Shown here: in pieces, positions 1 through 64,000 of the stretch
How the letters are laid out: every line of letters begins with the position of its first letter
How positions within the stretch are numbered: the stretch's first letter is position 1
NCBI RefSeq assembly: GCF_006345805.1
Contig: NC_043002.1
Coordinates: 10,044,001 to 10,108,000 of the forward strand
Direction: 5' to 3'
Length of the DNA stretch: 64,000 nucleotides
Source: Octopus sinensis
Lineage: Eukaryota
Program-made: the position numbers and the translations under genes
The notes under the pieces: generated by a model
Seen by the model: the letters and a program-made list of their open reading frames with translations, nothing else
The model's database searches: none
What the model was told of the DNA's origin: nothing

Positions 1-143
1 CATGGCAACATCTGACACATAAATACAAACAGAAGCAATATGTTGATGTCAATATATGGTACAAACTCTAAATACTCCATTATATTTCGTTGACCATTAA
101 TTTAATATTGTCAAAATAATGTAACAGTATCTGTTGCTTCCAT

Positions 144-211
144 TCAGCATCGATTGAAATCCGGATAGTAAAACTTGAGGATATTCGAGATAATATGGGC
201 TGGGAAACAAA
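144..211 (-). CDS. Gene 1 probable terminal coding exon: (V)CFPAHIISNILKFYYPDFNRC*
   Basis: Acceptor cttttctacgtttatatattttacag; phase-1 start; adds 2 Cys (12 in total after exon 1) and ends in TGA. Confidence 0.7.
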
Positions 212-301
212 CTGTAAAATATATAAACGTAGAAAAGCGTTTTTCCTTTATGTTTGTGAAGGAAAGAGAGGATTCAATGTGTAATAATAATAATAATAAT
301 A

Positions 302-346
<45 letters not shown>

Positions 347-399
347 TAATAATAATAATAATAATAATAATAAAACTGATTGGAAGTGTTATCATGTAC

Positions 400-932
400 A
401 TTGCTTTGTCTTCGTATAAAAGATGGGCTACAGTAAATATTCTGCTTAATACCACAAATTTGCTTGTCAGCTGTTTGACCTTAACCAGTTGAGCATGTCC
501 CTTAGTGGCTAACGATATGTGCATCACTGATCACGAGCAGAAGTAGTGGGGGAGCATCATAGCCATGTGTTGAGAGGGATTCTTTAGGGTTTGGATAATA
601 TACCTCTGGAAACATAGCTGTTTTGTTCAACATCCTTAAACAACCCTTATTCAGGGACCTTTTGAGCGGGATCGGTTACTCGACCAGAAGAAAATTCTAA
701 CTGGGCCCCACCTGCAAGGTCCTGTGCTGTTTATCTTGATATGAGATCACCATGTCACGCACATACGGTTGTGATGCATGTGCCTGGTGTACCCTTATCA
801 GACGGGTAGTCATGATGGGTATACTGGGCTTCGTATATTTTACCCCAGTGTCATTTTGATGGCATGCACTGCTCTCTCACTCAATAATAATAATAATGAT
901 AATAATAATAATAATAATAATAATACTAATAC

Positions 933-980
<48 letters not shown>

Positions 981-1375
981 GCAGTTGAGCAGTTCTTTTG
1001 ATGGATGACGATATGTGCATCTCTGATCACAAGCAGAAGTTGTTGGGGAACAGTATAGCCATGTGCTGAGAAGAATGTTTCAGCGTTTGGATAATACACA
1101 TCAAGAAACATGGTTGTTGCGTTCAACATGCTCAAACAACCCTTATTCAGGGACCTTTTGAGTGGGATGGGATACTCGATCTGGAGAAAATTCTAACTGG
1201 GCCCCACCTGCAAGGCCATGCGCTGTTTATCTTGATATGAGATCACCATGTCACGCACATACGGTTGAGATGCATGTGCTTGGTGTACCCTTATCAGACG
1301 GGTAGTCATGATAGGCTTCGTATATTTTACCTCAGTGTCAATGTGATGGCATGCACTGCTCTCTCACTCAACAAT
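400..1375 (+). repeat. Unclassified interspersed repeat ending in (AAT)n, two copies in tandem
   Basis: Same sequence at 26615-27180 (-) and 35495-35840 (-); always terminates ..CTCTCTCACTC-(AAT)n. Confidence 0.8.
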
Positions 1376-1589
1376 AATAATAATAATGATGATAATAATG
1401 ATGATGATAATAATGATAATGATGATAATGAAAATGATAATAATGATAATGATAATGATGATAATGATAATAATGATAATGATAATAATGATAATGATAA
1501 TGATGATAATGATAATGATAATAATGATACTGATAATGATGATAATAATAATGATGATAATTATAATGATAATAATGATAATAATGATA

Positions 1590-1634
<45 letters not shown>

Positions 1635-1823
1635 GTGATGGTGGTGATGGTGGTGATGATGATGATGGTGATGATGATGATGGTGATGATGATGATGATG
1701 GTGATGATGGTGATGATGGTGATGATGATGATGATGGTGATGATGGTGATGATGATGATGATGGTGATGATGGTGATGATGGTGATGATGATGATGATGG
1801 TGATGATGGTGATGATGATGGTG

Positions 1824-1908
<85 letters not shown>

Positions 1909-1925
1909 AATAGTGATGATAATAA
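1370..1925. repeat. Compound trinucleotide microsatellite (AAT/GAT/GGT); representative of many long (TAA)n, (TA)n, (CA)n, (TATG)n and (CCTA)n tracts
   Basis: Directly visible; these tracts explain most low-complexity ORFs in the track. Confidence 0.95.
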
Positions 1926-1989
1926 CGATTTCATTTATTTGTCACCCAGGTGAAAAATGACGGGGACAATACGAAGACAGACATAAAGT

Positions 1990-2400
1990 TTTGGCGTTTA
2001 CTCATAATGAAATGAAAAAAATAATAAATAAAATGTAATAAGTATACACGGAATACAATGCAAAGAAAGGTAAATATACATAGAAAACAAAAGGTTTTTA
2101 AAAGAGGTGGGGAGGGGAGGATGATAGAGATGCAGCCCTTCTGATACAGGATGACCTGTAGGGATAATCGAGAAACCCCACTGTCCAAGAATTCCCTGAG
2201 CACCAAGAGCAAGTGCCCGCTCCAATTCCTTCTCTCCGACTCACAGGTCTACACTTAGAGCAGTACCACCCACTCTTGCCTATTTTTGCAACTCTTACCC
2301 ACCGTTCAAGAAAATCACTTTCCTCTCCACTCTCAATTTCCTATTCAAGTGAAACTCGAAGAAGTCAATGAGAGCTCTACCAAAGAGGAATGTATCTGTT
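1990..2400 (-). mobile_element. Probable L1/Tx1 3' end and 3'UTR
   Basis: Degenerate ..KLRVERKV.. C-terminus followed by a pyrimidine/T-rich 3' tail; family assignment tentative. Confidence 0.4.
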
Positions 2401-3429
2401 CTCATATATATATTTCTTTACTACCCACAAGGGGCCAAACATAGAGGGGACAAACAAGGACAGACATAGGTATTAAGTCGATTACATCGACCCCAGTACG
2501 CAACTGGTACTTTATTTATCGACCCCGAAAGGATGAAAGGCAAAGTCGACCTTGGCGGAATTTGAACTCAGATCGTAACGACAGACGAAATACCTATTTC
2601 TTTACTACCCACAAGGGGCTAAACACAGAGGGGACAAACAAGGACAGACAAAGGGATTAAGTCGATTACATCGACCCCAGTACGCAACTGGTACTTTATT
2701 TATCGACCCCGAAAGGATGAAAGGCAAAGTCGACCTTGGCGGAATTTGAACTCAGATCGTAACGACAGACGAAATACCGCTAAGCATTTCGCCCGGCGCG
2801 CTAACGTTTCTGCCAGCTCTTCAGCCTCGTCCACCAAACAACCACTTCCGCTACAGCCATCAGACGAAGGAAAACTGCTTTCCCTGCCTGACTGAAGAGG
2901 GACGCAGCGAAATCATCCCTTCTACTCTTCTATATTACGTCTTACCTTCTAAACGTTCTTCATATGCCGTTACCGAAGGTTCAGTATAAAGCTTAGAGGG
3001 AACAGGTTGGTATATGAGAACTCTTTACTCTCTCTCTCTCTTTTACTGGTTTCAGTCATTTGACTGCGGCCATGCTGGAGCACCGCCTTTAATCGAGCAA
3101 CTCGACCCCGGGACTTATTCTTTGTTTGTAAGCCCTGTATTTATTCTATCGGTCTCTTTTGCCGAACCGCTAAGTAACGGGGACATAAAAACACCAGCAT
3201 CGGTTGTCAAGCAATGCTAGGGGGACAAACACAGACGCACAAACACACACACACACATACACATATATACATATATACGACGGGCTTCTTTCAGTTTCCG
3301 TCTACCAAATCCACTCACAAGGCTTTGGTGGGCCCGAGGCTATAGTAGAAGACACTTGCCCAAGGTGCCACGCAGTGGGACTGAACCCGGAACCATGTGG
3401 TTGGTAAACAGCCACTTACCACACAGCCA

Positions 3430-4080
3430 CAGTTTTCTTCAATTTAATTGTAATGCCCAATGACGAATATGCTGTAGATATCGCGTTGATCATGTGTTGC
3501 AGCTCTTCCTTCGAATGTCCTAACAAGTCAAATTCATCTGCATACAAGAACTTAATGATGTGAGAACGAAGAACTTCCATTTTGGCTCAAAACCTTACGA
3601 GGCTGAAAAGTTTTCTCTATATCTCTCTATATATAAACGGCAACATGTCTGTCTGTGTGTGTGTCCTTTATACAAATCCACAATTTTTCCGTTAGAGAGC
3701 TCACACTTTCTAAGGTTATTCAAAACCGTCCAAGGGTGGTCGTGCACATCGTTTGTGACTTTTTGTGAAATTTCTATCCAAAACCCAATCAAAATGCCCG
3801 AAACTTGATACGCCAATTGAAAGCTTGCTAGCTGTATGTGATTGATCGGAGATTTGGACAGTACTCGCGTGTATCTGTGCACGCACGCAGCTGTATATGC
3901 ATGCACTAGCACTACGGCCCGGCGTTGTCGGGTCATAGTGCTAGTCTTACATAAAACCCTTCAGTACAACCTTCAAAGACCATTTGAAATACAGAGAAAG
4001 CAAAGTAAGAGCGGGAAGATCACCCAGTTTCACACCATTTTCTTCAAAAATTGGGTCTGACTTTAACCTCCAGCATTAAC
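3430..4080 (-). mobile_element. RTE-clade RT fragment split by a Helitron
   Basis: NGVKLG..PALTLLSLYF, then GKLFSL..LYADEFDLLGHSKEELQHM..GITIKLKKT on either side of the insertion. Confidence 0.75.
3622..3944 (+). mobile_element. Non-autonomous Helitron
   Basis: 5' TC, subterminal hairpin CCCGGCGTTGTCGGG, 3' CTAG followed by T; no target-site duplication (TSD). Confidence 0.7.
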
Positions 4081-4320
4081 TCTCACCTCCACCCCTTCAT
4101 GAAATTGTCTAAGCATTCTCACGGAATTTTGAGGACAGACTAGCTCATTCAAGATCTCCCAAAGGGCAATATATATACCTATATATATGCAAGCATATCT
4201 TCATACATGTGTGTGTTTGCATGTAAGGGCATCTGGATGTATGTTCATGTGATAGTAAGTTTTATTAAAGGGAGAATGTTTACATGTATATATGACGGGA
4301 AGATGTTAGGTTATACTCAC

Positions 4321-4452
4321 CTAAATTAAATTGCATACTGAGTTTGGCCACACTACCATATACGCTACAGTACAGTGTTACACACATATTGTGATAAACA
4401 CCAAGCCACTGCTGGCCATGAAGCCTGCAGTTTCCTCGATGATCCCTACAAT
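4321..4452 (-). CDS. Gene 1 coding exon 3: (Y)CRDHRGNCRLHGQQWLGVYHNMCVTLYCSVYGSVAKLSMQFNL
   Basis: Acceptor taataatttcag, donor GTGAGT, 132 nt, phase 1-1. 16 of 28 residues identical to the exon at 34341 across the Cys block. Confidence 0.92.
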
Positions 4453-5005
4453 CTGAAATTATTAATGCAAAATGTAAAAGTCATTGATTCATCGACACAT
4501 ATACACAGCAATCACTACGTGTGTTTCTTATTTCTTTATTACCCACAGGGGGCTAAGCATAGAGGGGACAAACAAGGACAGGCAAAGGGATTAAGTCAAT
4601 TATATCGACTCTAGCGCGTAACAGGTACTTAATTTGTCGACCTAGAAAGGATGAAAGGCAAAGTCGACCTCGGCGGAATTTGAATTCAGAACGTAGCGGC
4701 AGACGAAATATCTATTTCTTTACTACCCACAGGGGGCTAAACATAGAGGAGGACAAACAAGAACAGACAAACGGATTAAGTCGATTATATCGACTCCAGT
4801 ACGTAACTGGTACTTATTTAATTGACCCCGAAAGGATGAAAGGCAAAGTCGACCTCGGCGGAATTTGAATTCAGAACGTAACGGTAGACGAAATACGACT
4901 ACGCATCTCGCCCGGCGTGCTAACGTTTCTGCCAGCCCGACGCCTTAAATCACAGTCTGTGTTTCTGAGCTTCTGTCACTCTCACTGCGACTATTCCCCT
5001 TATAG

Positions 5006-5049
<44 letters not shown>

Positions 5050-5625
5050 GTACTTAATTATCGTCGCCGAAAGGCTGAAAGGCAAAGTGGACCACGGCAG
5101 AATTTGAAATCAGAACGTAGCGGCAGACGAAATACGGCTAAGCATTTCGCCCGGAGTGCTAACGATTCTGCCCGCTCGCCTAACAAAGGACTACCATTCA
5201 CATACTACCTACAACATCCTCCCATTTTTTTTCTACCTTCCACTTCTACTAGCCTACTAACCTCCTTATTAACCCCCAATCTTTGATATTTATTTTCTGC
5301 TCTCATTATTCTCTATCCGAACACCTCCGCAATTCCCACCTTTAATACACGTAGTTCTACTCAATAATCCATCCATCTTTGAACTTCTTTCTTTGAAAAC
5401 CTCAAATGTCGGACCTTTTCCCTGATGACGGAAGCTCGTCTCATGCGACATCGAAATTAATCTACAAATATTAATCTGGATCACCGAGCCCCACAAACGG
5501 CTGTTGGATATTTTTCTTCAACCACTTTAATTCTTGATATCATTTTTATTCTGCATACGTCACACCATTTTATATGTAAACACTCATTTTTTCGTATGTC
5601 AATATAAACAGATATACAAACACAA

Positions 5626-5691
<66 letters not shown>

Positions 5692-5908
5692 AAACGCACG
5701 CACACACACACATACACTGACACACATACCCAGACACACACACCTATTGTATTATAAAATAAATGCAGGAAAATATAATATATAATCGCTCTTATTAAAT
5801 GTCTAAATACTTTAGTGTTTTAGACACTTCCCTACGAAGAGCACTTGCTAAAAAAATTTCAGTATATTGTATTCTCATTGAATATATTTGATTAACGATA
5901 TATATATA

Positions 5909-5990
<82 letters not shown>

Positions 5991-6011
5991 ATAATATATA
6001 TATATATATAT

Positions 6012-6417
6012 AGCGCAGGAGTGGCTATGTGGTAAGTAGCTTGTTTACCAACCACATGGTTCCGGGTTCAGTCCCACTGCGTGGCACCTTGGGCAAGTGT
6101 CTTCTACTATAGCCTCGGGCCGACCAAAGCCTTGTGAGTGGATTTAGTAGACGGAAACTGAAAGAAGCCCGTCGTATATGTGTATATATATATGCGTGTT
6201 TGTGTGTCTGTGTTTGTACCCCTAGCATTGCTTGACAACCGATGCTGGTGTGTTTATGTCCCCGTTACTTAGCGGTTCGGCCAAAGAGACCGATAGAATA
6301 AGTACTGGGCTTACAAAAGAATAAGTCCCGGGGTCGAGTTGCTCGATTAAAGGCGGTGCTCCAGCATGGCCGCAGTCAAATGACTGAAACAAGTAAAAGA
6401 GTAAAAGAGTAAAAGAA
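6012..6417 (+). mobile_element. tRNA-derived SINE family A (representative copy)
   Basis: A/B boxes TGGCT(G/A)TGTGG and GGTTCAGTCC, internal (TA/TG)n, LINE-like tail with (GTAAAAGA)n. Other copies near 3020-3431, 6553-6730, 7478-7872, 9375-10535, 10699-11125, 11357-11760, 30697-31078, 37222-38072, 53618-53996 and 62095-62942. Confidence 0.85.
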
Positions 6418-6456
6418 TATAAATAAATAAATATAATATATATATATAATAAATAA

Positions 6457-6521
<65 letters not shown>

Positions 6522-6728
6522 TGTGTGTGTGTGTCTGTGTGTGTGTATATATAGGCGCAGGAGTGGCTGTGTGGTAAGTAGCTTCCTTGTTCAGATATAT
6601 ATCCTTACCAACAACATGGTTCTGGGTTCAGAACTGCGTGGCGCCTTGGACAAGTTTCTTCTAGTATAACCTCGGGCCGACCAAGGCCTTATGAGTGGAT
6701 TTGGTATACGGAAACTGAAAGGGCGTCG

Positions 6729-6760
<32 letters not shown>

Positions 6761-6765
<5 letters not shown>

Positions 6766-6973
6766 CAAGAAAAAAGTAACAAAAATGGATCAATATTTCG
6801 GTACAATTGTTTCGTACGAAGACCACCTTTATTAAGGCTACAAAAATTGCAGCAAATACACGTGACCCGTACATGTATTTGCTGCAATATTTGCAGCCTT
6901 AATAAAAGTTGTCTTCGTTCGGAACAATTGTACCGATATATTGATCCATTTTAATTGCTTTTTTCTTGCTTAT
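6761..6973. mobile_element. Foldback MITE (~100-bp imperfect arms)
   Basis: aagcaagaaaaaag..ttgcagcaaatac / gtatttgctgcaa..ctttttcttgctt. Confidence 0.7.
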
Positions 6974-7083
6974 AATCACCCCACATTATCTTATGGTTAA
7001 TACCATATAGATTTCTGGTGCATCTAAGTTAAGTACCTCATTCATGTGAATTCAACAGAACTCACTTGAATCTTAATTGCTTT

Positions 7084-7182
<99 letters not shown>

Positions 7183-9032
7183 GCATACGTATAAGCATCT
7201 GTGCACACGAATAGTCACGTGGTTGTTCAGATATATATCTATACACCTAACCACATACAAGCATTTACATCACTTTAATATGCACATACACACACACGTA
7301 TATAATACATGCATTCCTATACACTTACACATATATAGACAAATACATACATAAGTATACACTCATACACACACACACACACACACATATATACATACAG
7401 AGTGCGATGAATATATTTTCATCTAAATTAAGCCAAGATGAAAATAACACTGACATCAATTTAACTTATATATTCTTTTACTCTTTTACTTGTTTCAGAT
7501 ATTTGACTGCGGCCATGCTGGAGCACCGCCTTTAGTCGAGCAAATCGACCCCGGGACTTATTCTTTGTAAGCCCAGTACTTATTCTATCGGTCTCTTTTG
7601 CCGAACCGCTAAGTGACGGGGACGTAAACACACCAGCATCGGTTGTCAAGCAATGCTAGAGAGACAAACACAGACAAACATATACACACACATACATATA
7701 TATATACGGCAGGCTTCTTTCAGTTTCCGTCTACCAAATCCACTCACAAGGCTTTGGTCGGCCCGAGGCTATAGTAGAAGACATTTGCCCAAGATGCCAC
7801 GCAGTGGGACTGAACCCGGCAACCATGTGGTTGGTTAGCAAGCTACTTACCACACAGCCACTCCTGCGCCTATATATAATTACAGAAATTACATAAAAAT
7901 ATTTTGAAATACCAAAAAGTAAATTTTTTCAATGAAATCGCCATTTAGCTTCAACCACGACCTCCAGATGACTTCGAAATGTCCCGCGCGTCTACTGGAC
8001 GGTCTCTTTGTTTAAGTTGGTGAATGCTGCCATAATCTTTGGCTTCAGTTCATCATTGGTGCTACAAGGACTTCTGTTGGTCCCTCGCTCAGCAGCGCCC
8101 CACGCATAATAATGAATGGATTGCTATTTTAAAAGGCGGCAAGCTGGCAGAAACGTTAGCACGCCTGGCGAAATGTTTAGCCGTATTTCGTCTGCCGCTA
8201 CGTTCTGAGTTCAAAATCCGCCGAGGTCGACTTTGCCTTTCATTTCGGGGTCGATAAATTAAGTACCAGTTACGCACTAGGGTCGACGTAATCGACTTAA
8301 TCCGTTTGTCTGTCCTTTTTTCTCCCCTCTGTGTTTAGCCCATTTGGGGTAGTAAAGAAATATATTTTGGGGAGTTTCTTAGCCAGACGTTAGGGGCAAT
8401 GCGGTCACAGCCATTGTGTTGGATGGTACAGAGTTCGGTTACCAAACACAGGATCTTCCATTTCCCAACTTCTTGGCCTAGGGTAGCACTACCTCCGCCA
8501 GGCACTTGATGTAGGCTTCTGTGCTAATTGTGAGGCTATTGGGGGAACATGAATGGGGGCATAACGTCACCATCACGAGTGATCAATCCAAACACCATGA
8601 TGTTGACTGATTTGATTTTGATTTTGATTTTTCCAGTTTCAGCTCATGAGCTGTGGCCATGCTGGGGCACCGCCATTTCGATTTTTCGATTGTTCGATTT
8701 TTATTTATCTCGTTACATGTCTTCAGAATTCACTGTCCTCTGTATATGCATATCTGTCTGTTTGTGTGTGTGTGTGTGTGTCTGTGTACATGTGTGTATG
8801 TGTGTGTGTGTGTGTATTTTGTGTGCGCCTATTTGGTCGCTGTGAATGTGCGTGTGTGATGTGAATGGTCGTTGCTTCTGTAGGTTTATGTGTGCCAGTG
8901 TTTGAGTTTGGGAATCTCTCTTTCCTCATTGAAGAGACTAAAGCTTATATTTACGAAAGTATTACATTTGAGTGTAATATTGCAACTTAACTGCTCGACC
9001 TTTAAGGGCTCAGTTTTATAGTGTTTACTTAC

Positions 9033-9155
9033 ATATTTTCTCAATTTTTGTCTGGTTATTTCTGCATTCTATCAGTTTGCAATCATATTTCGATCTAAGG
9101 ATGGCAGTTTGATCTTCACATATGCAATGTTTGTCGACGTAACAACCCGAACAGC
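9033..9155 (-). CDS. Gene 1 coding exon 2: (S)CSGCYVDKHCICEDQTAILRSKYDCKLIECRNNQTKIEKI
   Basis: Acceptor cttttgttttgtcttcag, donor GTAAGT, 123 nt, phase 1-1, open frame. Same length and Cys spacing as 30358-30480. Confidence 0.92.
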
Positions 9156-9553
9156 CTGAAGACAAAACAAAAGTATGATTTACGGTTTAGAAGCAAGTCA
9201 TTCACATTTTTCGTGAGAAAATAATGCAGTCATCATATCCAATAGATGTTATCTTAACCAAGAGCTTTGTTACAAGCTGGCAGAATCATTAGCATGCCAG
9301 ATAAACTGCTTAGTAGCATTTCTTGACTGAATGTCCTGAGTTCAATTGCAGCCAATGTTGACTTTGCTTTTCCAGGCGCAGGAGTGGCTGTGTGGTAAGT
9401 AGCTTGTTTACCAATCACATGGTTCCGGGTTCAGTCCCACTGCGTGACACCTTGGGCAAGTGTCTTCTACTATAGCCTCGGGCCGACCAAAGCCTTGTGA
9501 GAGGATTTGGTAGACGGAAACTGAAAGAAGCCCGTCGTATATATATATATATA

Positions 9554-10227
9554 CAGGGTCAGGCAAAATGATCTGACACATTTGTAGGTTAAATAAAAGG
9601 CAAATGAAGTAAAGAAACAAAAAAGCGTTTTTATTTTTGAAAAGTAGATATAATGCCATTTTGTTTCATTATGTTTTAAAAATTAAATCAGTCAAATGGG
9701 ATCCATTATTGTCCACACACTGTCGAAGGCGTTCACGAAAGTTGTCAATAACTCGGCGGGTCATTTCATGTGGAATGGCAGTAATTTCTTGACGAATTGC
9801 ATCTTCTCGACGTGCGATGGGGATTTTGAGGAATATGTTCCCTGGTCATTTGATCTCATTGCGTGGTGACATCGGTTGGCCCGCCCGTTCACCTGATTTA
9901 AATCTGTGCGATTTTTTTCTCTGGGGATACCTCAAGTCAAAGGTATACATTAATCGCCCTCGATCTATTGAACAACTTAAAGATGCAATTCGTCAAGAAA
10001 TTACTGCCATTCCACATGAAATGACCCGCCGAGTTATTGACAACTTTCGTGAACGCATTCGACAGTGTGTGGACAATAATGGATCCCATTTGACTGATTT
10101 AATTTTTAAAACATAATGAAACAAAATGGCATTATATGTACTTTTCAAAATAAAAACACTTTTTTGTTTCTTTACTTCATTTGCCTTTTATTTAACCTAC
10201 AAATGTGTCAGATCATTTTGCCTGACC

Positions 10228-10230
<3 letters not shown>
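9554..10230 (+). mobile_element. Tc1/mariner (maT-like) deletion derivative with ~250-bp inverted ends
   Basis: WPARSPDLNLCDFFLWGYLKSKVY transposase C-terminus; 9554-9805 is the reverse complement of 9980-10230; TA flanks; inserted in the internal (TA)n of a SINE. Confidence 0.88.
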
Positions 10231-10313
<83 letters not shown>

Positions 10314-12746
10314 TGTGTTTGTTTGTGTGTCAGTGTTTCTCCCCCTAGCATTGCTTGACAACCGATGCTGGTGTGTTTATGTCCCCGTTACTTAGCGGTT
10401 CGGCAAAAGTGACCGATAGAATAAGTACTGGGCTTACAAAAGAATAAGTCCCGGGGTCGAGTTGCTCGATTAAAGGCGGTGCTCCAGCATGGCCGCAGTC
10501 AAAATGACTGAAACAAGTAAAAGAGAGAGTAAAGAGTCGAATATTAAATTAGATTGCTGGATGTTGATAAATAGTCAGAACACGAATAAAGAAAGCATAT
10601 TAGTGGCACACATTGAGAAATAGGAAAATACTGATTTGTATGCCGTTTAGATTTTTCACAAGCAGTAGTAGAAGAAAAAGTAGTGAATAACGGAATATAG
10701 GCGTAGAAGTGGCTGTGTGGTAAGTAGCTTGCTAACCAACCACATGGTTCAGGGTTCAGTCCCACTGCGTGGCACCTTGGGCAAGTGTCTTCTACTATAG
10801 CCTCGGGCCAACCAAAGCCTTGTGAGTGGATTTTGTAGACGGAAACTGAAAGAAGCCTGTCGTATATATGTATATATATATATATGTATATGTGTGTATA
10901 TGTTTATGTGTGTCTGTATTTGTCCCCCCTAGCATTGCTTAACAACCGATGCTGGCGTGTTTACGTCCCCGTCACTTAGCTGTTCATCAAAAGAGACCGA
11001 TAGAATAAGTACTGGGGTTACAAAGAATAAGTCCCGGGGTCGATTTGCTCGACTAAAGGCGGTGCTCCAGCATGGCCGCAGTCAAATGACTGAAACAAGT
11101 AAAAGAGTAAAAGAGTAAAAGAGTAAGGTAGAATGAGAGAATTTGGAGATTCAAATCTCTAACAATCTCTATACTATTAAATCACAAGGCAAAACTAAAC
11201 TGCTTCGTCATTGCAGATCAGTGGTTTAGTAGATGTTTATCGAATATGTTCGTATAATATTTTCAAAAACAATAACAGGAAGTACAAAATACGAAAATGA
11301 ATTAGCGTTCGCGTTTGCACTTAAGAAGGCTTTATGTCTGTAAAAGATGAGTTACTCGTTTACTCTTTTACTCTTTTACTTGTTTCAGTCATTTGACTGT
11401 GGCCATGCAGGAGCACCGCCTTTAGTCGAGTAAATCGACCCCAGGACTTATTCTTTGTAAGCCTAGTACTTATTATATTGGTCTCTTTTGCCGAACCGCT
11501 AGGTTACAGGGACGTAAACACACCAGCATCGGTTGTCAAGCGATGTGGGGGGGGACAAACACAGACACACAAACACACACACAAATATATATATATACAT
11601 ATATACGACGGGCTTCTTTCAGTTTCCGTCTACCAAATGCACTCACAAGGCTTTAGTCGGCCCGAGGCTATAGTAGAAGACACTTGCCCAAAGTGCCACG
11701 CAGTGGGACTGAACCCGGAACCATGTGGTTGGTAAGCCAGCTACTTACCACACAGCCACTCGCGCCACAGTTTCGTATAAATAAATATATTTTTCTACTT
11801 TGGGCAAAAGGCTCAAAATTTCTGGAGCGGGGGGCCAGTCGATTAGATCGACTGCAGTGCGTAACTGGTACTTAATTTATCGACCAGCGAAAGGATGAGA
11901 GGCAAAGTCGACCTCGGCGGAATTTGAACTCAGAACATGAAGGCAGACGGAATACCTATTTCTTTACTACCCACAAGGGGATAAACACAGAGAGGACAAA
12001 CAAGGACAGACACACGGATTAAGTCGATTATATCGACCCCAGTGCGTAACTGGTACTTATTTACTCGACCCCGAAAGGATGAAAGGCAAAGTCGACCTCG
12101 GCGAAATTTGAACTCAGAACGTAGCGACAGACGAAATACCGCTAAGCATTTCGCCCGGCGTGCTAACGTTTCTGCCAGCTCGCCGCTTTAGACAGACGAA
12201 ATACCTATTTCTTTACTACCCACAAGGGGCTAAACACAGAGAGGACAACCAAGGACAGAACACGGATTAAGTCGATTATATCGACCCTAGTGCGTAACTG
12301 GTACTTATTTAATCGACCCCGAAAGGATGAAAGGCAAAGTCGACCTCGGCAGAATTTGAACTCAGAACGTAGTGGTAGACGAAATGCCACGAAGCGTTTC
12401 ACCCGGTGTGCTTATTTACTTACTCCCCGACCTCGGCGGAATTTCAAATCAGAACATAGCGGCAGACGAAACACCGCTAAGAATTTCGCCGGGCGTGCTA
12501 ACGTTTCTGCCAGCTCACCGCCTCGTGTAAATAAATATATTTACGGATGTTAATTTATTAGTTCACAGAGAAACGCAGCGTTCTAGAAGATCAGTGTTAA
12601 AACTTGATATATAGTTTTTGTAATATCGGTATTTAAACTTTATTTACAGACGTTGTAGGTGTGAAGATGATCGACAATAAAATTCGTACTGATTAGATTA
12701 TTTATTTTAGCGAATTACAAAATTTTGCAAATGGTTTTAGAAACTA

Positions 12747-13129
12747 CTAGCAGTATCGCCCGGCGTTGCTCAGGTTTGTAAGGGAAATAACTATAAAGCA
12801 TTTTTAGAGAGTTCTAGCCAAAAAATAGCAAAAAATAGAAAAAATGATGTTAAATTTTTTTTTGAGATTTAAAAAAGGTGGAGTTGCGTCCCCTAGACAG
12901 TTTATGGTTTGTGTTCTGATTCTCGACCCCATGTCGAATTTATCGATTTTTTTCAGAACTGGGGGATCTTTTCAAAATTTTCGCTGCGTTAGTTTTGAAT
13001 TATGACATTGGGCTATGTTTGTGTCAAGTTTCATCAGAATCGGTTGAAAGCCGTGGTCAGGGTGAGGGTACAAGCAACAGACACACAGAAGAAACACGCA
13101 CAGACAAACTGCCGTTTATTAGAGAGAGA
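12747..13129 (-). mobile_element. Non-autonomous Helitron
   Basis: 3' hairpin + CTAG end shared with 33639-34034. Confidence 0.7.
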
Positions 13130-13185
13130 TTCACAATAATATCTGACCGTTTGAAATGTTGAAGGCGACTGGAGGAAGAATTATG

Positions 13186-13622
13186 GGATCTTTTCGGTTT
13201 GAATGGCAGTTTTTTGAAATAATTTCCACGTAACTAAACACTTTTAAACTTCGTATACTGGTAGAATGTCTTTATAAAACATCTTTTTCTCTTGGCTTTA
13301 TTGAGAAAATTCTATAGTTTGTAAGATATTTGTTGTTTTTTTTCTTCAATTTCTGCAATTTCAACCAATCAATGACGTCTATTGAGGTGAAAACATTCTG
13401 CGCCGTATGAATATGTCCCTCGTTTAAGAAACAGATTGGGTTTATTTACATTTCTGAAGAAAAAGATATCCCTAACCCTAACCCTAACCCTAACTAACCC
13501 TAACTCTAACCCTAACCCTAAAACAGATTGAAGTGCAATAGATCGATACTAGGGTCATAATTATGGGTGACAATTTCATATGACACCGCTAGAAAAAATT
13601 GCCGGTCAAACCGAAAAGATCC
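13186..13622. mobile_element. MITE with ~30-bp TIRs, 8-bp TSD and internal (CCCTAA)n
   Basis: GGATCTTTTCGGTTTGA..TCAAACCGAAAAGATCC flanked by GAATTATG on both sides. A GG terminus with an 8-bp TSD suggests Merlin (inference). Confidence 0.85.
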
Positions 13623-13719
13623 GAATTATGTAGGTACTTGAAGTGATCTAAACGAAGTTCATAGTGTGACAAGTACAAATATATATCTTTTTAAATGTAA
13701 TAAAAAAATGAAATCTTAC

Positions 13720-13807
13720 TCGCGGCTACAATGCTATCCACAATACCGTTATAACAATTGACAAGGAGAGGAAGAAAGAGAAGCAAAGCGAGTGCATACG
13801 TGTGCAT
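13720..13807 (-). CDS. Gene 1 coding exon 1: signal peptide MHTYALALLLFLPLLVNCYNGIVDSIVAA
   Basis: Acceptor ttttattttaattacag directly before ATG; 88 nt (29 codons + 1); donor GTAAGA; hydrophobic core ALALLLFLPLLV; phase 1 joins in frame to the exon at 9155. Confidence 0.85.
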
Positions 13808-14149
13808 CTGTAATTAAAATAAAACAATAGAAAATATTAGCTTCAAATTTTGGTGCAAACTCATGAATTTCTACAGAGAGGGCAAGTCAACCTCTGTGGA
13901 ATTTGGAATTAAAATGTGAAGAAGAACGCAATGCCGTCAAACAATTTTCGCACGATTCTACCAGCGCTTCGACCTGCGCAAAAGTAAATATTCCTCTGGT
14001 AAAGTTCAAGTCATTCTGATGACGCTGGTTAGGTAAACGCAAGTTTACCTCAAAAATAACGAACTGACACAGCTGTAAATGTTATCTTAGCCATAATTAA
14101 AATATGATCATTCAACACTAATGATCAAATTCCAATTGTTATGCATTGC

Positions 14150-14400
14150 TCCATTTCTTCTCTTCCTTATCTTATATATATATTTTTCAAAATCTTTTGT
14201 ATGATATTAATCGGTTGAAGGAGAAGTTTTCTTCTAGCTGCTCGTCCATAATACACAAGCTTATGCAGATATGTAACACACATTATTGGACTAATTTCTA
14301 GCGATTTTGCAATATCAGAAGCCTTCGAACGGGGCTCGTTTTCCACAATTCTCTTCAAACAGCGAAGTTTCGTTTCCGAGGGACCAAGTCGGCCGGGACG
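14150..14400 (-). mobile_element. Tc1-like transposase DNA-binding fragment
   Basis: RIVENEPRSKASDIAKSL..LHKL.YYGRAARRKLLL resembles the Tc1 HTH/GRPR-K region. Confidence 0.55.
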
Positions 14401-14757
14401 AGAATCTGTTGATTCTTTTCATTGGCTTTTGAATTACAATATAACTCTATTAACAGTAGCAAGAGGAATTTGAAGATTTTCGACAACTTTTCGCTGGCTA
14501 AGACCCGCCTCAGATTGCCCAACAATACAACCTCTTTGAAAATCTGACAGTTCTGCTGAATTTTTTTGTGCGTGGCATGGTTACTTTTCATAAATGTTTA
14601 ACATAATGGTACCTGGAATGAGAAAAAAAATTATTACATTGTAAATTCTACACCCCTGAAAACATATTAAGACGCTTAGATCAGAAATTTTGAAAATTAA
14701 AGGTGGCTATTTACTTCCTGCATGTCTGTGTGTATATTAGATAAATATATATGTATG

Positions 14758-14844
<87 letters not shown>

Positions 14845-14848
<4 letters not shown>

Positions 14849-15627
14849 TGCGTGACCTGGGTATTCACATGAGTGATGACGCGACCTTTCATGTACATGT
14901 TGCTAAACTGGCAATGAAATGTAGACGGCTGGCCGGATGGATTCTTAGAACCTTTAGAACAAGAGAACAAGAAACCATGATGGTCCTCTGGAAGACACTT
15001 GTCCTAAGCCACTTTGACTATTGCTCTCAGCTATGGTCACCATCCAGTGTCAAGTTGATCATAGAGCTTGAGGCGATCCAACGAAGCTACACGAAGAAGA
15101 TAGCCTCTGTGCAGCATATAAGCTACTGGGAAAGACTCAAGAGATTAAAACTCTATTCCTTGGAGCGTAGGCGAGAAAGATATGCCATAATATACATCTG
15201 GAAGATCCTGGAAGGACTTGTCCCAAACTTTGGTATCGAGAGTCACACAAATGCCAGAACTGGGCGCCACTGCGTGGTACCAAGGACTCCAAATTTGCCA
15301 TCAAGATGTAAGACAAGATACTGTGATAGCCTGGGCTTCAGAGGCCCACAGCTCTTCAATATCCTCCCGAAGAACCTGAGGGATCTGCATGGTGTAGATG
15401 CGGATGTCTTTAAAGTAGGACTGGACCTCTTCCTGTCAGGTGTCCCAGATGAACCAACTTCACGGCAGGAGGTGCAGATGAGGGCAACTGCATTGAACTC
15501 TCTCATGCACCAAATGGCAGTTGCTAAAAAGCATTCGTGAGGTAAAATCATGTAGCAAACCAAATGGCGGTGCCCCAGCATGGTCACAGCTCATGAGCTG
15601 AAACCGGAAAAATCAAAATCAATCAAA

Positions 15628-15632
<5 letters not shown>
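14845..15632 (+). mobile_element. 5'-truncated CR1/L2-group LINE (same family)
   Basis: VRDLGI..YCSQLWSP..LYSLERRRERY; conserved 3' tail and (AAAATC)n end; embedded in (TA)n. Confidence 0.9.
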
Positions 15633-15699
<67 letters not shown>

Positions 15700-15713
15700 T
15701 ACACACACACACA

Positions 15714-15751
<38 letters not shown>

Positions 15752-16102
15752 CATATATTACGTATTTGCAACTACATAAATGTTCAGCGATTTCGCTGAT
15801 GAGCTACAGACTCTAAATTAATATATCTGGCAATTAATAACGAAACTCGAGTTCGAAATTAATAATTAATTTTTTTTGTTCATTCTAATTTTATAATGTC
15901 GTGCGTCATGAATTCACTGTTTCGTGGTTTGGGTTCTAAATCGCCCTTATATCATGTAAAGAGTCCTTTCATCTTTGTGCATAAGAACATTTTATACATT
16001 CTTATATTTTAAAAAATATGTTATGCCTTATGACTTTTATTTATGCATGCTAACGACTGGGAATAAATTATTTTAATTCATTATCCTCCTATTTGCGATA
16101 GT

Positions 16103-16190
<88 letters not shown>

Positions 16191-16889
16191 CATATATATA
16201 TGTATATTACATATACATATGCCTATATATATACATATATATATGTATATATACATATATATATACGTATATATATACATATATATATATACGTATATAT
16301 ATATAATATATATATATATATACATATGTATATACGTATATATACATATATATACATATACAACTATATAATATATATATATAATATATATATAGGCGAG
16401 GAAAAATTATAAAAAGGCAGAATGCTAAATTGAAGGTAAATTTTAATAAAAATGGGTGTATGGAAAATTAAAAATAATTTTTGAAAAATATTATCTCTAA
16501 CCGGTTTTCATAGCAATGCAAATTTCAAGAATTGAAAGGTGAAAAGAAATTTGTTTTCAAATTGAGGTGGGGGAAAAAAGAAATTTACATTGCTTTTTGC
16601 AAAAAAATAATAATAAACATATACAAAACTTAAAAAATAGGTATACCGATACATTGTAAAGTCTTTATGTATCTTTTTCCATGGAAATATTACCTTGGAG
16701 GATTAAGATCCATGTGATTAAACGTGGTGTTTAATTTAGGATGTTTGTTAAATGAATGTCAAAACAGGAGATGGGGTAGGAGTTATCCAGTTCCTGTGAG
16801 TAAGGGGAGACAACTCTGTGGATTTTATGCTCTTCAATTGGGATTATCAATTTTTTTGTCAGATAGGATGTTAGAAAAAAGAAGTATGA

Positions 16890-17160
16890 TCATCGTGGAG
16901 TTTGCATATTAAGATGCATTTTGAATTTTTCAATAAAAAGATTCTCCTTGTTAATTCTTTCTTGTGTAGGGATTCCGTCTTTACATTGGTAGAAGGGGAA
17001 TATGTAAAATTTAGGATTTTTGTCTTTAGCGCACGAGTCTATGTGGCTACTTAGTGGAATTTGACGGTATTCTGGGAGATTTATCTGTTCTTTATGGACC
17101 GCTACTCTTTTACGTAATGAGCCTCCCTTTACGCCTACATAAAAGTTTATTTGTCTCAAT
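16890..17160 (-). mobile_element. PLE GIY-YIG endonuclease C-terminal fragment
   Basis: FYVG..SLRKRVAVHKEQINLPEYRQIPLSSHIDSC..FYIFPFY parallels the 41986-42306 ORF. Confidence 0.7.
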
Positions 17161-17311
17161 CGATCCTTAACTCATATTCCATATGTGTATAGACTTGCAA
17201 GAAAATATGTTGCAAACTTTAAAAGTCATGGCAGAAAATAACATTCAAATGAGAATTTACATTGAAATTTCCTATTGATATTTGAAAAATCGATGGTGAT
17301 TGCAAATATAT

Positions 17312-17710
17312 ACTAGCGAATCTGTTTCGTCAATCTATATCAGCAACGAAGCACAGCTCTGTAATTATTCCCTCTCTTGACCAATAACACCAAAACCTCA
17401 TGTTATGCGATAGCACCCAGACGTGTGCAAACATACACTAGCGAATCTGTTTTGTCAAAATCTACTAGAAACGAGGCACAGCTGTGGAATTATTCCGTCC
17501 CTTGACTGATGATATCAAAACTTCATGTTATACTACAACATCCAGTCGTATGCAAACACACACTATTGAACCAGTTTTGTCAATCCCCACGAGTAACGAG
17601 GCACAGCTGTGTAATTATTCCGTCTGTTGACCATTAACACTAAAACTTCTTGTTATACAATACCACTCAACTGTGTGCAGTTACAGACTAGCGAATCTGT
17701 TTTGTCAAAC
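17312..17710. repeat. Diverged tandem repeat with a 125-bp period (3 units + partial)
   Basis: Unit starts at 17312, 17437, 17562 and 17687. Confidence 0.85.
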
Positions 17711-17719
17711 GTTCATCTA

Positions 17720-18285
17720 TTGGGTTGTCCGGAAAGTTCATGCCGATTTTTAAAGGAAAGAAAATGGTCACTAAATACTTGCCATCACATTTTTAATCAA
17801 CCAAATATGAATAATTTTGTTGCACAATGCGTCTCCATCTTTCCTTTAACTTGAAAGTACCCTCTTCCCAGAACTGAGGTGGTTTCATGGCAAAGAATTC
17901 ATCGAGGTATCGTTTTACATCATGCAAAGATTTGAAATTTTTACCATTAAAACTATTCTACAGAGACCTGAATAAATGGAAATCCGAAGGAGCAATATCT
18001 GGTGAATATGGAGGGTGGGATAACACATTCCAGCCGAGATACAGCAATTTTTGTCTGATTCCCCAAGCATCAAATGCCGAAAATGAACTTTCTTATCTTC
18101 AATTTTAAAGGGTTACAGAATTAACACAGGTTATAGGAACATAAACCTTCTTCCACGAAAAGATAGCTTAAACTCTTCTCTAAATGGAGGTGTAGTCAAA
18201 TCCTATTTTATGGACTCAACCATGTTCTAAAATAAGTCGAAATGTAAGCTACTATAAATCGGCACGAACTTTCCGGACAACCCAA
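17720..18285 (-). mobile_element. Mariner deletion derivative
   Basis: ~30-bp terminal inverted repeats (TIRs) TTGGGTTGTCCGGAAAGTTC.., TA TSD, HPPYSPDIAPSDFHLFRSL remnant. Confidence 0.9.
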
Positions 18286-18861
18286 TATGTCGTATAACAA
18301 CTTATTCCTGTTACAATCGTAACTAGTTTCACGCTTATTCTTTGTGATTATCAGCATACAATCGTCATCTCACCAGACCTATTTTAATTGAAAGTTCCTT
18401 TACGAATATATTCCACATAATCCTTTTGCAGCGGAGGCGTGAATATTTTGTCTTCTACAAACCCAGCAACATAGCCATCGCACATGCTATGAAACAATTT
18501 CAACATCTGCATGATTACATCCGCTGGCGGTTTCACATTAATAGCATTGCAAAACACGCTTCTCAGAATTTACCCCGCCTTTGTAGAAATATAAAAGGCG
18601 GCGAGTGGGCAGGATCGGCAGCACGTCGGACAAATTGCTTAGCAGCATTTTCTTCTCAAACTAAAGCCATATTTAAGTTTGCCAAAGAAACTCCCTCAGT
18701 CCGTCGCAGAGTAAGTCCACTCCTCCAAAACGGTGGCTCCGTCATAGGATACGTGAAACACTCAATGAACAATTTGAATGTGTTTTCACGCCATCGTTAC
18801 TGTACGTGCAAGTCTGCAAATCTATAAATTCGTTATCACTGCAGGCATAAAAAGAGAAGCA

Positions 18862-19140
18862 ATATTCAATTCAATTCAATTTTTATTGGCTCAAAAAGCA
18901 AAAGCAAGGCCATGTAGGGGGACAGGGAGTTATGTACAGGGAGGGTGGTCATACAAAGAGTTCAGGCCATTTCTGGTCAAAAGAGACTTTGAACCGAGCG
19001 CTCGTCGGCATCTTCACTATCTCGTCAGGCAGCTTATTCCACGGATCCGCAACCCGGACGGAGAAAGCCCCTCTCCGTCGATTGAGATGAAATTGTCGTA
19101 GATAGAGCTTTTCGGAGTGACCCCGCAGCCCACGCTCAAT
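18862..19140 (-). mobile_element. CR1-like LINE 3' end
   Basis: RGHSEKL..FSVRVADPWNKLPDEIV..FK, followed by an (ATTGA)n tail. Confidence 0.7.
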
Positions 19141-19289
19141 TGATTACATCGATATAAAAGATATAATACTACTCATTGATGAGATAAACCCGAATTCAAC
19201 AACTGGCTCAGGTGGTTTCCCAGCAATCATAAAATCGGGTAAATGAGCCGTAGCAAAACAGCTGCTGTCTTTCTTCCACAGCGTTTTTG

Positions 19290-19660
19290 CAAGTGTCAAG
19301 CTTCCAGTTAATTTGAAAGACGGGAGAGTATGCTATATTCAAAAAGGTGGTAGCAGAGTGGTAGCCAAAAACTACAGACTTATCTCTCTAACCTCACATA
19401 TCAGCAAAGTAATGGAACGGATAGTCCGTAGGAAACAAATTACGTTCCTTGAAGAAAATGACTTGCTGACTGATACCTAGTACGGTTTCCGACCAGAAAG
19501 AAGCTGTTTGACACTATGACATGTGGATGTGATATACCTCCACTTTGCGAAACGCTTCGATGAAGTCAATCATGGAATGACGTCTCACAATCTGCTTGAT
19601 GTTGGCATAATTTGAAATTTTGAAATGTGGCTACCCGGCTTTTTAAAACATAGGCACCAG
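19290..19660 (+). mobile_element. Decayed RT fragment of the same LINE group
   Basis: NYRLISLTSHISKVMERIV..GFRP..YLHFAKRFD with stops and deletions. Confidence 0.7.
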
Positions 19661-19926
19661 GCATCTATTTTCTATTCTTTTTTTTTACATCCCGCAAAAA
19701 GAAAGCTCTACTTTGTAATTTGTCCCCTCTGTGTGGCAAATAAAGACATATATATATAGAGAGAGAAAAAGAGAAAGATAGATAGCTAGATAGGTAGATA
19801 GATAGATATACACACATATGAAGTATACATGTATATGCACATACCTATAATAAAGTGATTGTTTCTTATCAGGAACAAAATGTTTGATAGGACTGCTATA
19901 GAAGTGCTCAATTAAATGAGACAAAT

Positions 19927-20191
19927 ATATTAAACTAAGGTTGCAGAACAAACAAATATAAGGTCATCCACGTAACATTTCATATCTCGAACATTTAATC
20001 ACATAATGCTTTTTTCTTTCACATAGATGCTTGTATTGATGAATTGTGTTTCATCTTCCGTGATTTTATGCATGTACGATTTTATACATATTCTATGTGT
20101 AAGAAAAAGCATTATGTGATTAAATGTTCGAGATATGAAATGTTACGTGGATGACCCTGTATTTGTTTGTTCGGCAACCATAGTTTAATAT
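19927..20191. mobile_element. Foldback MITE (~100-bp arms, ~65-bp spacer)
   Basis: ggtcatccacgtaacatttcatatctcgaacatttaatcacataatgc and its reverse complement. Confidence 0.75.
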
Positions 20192-20200
20192 GCATATACC

Positions 20201-20231
<31 letters not shown>

Positions 20232-20260
20232 AAGGGTGAAAAGGAACACACGAGTTGATA

Positions 20261-20416
20261 TATATGAAAAAACAAGTCAAAAATAGAAAATGCTAAGATC
20301 CCAGATAAAAATTCCCCAAAACAGAAAAATAGCTTTTAGCCAACACAAGCTATTTTTCTGTTTTGGGGAATTTTTATCTGGGATCTTAGCATTTTCTATT
20401 TTTGACTTGTTTTTTC

Positions 20417-20421
<5 letters not shown>
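20261..20421. repeat. Perfect 75-bp inverted repeat with 11-nt spacer
   Basis: 20261-20335 is the exact reverse complement of 20347-20421. Confidence 0.95.
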
Positions 20422-20498
<77 letters not shown>

Positions 20499-20589
20499 AT
20501 ATATAAGTGTGTGTGTGTAGTTATGTGTGTTTGTGTTTGTGTGCGTGTGGGTGTATTTGTGTATATATTTGTGTATAGATTCAATCAGA

Positions 20590-20635
<46 letters not shown>

Positions 20636-21255
20636 ATTATATATATATATATATATATAGATATATATATATATATATATCTATATATATATATATATAT
20701 ATATATCACGTTCTGATTGAATCTGCCACGTGTTCAATTATCTCATTGAATCTTCCATGCATTAACATGTACCTCCTTGCGACAGTGTAAACTTTCAGTT
20801 AATCAAGACATCTCTGTGTCACGCTGAATATCCCCGAGAACTACGTTAAGGGTGCACGTGTCTGTGGAGTGCTCAGCCACTTACACTTTAATTTCACGAG
20901 CAGGCTGTTCCGTTGATTCGGATCAACCGGAACCCTCATCGTCATAATCGACGGAGTGCTTCCATCCCATATGCATACATACATGTATGTACACACACAA
21001 ACACATACACATACACACACATACACACATATATATATATACATGCACACACACATATATGTACATATATATAGTTGAAATTTATATTTAAAAAAACAGG
21101 ACAAATGTATGAATAACAAGTAACTGTATTAGTTTGGCGCTCAGAAAAATGAAAAAGTCTTTCATGTTTCGAGCCTACGCTCTTCAATAGAGAGGCATAA
21201 TTGAAAATAAACAGTGAATGAAAAAAAAAATTGTAGATTTCAGCAGTCCTGCATT

Positions 21256-21359
<104 letters not shown>

Positions 21360-21376
21360 AAGAAAGAAAGAGAGAG

Positions 21377-21407
<31 letters not shown>

Positions 21408-21799
21408 GGGAGAGAGCAACAGAAACACACTATGGGTTATTACCTGTGGGAAATTAAATGTCTGAGAGAGCCCGGAGTATGTTTATTATACTACATAATC
21501 ACAGTTGTACTGATATCATACTAGGAATTCCCGCTCAAAACAAAGAACAATGTGACATTCCACACATTTCTTACCTTAGGGACTTGACGATGATTACCTT
21601 AGGGATGTAGCATGCTATAAGTTAAATTGAAATGCTAAGGGACATCGTTGTCCTCGTTCCTGACAACAGCTGTTAGCCGTTTTTCCTGACAAATATTATT
21701 GAAATTTTTATTATTTGATTTATGATGGGTCATAAATTGAGAAGGCAAAATGTTACAAAACACCCGTTATCACCTCATTTCTTGTATATATCTATGTTC

Positions 21800-22905
21800 C
21801 AGTGTTATCGCCAGCAAGAATAAGTTTTACTTCTCCAGGTTTGATTTCTTCCCAGGTTTGGTTTTCTTTGTTTTTTCGGGGGCATACAGCTGGTTTCAAT
21901 TGCCCTAGCAGAAGCGTAAATAATTTCATTTAACTCAGTAAAATCAGGTTTTAATTCTTGTATTATTTCATTTGTTACATAATTGCAAATTTTGATTTGT
22001 TTTTTATTTTGGTTTGTATTTGAGAGTTTATGAAGTGGTTCTCTATCATTCATATTTGTATGTCTTACAACTTCAAGCGTATTCAGGATTTTCTGCCTCA
22101 TTTCTGCCATAGACTCTCTGTGTTCTTCAGCAAATGCGAGATCTTCAGTTACTGTTATTTTATAATTTTCCTGACTATCTTTAACAGGTTCAATAGAATT
22201 TCTTGTATCTTCAGTACTTTGCATGCTTTGGTCAGATGGCAGTCTTTCAATTAAGCCTCGTGGCGGGCTATACTGTTCATCTGATTCTTCATTTCCTTTG
22301 TGTCTTATATTTATGTAATTTTCCGTTGCGTGCTTGATCGCGCTTATTTCACTGTCTGTGAGTCTGTTATTTCTAAGGATATCCCTCCTCACATTTGCCA
22401 ATTTGTTCTCGTCCAAATAGGGTCTACTGTCTTGATTCCGTGTTCTCCATATACTGTAAGAGGTTGCGGTGTGTCTCTCTTGAGATGGCCTACCTAATGC
22501 ATAGTAATAAGCGTATATTACTTCTTTATACTCTTCTCGGGTCCATTTGTTCTGCTTACCTTTTTCTTTCTGTGGTGGTTATGGTGGTGAACTTGGAGGG
22601 CTCGAGTTGGGGAATTTCCCGTTCAAGTGACCATCCATGTCCGTATTCGGAGAAGAGTTTGTGCCAGTTGATGACTTTTCGATCCCAGGCTGGCTCTTCC
22701 CTGGGGGACGCGCTTCCAGATTAACCATAGGAGAAGCGATTTTGGTATACTGATTTAGTTTTCCTTTTAGTTTCCAAAAACATTTTGGTGCTACGATAAT
22801 GTTATCATTTTTGAGCTCTGAGTTGCCGTTACAATTACAATCGTACCATTATAGCAGCCGTAGCCGGCCTGTGGTCACTCCTTGTAGTCATGGCAACAGT
22901 GTATT
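21800..22905 (-). mobile_element. R4/Dong-type non-LTR element, 5' part
   Basis: KWTREEYKEVIYAYYYA..DENKLANVRRDILRNNRLTDSEI (Myb-like N-terminus of the R4 clade); 5' flank is (TAA)n. Confidence 0.7.
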
Positions 22906-23149
22906 ATTATTATTATTTAGAGGAAGGAGAGGGCAGGTTCGCGGTAGATAGGCAGGATGGCAGTCATACAGTTAGATATCGTTAGTTTATAAATAGACTC
23001 AATAGGAGTAGGCGAGGGGTGAAAGAGTGATTGTACCCATGTGGTCCAGCAAAGGAGCAGTCAGCAGAGGTCAAATATGTGTTTACTACCAACTCACCTT
23101 GTATGTTTTAATTACCGATAGAAAGACAGAAATAAAATACACACTCACA

Positions 23150-24020
23150 TATATATAATTTCTATATATATAAATTGCTTAAATTAGTTATCCGGCGGTG
23201 TTTAAGAGTGTTCTTGTAGAAATTTCTGGGGTTTTTCATATTTGGCTATTCACAGTACAATGTATATATTAAAGATGATCGTTTGTGTGTGTTTAGCAAT
23301 TTAAAATTTTTTTTCCATAAGATTGTAGATATTAAAGTTTTTAAAGATGATCATTTGTGTGTTCGTCCACAGAAAACTGAATATAATCAAGTTTTTAAGC
23401 CTGTAAATTGTTTAAGTAAAGATAGCCAGAGGCGTTTAAGAGTGTTCCTGCAGAGGAATTTTTTTACTTATTTGGCTATTCACAGTACAGTGTAGATATT
23501 AAAGTTCTTAAAGATGATCGTTTGTGTGTTCACGGAAAGTTTTACTTTTCACATAATATTGTAGATAGTAATGTTTTTAGAGATAATCGTTTGTGTGTCC
23601 GTCCAGAGAATACTGTAGATAGTCAAGTTTTTAAAGTTATTTAGAATGAGATTTTAAATACTCACAGAGGATTATAGATACTACAGTTTTCAAAATAATG
23701 TTTTTTGGTTGTAATAGAATGTCTGTATATATATATATATATATATCTAATTTCTATATATATAAATTGCTTAAGTTGAATAACCGGAGGCGTCTAAGAG
23801 TGTTCTTGCAGAGAAAACAGGGATGTTTACATATTTGGCTAGTCACAGAGAAAAGAAGGGTTTTGGGTATTCATAGGAAATTGTAAATATTAGAGTTTTT
23901 AAAGATGATTGTTTGTGTGTTCGTCCGGATAAAATTGTAGATAATCGAGTTTTTAAAGCTAATTAGAATGAGATTTTAGGTACTCACTGAAAATTTTAGA
24001 TATTCCAGTTTTTAAAAGTT
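23150..24020. repeat. Degenerate higher-order tandem repeat
   Basis: AAAGATGATCGTTTGTGTGT recurs about 5 times; TTTAAGAGTGTTC..ATTTGGCTA recurs 3 times; ~595-bp super-period. Confidence 0.65.
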
Positions 24021-24108
24021 GTTTTTCAGTTGTTGTAGAATTCCTGTGTCTTCAGCTGCTGAATTATCAGAGCAGCGAAAGACACGTCTAGCTGCTACCA
24101 GGGCAGGC

Positions 24109-24872
<764 letters not shown>

Positions 24873-24914
24873 AATATTATAATATAATTTAATTTATTTC
24901 TATTCTTCTTTCAG

Positions 24915-24966
24915 ATGTTTATATATTCGATACTTTTAATTACAGCTCTGTGCGTTTCTGGTGATA
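24915..24966 (+). CDS. Gene 2 coding exon 1: signal peptide MFIYSILLITALCVSGD
   Basis: Acceptor tttctattcttctttcag directly before ATG (same arrangement as gene 1); 52 nt; donor GTAAGT; phase 1. Confidence 0.88.
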
Positions 24967-26099
24967 GTAAGTTTTCACATTGTTCGCCTTTTTTATTCAT
25001 TTATTCTGCTGAACAGGTTTATGGTAAATAACTCTAATCTAATTCCTTTTCCCCCTATTGCTGTTGCATGAACCTATGCGAAAAAGCTATATCAGGCCAA
25101 CTGCGAAATAATATCAATAACATCTTACATGCCAGGAACCAGTTTTCCTCCTTTCTATATTTGTAAAGTCTATAAAATATTTTCCAACATCAGAGACCCC
25201 ATTTCTAAGTCACTCCAGTTCATATCATTGCCGTTTAGAATTATTTGAATATCTTACTGAGTGACAATACAAATCCTAAATATATTTTTTTCGGCTCTTT
25301 AAGTTCAGACATCAAATACCGCTAAGGTTGGCATCGCTGGTCATCCTTTCAGGATCGATAACAGAAGTACCAGTTGAGTATTGGGGTCGATGAAATCGAC
25401 TATAGTCTTTCAACAAAATTTTGTGCCTCATGTGTAAGGCAGAAAGCGTTATCATTATTATTATCACTGAGGCGGGCAGAAACATTAGCACGCCGGGCGA
25501 AATGTGTAGCCGTATTTTGTCTGCTGTTACGTTCTGAGTTCAAATTCCGCCGAGGTCGAATTTGCCTTTCATCCTTTCGGGGTCGATAAATTAAGTACCA
25601 GTTATGCACTGGTGTCGATGTAATCGACTTAATCTGTTTGTTTGTCCTTGTTTGTCCCCTCTGTGTTTAGCCCCTTGTGGGTAGCAAAGAAAGTATTTCG
25701 CCCGTTGCTCTGTACTGAGTTCAAATTCCGCTGTGGTCAACTTTATCTTACATCCTTTCGGACTCGAAAAAATAAATACCAGTTAAACATTGCGTCGATG
25801 TAATCGACTCATCTTCTTTTGCCTTCCCCATTTCGTCCATTACCATTTCTGGTGTATGATGGTACCAAGCACACGTGACCTCATATCCATAGTAGCCAGT
25901 GGAGGTTTTGGGCTACCTTGTCGTGTTTTGGCTTGTACTATTGCATTTGTCCGTTGCATTTGTGTGGTATATATCCTTTTACACTGAGTTGGTATTCACT
26001 GCCTGGTCCTGAGCAGCGATGATTAGGCTTTTCTGTATTCTTTTTTAGGTCACCCTTGTTAAAGAAAAAGAATCTTCTTTAATATTATTATTATTATTC

Positions 26100-26603
26100 A
26101 GTAGTTTTACTTTTTAAACGTGCTTTCCCTTCGTTACCGAGCGCAGCTCTATGTGCCTTGGGTATGTGCTGTGGTTTGGTTTGATGGTCTTATGGTTACT
26201 GTATTGAAAGTGTTTTGCGTGGGATGTGTGCAGTGCCCAGTAGTGCAATTTTCTGTATGTTATATGTGTTTGTAAGTCCTTGTGTTTTTGTTATGTATTT
26301 GTCTGAATATTTTTTTATCATACCTAATGCACCTACTATGATAGGAACTGTTTCTGTTTTTAGATTCCACATTCTAGTTACCCCTATTTCCAGGTCTTTG
26401 TATTTTGAAAGTTTCTCCATTTCTTTTAGAGACACGTTGTCATCTGCTGGTATTGATACATCAATTAGAAAGCATTTTTTTCTTCATGATCTCTAACAAC
26501 TATATCTGGTCTGTTGACCTTAATTTCTCTATCTGTGTGTATTGGCATATCCCAGAGTATGGTTGCTTTCTCGTTTTCTGTGAACTTTTCTGTGACCTTT
26601 ATT
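26100..26603 (-). mobile_element. R4/Dong-type 3' end (restriction-like endonuclease)
   Basis: EKLSKYKDL..VPIIVGALG..QKIALLGTAHI; flanked by TAA tracts. Confidence 0.85.
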
Positions 26604-27181
26604 ATTATTATTATTGAGTGAGAGAGCAGTGCATGCCATCAGAGTGACACTGGGCTAAAATATACGAAGCCCAGTATACCCATCATGACTAGCCGTCTGA
26701 TAAGGGTACACTAGGCACATGCATCACAATCATATGTGCGCGACATGGCGATCTCATATCAAGATAAACAGCACATGACCTTGCAAGGTGGGGCCCAGTT
26801 AGAATTTCCTTCTGGTCGAGTAACCCATCCTACTCAAAAGGTCTCTCAATAAGGGTTGTTTAAGGATGTTGAACGAACCACCCATGTTTCCAGAGGTGAA
26901 TTATTCAAACCCCAAAGAATCCCTCTCAACACATGTTTATGATGCCCCCCCCGCACCACCACTACTTCAGCTCGTGATCAGAGATGCTCATATCGTCAGA
27001 CACCAAGGGACATGCTCAACTGATTAAGGTCAAGCAAATGACAACCAAATCTGTGGTATTGAGCAGAATATTTGCTGTAGCCCATCTTTTATACCAAGAC
27101 AAAACAATGTACATGATAACACTCCCAATCAGTTAAGATCAGAAGCCATGAGAGCCACTGCCTGATACTACATCAGGGCAT

Positions 27182-27257
<76 letters not shown>

Positions 27258-27485
27258 TTTTTTTTTTCTTCTTTCAAATTTGCTTCCATTTCTTGCCGAG
27301 TGTCTTCCCGACTCCTAGGGCAAAGAAACTCATAGTATACAATGGTAGGCCATTAAACCAAACTCAGTAGTTCGTTCATTTTTTTATTTTTTTATGTTAA
27401 ATTAAAATACATGAGCAGCAACAGTTCTCACATCGACAATGCTCTTCTCAATACGTGTGATGTACCAGTATTATTATTATTATTA

Positions 27486-27593
<108 letters not shown>

Positions 27594-27870
27594 GTAGTAG
27601 TAGTAGTAGTATAATTATTGTTAATATCATGATTATTATCATCATCAATTTTGTTATTATTCTTTTCTACTCTAGGCACAAGGCCCGAAATTTTGGGGGA
27701 GGGGGCCAGTCTATTAGATCGGCCGCAGTACGCAACTGGTACTTAATTTATCGTCCCCGAAAGGATGAAATCCAAAGTTGACCCAAACGGAATTTGAATT
27801 CAGAACGTAAAGACAGATGAAATACCGCTAAACATTTCGCCCGGTGTGCTAACGTTTCTGCCAGCTCGCC

Positions 27871-27935
<65 letters not shown>

Positions 27936-27939
27936 GTTG

Positions 27940-27986
<47 letters not shown>

Positions 27987-28013
27987 GTTGTTATTATTAT
28001 TATTATTATTATT

Positions 28014-28045
<32 letters not shown>

Positions 28046-28056
28046 AATCATCATTA

Positions 28057-28087
<31 letters not shown>

Positions 28088-28140
28088 TTTTATTATCATT
28101 ATTATTATCATTATTTTTATTATCATTATTATTATCATTA

Positions 28141-28188
<48 letters not shown>

Positions 28189-28398
28189 TATTATTATTAT
28201 CATTATTATTATTATTATAATTATTATCATTATTATTATCATTATTTTTATTATTATTATTATCATTATTTTTATTATTATTATTATCATTATCATTATT
28301 ATTATTATAATTATTATTATTATCATTATTATTATTATCATTGTTATTGTTATTATTATTATTGTTATTATTATTATTATTATCATCATTATTATTAC

Positions 28399-28461
<63 letters not shown>

Positions 28462-28589
28462 CATTATTATTATTCGGCCATCGACACGTATCGCACATTG
28501 CTCCCTAAGTTTAGTTGTTATTCATATTGTTACACATTGTTATAAGTTGTACCTTTGTTATTGTTACTTGGATGAACTGACCAGGATCA

Positions 28590-30100
28590 TGGCGAGCTGG
28601 TTATTTCTTCTCCATTTGTAGCCCTTAAGGTCTATTTTGGTGTCCGTTTGGTCTAAGGCGCCCCTCATTTTCGTTAATTAATTAGATGGCGGACGAGAAT
28701 TGTCAGTCCGCTGAAAGGAACAGCCGGTCATCCGGAAAAGAAAAAAAACCACGTGGGAAAAGTAAGTGACTGCTGTAACAGCATCAGCATCATCCACAGC
28801 AACAACAGCAACACGAAAAGAGAGAGGAACAATAGCTCATGCGAAGTCTATAAAAGCAATTTTGAACTACAGAAGAACAGACACCACAATGAAATAAAGT
28901 TGATTACATATATGATTATAGTCATTAGACACCGGCGTTATCACATCAGAAAGCAACACGCCTACACATTCAAGTCATACAAGCATCATCGCACATATAC
29001 AACGCCATCGAAACAAATTTCCCTGTAGGAGTAGGGTCTTTCCAGAGAGAAATAAATGAAAGAACATGTAAAGAACTGCACGTGAAAACATCCACAGGCA
29101 GCTATGAGGACGGAACTTGGATCCTTTCATCGCCAACTACATTATAGTAAATAGACTTTTGCCTCTTCTAACATGGCCTTACTCAGAGTAGGCAGTATAA
29201 ATACACGTGGTCTGAGGTCTGCTGAGAAACAAGGCCATCTACTCATCAATCACAGATCAGTAATTGTCGATGTGGTGGCCAACAGTGAAAGCAGACTCAG
29301 TGACCGACAAGCGTTCATTGCCATTTTCGGTGGATATGAGAGGTATCTATCTCCATATCAGCCGGGAATGGGAGGTGAAACCACGGTGTTGTTCCGGAGA
29401 GGCCTGAATCACAAGATAAGAACTAGCTTCCTGAATCCAGAAGGTAAGGTGATGTTCCTGGATATGATCGGTAGTGCTGGTTGTTTATGCTCCGACCGGA
29501 GCAGGACAGCCGGATTTCTTCAGTCGTCTGGAGGTTTTCCTAGGAACATCTCAACCTTTAGTGTTAGTGGGCCACCGGAGCGCCGTCTTACAGCCGCCTT
29601 TCGACTGTATGGATCTAATAGATAGAAAAGGGTGTGGTAACAACCTTACAAACCTACTAAGACATTTGCACCTGTCTGACAGGTACCGACTGGATTTCCC
29701 GGATGTGCCAATGTGTATGCGGACTAATTGCATCGAGTCATCCACGTTGTATCTATACAGAGTATTGTGATCTGTACGGTCGATCTAGACAGTCCAAGAA
29801 GACAGGAACCCGGTTACTGGAAGCTGAATACGTCACTTCCAGCGTGCAGACTTTACAGAGACCGGATTAGAGAATTAATGAAGCGGGTGTTGAGATGGAC
29901 AATCGTCAACAACAAATGGTTGTTTTCCCAGATAATTATAGGGCAATTAGAGTAGGATCAGTAAGGTTTAGTAAGGTATTAATGATAGAAAGGAATAAAA
30001 TAGAAGGTGAACTTAGAATCTTTGAAGAGGTGCTTAGGAAAAGCATTGCAACCAGTTTTACTGGACGCGAGATTGGCTCAAGACCAATTCTTAAACGCAA
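28590..30100 (+). mobile_element. L1/Tx1-clade LINE 5' portion (remnant leader + APE domain)
   Basis: LRVGSINTRGLR..ESRL..VYAPT..GYWKLNTSL, frameshifted. Confidence 0.72.
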
Positions 30101-30357
30101 AGGTTGTATACATACCCCCGTGAAAATTTCTGGTATTGTACCAAAATTTGAAGTCATTATTATCATCTATATTGTTACACTATTTACTAGCATTAAGCAA
30201 CCGCATTTGATATTGGGTTTGTTTGAAATCAGAGAAAGATTCCCAATTTAGAAAAAAAATTCAAGTGCAAAAATGCCACTACCCTACTTTTTAAACCCAC
30301 AAAATACCTGTTCATTGTTTCTCACTTTAAAATATATATGTTTTATACTATCTTCAG

Positions 30358-30480
30358 AATGCAACGGATGTGCTTATAATGGAGTGTGCTATTGTAATAA
30401 TAATGTAGGCATAGTTAAAGAAGAACTTTCTTGCAAGCGAATAGCATGCAAAAATAGCAAGATCGACGTGAAAGAAATAT
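30358..30480 (+). CDS. Gene 2 coding exon 2: (K)CNGCAYNGVCYCNNNVGIVKEELSCKRIACKNSKIDVKEI
   Basis: Acceptor ttttatactatcttcag, donor GTAAGT, 123 nt, phase 1-1; paralog of 9033-9155. Confidence 0.92.
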
Positions 30481-31502
30481 GTAAGTGAAAACTGATACAA
30501 CCACATTCTTTCACACATTTTATATGCTACGAGATTACTATTGCTTTTACGCTTTTCTGTTTGGTTTGCAAGATTCCTGATGCGAATCGTATGCTAAAAA
30601 ATATATATTATCCCCAAAATGAACATTCGTATTGGTCGATCGATTTCATTATCTAATTGATACTTGTCAGTTGATTGATATTTAAATATTTTACTCTTTT
30701 AATTGTTTTAGTCATTTGACTGTGGCCATGCTGGAGCACCGCCTTTACTCGAGCAAATCGACCCCAGGACTTATTCTTTGGAAGCCTAGTACTTATTCTA
30801 TCGGTCTCTTTTGCTGAACCGCTAAGTTACGGTTGTCAAAGGATGTTGGGGGGCAAACGCAGACACACAAACATATACACACACATACACACACACACAT
30901 ATATATATACATATATACGACGGGCTTCTTTCAGTTTCCGTCTACCAAATCCACTCACAAGGCTTTGGTCGGCCCGAGGCTACAGTTGAAGACACTTGGC
31001 CAAGATGCCACGCAGTGGGACTGAACCCAGAACCATCTGCTTCGTAAGCAAGCTACTTACCACACAGCCACTCCTACGCTCGTTTGTTTGAGTAAATGTT
31101 CGGTCTATCAATCAGTCAGCTACGTTTGTCAAAGCTCTTTCGTTATCAGTTTTGACGCCATCAATGTCATGCCCCCCTCTACTCCAGATCTGCTTCAGTT
31201 CTTGTTTTTACATTTATATATAATTCCTTTAACGTTCATTGTATGTTATTGTTTCTATTTGCAGCGGAGGGGGTAGAGTTTGTTGTGGGAATTTTCCCGG
31301 TTGTTTATGTTCTGAATTCATATTTCACTGAGCAAACAGTAGTGAGCAAACAGCAACCACCCAATAGCTCACCACCTACGCTTCACTAAACATTAGTAAC
31401 ACCTTGGTGAGGTCTTATCCACCAACAAATGGAGTAAGACTCAATGGAATATGCGTGTGTGTGTGTGTGTGTGTGTGTGTAAGTGCGTGTGTGTGTGTGT
31501 GT

Positions 31503-31822
31503 GTGTGAAGGCATCTGGCTTAGTGGTTACGACATTCGGCTTACGATCGCAAGGTAGTGAGTTCAGTTCCCGGCGTTGTGTCCTTGAGCAAGACACTTTA
31601 TTTCACGTTGCCCCACTCCATTCAGCTGGCAAAAATGAGTAGTACCTGTATTTCAAAGGGCCGACCTTGTTACATTTTGTTTCAGGCTGACTCTCCCTGA
31701 GAACTACGTTAACGTTACACGTGTCTGTGGAGTACTCAGCCACTTGCACGTTAATTTCACGTGCAAGCTGTTCTGTTGATCGTATCAGCTGGGACCCTCG
31801 TCGTCGTAACCGACGGAGAGCT
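31503..31822 (+). mobile_element. tRNA-head SINE family C/D (representative copy)
   Basis: tRNA-like head, GTCCTTGAGCAAGACAC block and shared tails. Related copies near 20780-20965, 33125-33475, 38270-38612, 54143-54590 and 61557-61900. Confidence 0.75.
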
Positions 31823-32764
31823 CTTTTTTATATATGTGTGTGTGTCGGGAAAATACTAATTCAGCCTGCCAAATTCCCAAGGATCTCACGTGAGACCCGA
31901 GTCCAATCAAGATTCACTTCCGTTGTCCAATCAAGATTCACTTCCGTCGCCTATGAACGACTTCAACACTAAATCAATTATATATTGAGATCCTGAGTAC
32001 TACACGTATCTGTGGAGTACTCAGGCAGTGAGCTGGCAGAAACGTTAGCACGCCGGACGAAATGCGTTGCCGTATTTCGTCTGCCGTTACGTTCTGAGTT
32101 CAAATTCCGCCGAGGTCGACTTTGCCTTTCATTCTTCCGGGGTCGATAAATTAAGTACCAGTTACGCACTGGGGTCAATGTAATCGACTTAATCCGTTTG
32201 TCTGTCCCTGTTTGTCTCCTCTGTGTTTAACCCCTTGTGGGTAGTAAAGAAATATATATATTGAGATCCTTCTAAATTTTTGTTTTCCCTTTTCTTCAGC
32301 CAATAGCAGACTGTCTACGTCTGCCATCATGACACTCAGAGACTTAGCTTTTACACGCACACACACACTGGCAAATTGCTTTGACGAGCTTCTTAGACTT
32401 AAATTTCTCCTCTCATACGACTTAATAAATAACAGACATTAAAAAGCTTAAACATACGTTTCTCTATTGAAATTGACTCCAACTTTTCGCAGCTGGGAAA
32501 CTTCGTAACGGCTCAATAAATTTGTCAATGTGTCATTTCTTTGCGCAGTCTTTTATCTAAACTTCAATATTTCCACCATGCCATAATATATCGGTGACAT
32601 TCTTAACCGTTGCACATATACTTATATATACAAACACACACGCATACCTATCTACCCACCAACCTACCTGCCTACCTACCTACCTACCTACCTACCTACC
32701 TACCTACCTACCTACCTACCTACCTACTTATCTACCTACATACATACATATATACATACATACA

Positions 32765-32795
<31 letters not shown>

Positions 32796-33638
32796 GTGTG
32801 CGTGCACGGGCGCGAGTGTGTGTGAGTAGGTGTGTGTTTGTAATAAAACGAAGCACAGACGGACAGCACAGGTAAATATGAAACTGGAAAAAATACACAA
32901 TGGACATAGACATGTCCATATATATTGATAAAATATATCAGTTATCGATAAAATGTTACCTCAATGTTGACAACTGACGATAAATATTGTAAAATTTAGT
33001 GGACTTAAATTGGACTTAAATGAAAGAACAAGAATGATGCAAAAAACAACAACAACAAAAAACAATTAAGAGAACAGGAAGAATAATAAAACAAGAAAGA
33101 CAAGTAAGTAAAAAGAAATAAACAGGTGAATAGAACAGAGATCCGATCAACGGAACAGCCTGCTCGGGAAATTAACGTGCAAATGGCAGAGCACTCCACA
33201 GGCACGTGTACCCTTAACGTAGTTCTCGGGGAGATTCAGCGTGAAACAGTGCGTGACAAGGCTGGCCCTTTGAAATACAGGTACAACGGAAACAGGAAGA
33301 AAGAGTGAGAGAAAGTTGTGGTGAAAGAGTGCAGTAGGGTTCAACCCCCCTCTCCTCGCGGGGCCTCGTGGAGCTTTAGGTATTTTCGCTTAACAATGCC
33401 CGGTTTGGGAATCGAAACCACGATCCTTCGACCGCGAGTTCACTACCCTAACCACTGAGCCATTGCGCTTCCACGAAACAGATTTATAAGCGGCGAAAAA
33501 CAGTTGGTAGAAAGTAAGTGATATACCGAGAGCAGTATATCTACCCATTATGCATTTTATCGAAAATTTAAAAACAAAACACTTTTAGGCTTTGGTTAAT
33601 GAAAGTTTAGAAGTTGGTTGTTGCATTTTTTGATAATA

Positions 33639-34034
33639 TCTTTATATATAAAAGTGAGGTTGTGTGTCTGTCTCCTACGATTTAGATTCCTAACTACTCC
33701 CACATTTTGCGGTGCAGTTTAACCAAAACCGGGTATCTTATAGTCGTGATTCATATCGAGCCATTCTGGGTATTAGCGCGCGTCTACGATGAGTCTACGA
33801 TTTAAAAACAAATTTAACATAATTTTTTTCCATTTTAATGCATTTTTTCGCTATTATATAAGGGAAGTAACTCTCTAAAAATGTCTACGATGAGTCAACG
33901 ATTTAAAAAAAATTTACTATAATTTTTTTCCATTTTTAATGCATTTTTTTGCAATTTTTTGGCTATAACTCGCTAAAAATGCTTATATAGTTATTTCCCT
34001 TACAAACCCGAGCAACGCCGGGCGATACTGCTAG
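33639..34034 (+). mobile_element. Non-autonomous Helitron
   Basis: A|TC start, CCCGAGCAACGCCGGG hairpin, CTAG|T end, internal ~90-bp duplication. Confidence 0.75.
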
Positions 34035-34340
34035 TTTTATATATATTTACAATTCAAGACGACCGGCCATTTTTCATAATCTTTAATCTTCACTGAACTA
34101 TTTTATCATCTCAGAATTCTTTATACCAGCCATTTTCAATAATACAATTTGTTCACGTTTTGTTTGAGTCGCCATATTAAATTAAAAGTAAACGAATTAG
34201 AGAAATATTAAGAAGCATTATACATATGCTTTCAACTATTTGTGAGAATCAGAATGTTGGGTAAATTATTCTGTCTAAGTAGTTGGTAAATATATATCCT
34301 GTCACCCATTCTATCTCACTCAGTTTCGTTATCTTTTCAG

Positions 34341-34472
34341 ATTGCAATGACCTCAGAGGAAATTGCATGTCCCATGGCAAAGGATGGATTGGAGTCTACC
34401 GTAAACGTTGTGTTAAAAAATATTGTTATGTAGCGAGAGGTCGTACACAACTAGGTATAATTATTGATAAGG
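34341..34472 (+). CDS. Gene 2 coding exon 3: (Y)CNDLRGNCMSHGKGWIGVYRKRCVKKYCYVARGRTQLGIIIDK
   Basis: Acceptor tttcgttatcttttcag; donor GTATGT at 34473 gives 132 nt, identical to gene 1 exon 3. An alternative in-phase donor GTATAA lies at 34455. Confidence 0.88.
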
Positions 34473-34499
34473 GTATGTATAATCTGCTATTTTGGGGGT

Positions 34500-35460
34500 T
34501 GTTATGTATATGCATTTAAATCATCCATGTAAATGAGATGATTTATATTTTTATCAAACATTTTATACCCGTACTGCGCGTCATTGAGCAGTTTTGAGAG
34601 AGGTATTAAGACTAAACAGAAGAGGAGTGGTGACAGTGAGTCACCCTGTAAAATGCCACATGAAATTTTTACATCACCAGCATTTAGAGATTCATTGTCA
34701 CTGTTCACAGTTAGTGTGGTTCTCCATGATCTCATACTTACAGTCAAAAAGTTTCGCAGAGCAGGTGCTATCTTATACATTTCCAGGCATTTCCTAATCC
34801 AGCTGTGTGGTAGGCTATCAAAAGCCTTTTATAGACTATCCAGGCTATTGATAAGTTTTTGTGTCGTTTGTGACAATCTTCTAAGATCATCTTATTGATG
34901 AGTAGTTGATCTTTACAGCCGTAGGATCCACGTTTACATCCTTTCTGTCCATTAGGGAATATGCTGCTGTCTGTTAAAAAACTATAAGTATATTCCGTCA
35001 GGACAGATGTTAGCATTTTATACATAAGCAGGTTATGGGTCTATAGGTTTTTGGCTCATTTGTTTCTTCACTTTTTGGAAGCAGAAATGTTAACCCATTA
35101 ACTATCCAAGGAGGCATCCTACTAGGGTGTTGCAAAACATCATTGTACAGTTCTGTTAGCAGTTGATGGCTCTCTGGGAAAGCATTTAGCCAGAAGTTAG
35201 GAATTTTATCCTTTCCAGGAGACTTCCATTTGCTTGACCTCCTGAAAGCAGATCTTATATCTTCTACCTTGACACCCTCCCACTTTTGCTCTTCTAAGGA
35301 GTCCAGTTCTGTAGATATTCTGTCAATCCAGGGGGCCTTTTCGTTGTGTGATTTTTCTTCTGCCTAAATTTTATTCCAAAATCCCTGCACTTCTTCTTTT
35401 GATGGTACAGACCTTACAGTAAACGCTGTTTTTCCTATCTTCCTGTAAAAATTCTTATCT
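34500..35460 (-). mobile_element. R4/Dong-type RT fragment
   Basis: QKGCKRGSYGCKDQLLI, GILQGDSLSPLLF, HLIYMDDL; starts at a TAA tract; lies in intron 3 of gene 2. Confidence 0.88.
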
Positions 35461-35840
35461 TTATTATTATATTATTATTATTATTATTATTATTAATATT
35501 ATTGAGTGAGAGAGCAGTTCATGCCATCAAAGTGACACTGGGGTAAAATATACGAAGCCCAATATACCCATCATGACTACCCGTCTGATAAGGGTACACC
35601 AGGCACATGCATCACAACCATATGTGCGCGGCATGGTGATCTCATATCAATATAAACAGCACATGACCTTGCAGGTGGGGCCCGGTAAGAATTTTCTTCA
35701 GGTTGAGTAGCCTATCCCGCTCAAAAGGTCCCTGAATAAGGGTTGTTTAAGGATGTTGAAAGAACCACCCATATTTCCAGAGGTGAATTATTCAAACCCC
35801 AAAGAATCCCTCTCAACACATGGCTATGATGCTCCCCCAC

Positions 35841-35918
<78 letters not shown>

Positions 35919-36205
35919 TATTATTATTATTATTATTTATTATTATTATTATTGTTATTGTTGTTGTTGTCATGATACCGTTTTCATTCATTTTTCTCGG
36001 TCACCTCTTCATGTTAGAGCATTGGACTCTGCTCACTTTCTCTCTCTCCGATTTTGTTTTTCCTTTTAATCCTTTCTGTAGAAGAGTGTCAGTTCCATTT
36101 CCATTCTTCCCGAGCGGGAAAAAACTAATACGCCTGCTTGTCGTTCCTACACCCGTCCTCGTCTTCTCTTTTCTGTAAATTTTAACTATATATACATACA
36201 TATAC

Positions 36206-36238
<33 letters not shown>

Positions 36239-36451
36239 TGTATGTATGTATGTATGTATGTATGTATGTATGTATGTATGTATGTATGTATGTATGTATG
36301 TATGTATGTATGTATGTATGTATGCATGTATGTATGTATGTATGTATGTATGTATGTATGTATGTATGTATGTATGTATGTATGTATGTATGTATGTATG
36401 TATGTATGTATGTATGTATGTATGTATGCATGCATGTATGTATGTATGTAT

Positions 36452-36645
36452 GCAAAATTTGAAGAAAACAGAAAATGGAGAAGTACTGATTAACAACAAT
36501 TGACTTACATCAATTATTATTTATTTATTCAATGCAAACAGACTGCATCTCATCTAACAGCTGTTTCTGCTTCCAATGTTATATGGTATTGCCATTGATA
36601 TTCAAAATATGTAGAAATATTAAGTTATATATTTAGTTATGTATT
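36452..36645 (+). pseudogene. 5'-truncated, diverged copy of exon C plus downstream sequence (..QNLKKTENGEVLINNN*)
   Basis: Aligns with ~60748-60920; the 5' part is replaced by (TATG)n. Mirror copy at ~63520-63715 (-). Confidence 0.5.
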
Positions 36646-37393
36646 TGCTTGATCATTGTTTTGGAGCCAGTACTTATCTACCGCTATTAATATCGTTATT
36701 ATTGTGATTATATGTATTAATACATGCATGGGGGATTATTTCTTAAAACTGGCATTTGTGAATACCCATATATGTGTGTGCATTTATATGTATGTTGAAT
36801 TTTCCTTTTTGTGTGTATGAAGACATGACGTAAGAGCTTACATCTATAAAAACAATCTGCAAGTATTTTAATTTTCAATCTTAAATTTTAACTATAAGTT
36901 GTAATCATTAATTTAATTAACGATATCTACTTCTACTTATTTATTTGACCATTAGGCTGATTGATTTTAAGATCATTTAATCAACTAGCTGCAAAATTAG
37001 CAGTCACTAATTATGGCCATTTTCCCTAGTTATTACCTCCCCTTGACCAGATATATTTCAATAACTTTCCTACGGTGTTAATTCGATTCAATGTTTTTAC
37101 TAATTTCGTATTCATATTCACAAACTGTTGGACATTTTACAATCCGAACCGTCTTATTCCCTAAGTGTCCGAATAAGTTCCTCTCTTAACATTTATTCCA
37201 TAATGTTATTTGTTTAATAAGCATAGGAGTGGCTGTGTGGTAAGTAGCTTGCTTACGAACCACATGGCTCCGGGTTCAGTCCCAATGCGTGGCACCTTGG
37301 CCAAGTGTCTTCTACTATAGCCTCGGGCCGACCAAAGCCTTGTGAATGAATTAGGTAGACTGAAACTGAAAGAAGCCCGTCGTATATATGCAT

Positions 37394-37507
<114 letters not shown>

Positions 37508-37715
37508 TTAGGGATAAAACTATTAGGCAAATCAAACAGTGAAAATCATAAGCCAATACATAGAAATAAAATTAATTAAAAATTATAAAAAATATAAAAT
37601 ATAAAATATAAAAATCCAATTAAAATATTTAAATTAAAGTTAAAATTTAAAAAAAATATTTAAATTGATAAATTAAACTTATAAATTTTAAATATATATA
37701 TATATATATTTATTA

Positions 37716-37746
<31 letters not shown>

Positions 37747-38899
37747 TTTATTATTTATTTATTATTATTTTTTTTTCAATTTTAAACTATCAAAAAGTAT
37801 TAAAAGTTTAATATAAGATATAAATGTGTGTATATATATATATATATATATATGTGCGTGTGTGTGTGTGCTTATGTTTGTGTGTTTGCGCTCCCAACAT
37901 CGCTTCAAAACTGATGCTGGTGTGTTTACGTCACTGTAACTTAGCTGTTCGCCATAAGAGACCGATAGAATAAGTACTAGGCTTACAAAGAATAAGTCCT
38001 GGGGTCGATTTGCTCGACTAAAGGCGGTGCTCCAGCATGACCAAAGTCAGATGGCTGAAACAAGTAAAAGAGTAGTATTAGTACACAAAGCCTTTTTGGG
38101 CTCTTTACAACATACAACATCTTCGTATTTATTTATTTACTTATCTTACCCCGTATAACACTCTCAATAGCTGATCTTTTGTTTTTAAATTGCGACTTAC
38201 CAATTACATCGAAAGTTCGACCTTGACCTATCTCACTTCAGACAACATGTGAAAGGGCTTAACTACCTACTGAGAACCCTTTCGGTCACGACACAGACCA
38301 TGGGATTGCACCTAGAAAGTTATCCTCCGATGCACAAGTCTGAGAAAGGTTGTTTATGGAAGACCAGCAGTCGCCCATGCATACCGGCCTCCCCTCTCCA
38401 TGCCACCAGTGTTATCCAGGGGAAAGGCAAAGGGACCGATACAGCTTGGCACCCGTGACGTCTCAACTCATTTCTACAGCTGAGTGAACTGGAACAACAT
38501 GAAATAAAGTGTCTTGCTCAAGGACACACCACGCAGCCCGGTCCGGGATTCGAGCTCACAACCTCACGATTGTAAGCTCGACGTTCTAACCACTGAGCCA
38601 TGCGTCTTCACACCCTAGTAAATAAATAAATTGCATTTAACCAATTAGCACTTTATTATGATTAATACTATTAATTAATATTACAAACACAACTATTATA
38701 AATTATTATGTCTGATATAAAAACTTACTTTATCTACACCCCTTCTCCGACTAATACCTATTGGCGTATCCCACTATTATTTTTTCATCTTACCCTCACC
38801 TAGTACAAAGTATTAATCCACCAATTGCCATTTTGTTTAAGTCTTTAACTTAACGGTCCAAAGAGACACTTAAGTAAAATGGTATGATTACAACCATAG

Positions 38900-39130
38900 G
38901 CGGCGAGCTGGTAGAAGCGTTAGCACCCCGGGCGAATTGCGTAGCCGTATTTCGTCTGCCGTTACGTTCTGAGTTCAAATTCCGACAAAGTCAACTTTGC
39001 CTTTCATCCTTTCGGGGTCGATAAATTAAGTACCAGTTACGCACTGGGGTTGATGTAATCGACTTAATCCGTTTGTCTGTCCTTGTTTGTCTCCTCTGTG
39101 TTTAGCACCTTGTGGGTAGTAAAGAAATAG
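38900..39130 (+). mobile_element. SINE family B (representative copy with 14-bp TSD GGTATGATTACAAC)
   Basis: Head GGCGAGCTGG..GTTAGC and central CTTTGCCTTTCATCCTTTCGGGGTCGATAAATTAAGTACCAG block. Other copies near 2410-2820, 4533-5182, 8133-8365, 11780-12525, 25470-25790, 27655-27870, 32027-32252 and 61033-61268. Confidence 0.85.
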
Positions 39131-39351
39131 GTATGATTACAACTATATTTGTTCCTTATGCTCTTGTTCTCTATTTATTCCTCACTCTAATGAAACTCCC
39201 TGTTTCAGATCGGTTTTATTAAAAACTATGATTAATATTTTTACATATTTTGAGTATCAGTGGCAATACCATGTAACATTGGAAACAGAAACAGCTGTTA
39301 GATGAGATGAAGTCTATTTGCATTGAATTAATAAATAATAACTGATGTAAG

Positions 39352-39446
39352 TCAATTGTTGTTAATCGGTACGTCTCCTTTTCTGGGTTTTTTAAAATTT
39401 TGATTCTTGATAAACCCGTGTTTATCCTTGTCTTTACGTATGATAT
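39352..39446 (-). CDS. Inverted copy of candidate terminal exon C
   Basis: Reverse complement of 60704-60798 with the same translation. Confidence 0.35.
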
Positions 39447-39631
39447 CTGAACATAATATGTTTGCATAGGAAATATAGGAAATCTACCGGTAATGTAATG
39501 GATACTTAGACGGTTATTTTAACCTCGAACTCAATTAACCTGTCTATATATATATATGATGATAAATATCCTCATCCCCAAAGCCGATTTATTATTTTTG
39601 GAAACAGTTTGTGCGTAAAACCATATTATAC

Positions 39632-39706
39632 ATGAAGAATGCTGTAGCTTGTCCATTCGAGGATGAAAGAATGTTATGTGATAATTCTTGTCTCCGCTGT
39701 ACAAAT
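39632..39706 (-). CDS. Inverted copy of candidate exon B: (D)LYSGDKNYHITFFHPRMDKLQHSS
   Basis: Reverse-complement match to 60438-60509; 75 nt; Cys->Ser change and +CAG insertion; AG/GT kept. Confidence 0.35.
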
Positions 39707-40104
39707 CTAAATAAAATGTCGCTTTATTTGTTATTTGTTTACTTATCTATTTATTTTGCAGTTTGCACAAAACAACATTTTGTCGCAGACGTCCTGCGGT
39801 TTTACTATCCGCCATTGAAACAATGTTAAATGAAAAATTCGATTTTTAATATTGTTAAATATTTATGGCAACAATAAAGTAACTGATGCTAATATGTAAT
39901 GAGGTAGTTGAAATGTGTGCCAAGATTAAGAGGCAACACCTGACGTAGTTTCTGTCATTATTCACATCTCTTGTTTCAGAATGCAGATGTCGCCACCAGC
40001 AATCTGTTTTGCATTTACACAGCGTTTTCAAAGTCATTCAAATTAGATGCACCGCCACATGCACACACGCACAATCAGAGTCATGCACGCACTCACGCAG
40101 ATAC

Positions 40105-40284
<180 letters not shown>

Positions 40285-40888
40285 TATATGGGCACAGGGC
40301 GTCACAAAACGTAAGCAACATGAAATACGGAGGCAAACTTGGTTATGCGAACAAGAAGAGGAACAAATGGAAAAGGTGACAAGTAACATAGAGAACCATC
40401 CTTCATCAGTTGTCGGCTGTTCATCTACTCCACATTTCGAACAATCCACGACCACATGAGGCTTCGAAAAACAGTTGCTCCCACGAACCATGAAAGAAAT
40501 TGGGATTTGATTCAAGGCGAAAGGTGTTTTTCCATCAGAAAAAAATGCTCAGCCACATACTTCAAAGATGACATTCCAAAAGCTGGAGCAGTTTGAATGG
40601 GTAACAATGCCTCGCTCACCATATTCCTCAGATATTGCACCATATGATTATCATTTATTCCGTAGTTTTCAAAATCATTTGGACAGAAAAATATATGAAT
40701 TCCGTAGACGAAGTCAGGACAGTACTGAAACAGTATTTCTCGACTCGGACAAATGAATTTTAGAAGAGGGTCCCTACAAGTCTATCAGATAGATGGAGAA
40801 GCATTGTAGAAAATGAAGGGGAGTGGACTTTAGATGAAAATAACTTTTTTATCCTAATTTTGAAAAATAAAAAAGGATATAAAACCGC

Positions 40889-40890
<2 letters not shown>
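40285..40890 (+). mobile_element. Mariner remnant present only in the left arm
   Basis: [31 protein letters not shown]. Confidence 0.75.
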
Positions 40891-40922
<32 letters not shown>

Positions 40923-40947
40923 GTATATATATATATATGTATATATG

Positions 40948-41009
<62 letters not shown>

Positions 41010-41014
41010 AAAGC

Positions 41015-41118
<104 letters not shown>

Positions 41119-41130
41119 TATATATATATA

Positions 41131-42385
41131 TGAAGCGATAAAACAATGGGTAGAAAATACAGGTAATTCATAGATAAACGTTTCAAAACAGACTTTATCA
41201 CCAAAGCCACCTAATTAATACTTGAAGAAAACACATTCTCATTTAACAACGAAACATACCGACAGATTAAGGGCACGGCTATGGGTACGAAATTTGCACC
41301 TTCATATGCCAACTTGGTGATCGGTTTCCTTGAGAACAAACTATACGATGAAATAGGGAACAGATCAAAAGAAGATCTAAGAACATTCCTCCACAACATC
41401 CTCAACACACTGCACCCATCTATCAACTTCACGATAGATACCAGCTATAACGAACATCCCTTCCTAGATATCAACATCAAGAAACAAAACTCCATCATCA
41501 CAACAGATATCTACTATAAGAAAACCGACACACACCAATATTTAAATTTCTACTCCTGCCACCCATCCCACATAAAAAGAAACATTTCATATAGTATGGC
41601 AAGATGCATATGCAACATAGTGACTGAGTCACAAACACACCAAATAAGACTAAATGAACTTAAAAACCACCGACTAGAACAGAAATACCCACTCAAATTA
41701 ATAAAAAACGGAACCTCAAGAGCAATGAAACTGGACATTACACAACACAGAACTACAAAAAAGAAAAGCAAAGGAAACATGATCCCTTTCATAAACACAC
41801 ACAACCCTGGAGTTACCAACATGTTTCAAATTATATATTGATACTTACTCGTAGTCATACAAAGCCCCAAAATGAGAAACCTATTAAACAAATATTGCAT
41901 AAAAAAGAGTAAACGATAAGAGAAAAACCTGAAGAAGCAACTAACCAAAGCGAAATTCTCATCAGAAACTAAAACCGAATTCTTTGTGAAAGAGTGCGGA
42001 GATGATAGATGTGGGATCTGCAGTAACCCCACCTACAAATATATAGAGGGAGACAAACAAATGAAATTTAAGAGTGGTCGCAAAGTAAATGCAGATATGA
42101 ACTGCAAGACACAGAACGTAATATACGGCATAACCTGCCCCTCGTGCAAGGAGAATTATATAGGTGAAACTGGAAATTGTTTATGCCAACGAGCCAGAAT
42201 ACACCGACAACATGTCCGACAGGAGGAACTGCGAAAGATTCTGCTGAGTAAACACTTAGAAACATGTGGAGAAGGAAAATTTAAGATCTTTCCCTTCTAT
42301 AAATAGCCAAGGAATGACACCTTCTTCAGAAAAAATATGGAACAATATTTCATAACAAAGTTCTCCCCCAAACTAAATGGCTGAA
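41131..42385 (+). mobile_element. Penelope-like element 3' half (Neptune-type), RT motif C deleted
   Basis: GTAMGTKFAPSYANL, PFLDI, YYKKTDTHQYL..SCHP, CGDDRCGIC linker, NVIYGITCPSCKENYIGETG; no YxDD motif. Confidence 0.85.
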
Positions 42386-42586
42386 AACATGAAAAGCACA
42401 GCAACTTCCCTATAAACCTATCTAGAACTATTAGCTTAGTCTGTATAATAATGTCCCTACCACGTACAAGAAATTGTACGCATATCTGTTTCATTGGGCT
42501 CCTTCACAAGACACTTTCCCTGTACATTATTGACCATCCTAATATCTTCATTTTTGTAAAGACTTGCACCTTATCTTCATTCCTCT

Positions 42587-42673
<87 letters not shown>

Positions 42674-42849
42674 CTGCCGCGTAGCTAGCGGGGTGGCGTC
42701 ATTTGAAGGCTAAAACAATGCTAAGCGCATTGTGACCAGCGATCTGTAGCAACATCTGATAGCCTGGTTGGTCACGGTGACGGTGATATATATATATATA
42801 TAAACTGCCGGTTCGCCCACCCGACACCCCGCCAGAACCTCAGGGGACA

Positions 42850-45160
42850 CAAAGTGAAAAGCTTTACCGAGGGAACACAAGAAATGTCTCCCAGGAAAAC
42901 TTTCAAAAACGAAGTGCGCTCCTCAGATGTTCTGCGCAACGCAGCAGCTGAGCAAGAGTCTTTTTTATGCATAGCGCAAAGAATTGTCCGGCAGCTAACC
43001 TGGCTACACCAAGCACAGAGAAGGAACCCTGCCCACCACTATGCAAGACCACCACAGTCAACAAACACGGGATGGCCTCCCCTAACGCCTGCACAGCCGT
43101 CACCCCAATACTTTTACTAAATATTGGAGGCATGTTGCATCAAAATAGAAACAAAATTTCTTTCCTGAAACATCTTACTGCAAGCAATCAAGCCCTATGC
43201 ATAGCACTTGTGGAAACTCACCTCAACCCTGATATAGAGTACGCAAATGTACACATACCAAACTATGCCATACTGCGAACAGACAGAAGGGAAAGGAGCC
43301 ATGGTGGAGTTGCTGTATACATCCGAGATGACCTCACAACCCAGGTCTTAATGACATACTCAAATTCGGTATGTGACACTTTAATTGTATACATAAGACA
43401 ACATAATATAGTCATATGCAATACATATTGCCCACCGGATGCCCCAAATCACATAGGCAAGTTTGAACATTGCCTCACAAGAATTAAAGAAATCCTCATG
43501 AATCTGGAACACCACGTGACCATATTTCTTATGGGTGATTTCAACTTCCCCAACGTCAAATGGCCTGAAGGTCTCATACTCTCAGGAATGAATCATTGCA
43601 AGCAAGTACAGGTGGAGTCCCTGCTCAACCTCACCAACGCCTTATTCATGGAGCAAATTGTACTCAAGCCAACTAGGGCGAATAACATTCTGGATCTCTG
43701 CTTCACGAACAATATGAACATTATTCATGATGTGAAAATGACACCGACATCAGTTTCGGATCACAAAATAATAGAGCTGTCTATGTTTGGGCCAAAAGTA
43801 ACCAGAGACATACAGCCTAAAGGAAGCACCCGAAATCTCTCCAATCTGAACTTCCACAAAGCAGATTGGAAATCGATCCCAAAAGAGATCCTCAGAGAGG
43901 ACTGGCCGGAATGTCTCTCCACACCAGACATTGACATGAAACTAGAATGTTTCATGTCTTCTGTGCAAGCCGTATGCCAGAAATATGTCCCAGAGCACAA
44001 GGCCAAAATAAATAGGAGCAAGATTCCAAGAGACAGGAAGATCCTCATGAGACGACGGACGAAGGTTGCAAATCGTCTCAACCAACATCCCAAAAGTAGC
44101 GAAACGTCCCGCCTAAAAACAACACTGATGGAGATCGAAAAAAGGCTGCAACAATCCTATGTGAAGGAGAAAGCAGACGAAGAAGCCTGGGTTATAAAAA
44201 ACATTAAATACAGAACCCCAGCGATTTTGCACACTTGCAGCAGGAGTTGGACTCAATCTACAGATGGGCTGAGGATAATAATATGCAGTTTAATGCTGAA
44301 AAATTCCAGGTCCTGCGCTACCAGCATCCAAAACTGAATATTAAACTTACAGGATACACCGGTCCACAGGGAATTTCAATCCCAGAGCTTAAGTCTGTGA
44401 AGGACCTGGGTATCGACATGAGTGATGATACCTCTTTCCAAGTGCACATTACCAGGATGGTGACAAAGTGCAGACGACTGGCTGGGTGGATCCTAAGAAC
44501 ATTCAGAACCAGAGATGAGGAAATCATGATGGCCCTCTGGCGGACATTCTTCCTCAGCCGCCTGGATTACTGCTCACAGCTATGGTCACCCACCAGTGTA
44601 AAATTAATTGCGGACCTTGAAGCAATCCAGAGAAGATTCACAAAGAAGATCGTCTCTTTGCAACAGCTAAGCTACTGGGAAAGATCGAAACAGCTAAGAC
44701 TCTACTCCCTGGAGAGAAGACGGGAGAGGCATGCAGTAATATATGTCTGGAAGATCCTGGAAGGAATTGTGCCAAATTTTGGCATTGTAAGCTACAACAA
44801 TGCTAGAATGGGATGACACTGCATAGTACCAAAGATCCCAGCAATGCCATCACGCTTCAGGACCAGCTTCTGCAGCAGCCTGGGTATCAAGGGCCCACAG
44901 CTTTTTAATATTCTCCCAAAGAGTCTGAGGAACTTGCACAAAGTAGATGTAGAGGTTTTTAAATCAAAGCTGGACATCTTCCTGTCGAGAGTCCCAGATG
45001 AACCTACCTCACGGCAAGAGGTGCAAATGAGAGTGGCTATATCAAACTCCATTCTCCAACAAGTGCCACATATTAGACGAGGTTCGTCGTGATAACAATG
45101 TGGCACAAAACGGCGGTGCATCAGCATGGCCGCAGCTCTGAGCTGAAACTAGAAAAAAAA
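42850..45160 (+). mobile_element. CR1/L2-group LINE ORF2: APE domain, internal RT deletion, intact 3' end
   Basis: ETHL, MGDFNFP, ILDLCF, SDH motifs in ORF 42967-44337; VKDLGI..LERRRER in 44235-44816; stem-loop tail plus A-run at 45112-45160. Confidence 0.9.
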
Positions 45161-45169
45161 ATTTATATA

Positions 45170-46290
45170 TATATGTAAACGTTAAAAAAACACAAACTGG
45201 GACAAGAACGTGAAACATTTTGAAGACGACAAAAAAACACACACAGACGGGACTTTCGAAGCTCTCAGTCATCAGTCAAGAACCAGATCATCTTCGCAAT
45301 TTCGGCTGATTAATCTTGAGATTGCTCCAATCTGGGCAGCCCGCCAAGGGAAATCTAAGCCAGTCGCATTAGATTCCTTGGAAGAAAACCTCGAAAGTAT
45401 ACAACACGGTGACGGAAAAACGGACGATGTTACTCGAAAAAAATTCAAAAATACGCAAAAACAATAACGATAGCACGGATAAGAATACAAAATAACGTAA
45501 AAACAATAATAACAAAACCAGGACGTCAGGACAAGCGTCTTTCGACAGGACGAGTTGAGTATAGGCTGGCTGTGGAACAAGTGCCTGAAGGCAAACGGAG
45601 CACAAACAAATACGGGTGGTCACACCAACTACTTGATGCGAAAAGGCAGTAGTAGCTAGCTGGTCACGTGAGCACAAAAAGGAGAAAGGGACAGATGAAG
45701 AGGGAAGCAAGAGAGGGAAAAGGACAGGTCAAGTGGGGTATAAGGTCTGAGAGGCAGATAAATGTGGGAGAGGAGGGACGGAGGAAGAGAGAAAGAAAGA
45801 AGGGGAACAAGGGAGGAGAAGAAAAAGAGGGAAAGAGACAGAACAAGGGGAGTGCAAAGAGTGAAGGCAGAGAAAAGTAGGAGGGGGGAAAAAGAGACAG
45901 TGAAGTCGATCGTACCAATGTTAGAGAGTAATATACTTACAGTATAGGGTCAAAAGGTAGGATACGTAGCCGCCGTGTATATATGTAAACGTTAAAAAAA
46001 CACAAACTGGGACAAGAACGTGAAACATTTTGAAGACGACAAAAAAAACACACACAGACGGGACTTTCGAAGCTCTCAGTCATCAGTCAAGAACCAGATC
46101 ATCTTCGCAATTTCGGCTGATTAATCTTGAGATTGCTCCAATCTGGGCAGCCCGCCAAGGGAAATCTAAGCCAGTCGCATTAGATTCCTTGGAAGAAAAC
46201 CTCGAAAGTATACAACACGGTGACGGAAAAACGGACGATGTTACTCGAAAAAAATTCAAAAATACGCAAAAACAATAACGATAGCACAGA
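45170..46290 (-). repeat. Element bounded by ~305-bp direct repeats (45170-45475, 45977-46285)
   Basis: Near-identical repeats give duplicate ORFs 45210 and 46030; purine-rich tract between them; organisation resembles a PLE pseudo-LTR. Confidence 0.7.
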
Positions 46291-47928
46291 TATATATAAT
46301 TTTTTTCTATATATTTATTAATCATATAAGATTTTTAGAATATATTTAATAATTAGTGGTTTTTAATCATTTAAATTATTTAATTTATTTTGTATTAAGT
46401 AATATCTATCATAGTTATTTTATTAATAAATATTATAGTATAGAGTGATTTTATTCTTTATTTGTGACTTCATTCTATTTACACTGATAAACCATTAATG
46501 TTCCCATTCACAATCTCATTGATAAAGCGTATGTTCCTCACGCTTAATGAATTCTTCAACAATTTATTCTTTTTTTGCTAATAACGTAATTCCACGAGTA
46601 TTCTTATAAACGCTGTAAAGATGTTTTCCGATTCAAAATTTTTGTTCATTACTAAACCTCGCTAAGATAAGTATTTATTTATATTTAAGATCTTCAAATT
46701 GTAAATTTTAATATTGTATAAGTCTTTGGTGTAATAATATTTTACTTATGTAAATATCGTTTTTTATGTAATGATCTAATTATCGTAATTTTCTATATTA
46801 TTAGATATTAAATTTAAGTTTATTCGTAAGATACTACTTAGCGATAGATTTGTTGTTTGATAGCAAGTATACGAGGTGTATAAAGTTAGGCTTTTGTATA
46901 TACATGTTTTAATAGTATTAATTGTAGTTTTAAATTTCTTATAATTAAATTAGATAAACTTTGATAAACTTAGATATGTTTCGACTAAAGATTGGTCCAG
47001 GCCATGTCTAATTTAATAGCATAACTTTGTTATTGTTTTTTTAAATTGATATTCGCTAGTTATTCCCATTGATAATTATATTTATAGTATTTATAGTATT
47101 TATTCGATACTATATTACAACGAAATGATTATTTCTATAAGTATTTTACATAAGATTTCCGAAAGTTCGTTTAAGTTTGTTTATTTGTATTTTGAAATTA
47201 GCTATTTCATCTTTAAATATGAAATATTAATTTATTAGGTTTTTATTATATGTGCATATATATTTATTTATAGAGATTATTTTAGATCTTAATTATAATA
47301 TTTATATACATTTATATATTTTCATTGATAATTTATATATAATAGTCATTTTAAAATATTTATGTAATTAGATATAGATTAATACCGATATTAGATTATT
47401 GGTGGGTTTCCTACCTTATAAAGTAAAATTAATATTTAACATTATAGTCGATTTTGATATAATCATAATTGTTAAGTTTTATGTTTCTAGTTTGATAATA
47501 GAGTTTATTATAAGTAATATTATTATATTATTTATATCTTAAAAATATTGTTTAAATATTTCTGATTATATTTAGATATTTCAATTAACCTGAAGATTGA
47601 CTGTAACCATAACTCGAATTATTAATTGAATTTAAATTATTGTTATTCGAATTGTACAGCCATGAAACGATCGTAGTGTTTTACTCTTTATCTTTTATTA
47701 AACTTTTAATACTTTTGATATATATTTAAAATAATATAAATTAAATTAATTTTATGTATTGGCTTATGTTTTTCATTGTTTGATTTGCCTAATAGTGGTT
47801 TTATCTCTAATTTAATATAATATAATATAATATAATATATTTTTACTATAACATTGGATTAATCCTAAATCTGATTTTTCCCTGTAAGTTTGGATTTATT
47901 CCCTAATATTTTATTATATATATATATT

Positions 47929-48049
<121 letters not shown>

Positions 48050-48851
48050 GTATTTAACAATTAAGGATAACTTCTTAATAAGGGATCTTAACAAGAAATT
48101 ATCAGGTAGTTAGCGTGAAAACCTCATAAAAGAAAAGAATTCGAAAATAATTTTTTTCTTTTGAACAAATTAATTATATCTATATTGTATAGAGGGCATT
48201 AATACACATAAATGCCTCACACTAAGAGGGACAAAGTCATTACTACCAAAATTACACTAATCATACCTAAATGCAGTTCTTCAAAGCAAGACATTTAAAA
48301 CATGAATTTAGTTCTGTATCACCGTGATTTCACATTTAACGTACGTCTTATGATCCTCAGCAGAACTGCTTCTGAACACATCATAAATAAACCACCAACC
48401 TTACCTAGCGAAGACGAACAGACATCTATTCACTCCGGCCAAGCACATGGAATGTTTATAAATCATATATTCGGTAAATGGCGGGCTTCTTCGAACTGCA
48501 TGTCGGATAGGAAAAGTATTTCGGAATAAATTTAACAATTAAGGATAACTTCTTAATAAGGGATCTTAACAAGAAATTATCAGGTAGTTAGCGTGAAAAC
48601 CTCATAAAAGAAAAGAATTCGAAAATAATTTTTTTCTTTTGAACAAATAAACATTCCATGTGCTTGGCCGGAGTGAATAGATGTCTGTTCGTCTTCGCTA
48701 GGTAAAAAATATAAAAAATATAAAATAAATAAATATACATATAAACACACATACATACACATGCGAATATACATAAGTATACATACATACGCACATATAT
48801 ATACATACATACACATAATACATATATATATATATATACATACACATATAT

Positions 48852-51125
48852 AATATAAAATAAATTACTTTACTCTGCTATGTATTGAGTACCTTATTTA
48901 CTGTGGTTAACCCCGACTCAACTCGGAACCTACATATCCTAACATACCCTAGTACCCTTATAACCATCCCCAAGAAATAATGCTGACAAGAATCGACCTC
49001 AACACTTCCCTGAAGAACATTCCTATCCCACCAAGGAAACAATACCTAAAAGCCCTCATTAGACGGACTGATGAGTTCATCAAACGAATTAGATGGAGAT
49101 CGTTCATTTTCGACCACCCTGATGTAGCATCTACCAATAATGAAATGTACGGCTTCAAATCTAATAAGGCTCCTCCCATCAACAGCCTACTTGAACCCTT
49201 TGAAGAAGACCTCTTCCTTATGATAAAAAATATAAAATTCAGGAAAGTCAACCTACCTTTCCAAACGGACCTTAATGAGAAACTCCCGAAAATGAAAAGC
49301 TCCCCGCACCTCCATGTCCCTTCCGACAAAACAAAAAATATTTACGCGGTGATTTCCGATACCTACAACAGACTAGCTGATAACGCCATCACTGCTAAGT
49401 ACAAAAAAGTCGATGACACGGCTTTAACTGAAACTAACTTAGCCGGGAAGAAGATCGCCACTTCCCTTAAACTGGATGACCGAACAGAACCTCTGAGGGT
49501 GAAGTCCCCACACTTCACCCTGAAAGACCACAAAAACAATTTCTACAATAAGCCATCGGTCCGACTGATTAACCCAACCAAGTCTGACATTGGATCCGTC
49601 AGCAAGAAGATCCTGGACAGGATTTTACCTAAAATACGTGAAGCCTCACCCCTTCCACTCTGGAATAGGACTTCCGAGGCAATAACTTGGTTCCGGGATT
49701 TACCTGACAAGAGCAACACCCGCTTCCTACAATTAGATATCGAGGAATACTACGCCTCTATATCGGAGAGCCTGCTGATTGACGCGATTAACTTCGCTAG
49801 GACCTTCTCCACCATCACCGAAGCCGAGCAGGATGTGATCCTCCATGCACGTAAGATCTTTCTTACCATGACGGATCCCACTGGATCAACAAAAAATCCG
49901 AGACCCCCTTCGACGTCAGCATGGGTGCTAGCGACTCGGCTGAAATAAGTGACCTTGTGGGCCTATTCATCCTCCATAGGTTGAAGACCCTATTCACAGG
50001 CCTCTCCGGTGGTCTCTACCGCGATGATGGCCTTTTTGCCCTCCACAAAATAAACCCCAGGACCACGGATGGGTTCCGGAAAAACCTTTACACTTTTTAA
50101 AAAAACTTATGCCTTAGGATTACCTTAGATTCGAACTTAACCAAAGCTAACTTCCTTGACGTTACCCTCGATTTAGAAACCTCCCTTTATTACCCGTACC
50201 ATAAACCTAATGAATCCCTTAGATACATAGACATTAATTCTAACCACCCCAAAAATATATTAGACAACCTAGTGAAAAGTGTCTCCATTAGGATATCTAG
50301 CCTCTCTGCCACCGAGGATATCTTTAATGCCGCAGCCCCCTATTACAACGAGGCCCTGGCCCGCAGTGGCTTTAGAGATAAGATCACCTACATTTGCATA
50401 GCCCCACGCCCACCCAAGAATAATAGGCGAAGAAACATTAGCTGGTACAACCCCCCCTTTAACCGTGAAGTCTCAACACCTGTAGCTAAAATTTTCTTCA
50501 CTCTCTTACAAAAACACTTCCCTACCCAACATAAGTACTATACAATCCTTAATAAGAACACCATTAGACTCTCCTACTCCACCACACCCAATCTAGCTAA
50601 GAACCTAGCCAACAATAACGTCAAAAAACTTAATAAATCTACTTTTTCCGAAGCCCATCCAGCATCCGACAGCAACTGCAATTTCAACGGCCCTGATAAG
50701 ACTACTTGCCCCCTCAACAACAACTGCCTACAGAAAGATCTCGTCTACATATGCGATGTACGATCAGGCCCCGATGATAAAAGAAAATCGTACATCGGAA
50801 TGACCTCAAATAGTTTTAAGACTCGCTGGTACGCCCACACACATTCGTTCCAGCGACGGGACAAATCTAACCAGACTACTCTCGCCGCCAATATCTGGCA
50901 CCTTAAAAGGAACTCAATCCCCTTCAAGATAAAGTAGAGACTACTCCAGAGAGCGCGTTCTTACACGGGAGGCCACACTTGCTGTGACCTTTGCATTTCT
51001 GAGAGCTTGGAGATCTTATCCGACAAAGGCCCTTTCCTCAACAAGATCTCGGAACACTCCCCAAACTGTATGCACAAAATCTATGCAAACTACAAAAATT
51101 ACAGACCCACCAGGCCACCCGATTG
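48852..51125 (+). mobile_element. Penelope-like retroelement (RT + C-terminal GIY-YIG), near full length, frameshifted; Naiad-like by motifs (clade is inference)
   Basis: ORFs 48980-49948 and 50272-50937; motifs LDIEEYYASI, GLYRDDG, WYNPPF, VYICD..YIGMT, and CCDLC..LNK..CMH after an in-frame TAG. Confidence 0.85.
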
Positions 51126-51357
51126 ACGACACCCCACCAACAACCCACCGCCCCCACCACAGCACCGTTCCTTCATCACCCCCAATTACCTTCTCTCCTA
51201 AGATTATATACATATATATATATATATACATATGTATGTATGCACATATATGTATATATGTGCATATATATGTATGTGTGCATATGTATATGTACACATG
51301 TATGTGTATGCGTGTATATGTGTGTATGTGTATATATGTGCATATGTATGTATGCGC

Positions 51358-51396
<39 letters not shown>

Positions 51397-51844
51397 GTAT
51401 ATATATATACATATGTTTGTATGTATATGTGTATATGTGTATATATGTATGCATGTGTGTATTTATGTATATATATATGTGTGTGTGTGTATGTGTATGT
51501 ATGTGTATATGCATGTATATATTTATGTAAGCATATGTGTATTTATATATACATGTGTATATATAAATGTATGTGTGTATGCGTGTGTATTTATATATGC
51601 GTATATGTGTTTATATGCGTATATATACTTATATATGCGTATATATGTTTATATACGCATATGGTTTTATATGTGCATATGTGTTTATATATGCGTGTAT
51701 ATATCTATGTATGTATTTGTGTGTACATATGTATATTTATGTATGTGTTTATATATGCATAATTATGTATATGTTTATATGTACATGGGTATATTTATGT
51801 ATGTATACTTATGTGTATTTGTATGTGTATATATACATATATAT

Positions 51845-52216
51845 ATAACGGGAAGCTTTATGAAAATAAACAAAAGACGAAGGCAGGTGGAAAACAAACG
51901 AACAATTGTATTAGTATGGCGCTCAGGAAATATAAATAAAACAAGTCTTTAACGTTTCGAGCCTACGCTCTTCAACAGAAAGATACACAGAGAGAGAAAA
52001 ACACAGAAAGAAGGAGAGAAAAAAAATGCGTGCAGTAGCTAACGAATCAACATGGCGATCTGATTTCGGCCAGAGGTCAAAGATCAAACATGAGATGCGA
52101 GAGCGAAATAAGGGGAGATAATAGGGTTGATAAATGGGTTGAGGGACCAGCTAAAAGTGCGTGGGAGGGGTCTGGATGTGTGTATGTATAGGGTTGGTGT
52201 ATGTATTAGTATGTAT

Positions 52217-52269
<53 letters not shown>

Positions 52270-53025
52270 AGAGAGTATTAGTGCGTAAGATTGGTCTGGA
52301 CATGCGTATGTATGGGGTTGGTGTATGTATTAGTATGTATTAGTATGTATTAGTACGTATTGGTATGTATAGGTATGTGTGTGTGTGTGTGTGAGAGAGT
52401 ATAAGTGCGTATGCGGGGTCTGGACGTGTGTATGTATAGGGTTGGTGTAAGTATTAGTATGTACTAGTATGTATTAGTACGTATTAGTATGTATTAGTTG
52501 GTGTGTGTATTAGTATGGCACATCATATGTGATGTGATGTGTAAAGTCATGTGGTGTAGTGAGGAGAAGAGGGGGAGGGGGAGAGAGGGGAAAGGGGAGA
52601 GAAGGGGAGGGGAGAGAAGAGGGGGAGGAGAAGAGGGAAGAGGAGAGGAAGGGGGAGAAGGAAGGGGAGGAGGGGGATGAAGGAGGAAAGAGGGAGAGGG
52701 GGAGAGAGGGAGTGAGGGAGCAGAGGAAGGGGAAGAGGGAGGGAGAAAGAGGGAAGAAGGGAAGGCGAGTAGGGTGAAAGGATGAAGGACTGAAGAAGTA
52801 GGGGTCGGGGGGAGAAAGGATAGGTGAGGAGGGGGGGGGAGAGTTGAGACCAAATGGCGTATAAGAGCGAAGAGAGAAGATTAATTCCTGTTCACGGCGC
52901 AAACGGGAATCCGGATGGCCTCTGTGTAAGGACAAACCGAACACAGATAGGTGTTGCAAGGAGTGACCGGTGGAGCGGAAATGGCGTGAGACCGGTGTGT
53001 CGTTCGCAAGGTGGATGTCACGGTG
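51845..53025 (-). mobile_element. PLE 3' end (GIY-YIG tail + 3' repeat) interrupted by simple repeats
   Basis: [37 protein letters not shown] followed by a 3' region carrying the hammerhead-like motif. Confidence 0.7.
51946..51983 (-). ncRNA. Hammerhead-like motif with CUGUUGA core in PLE 3' repeat
   Basis: UCUUU-CUGUUGA-A-GAGC(GUAG)GCUC-GAAA-CGUU-AAAGA; a more decayed copy lies at 21158-21195 (-). Confidence 0.45.
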
Positions 53026-53063
53026 CGTGTGTGTGTGTGTATGTAGGTGTATGTATGTATATG

Positions 53064-53094
<31 letters not shown>

Positions 53095-53313
53095 GTGTGT
53101 ATATATATATATATATATGCATGTATGTGTATGTATGTATATATATGTGCGTATGTATGTATGCATATGTATATTCGCATGTGTATGTATGTGTGTTTAT
53201 ATGTATATTTATTTATCTCCTAAATACCAACGTACCCAAAAAACGTCCCCCTGCCACCACCACTCCATTAAATCTGCTTAAATGCATAAATACCAGAACT
53301 TATTTTGACAGCC

Positions 53314-53364
53314 AGCTTCCTGAAGATTTCATCTGAATGAAACAGTTCTAGTCCTGTAGAAGCT
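53314..53364 (+). ncRNA. Type-I hammerhead ribozyme motif in a PLE pseudo-LTR
   Basis: Stem I AGCUUC/GAAGCU; CUGAAGA; stem II UUC/GAA with a U-U base; GAAA; stem III ACAG/CUGU with 8-nt loop; GUA site. A second copy on the minus strand (53570-53618) has lost the 5' strand of stem I. Confidence 0.6.
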
Positions 53365-53401
53365 CCTTCTATAAAATAACATACTATACTTATATATATA
53401 C

Positions 53402-53474
<73 letters not shown>

Positions 53475-53775
53475 TATATTATATATATGTAGGCCCCGGG
53501 TTGATTCGGGGTTAACCACAGTAAATAAGGTACTCAATACATAGCAGAGTAAATTTAATTTATTATATAGAAGAGCTCTACAGGACTAGAACTGTTTCAT
53601 TCAAGAGAAATCTTCAGGCTTCTTTCAGTTTCAGTTTCCGTCTACCAAATCCACTCACAAGGCATTGGTCGGCCCGGGGCTATAGCAGAAGACACTTGCC
53701 CAAGATGCCACGCAGTGGGACTGAACCCGGAACCATGTGGTTGGTTAGCAAGCTACTTACCACACAGCCACTCCT

Positions 53776-53839
<64 letters not shown>

Positions 53840-53993
53840 CACACTGGCGGCGCATTGGCCCAGTGGTCGGTTTGGTCGGCGCATTGGTCGGCCCGGGGCT
53901 ATAGCAGAAGACACTTGCCCAAGATGCCACGCAATGGGACTGAACCCGGAACCATGTGGTTGGTTAGCAAGCTACTTACCACACAGCCACTCC

Positions 53994-54051
<58 letters not shown>

Positions 54052-54077
54052 TATATATAATATATATAGATATATAT

Positions 54078-54144
<67 letters not shown>

Positions 54145-54584
54145 TGGCGGCGCATTGGCCCAGTGATTAGAGCAGCGGACTCGCGGTCGTAGGATCGCGG
54201 TTTCGATTACCAGACCGGGCATTGTAAGTGTTTATTGAGCGAAAACACATAGAGCTCCACGAGGCTCTTTCACCACAACTTTCTCTCACTCTTTCTTCCT
54301 GTTTCTGTTGTAACTGTATTTCAAAGGGGCCAGCCTTGTCACTCTCTGTGTCACGCTGAATCTCCCCGAGAACTACGTTAAGGGAACACGTGTCTGTGGA
54401 ATACTCAGCCACTTGTACGTTAATAAATGAGCTGCGACGTCACTGGTGCCAAACTGTATCAGTCTTTGCTTTTCCCTTAGATAACATCGGTGGCGTGGAG
54501 AGAGGAGGCTGGTATGCAGACTTGTGTCTCGGAGGCTAACTTTCTAGGTGCAATCCCATGGTCATCCATGACCGAAGGGTCACA

Positions 54585-54730
<146 letters not shown>

Positions 54731-54891
54731 TATATAAGTAGGTGAATGAATTATCCTAGCATGGAAAATTCGTTTAACCGATACCTGGGTAGCAAATTCA
54801 CGTCAGAATAAAAGTATGCCGTCTTCAAAACATGTGTCGAGAGTAAAGCATTTTGTTAACAATCGTTTCGTTCGACTTCCATATCTTTATC

Positions 54892-54966
<75 letters not shown>

Positions 54967-55282
54967 AAATATATCAGGAGGTTTGAAGGTGATGTATTAT
55001 ATACTAGGAAATATAAGGTAGTCAGAAATCTTGATGGTTGTTGTATATTTACATATTTTTATTAATATGTCACATGTTTTTATAAATCATATAACGGCGC
55101 TTGCATCTACTCTAGTAGATTATTCAGATTTGAATTGTTTGAGGGGATTCGTCTCTTTTTATAGTATTATTGAGTGTGTAGGGGTGGAGAGAGATATAGG
55201 CTAGTAAAAAAGGGTGACAAATGGGAAGAAAGTGAGAGAGAATGTTTTTTTTTTTTTGTGTGTGTGTATGTGTTTGTGTTAT

Positions 55283-57642
55283 TATCCTAAGCCCATCTGT
55301 ACATTGAGTCAAACTCCTGCTGCAGGTGTGCAACATCGCTGGGGTTCTGTATTTTCTGCAAGACTTTCGTATCGTCTGCATAGCTGGCCAGAGTGGCTAT
55401 GCGGGCATTTGAGGGCATATCTGAGAGGGCCACTATAAAAAGCAGTGGTCCCAAGACACTGCCCTGTGGAACACCGCTCACTATTTGTGTGTTCATAGAG
55501 GTGGCTCCATTAACCAATACTGCCTGACTCCTATCTTTCAGGAAGTCATTGCCGAGGTCACGCAATTTGTGGCATATCATACCATGATCCACCTTGTCAA
55601 AAGCTTTTGCAAAATCAAGGTAGATTACGTCCACATTTGATTTGTTGAGTAACTGCCTCAACACCCAGTCATAATGTTGTAAGAGCTGGGTCAGGCAGCT
55701 TCTACCTGGTCGAAAACCATGCTGGGTATCACTCAGCAAGTTATTTTTCTCAAGGAATGCGATTAGTTCTTTCAGACTATCCGTTCCATGACTTTGCTGA
55801 TGTGTGAAGTCAGAGAGATAGGCCTATAGTTTTTGGCATCTGCTCTACTTCCCCCTTTATGTATTGGACATATTATTCCCTCCTTCAGCTTGCTTGGCAT
55901 TTTGGCATTAGCAAGAAAGCTCTGGAAGAGAATATTGAGGGGTTTTGCATGGGCATGCTTACACGCTTTGAGGAGGATGGCTGGTAAATCGTCTGGACCA
56001 GCAGCTGAGTTTGTGCCCACTTCATCTATGGCTAATAGGACATCTTTTTCGCTAATGTCAATACATTCCATTGTAACCGCCTAGCTGGTTATAGGTGAGG
56101 CGACAAAGAAGTCCACTGGTTCGTTCACTTGTCTGTGTTCCAACGGGGTGGTAAAGACACTTTTGAACTGGTCATTCAGCATCTCATTGATATTAGTTGG
56201 ACTGTCTGTGAAGGAGCCATCCTTTTGGAGGAGGGGTCCTATCTTGTAGTGCACTGAGACTGTTTCTTTCGCGTAATGAAAGAAGAACTTTGGGTTTGAT
56301 TTAATGTTTTTTATAACCCAGGCTTCTTTGTCTGCTTTCTCCTTCACATAGGATTGTTGCAGACTTTATTCGATCTCCATCAGTGTTGTTTTTAGGCGGG
56401 ATGTTTCGCTACTTTTGGGATGTTGGTTGAGACGATTTGCAACCTTCGTCCGTCGTCTTATGAGGATCTTCCTGTCTCTTGGAATCTTGCTCCTATTTAT
56501 TTTGGCCTTGTGCTCTGGGACATATTTCTGGCATACGGCTTGCACAGAAGACATGAAACATTCTAGTTTCATGTCAATGTCTGGTGTGGAGAGACATTCC
56601 GGCCAGTCCTCTCTGAGGATCTCTTTTGGGATCGATTTCCAATCTGCTTTGTGGAAGTTCAGATTGGAGAGATTTCGGGTGCTCTCCTTTAGGCTGTATG
56701 TCTCTGGTTACTTTTGCCCCAAACATAGACAGCTCTATTATTTTGTGATCCGAAACTGATGTCGGTGTCATTTTCACATCATGAATGATGTCCATATTGT
56801 TCGTGAAGCAGAGATCCAGAATGTTATTCGCCCTAGTTGGCTTGAGTACAATTTGCTCCATGAATAAGGCCTTGGTGAGGTTGAGCAGAGACTCCACCTG
56901 TACTTGCTTGCAATGATTCATTCCTGAGAGTATGAGTCTTTCAGGCCATTTGACGCTGGGGAAGTTGAAATCACCCATAAGAAATATGGTCACGTGGTGT
57001 TCCAGATTCATGAGGATTTCTTTAATTCTTGTGAGGCAATGTTCAAACTTGCCTATGTAATTTGGGGCATCCGGTGGGCAATATGTATTGCATATGACTA
57101 TATTATGTTTTCTTATGTATACAATTAAAGTGTCACATACCGAATTTGAGTATGTCATTAAGACCTGGGTTGTGAGGTCATCTCGGATGTATACAGCAAC
57201 TCCACCATGGCTCCTTTCCCTTCTGTCTGTTCGCAGTATGGCATAGTTTGGTATGTGTACTTTTGCGTCCTCTATATCAGGATTGAGGTGGGTTTCCACA
57301 AGTGCTACACATAGGGCTTGATTGCTTGCAGTAAAATCTTTCAGGAAAGAAATTTTGTTTCTATTTTGAAGCAACAGGCCCCCAAAATTTAGTAAAAGTA
57401 TTGGGGTGACGGCTGTGTAGGCGTTAGGGGAGGCCATCCCGTGTTTGTTGACTGTGGTGGTCTTGCATAGTGGTGGGCAGGGTTCCTTCTCTGTGCTTGG
57501 TGTAGCCAGGCTAGCTGCCGGACAATTCTTTGCGCCATGCATAAAAAAGACTCTTGCTCAGCTGCTGCGTTGCGCAGAACATCTGAGGAGAGCACTTCGT
57601 TTTTGAAAGTTTTCCTGGGAGACATTTCTTGTGTTCCCTCGG
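55283..57642 (-). mobile_element. CR1/L2-group LINE mirror copy: APE + RT, 3'-truncated
   Basis: ORFs 56574-57542, 55772-56071 (NYRPISLTS) and 55287-55739 (QHGFR, YLDFAKAFD, GVPQGSVLGP, YADD). Confidence 0.92.
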
Positions 57643-58800
<1,158 letters not shown>

Positions 58801-59801
58801 GTATGTATATATATATGCTTATATATATGTATATATATATGCTTATATATATATATATATATAATAATAATATTAAGGAATGACCTTAATAGGCCATTCA
58901 ACTCACTAAAACGAGCAGCTAAACTCAAACTGCTAAATAGTAGTAATTCAGAAATCAAAGGAAAATTAAAAACATTTACCCTAATCATCTTTGGACTATG
59001 CATAGTTTCGACGTACTTTTCGGAAAACCAGCCTAATTAAATTAAATTAAATTTAATCATGTCAATTTACCACTGGCCCGTCTCATCGGCCAAAAAGCCA
59101 GGAGGAATAAATATTCCACGAGGCAACAGCATCGATGCCTCGGGAATATATACTCTAAATTTTCAAAATCTACCGTCATCACGCCAACTTATCAGCAGCA
59201 AGTATAAACTGCTGATTTAATATCAGAATTAGCCAAAAAAATCATTAATTAATCAATATAAGGGTAGCAAAAAATTCAATAGAAATTTTTTCGCCACCAG
59301 CTTCTAGTGAGAAAGAAAAAATAGTCAATAGACTATATAATGTACATTCAACAATAATATTAACAGCTATTGAGACTGTTATACGGGGTAAGATAAATAA
59401 ATAAATAAATAAATACGTGTTTCTTGTAAAGGCCCCAAAAAGGCTTTGTGTACTAATACTACTCTTTTACTTGTTTCAGTCATTTGACTTTGGTCATGCT
59501 GGAGCACCGCCTTTAGTCGAGCAAATCGACCCCAGGACTTATTCTTTATAAGACTAATAATTATTCTATTGGTCTCTTATGGCGAACCTCTAAGTTATAT
59601 ATACATATATTTTTATAAGAATGCCATATTAGTATGGCGATAACTATTATTTTCCGGGAACGCTGCCGCTGTTCTCTTTTAGAGAGACTTAGTTATTTTA
59701 ATATTTCTATTATTGAAAACAAGTGGATGTATTCCACCGAAACTAGGTAAATAAAACCATCGAACAGAGATTGTCGGAAGCGACACCTACTGGCTGGCTA
59801 C

Positions 59802-59843
59802 GCTGCATTGAAAAGGGGCAATACCCCGAAACGCGTCTGTAGC
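59802..59843 (+). ncRNA. Minimal type-I hammerhead ribozyme motif with U3-A8 core
   Basis: Stem I GCUGCA/UGUAGC; core UUGAAAA; stem II GGGG-CAAUA-CCCC; GAAA; palindromic stem III ACGCGU; GUC cleavage triplet. Confidence 0.65.
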
Positions 59844-60437
59844 TGCCGGTCAAGTAGTGTGGAGCGACTGACCTCCCTTGTTCGAAGGTTATATGGATAC
59901 AGTTTGTGTATCAAATAGCTAACTTAAGGCGATGGCCTCATGGAGCTAATAAGCGGACAGCTTTTTTCTTATTTTTATAAGAATGCCATATTAGTATGGC
60001 GATAACTATTATATATATATAATATATATATATATATATGTATCTGCGTGAGTGTGTGCATGACTCTGATTGTGCGTGTGTGCATGTGGCGGTGCATCTA
60101 ATTTGAATGTCTTTGAAAACGCTGTGTAAATGCAAAACAGATTGCTGGTGGCGACATCTGCATTCTGAAACAAGAGATGTGAATAATGACAGAAACTACG
60201 TCAGGTGTTGCCTCTTAATCATGGCACACATTTCAACTACCTCATTACATATTAGCTTCAGTTACTTTATTGCTGCCATAAATATCTAACAATATTAAAA
60301 ATCGAATTTTTCATTTAACATTGTGTCGGCGGCGGATAGAAAAACTGCAGGACGTCTGCGACAATATATTGTTTTGTGCAAACTGCAAAATAAATAGATA
60401 AGTAAATAAATAACAAATAAAGCGACATTTTATTTAG

Positions 60438-60509
60438 ATTTGTACTGCGGAGACAAGAATTATCACATAACATTCTTTCATCCTCGAATGGACAAACTAC
60501 ATTCTTCAG
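60438..60509 (+). CDS. Candidate downstream exon B: (D)LYCGDKNYHITFFHPRMDKLHSS
   Basis: Acceptor ttttatttag, donor GTATAAT, 72 nt, phase 1-1. The inverted copy differs by an in-frame 3-nt indel. Link to gene 2 is inferred. Confidence 0.45.
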
Positions 60510-60703
60510 GTATAATATGGTCTGACGCACAAACTGTTTCCAAAAATAATAAATCGGCTTTGGGGATGAGGATATTTATCATCTTATATATATATAGACA
60601 GGTTGATTGAGTTCGAGGTTAAAATAACCGTCTAAGGGACATAAGTATCCATTACATTACCGGTATATTTCCTATATTTCCTATGCAAACATATTATGTT
60701 CAG

Positions 60704-60798
60704 ATATCATACGTAAAGACAAGGATAAACACGGGTTTATCAAGAATCAAAATTTTAAAAAACCCAGAAAAGGAGACGTACCGATTAACAACAATTGA
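60704..60798 (+). CDS. Candidate terminal exon C: (D)IIRKDKDKHGFIKNQNFKKPRKGDVPINNN*
   Basis: Acceptor atattatgttcag; phase matches exon B; TGA at 60796-60798; AATAAA at 60930-60935. Confidence 0.4.
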
Positions 60799-62417
60799 CT
60801 TACATCAGTTATTATTTATTAATTCAATGCAAATAGACTTCATCTCATCTAACAGCTGTTTCTGTTTCCAATGTTACATGGTATTGCCACTGATACTCAA
60901 AATATGTAAAAATATTAATCATAGTTTTTAATAAAACCGATCTGAAACAGGGAGTTTTATTAGAGTGAGGAATAAATAGAGAACAAGAGCATAAAGAACA
61001 AAAAGGGTGAAGTTGAATATGGTTGTAATCATACCTATTTCTTTAATACCCACAAGGTGCTAAACACAAAGGAGACAAACAAGGACAGACAAACGGATTA
61101 AGTCGATTACATCGACTCCAGTGCGTAACTGGTACTTAATTTATCGACCCCGAAAGGATGAAAGGCAAAGTCGACCTTGGCGGAATTTGAACTCAGAACG
61201 TAACGGCAGACGAAATACGGCTACGCAATTCGCCCGGGGTGCTAACGCTTCTGCCAGCTCGCCGCCTATGGTTGTAATCATACCATTTTACTTAAGTGTC
61301 TCCTTGGGCCGTTAAGTTAAGGACTTAAACAAAATGGCAATTGGTGGATTAATCCTTTGTAATGGGTGAGGGTAAGATGGAAAACAAAAATAATAGTGGG
61401 ATACGCCAATAGGTATTAGTCGGAGAAGGGGTGTAGATACAGTAAGTTTTTATATTAAACATAATAATTTATAATAGTTGTGTTTGTAATATTAATTAAT
61501 AGTATTAATCATAATAAAGTGCTAATTGGTTAAATGCAATTCATTTATTTACTAGGGTGTGAAGACGCATGGCTCAGTGGTTAGAGCGTCGAGCTTACGA
61601 TCGTGAGGTTGTGAGCTCGAATCCCGGACCGGGCTGCATCTTGTGTTCTTGAGCAAGACACTTTATTTCATGTTGTTCCAGTTCACTCAACTGTAGAAAT
61701 GAGTTGAGACGTCACGGGTGCCAAGCTGTATCGGCCTTTGCCTTTCCCTTGGATAACACTGGTGGCGTGGAGAGGGGAGGCCGGTATGCATGGGCGACTG
61801 CTGGTCTTCCATAAACAACCTTTCTCAGACTTGTGCATCGGAGGATAACTTTCTAGGTGCAATCCCATGGTCTGTGTCGTGACCGAAGGGGGTCTCAGTA
61901 GGTAGTTAAGCCCTTTCACATGTTGTCTGAAGTGAGATAGGTCAAGGTCGAACTTTCGATGTAATTGTTCAGTCGAAATTTAAGATCAAAAGATCAGCTA
62001 TTGAGAGTGTTATACGGGGTAAGATAAGTAAATAAATAAATAAATACGATGTTGGTTTTTTGTAAAGGGCCCAAAAATGCTTTGTGTACAAATACTACTC
62101 TTTTACTTGTTTCAGCCATCTGACTTTGGTCATGCTGGAGCACCGCCTTTAGTCGAGCAAATCGACCCCAGGACTTATTCTTTGTAAGCCTAGTACTTAT
62201 TCTATCGGTCTCTTATGGCGAACAGCTAAGTTACAGTGACGTAAACACACCAGCATCAGTTTTGAAGCGATGTTGGGAGCACAAACACACAAACATAAGC
62301 ACACACACACACGCACATATATATATATATATACACACATTTATATCTTATATTAAACTTTTAATACTTTTTGATAGTTTAAAATTGAAAAAAAAATAAT
62401 AATAAATAAATAATAAA

Positions 62418-62448
<31 letters not shown>

Positions 62449-62656
62449 TAATAAATATATATATATATATATTTAAAATTTATAAGTTTAATTTATCAAT
62501 TTAAATATTTTTTTTAAATTTTAACTTTAATTTAAATATTTTAATTGGATTTTTATATTTTATATTTTATATTTTTTATAATTTTTAATTAATTTTATTT
62601 CTATGTATTGGCTTATGATTTTCACTGTTTGATTTGCCTAATAGTTTTATCCCTAA

Positions 62657-62776
<120 letters not shown>

Positions 62777-63764
62777 TATATACGACGGGCTTCTTTCAGT
62801 TTCAGTCTACCTAATTCATTCACAAGGCTTTGGTCGGCCCGAGGCTATAGTAGAAGACACTTGGCCAAGGTGCCACGCATTGGGACTGAACCCGGAGCCA
62901 TGTGGTTCGTAAGCAAGCTACTTACCACACAGCCATTCCTATGCTTATTAAACAAATAACATTATGGAATAAATATTAAGAGAGGAACTTATTCGGACAC
63001 TTAGGGAATAAGACGGTTCGGATTGTAAAATGTCCAACAGTTTGTGAATATGAATACGAAATTAGTAAAAACATTGAATCGAATTAATACCGGAGGAAAG
63101 TTATTGAAATATATCTGGTTAAGGGGAGGTAATAACTAGGGAAAATGGCCATAATTAGTGACTGCTAATTTTGCAGCTAGTTGATTAAATGATCTTAAAA
63201 TCAACCAGCCTAATGGTCAAATAAATAAGTAGAAGTAGATATCGTTAATTAAATTAATGATTACAACTTATAGTTAAAATTTAAGATTGAAAATTAAAAT
63301 ACTTGCAGATTGTTTTTATAGATGTAAGCTCTTACGTCATGCCTTCATACACACAAAAAGGAAAATTCAACATACATATAAATGCACACACATATATGGG
63401 TATTCACGTATGCCAGTTTTAAGAAATAATCCCCCATCCAAGTATTAATACATATAATCACAATAATAACGATATTAATAGCGGTAGATAAGTACTGGCT
63501 CTAAAACAATGATCAAGCAAATACATAACTAAATATATAACTTAATATTTCTACATATTTTGAATATCAATGGCAATACCATATAACACTGGAAGCAGAA
63601 ACAGCTGTTAGATGAGATGCAGTCTGTTTGCATTGAATAAATAAATAATAATTGATGTAAGTCAATTGTTGTTAATCAGTACTTTTCCATTTTCTTTTTT
63701 CTTCAAATTTTGCATACATACATACATTCATACATACACACACACACACACATACATACATACA

Positions 63765-63797
<33 letters not shown>

Positions 63798-64000
63798 GTA
63801 TATGTATGTATATACAATTGAAATTTACAGAGAACAGAAGACGAGGACGGGTGTAGGAACGACAAGCAGGCGTATTAGTTCACCGCTCGGGAAGAATGGA
63901 AATGGAACTGACACTCTTCTACAGAAAGGATTAAAAGGAAAAACAAAATCGGAGAGAGAGAAAGTGAGCAGAGTCCAATGCTCTAACATGAAGAGGTGAC

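What the first reader, a model, noticed from the sequence alone, without database searches (positions are those of the whole stretch)
144..13807. Complete 136-aa model for gene 1 with 12 cysteines after the leader exon
Deduced protein: MHTYALALLLFLPLLVNCYNGIVDSIVAASCSGCYVDKHCICEDQTAILRSKYDCKLIECRNNQTKIEKIYCRDHRGNCRLHGQQWLGVYHNMCVTLYCSVYGSVAKLSMQFNLVCFPAHIISNILKFYYPDFNRC. The even Cys count is compatible with six disulfides. There is one N-glycosylation sequon (NQT). The acceptor before ATG implies an unseen 5' UTR exon in the intergenic region.
Basis: partly seen in the sequence, partly recalled or inferred. Interest (0 to 1): 0.7.

Follow-up and report, generated by a model that had tools for sequence, protein, structure and literature searches.

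The report
Octopus-only secreted 12-cysteine protein gene
The four-exon gene model holds up: it encodes a small secreted protein with a fixed 12-cysteine frame, from a fast-evolving, uncharacterised gene family found so far only in octopuses.

Summary
The 136-aa model is correct as written. It lies on the minus strand in four coding exons (13807-13720, 9155-9033, 4452-4321, 211-144). All introns are phase 1 with canonical splice sites, and a poly(A) signal follows the stop codon.

It is the syntenic ortholog of Octopus bimaculoides LOC128248170 (143 aa, 62% identity). Exon boundaries, C-terminus and all 12 post-leader cysteines match.

An exhaustive HMMER search found relatives only in three Octopus species, about ten paralogs, all named 'uncharacterized'. 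No Pfam or PDB sequence match exists. The window holds a second paralog head-to-head and part of a third.

Outside the cysteine frame the coding sequence changes about as fast as introns, evenly across codon positions. An intact frame with all 12 Cys kept is very unlikely under neutrality (5e-5).

An AlphaFold model of the ortholog (core pLDDT about 90) is all-beta. It most resembles pairs of fibronectin type I modules, but profile comparison gives no sequence support.

All seven family genes examined have an acceptor abutting the ATG, and two RefSeq paralog models splice an upstream exon exactly there.

Function is inferred: an extracellular binding protein under diversifying selection. Interest is moderate.

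The parts
13808..13825 (-). Pyrimidine tract plus CAG acceptor directly abutting the start codon. It implies a 5' UTR intron and an upstream non-coding exon, which was not located.
   Evidence: Sequence GTTTTATTTTAATTACAG|ATG. Conserved in O. bimaculoides, in window gene 2 and in four other paralog loci. Upstream exons are spliced exactly here in two RefSeq paralog models.
13720..13807 (-). Coding exon 1 (88 nt): start codon, signal peptide (hydrophobic core residues 4-16, probable cleavage after VNC18) and the linker YNGIVDSIVAA.
   Evidence: Hydropathy profile. Donor GA|gtaaga. Aligns to exon 1 of P0001, with a 7-aa indel after the signal peptide.
9033..9155 (-). Coding exon 2 (123 nt): Cys 1-6 (C-x2-C-x5-C-x-C-x12-C-x4-C) and the NQT sequon. 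This is the most diverged exon.
   Evidence: It is 73% nt identical to the ortholog, against 82% for colinear non-coding DNA.
4321..4452 (-). Coding exon 3 (132 nt): Cys 7-10 and the motif C-x-D-x-R-G-N-C...G-x-x-W-x-G-V-Y...C-V-x-x-x-C. This is the best conserved exon.
   Evidence: 79% aa identity to P0001. Lowest dN/dS of the exons, 0.39.
144..211 (-). Coding exon 4 (68 nt including TGA): Cys 11-12 and the tail ...ILKFYYPDFNRC*.
   Evidence: Same acceptor phase and same stop position as P0001. Homologous terminal exons occur in gene 2 and gene 3.
101..106 (-). Poly(A) signal ATTAAA, 40 nt after the stop codon.
   Evidence: O. bimaculoides has AATAAA at the same offset in an 89%-identical 3' flank.
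212..4320 (-). Intron 3 (4.1 kb, phase 1). It carries microsatellites and interspersed repeats of about 400 bp.
   Evidence: Colinear blocks 79-88% identical to the O. bimaculoides intron.
4453..9032 (-). Intron 2 (4.6 kb, phase 1), with repeat copies.
9156..13719 (-). Intron 1 (4.6 kb, phase 1), with repeat copies.

Best explanation
Gene 1 is a real, intact protein-coding gene of an octopod. It is the ortholog of Octopus bimaculoides LOC128248170 and belongs to an unnamed, tandemly duplicated family found so far only in Octopus.

Shown:
- The four phase-1 coding exons encode a signal peptide and a mature protein of about 118 aa (about 13.6 kDa, pI about 8.5).
- The frame of 12 cysteines is invariant across the family.
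- The rest of the sequence changes about as fast as non-coding DNA.

Inferred:
- The protein is secreted and held by six disulfides.
- It folds into an elongated all-beta structure of two small 'finger' modules, each a short hairpin plus a three-stranded sheet, followed by a short helix and a C-terminal tail pinned by the last cysteine.
- In shape it resembles a pair of fibronectin type I modules.
- The rigid disulfide scaffold presents variable surface loops, so it most likely acts outside the cell as a binding protein or ligand rather than an enzyme.
- Repeated duplication and faster-than-flank exon change suggest that its partners change too: prey or pathogen molecules, or conspecific receptors in reproduction or chemical signalling.
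- Transcription starts at an unlocated non-coding exon upstream, spliced exactly onto the ATG.
For: Gene model.

Orthology: 62% identity over the full length (E 1e-53). Introns and flanks are colinear at 77-91% identity. Exon phases are identical.

Family:
- Exhaustive phmmer over 1.84 billion representatives gave 10 hits at E<=0.001. Nine are Octopus proteins and one is a repeat protein from a metagenome that I take to be spurious.
- A profile search added two more Octopus members.
- The 12 Cys are invariant.
- Paralogs lie in the window.
- O. bimaculoides has two clusters on one chromosome.

Constraint: neutral simulation gives P = 5e-5 for keeping the frame and all 12 Cys.

Fast change:
- dN/dS is 0.72 overall.
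- Differences fall 28/26/28 over codon positions, and the coding sequence is 20% diverged against 17.7% for colinear non-coding DNA.
- Exon 2 is 26.8% diverged (p=0.012).
- The gene 2/gene 3 terminal exons differ at 8 of 68 nt (by my reading of the two sequences, seven of the eight changes alter the amino acid), against 12 of 466 in the flanks (p=0.0017).

Fold:
- The AlphaFold2 model of the ortholog with a 13-row alignment has mean pLDDT 77 and about 90-95 over residues 40-125, with eight strands and one helix.
- The top seven Foldseek PDB hits are fibronectin FnI module pairs (E 1.5e-3 to 8e-2, target-normalised TM 0.40-0.51 for the pair-length chains and 0.20-0.35 for the longer ones, about 90 columns).

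5' exon. Poly(A) signal.
Against: - No transcript, proteomic or functional data were available. The ortholog is itself a computational RefSeq model.
- Even substitution over codon positions is also what a non-coding or dying sequence would show. Only the intact frame, the Cys conservation and the paralog comparisons argue otherwise.
- The fold rests on a shallow alignment (six full-length sequences plus exon fragments) and was predicted for the ortholog, not the window protein. The single-sequence model failed (pLDDT 35).
- The FnI resemblance is modest and has no sequence support: hhalign probability 0.6% and no Pfam hit. The Cys frame is 6+6 rather than 4+4.
- Measured against synonymous sites, dN/dS is below 1, so positive selection is not proven for gene 1 itself.
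- The tissue of expression and the binding partner are unknown.
Confidence: 0.6

Rival explanations
1. The locus is a decaying or unexpressed copy in this species. The open frame survives by chance, and the apparent gene is only a relic of the O. bimaculoides gene.
For: Substitutions are spread evenly over codon positions (28/26/28), and coding divergence is no lower than intron divergence. The exact protein is absent from a 15-billion-protein collection that holds annotated O. sinensis and O. vulgaris proteomes. I saw no transcript evidence.
Against: Frame, start, stop, all six splice sites and the poly(A) signal are intact. All 12 Cys are retained. The neutral simulation gives 5e-5 for that outcome. 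Exons 2-4 have no indels, while the flanks have many. The same pattern of fixed Cys and a variable remainder holds across the expressed-looking paralogs.
Confidence: 0.07
2. The main product uses a different 3' end: read-through of the exon 3 donor or another terminal exon. The secreted protein would then lack Cys 11-12 and have only 10 cysteines.
For: RefSeq lists isoforms with alternative C-termini for two paralogs. LOC128248178 has X1/X2/X3, and LOC128248169 has X1-X4, some of which lack the last two Cys.
Against: The ortholog LOC128248170 has a single protein product across four accessions, and it uses the same terminal exon. That exon, its acceptor, its two Cys, its stop codon and the poly(A) signal are all conserved. 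An odd number of partners would leave unpaired Cys.
Confidence: 0.1
3. It is a divergent member of a known small disulfide-rich superfamily: Ly6/uPAR three-finger (as one UniRef name for a paralog suggests), an IL-17-like cystine knot, or beta-microseminoprotein.
For: UniRef names paralog LOC106872966 a 'UPAR/Ly6 domain-containing protein'. IL-17 chains appear far down the Foldseek list (ranks 21, 30, 50). From my own knowledge, IL-17-like genes are expanded in octopus and a beta-MSP-like pheromone exists in squid.
Against: None of the 12 members matches any of these Pfam families even at E<=10. A family profile finds nothing in PDB sequences at E<=10. No three-finger or MSMB structure is in the top 50 Foldseek hits, and the IL-17 hits have probability 0.05-0.06. 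The sequence lacks the adjacent CC and the terminal C-N of Ly6 domains and the C-x-G-x-C of cystine knots.
Confidence: 0.08
4. It is a true, very divergent homolog of the fibronectin type I / VWC-subdomain fold family, not just a look-alike.
For: All of the top seven Foldseek hits are FnI pairs, and five of them have probability 1.00. The model has a hairpin plus a three-stranded sheet, twice over. Exon 3 carries a C-x-D-x-x-G...G-x-x-W...C motif reminiscent of FnI/VWC. That is my reading of the sequence, a lead only.
Against: hhalign of the family against seven human FnI modules gives probability 0.6%. There is no fn1 or VWC Pfam hit. The Cys frame is different. The two halves show no detectable repeat. 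By my knowledge, FnI modules are confined to chordates.
Confidence: 0.15

Closest known systems
Octopus bimaculoides LOC128248170 (XP_052825004-007, 'uncharacterized protein') and its paralogs LOC128248081, 128248169, 128248178, 106872050, 106872966, 106869804, 106869796 and 106869794; O. sinensis LOC118763715 and 118763828; O. vulgaris CAI9723911
   Same: Signal peptide, 12-Cys frame, four phase-1 coding exons, acceptor abutting the ATG, C-terminal Cys as the last residue, and a syntenic locus for LOC128248170.
   Different: Only 62% identical to its ortholog. It has a 7-aa deletion after the signal peptide, an extra Cys in the leader, and its glycosylation sequon at another site. The window species is not O. 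bimaculoides (orthologous non-coding DNA is about 82% identical), and this exact protein is absent from the 15-billion-protein collection searched.
Fibronectin type I module pairs (e.g. 8-9FnI in PDB 3gxe/3ejh, 2-3FnI in 2cku/3cal)
   Same: The predicted shape is two small consecutive disulfide-braced beta modules, each a hairpin plus a three-stranded sheet, about 90 residues in all. By analogy these are extracellular binding modules.
   Different: No sequence-profile similarity. Six Cys per half instead of four. C-x4-C in the central strand instead of C-x-C. An extra helix and a Cys-anchored tail. It is a stand-alone protein of an invertebrate.
Fast-evolving secreted cysteine-frame multigene families (cone-snail toxin superfamilies, animal defensin-like families, squid beta-microseminoprotein pheromone)
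   Same: The mode of evolution is alike: a conserved signal exon and Cys frame, hypervariable residues between the cysteines, tandem duplication, and exons diverging as fast as or faster than flanking non-coding DNA.
   Different: No sequence or fold relation was shown. The mature protein is much larger than most such peptides. No gland-specific or other expression data exist for this family.

Membership tests
Unnamed Octopus 12-Cys secreted protein family (LOC128248170-like) | Significant full-length sequence similarity to family members | tested here: met
   E 1e-53, 62% identity and 100% coverage to P0001. Exons 2-4 hit every paralog in tblastn.
Unnamed Octopus 12-Cys secreted protein family (LOC128248170-like) | Cys frame C-x2-C-x5-C-x-C-x12-C-x4-C-x11-C-x6-C-x14-C-x4-C-x16-C-x19-C, with the last Cys at the C-terminus | tested here: met
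   All 12 columns are invariant or nearly so in the 12-sequence alignment A3. The only gaps are in a truncated model.
Unnamed Octopus 12-Cys secreted protein family (LOC128248170-like) | Four coding exons with phase 1-1-1 (signal exon, 6-Cys exon, 4-Cys exon, 2-Cys exon) and an acceptor directly before the ATG | tested here: met
   Window genes 1 and 2 and five loci from O. bimaculoides, O. vulgaris and O. sinensis.
Unnamed Octopus 12-Cys secreted protein family (LOC128248170-like) | N-terminal signal peptide (secretion) | tested here: inconclusive
   Hydrophobic core at residues 4-16 and small residues at -3/-1 (VNC|Y), from a hydropathy scan only. No dedicated predictor or experiment was available.
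Fibronectin type I domain (Pfam fn1) | Match to the family profile | tested here: not met
   No Pfam hit at E<=10 for any of 12 members. hhalign against seven human FnI modules gave probability 0.6%. The module sequences were taken from my recalled N-terminal sequence (verified against PDB chains) and, for modules 8-9, from the PDB alignment of 3m7p.
Fibronectin type I domain (Pfam fn1) | Four Cys per module of about 45 aa, with C-x-C in the central strand (C1-C3, C2-C4) | tested here: not met
   The sequence has six Cys per half and C-x4-C. Disulfide connectivity is not testable with these tools.
Fibronectin type I domain (Pfam fn1) | Fold: two-stranded hairpin packed on a three-stranded antiparallel sheet | tested here: inconclusive
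   The predicted model has this strand order twice. FnI pairs are the top Foldseek hits, with target-normalised TM about 0.5. This rests on a model of the ortholog built from a shallow alignment.
Ly6/uPAR three-finger domain | Pfam UPAR_LY6 match, C-C-x(4-5)-C-N end motif and three-finger fold | tested here: not met
   No Pfam hit. No adjacent CC or terminal CN. No three-finger structure in the top 50 Foldseek hits. The only support is one UniRef name for a paralog.
IL-17-like / cystine-knot cytokines | Pfam IL17 match or a knot motif (C-x-G-x-C plus C-x-C) and the fold | tested here: not met
   No Pfam hit. No C-x-G-x-C motif. IL-17 Foldseek hits have probability 0.05-0.06.
Beta-microseminoprotein (PSP94) | Pfam PSP94 match and a 10-Cys frame | tested here: not met
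   No Pfam hit, 12 Cys rather than 10, and no MSMB structure among the Foldseek hits.

The most novel reading that the evidence does not exclude
The family is an octopod invention. In this reading it is a stand-alone secreted protein made of two fibronectin-type-I-like finger modules, a fold otherwise tied to chordate matrix and clotting proteins. It would have arisen independently or diverged beyond recognition, then expanded by tandem and inverted duplication under diversifying selection. Its role would be as variable ligands, for example saliva or venom components, mucosal immune binders, or egg/sperm or chemotactile signalling molecules.
Probability: 0.15. Interest if true: 0.6.

Novelty: new member of a known kind. 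Interest (0 to 1): 0.35.

Why it matters
This gene is a clean comparative example of a lineage-restricted secreted protein family in cephalopods, a group whose orphan genes are largely unexplored.

The gene structure is now fixed at base resolution. The family is delimited at about a dozen members in three Octopus genomes, with two more members in this window. There is also a testable structural hypothesis: two FnI-like modules held by six disulfides.

The evolutionary pattern is a frozen cysteine frame with everything else changing at or above the non-coding rate. A recent inverted duplicate has exon changes outrunning its flanks. This is the signature of molecules engaged in arms races or mate recognition.

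Expression mapping could therefore quickly point to a role in saliva or venom, mucosal immunity, reproduction or chemical sensing. If expression turns out to be ordinary and low, this remains one more uncharacterised cysteine-rich family.

Tried and rejected
- **Pfam:** scans of gene 1 and of all 12 aligned members at E<=10 gave only scattered chance hits, and no fn1, VWC, UPAR_LY6, IL17 or PSP94.
- **PDB by sequence:** searches with the protein and with the family profile found nothing relevant.
- I did not work around this. I used the permitted ortholog P0001 and exact window exon translations instead.
- **Single-sequence AlphaFold:** it failed with pLDDT 35.
- **First fragment alignment:** it was misaligned and I discarded it.
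- **Foldseek against viral structures:** nothing found.
- **hhalign:** family against FnI modules gave probability 0.6%. First half against second half showed no repeat.
- **Locating the 5' non-coding exon:** four attempts found no convincing candidate.
  - Alignment of the conserved upstream block; the O. bimaculoides side runs into an assembly gap.
  - tblastn with the N-terminal extensions of paralog models.
  - Fuzzy search for the shared ATGCCAC(C)GATAT 5'-exon motif.
  - blastn with the paralog 5'-exon regions.
- **Species identification:** comparison with O. vulgaris and O. sinensis paralog loci matched only repeats.
- **Literature:** searches for every LOC and UniProt identifier returned nothing. 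General searches found no description of the family.
- **Octo-SAP:** the Octopus vulgaris sperm-attractant peptide, about 11 kDa by my recollection, was considered as a possible identity. Its paper is not held, so this is untested.
- **P0011:** this repeat protein from a metagenome, listed by phmmer, was rejected as spurious.

Full report
**1. Observation**

The window is AT-rich eukaryotic DNA (about 36% G+C), full of microsatellites and retrotransposon fragments.

The exact exon limits are 13807-13720 (88 nt), 9155-9033 (123 nt), 4452-4321 (132 nt) and 211-144 (68 nt including TGA). Each is bounded by cag|...|gt(a/g)ag, and all three introns are phase 1. The joined 411 nt translate to the stated sequence.

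The protein has 13 cysteines, 12 of them after the leader exon, as claimed. The thirteenth (C18) is the likely last residue of the signal peptide and is Ser in the ortholog. The single sequon N63-Q-T is present. The ATG is abutted by GTTTTATTTTAATTACAG. An ATTAAA poly(A) signal lies 40 nt after the stop, at 106-101.

**2. Comparative support for the model**

A search of 5.8 billion protein clusters found one relative: RefSeq 'uncharacterized protein LOC128248170' of Octopus bimaculoides (P0001, 143 aa). It is 62% identical over the whole length and ends in the same 'RC'.

Its locus (L001, chromosome CM046606.1 at about 106.75 Mb) is colinear with window 281-21819. Non-coding blocks are 77-91% identical, so the two genes are orthologs and the window comes from another octopod.

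The ortholog has the same four coding exons, the same phases and the same donor and acceptor sequences. The same acceptor tract sits before its ATG, and an AATAAA lies at the same offset after its stop.

The exact 136-aa protein is not in a 15-billion-protein collection. This copy therefore appears unannotated in the collection searched.

**3. The family**

An exhaustive phmmer run of P0001 against 1.84 billion representatives returned ten further proteins at E<=0.001. Nine are Octopus proteins. The tenth is a metagenomic repeat protein that I reject as spurious.

A profile search added two more members. Between them they come from eight further O. bimaculoides genes, two O. sinensis genes and one O. 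vulgaris gene. All are named 'uncharacterized' or 'hypothetical', apart from one automatic UniRef label, 'UPAR/Ly6 domain-containing'.

In the 12-sequence alignment the 12 cysteines are invariant. The frame is C-x2-C-x5-C-x-C-x12-C-x4-C-x11-C-x6-C-x14-C-x4-C-x16-C-x19-C.

O. bimaculoides has at least two clusters on one chromosome, at 90.57-90.76 Mb and at 106.75 Mb. In the second cluster LOC128248169 follows LOC128248170.

The window holds two more copies:
- Gene 2 lies head-to-head with gene 1 on the plus strand: 24915-24966, 30358-30480, 34341-34472, 39762-39829. It encodes 124 aa and its closest relative is LOC128248081.
- The last exon of a third copy lies at 60383-60318 on the minus strand, inside a 96-97.5% identical inverted duplication.

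No Pfam family and no PDB sequence matches any member. No paper mentions any of the identifiers.

**4. Mode of evolution**

Between gene 1 and its ortholog the Nei-Gojobori estimates are dN 0.218, dS 0.303 and dN/dS 0.72. By exon, dN/dS is 0.39 for exon 3 and 0.64-0.68 for exons 2 and 4.

The 82 differences fall 28/26/28 over the three codon positions. Coding divergence is 20.0%. That is no lower than the 17.7% of colinear non-coding blocks (p=0.28), and it is higher than the 13.4% of the tightly aligned exon flanks (p=0.004). Exon 2 alone is 26.8% diverged (p=0.012).

Yet the frame, the splice sites and all 12 Cys are intact. Random substitution at 20% keeps the frame open in 5.4% of trials, keeps all Cys in 0.09%, and does both in 0.005%.

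The recent gene 2/gene 3 duplicates repeat the pattern. Their terminal exons differ at 8 of 68 nt. By my reading of the two sequences, seven of those changes alter the amino acid. Their flanks differ at 12 of 466 nt (odds ratio 5, p=0.0017).

The scaffold is under strong constraint, and the remainder evolves at or above the non-coding rate. This fits diversifying selection, but for gene 1 alone it does not prove it.

**5. Structure**

I therefore modelled the ortholog.

Alone it gave a useless model (pLDDT 35). With six full-length family members and seven exact window exon translations (alignment A4), the mean pLDDT rose to 77 and to about 90-95 over residues 40-125.

The model has strands at 41-43, 46-48, 53-57, 61-68, 71-80, 92-97, 100-109 and 112-120, a helix at 125-129 and a poorly defined tail.

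Foldseek against the PDB put fibronectin type I module pairs in all of the top seven places (3gxe, 3ejh, 1qgb, 2cku and predicted TG2-fibronectin complexes), with more below. E-values run from 1.5e-3 to 8e-2, five of the seven have probability 1.00, target-normalised TM is 0.40-0.51 for the pair-length chains (0.20-0.35 for the longer ones), and about 90 columns align. The viral library gave nothing.

At the sequence level the link is not supported. I recalled the human FnI modules, verified them as identical to PDB chains and aligned them. They score probability 0.6% against the family profile. The two halves of the protein show no detectable repeat.

I therefore describe the protein as FnI-pair-like in predicted shape, not as an FnI family member.

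**6. The 5' exon**

All seven family genes examined have a pyrimidine tract plus CAG immediately before the signal-peptide ATG. These are window genes 1 and 2 and five loci from three species.

In two RefSeq models (LOC106869794 X1 and LOC128248169) an upstream exon ending ...TAT|gtaagt or ...TAT|gtaggt is spliced exactly onto that ATG. This adds a short artefactual-looking N-terminal extension. LOC128248081 has a similar extension.

LOC128248170 has four accessions for one protein sequence, which I take to mean UTR variants.

The exon itself could not be found in the window by four different searches.

**7. Interpretation**

Shown:
- a complete, conserved, intact gene for a small protein with a signal-like leader and a fixed 12-Cys frame;
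- membership of an Octopus-restricted, duplicating, fast-changing family.

Inferred:
- secretion and six disulfides;
- a two-module beta 'finger' architecture;
- an extracellular binding role with changing partners.

The data do not tell saliva or venom, immunity, reproduction and chemical signalling apart.

The rivals are less likely (see their entries): a pseudogene, a different terminal exon, a three-finger, cystine-knot or beta-MSP relative, and true FnI homology.

**8. Verdict**

The finding is real and the model is right. In kind it is an ordinary lineage-specific cysteine-rich secreted protein gene whose ortholog is already predicted, though uncharacterised, in RefSeq. Its evolutionary pattern and predicted fold make it a reasonable target for expression and structural work. 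Interest is 0.35.

Noticed in passing
window 24915-39829 (+): A second complete family gene (gene 2, 124 aa) lies head-to-head with gene 1, with the two ATGs 11.1 kb apart. Exons are 24915-24966, 30358-30480, 34341-34472 and 39762-39829, all phase 1. It has the same 12-Cys frame and a CAG acceptor abutting its ATG. Its closest relative is O. bimaculoides LOC128248081.
   Followed up: yes
window 36369-44218 (+) vs 63794-56292 (-): An inverted segmental duplication at 96-97.5% identity (three blocks). It carries the last exon of gene 2 and the last exon of a third family copy (60383-60318, minus strand), whose upstream exons would lie beyond the window end. The two terminal exons differ at 8 of 68 nt (seven amino-acid-changing by my reading), against 12 of 466 in the flanks (p=0.0017). 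An assembly artefact (collapsed or palindromic haplotig) is not excluded.
   Followed up: partly
window 42967-44816 (+), 56574-57542 (-), 55287-55739 (-), 14722-15540 (+): Non-LTR retrotransposon fragments. One ORF has an AP-endonuclease domain (Exo_endo_phos_2, E 2e-11) and one has a reverse transcriptase domain (RVT_1, E 9e-17). One C-terminal fragment is inserted in the conserved block upstream of gene 1, and the orthologous stretch of O. bimaculoides has no counterpart of this insertion.
   Followed up: partly
window 48980-50937 (+) and 41281-41841 (+) / 58153-58076 (-): Long ORFs with no Pfam hit. By eye one carries a GIY-YIG-like motif (KSYIGMTSNSFKTRWYAH), which suggests a Penelope-like element. 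This was not tested further.
   Followed up: no
window 3014-3430, 6005-6416, 7471-7875, 10695-11126, 11347-11761, 30689-31080; and 2411-2824, 4529-4947, 11837-12190, 25467-25809: Two families of interspersed repeats, about 400 bp and about 350-400 bp long and 84-92% identical between copies, fill the introns of genes 1 and 2. They largely explain why gene 1 spans 13.7 kb against 6.9 kb in O. bimaculoides.
   Followed up: partly
window 1265-1960, 24019-24501, 27800-28498, 35753-36435, 40093-41146, 50984-53336: Very long microsatellite and low-complexity arrays (ATT/ATC/CAT trinucleotides, TA/TG dinucleotides) that produce spurious long ORFs in several frames.
   Followed up: no
L001 25232-25267; L003 10001-10015: The upstream (5') exons of two O. 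bimaculoides paralogs share the start ATGCCAC(C)GATAT. Each contains an in-frame ATG that gives the RefSeq proteins short N-terminal extensions ahead of the signal peptide. These are probably upstream ORF artefacts rather than real N-termini.
   Followed up: partly
family alignment A3 (P0001, P0003, P0007, P0018, P0009) and P0020 in alignment A4: Many paralogs carry an N-glycosylation sequon directly after the C-x-C motif (C-x-C-[DSN]-N-x-[ST] or C-x-C-N-x-[ST]). Gene 1 has lost it (C-I-C-E-D-Q-T) and has a different, unconserved sequon at N63.
   Followed up: partly
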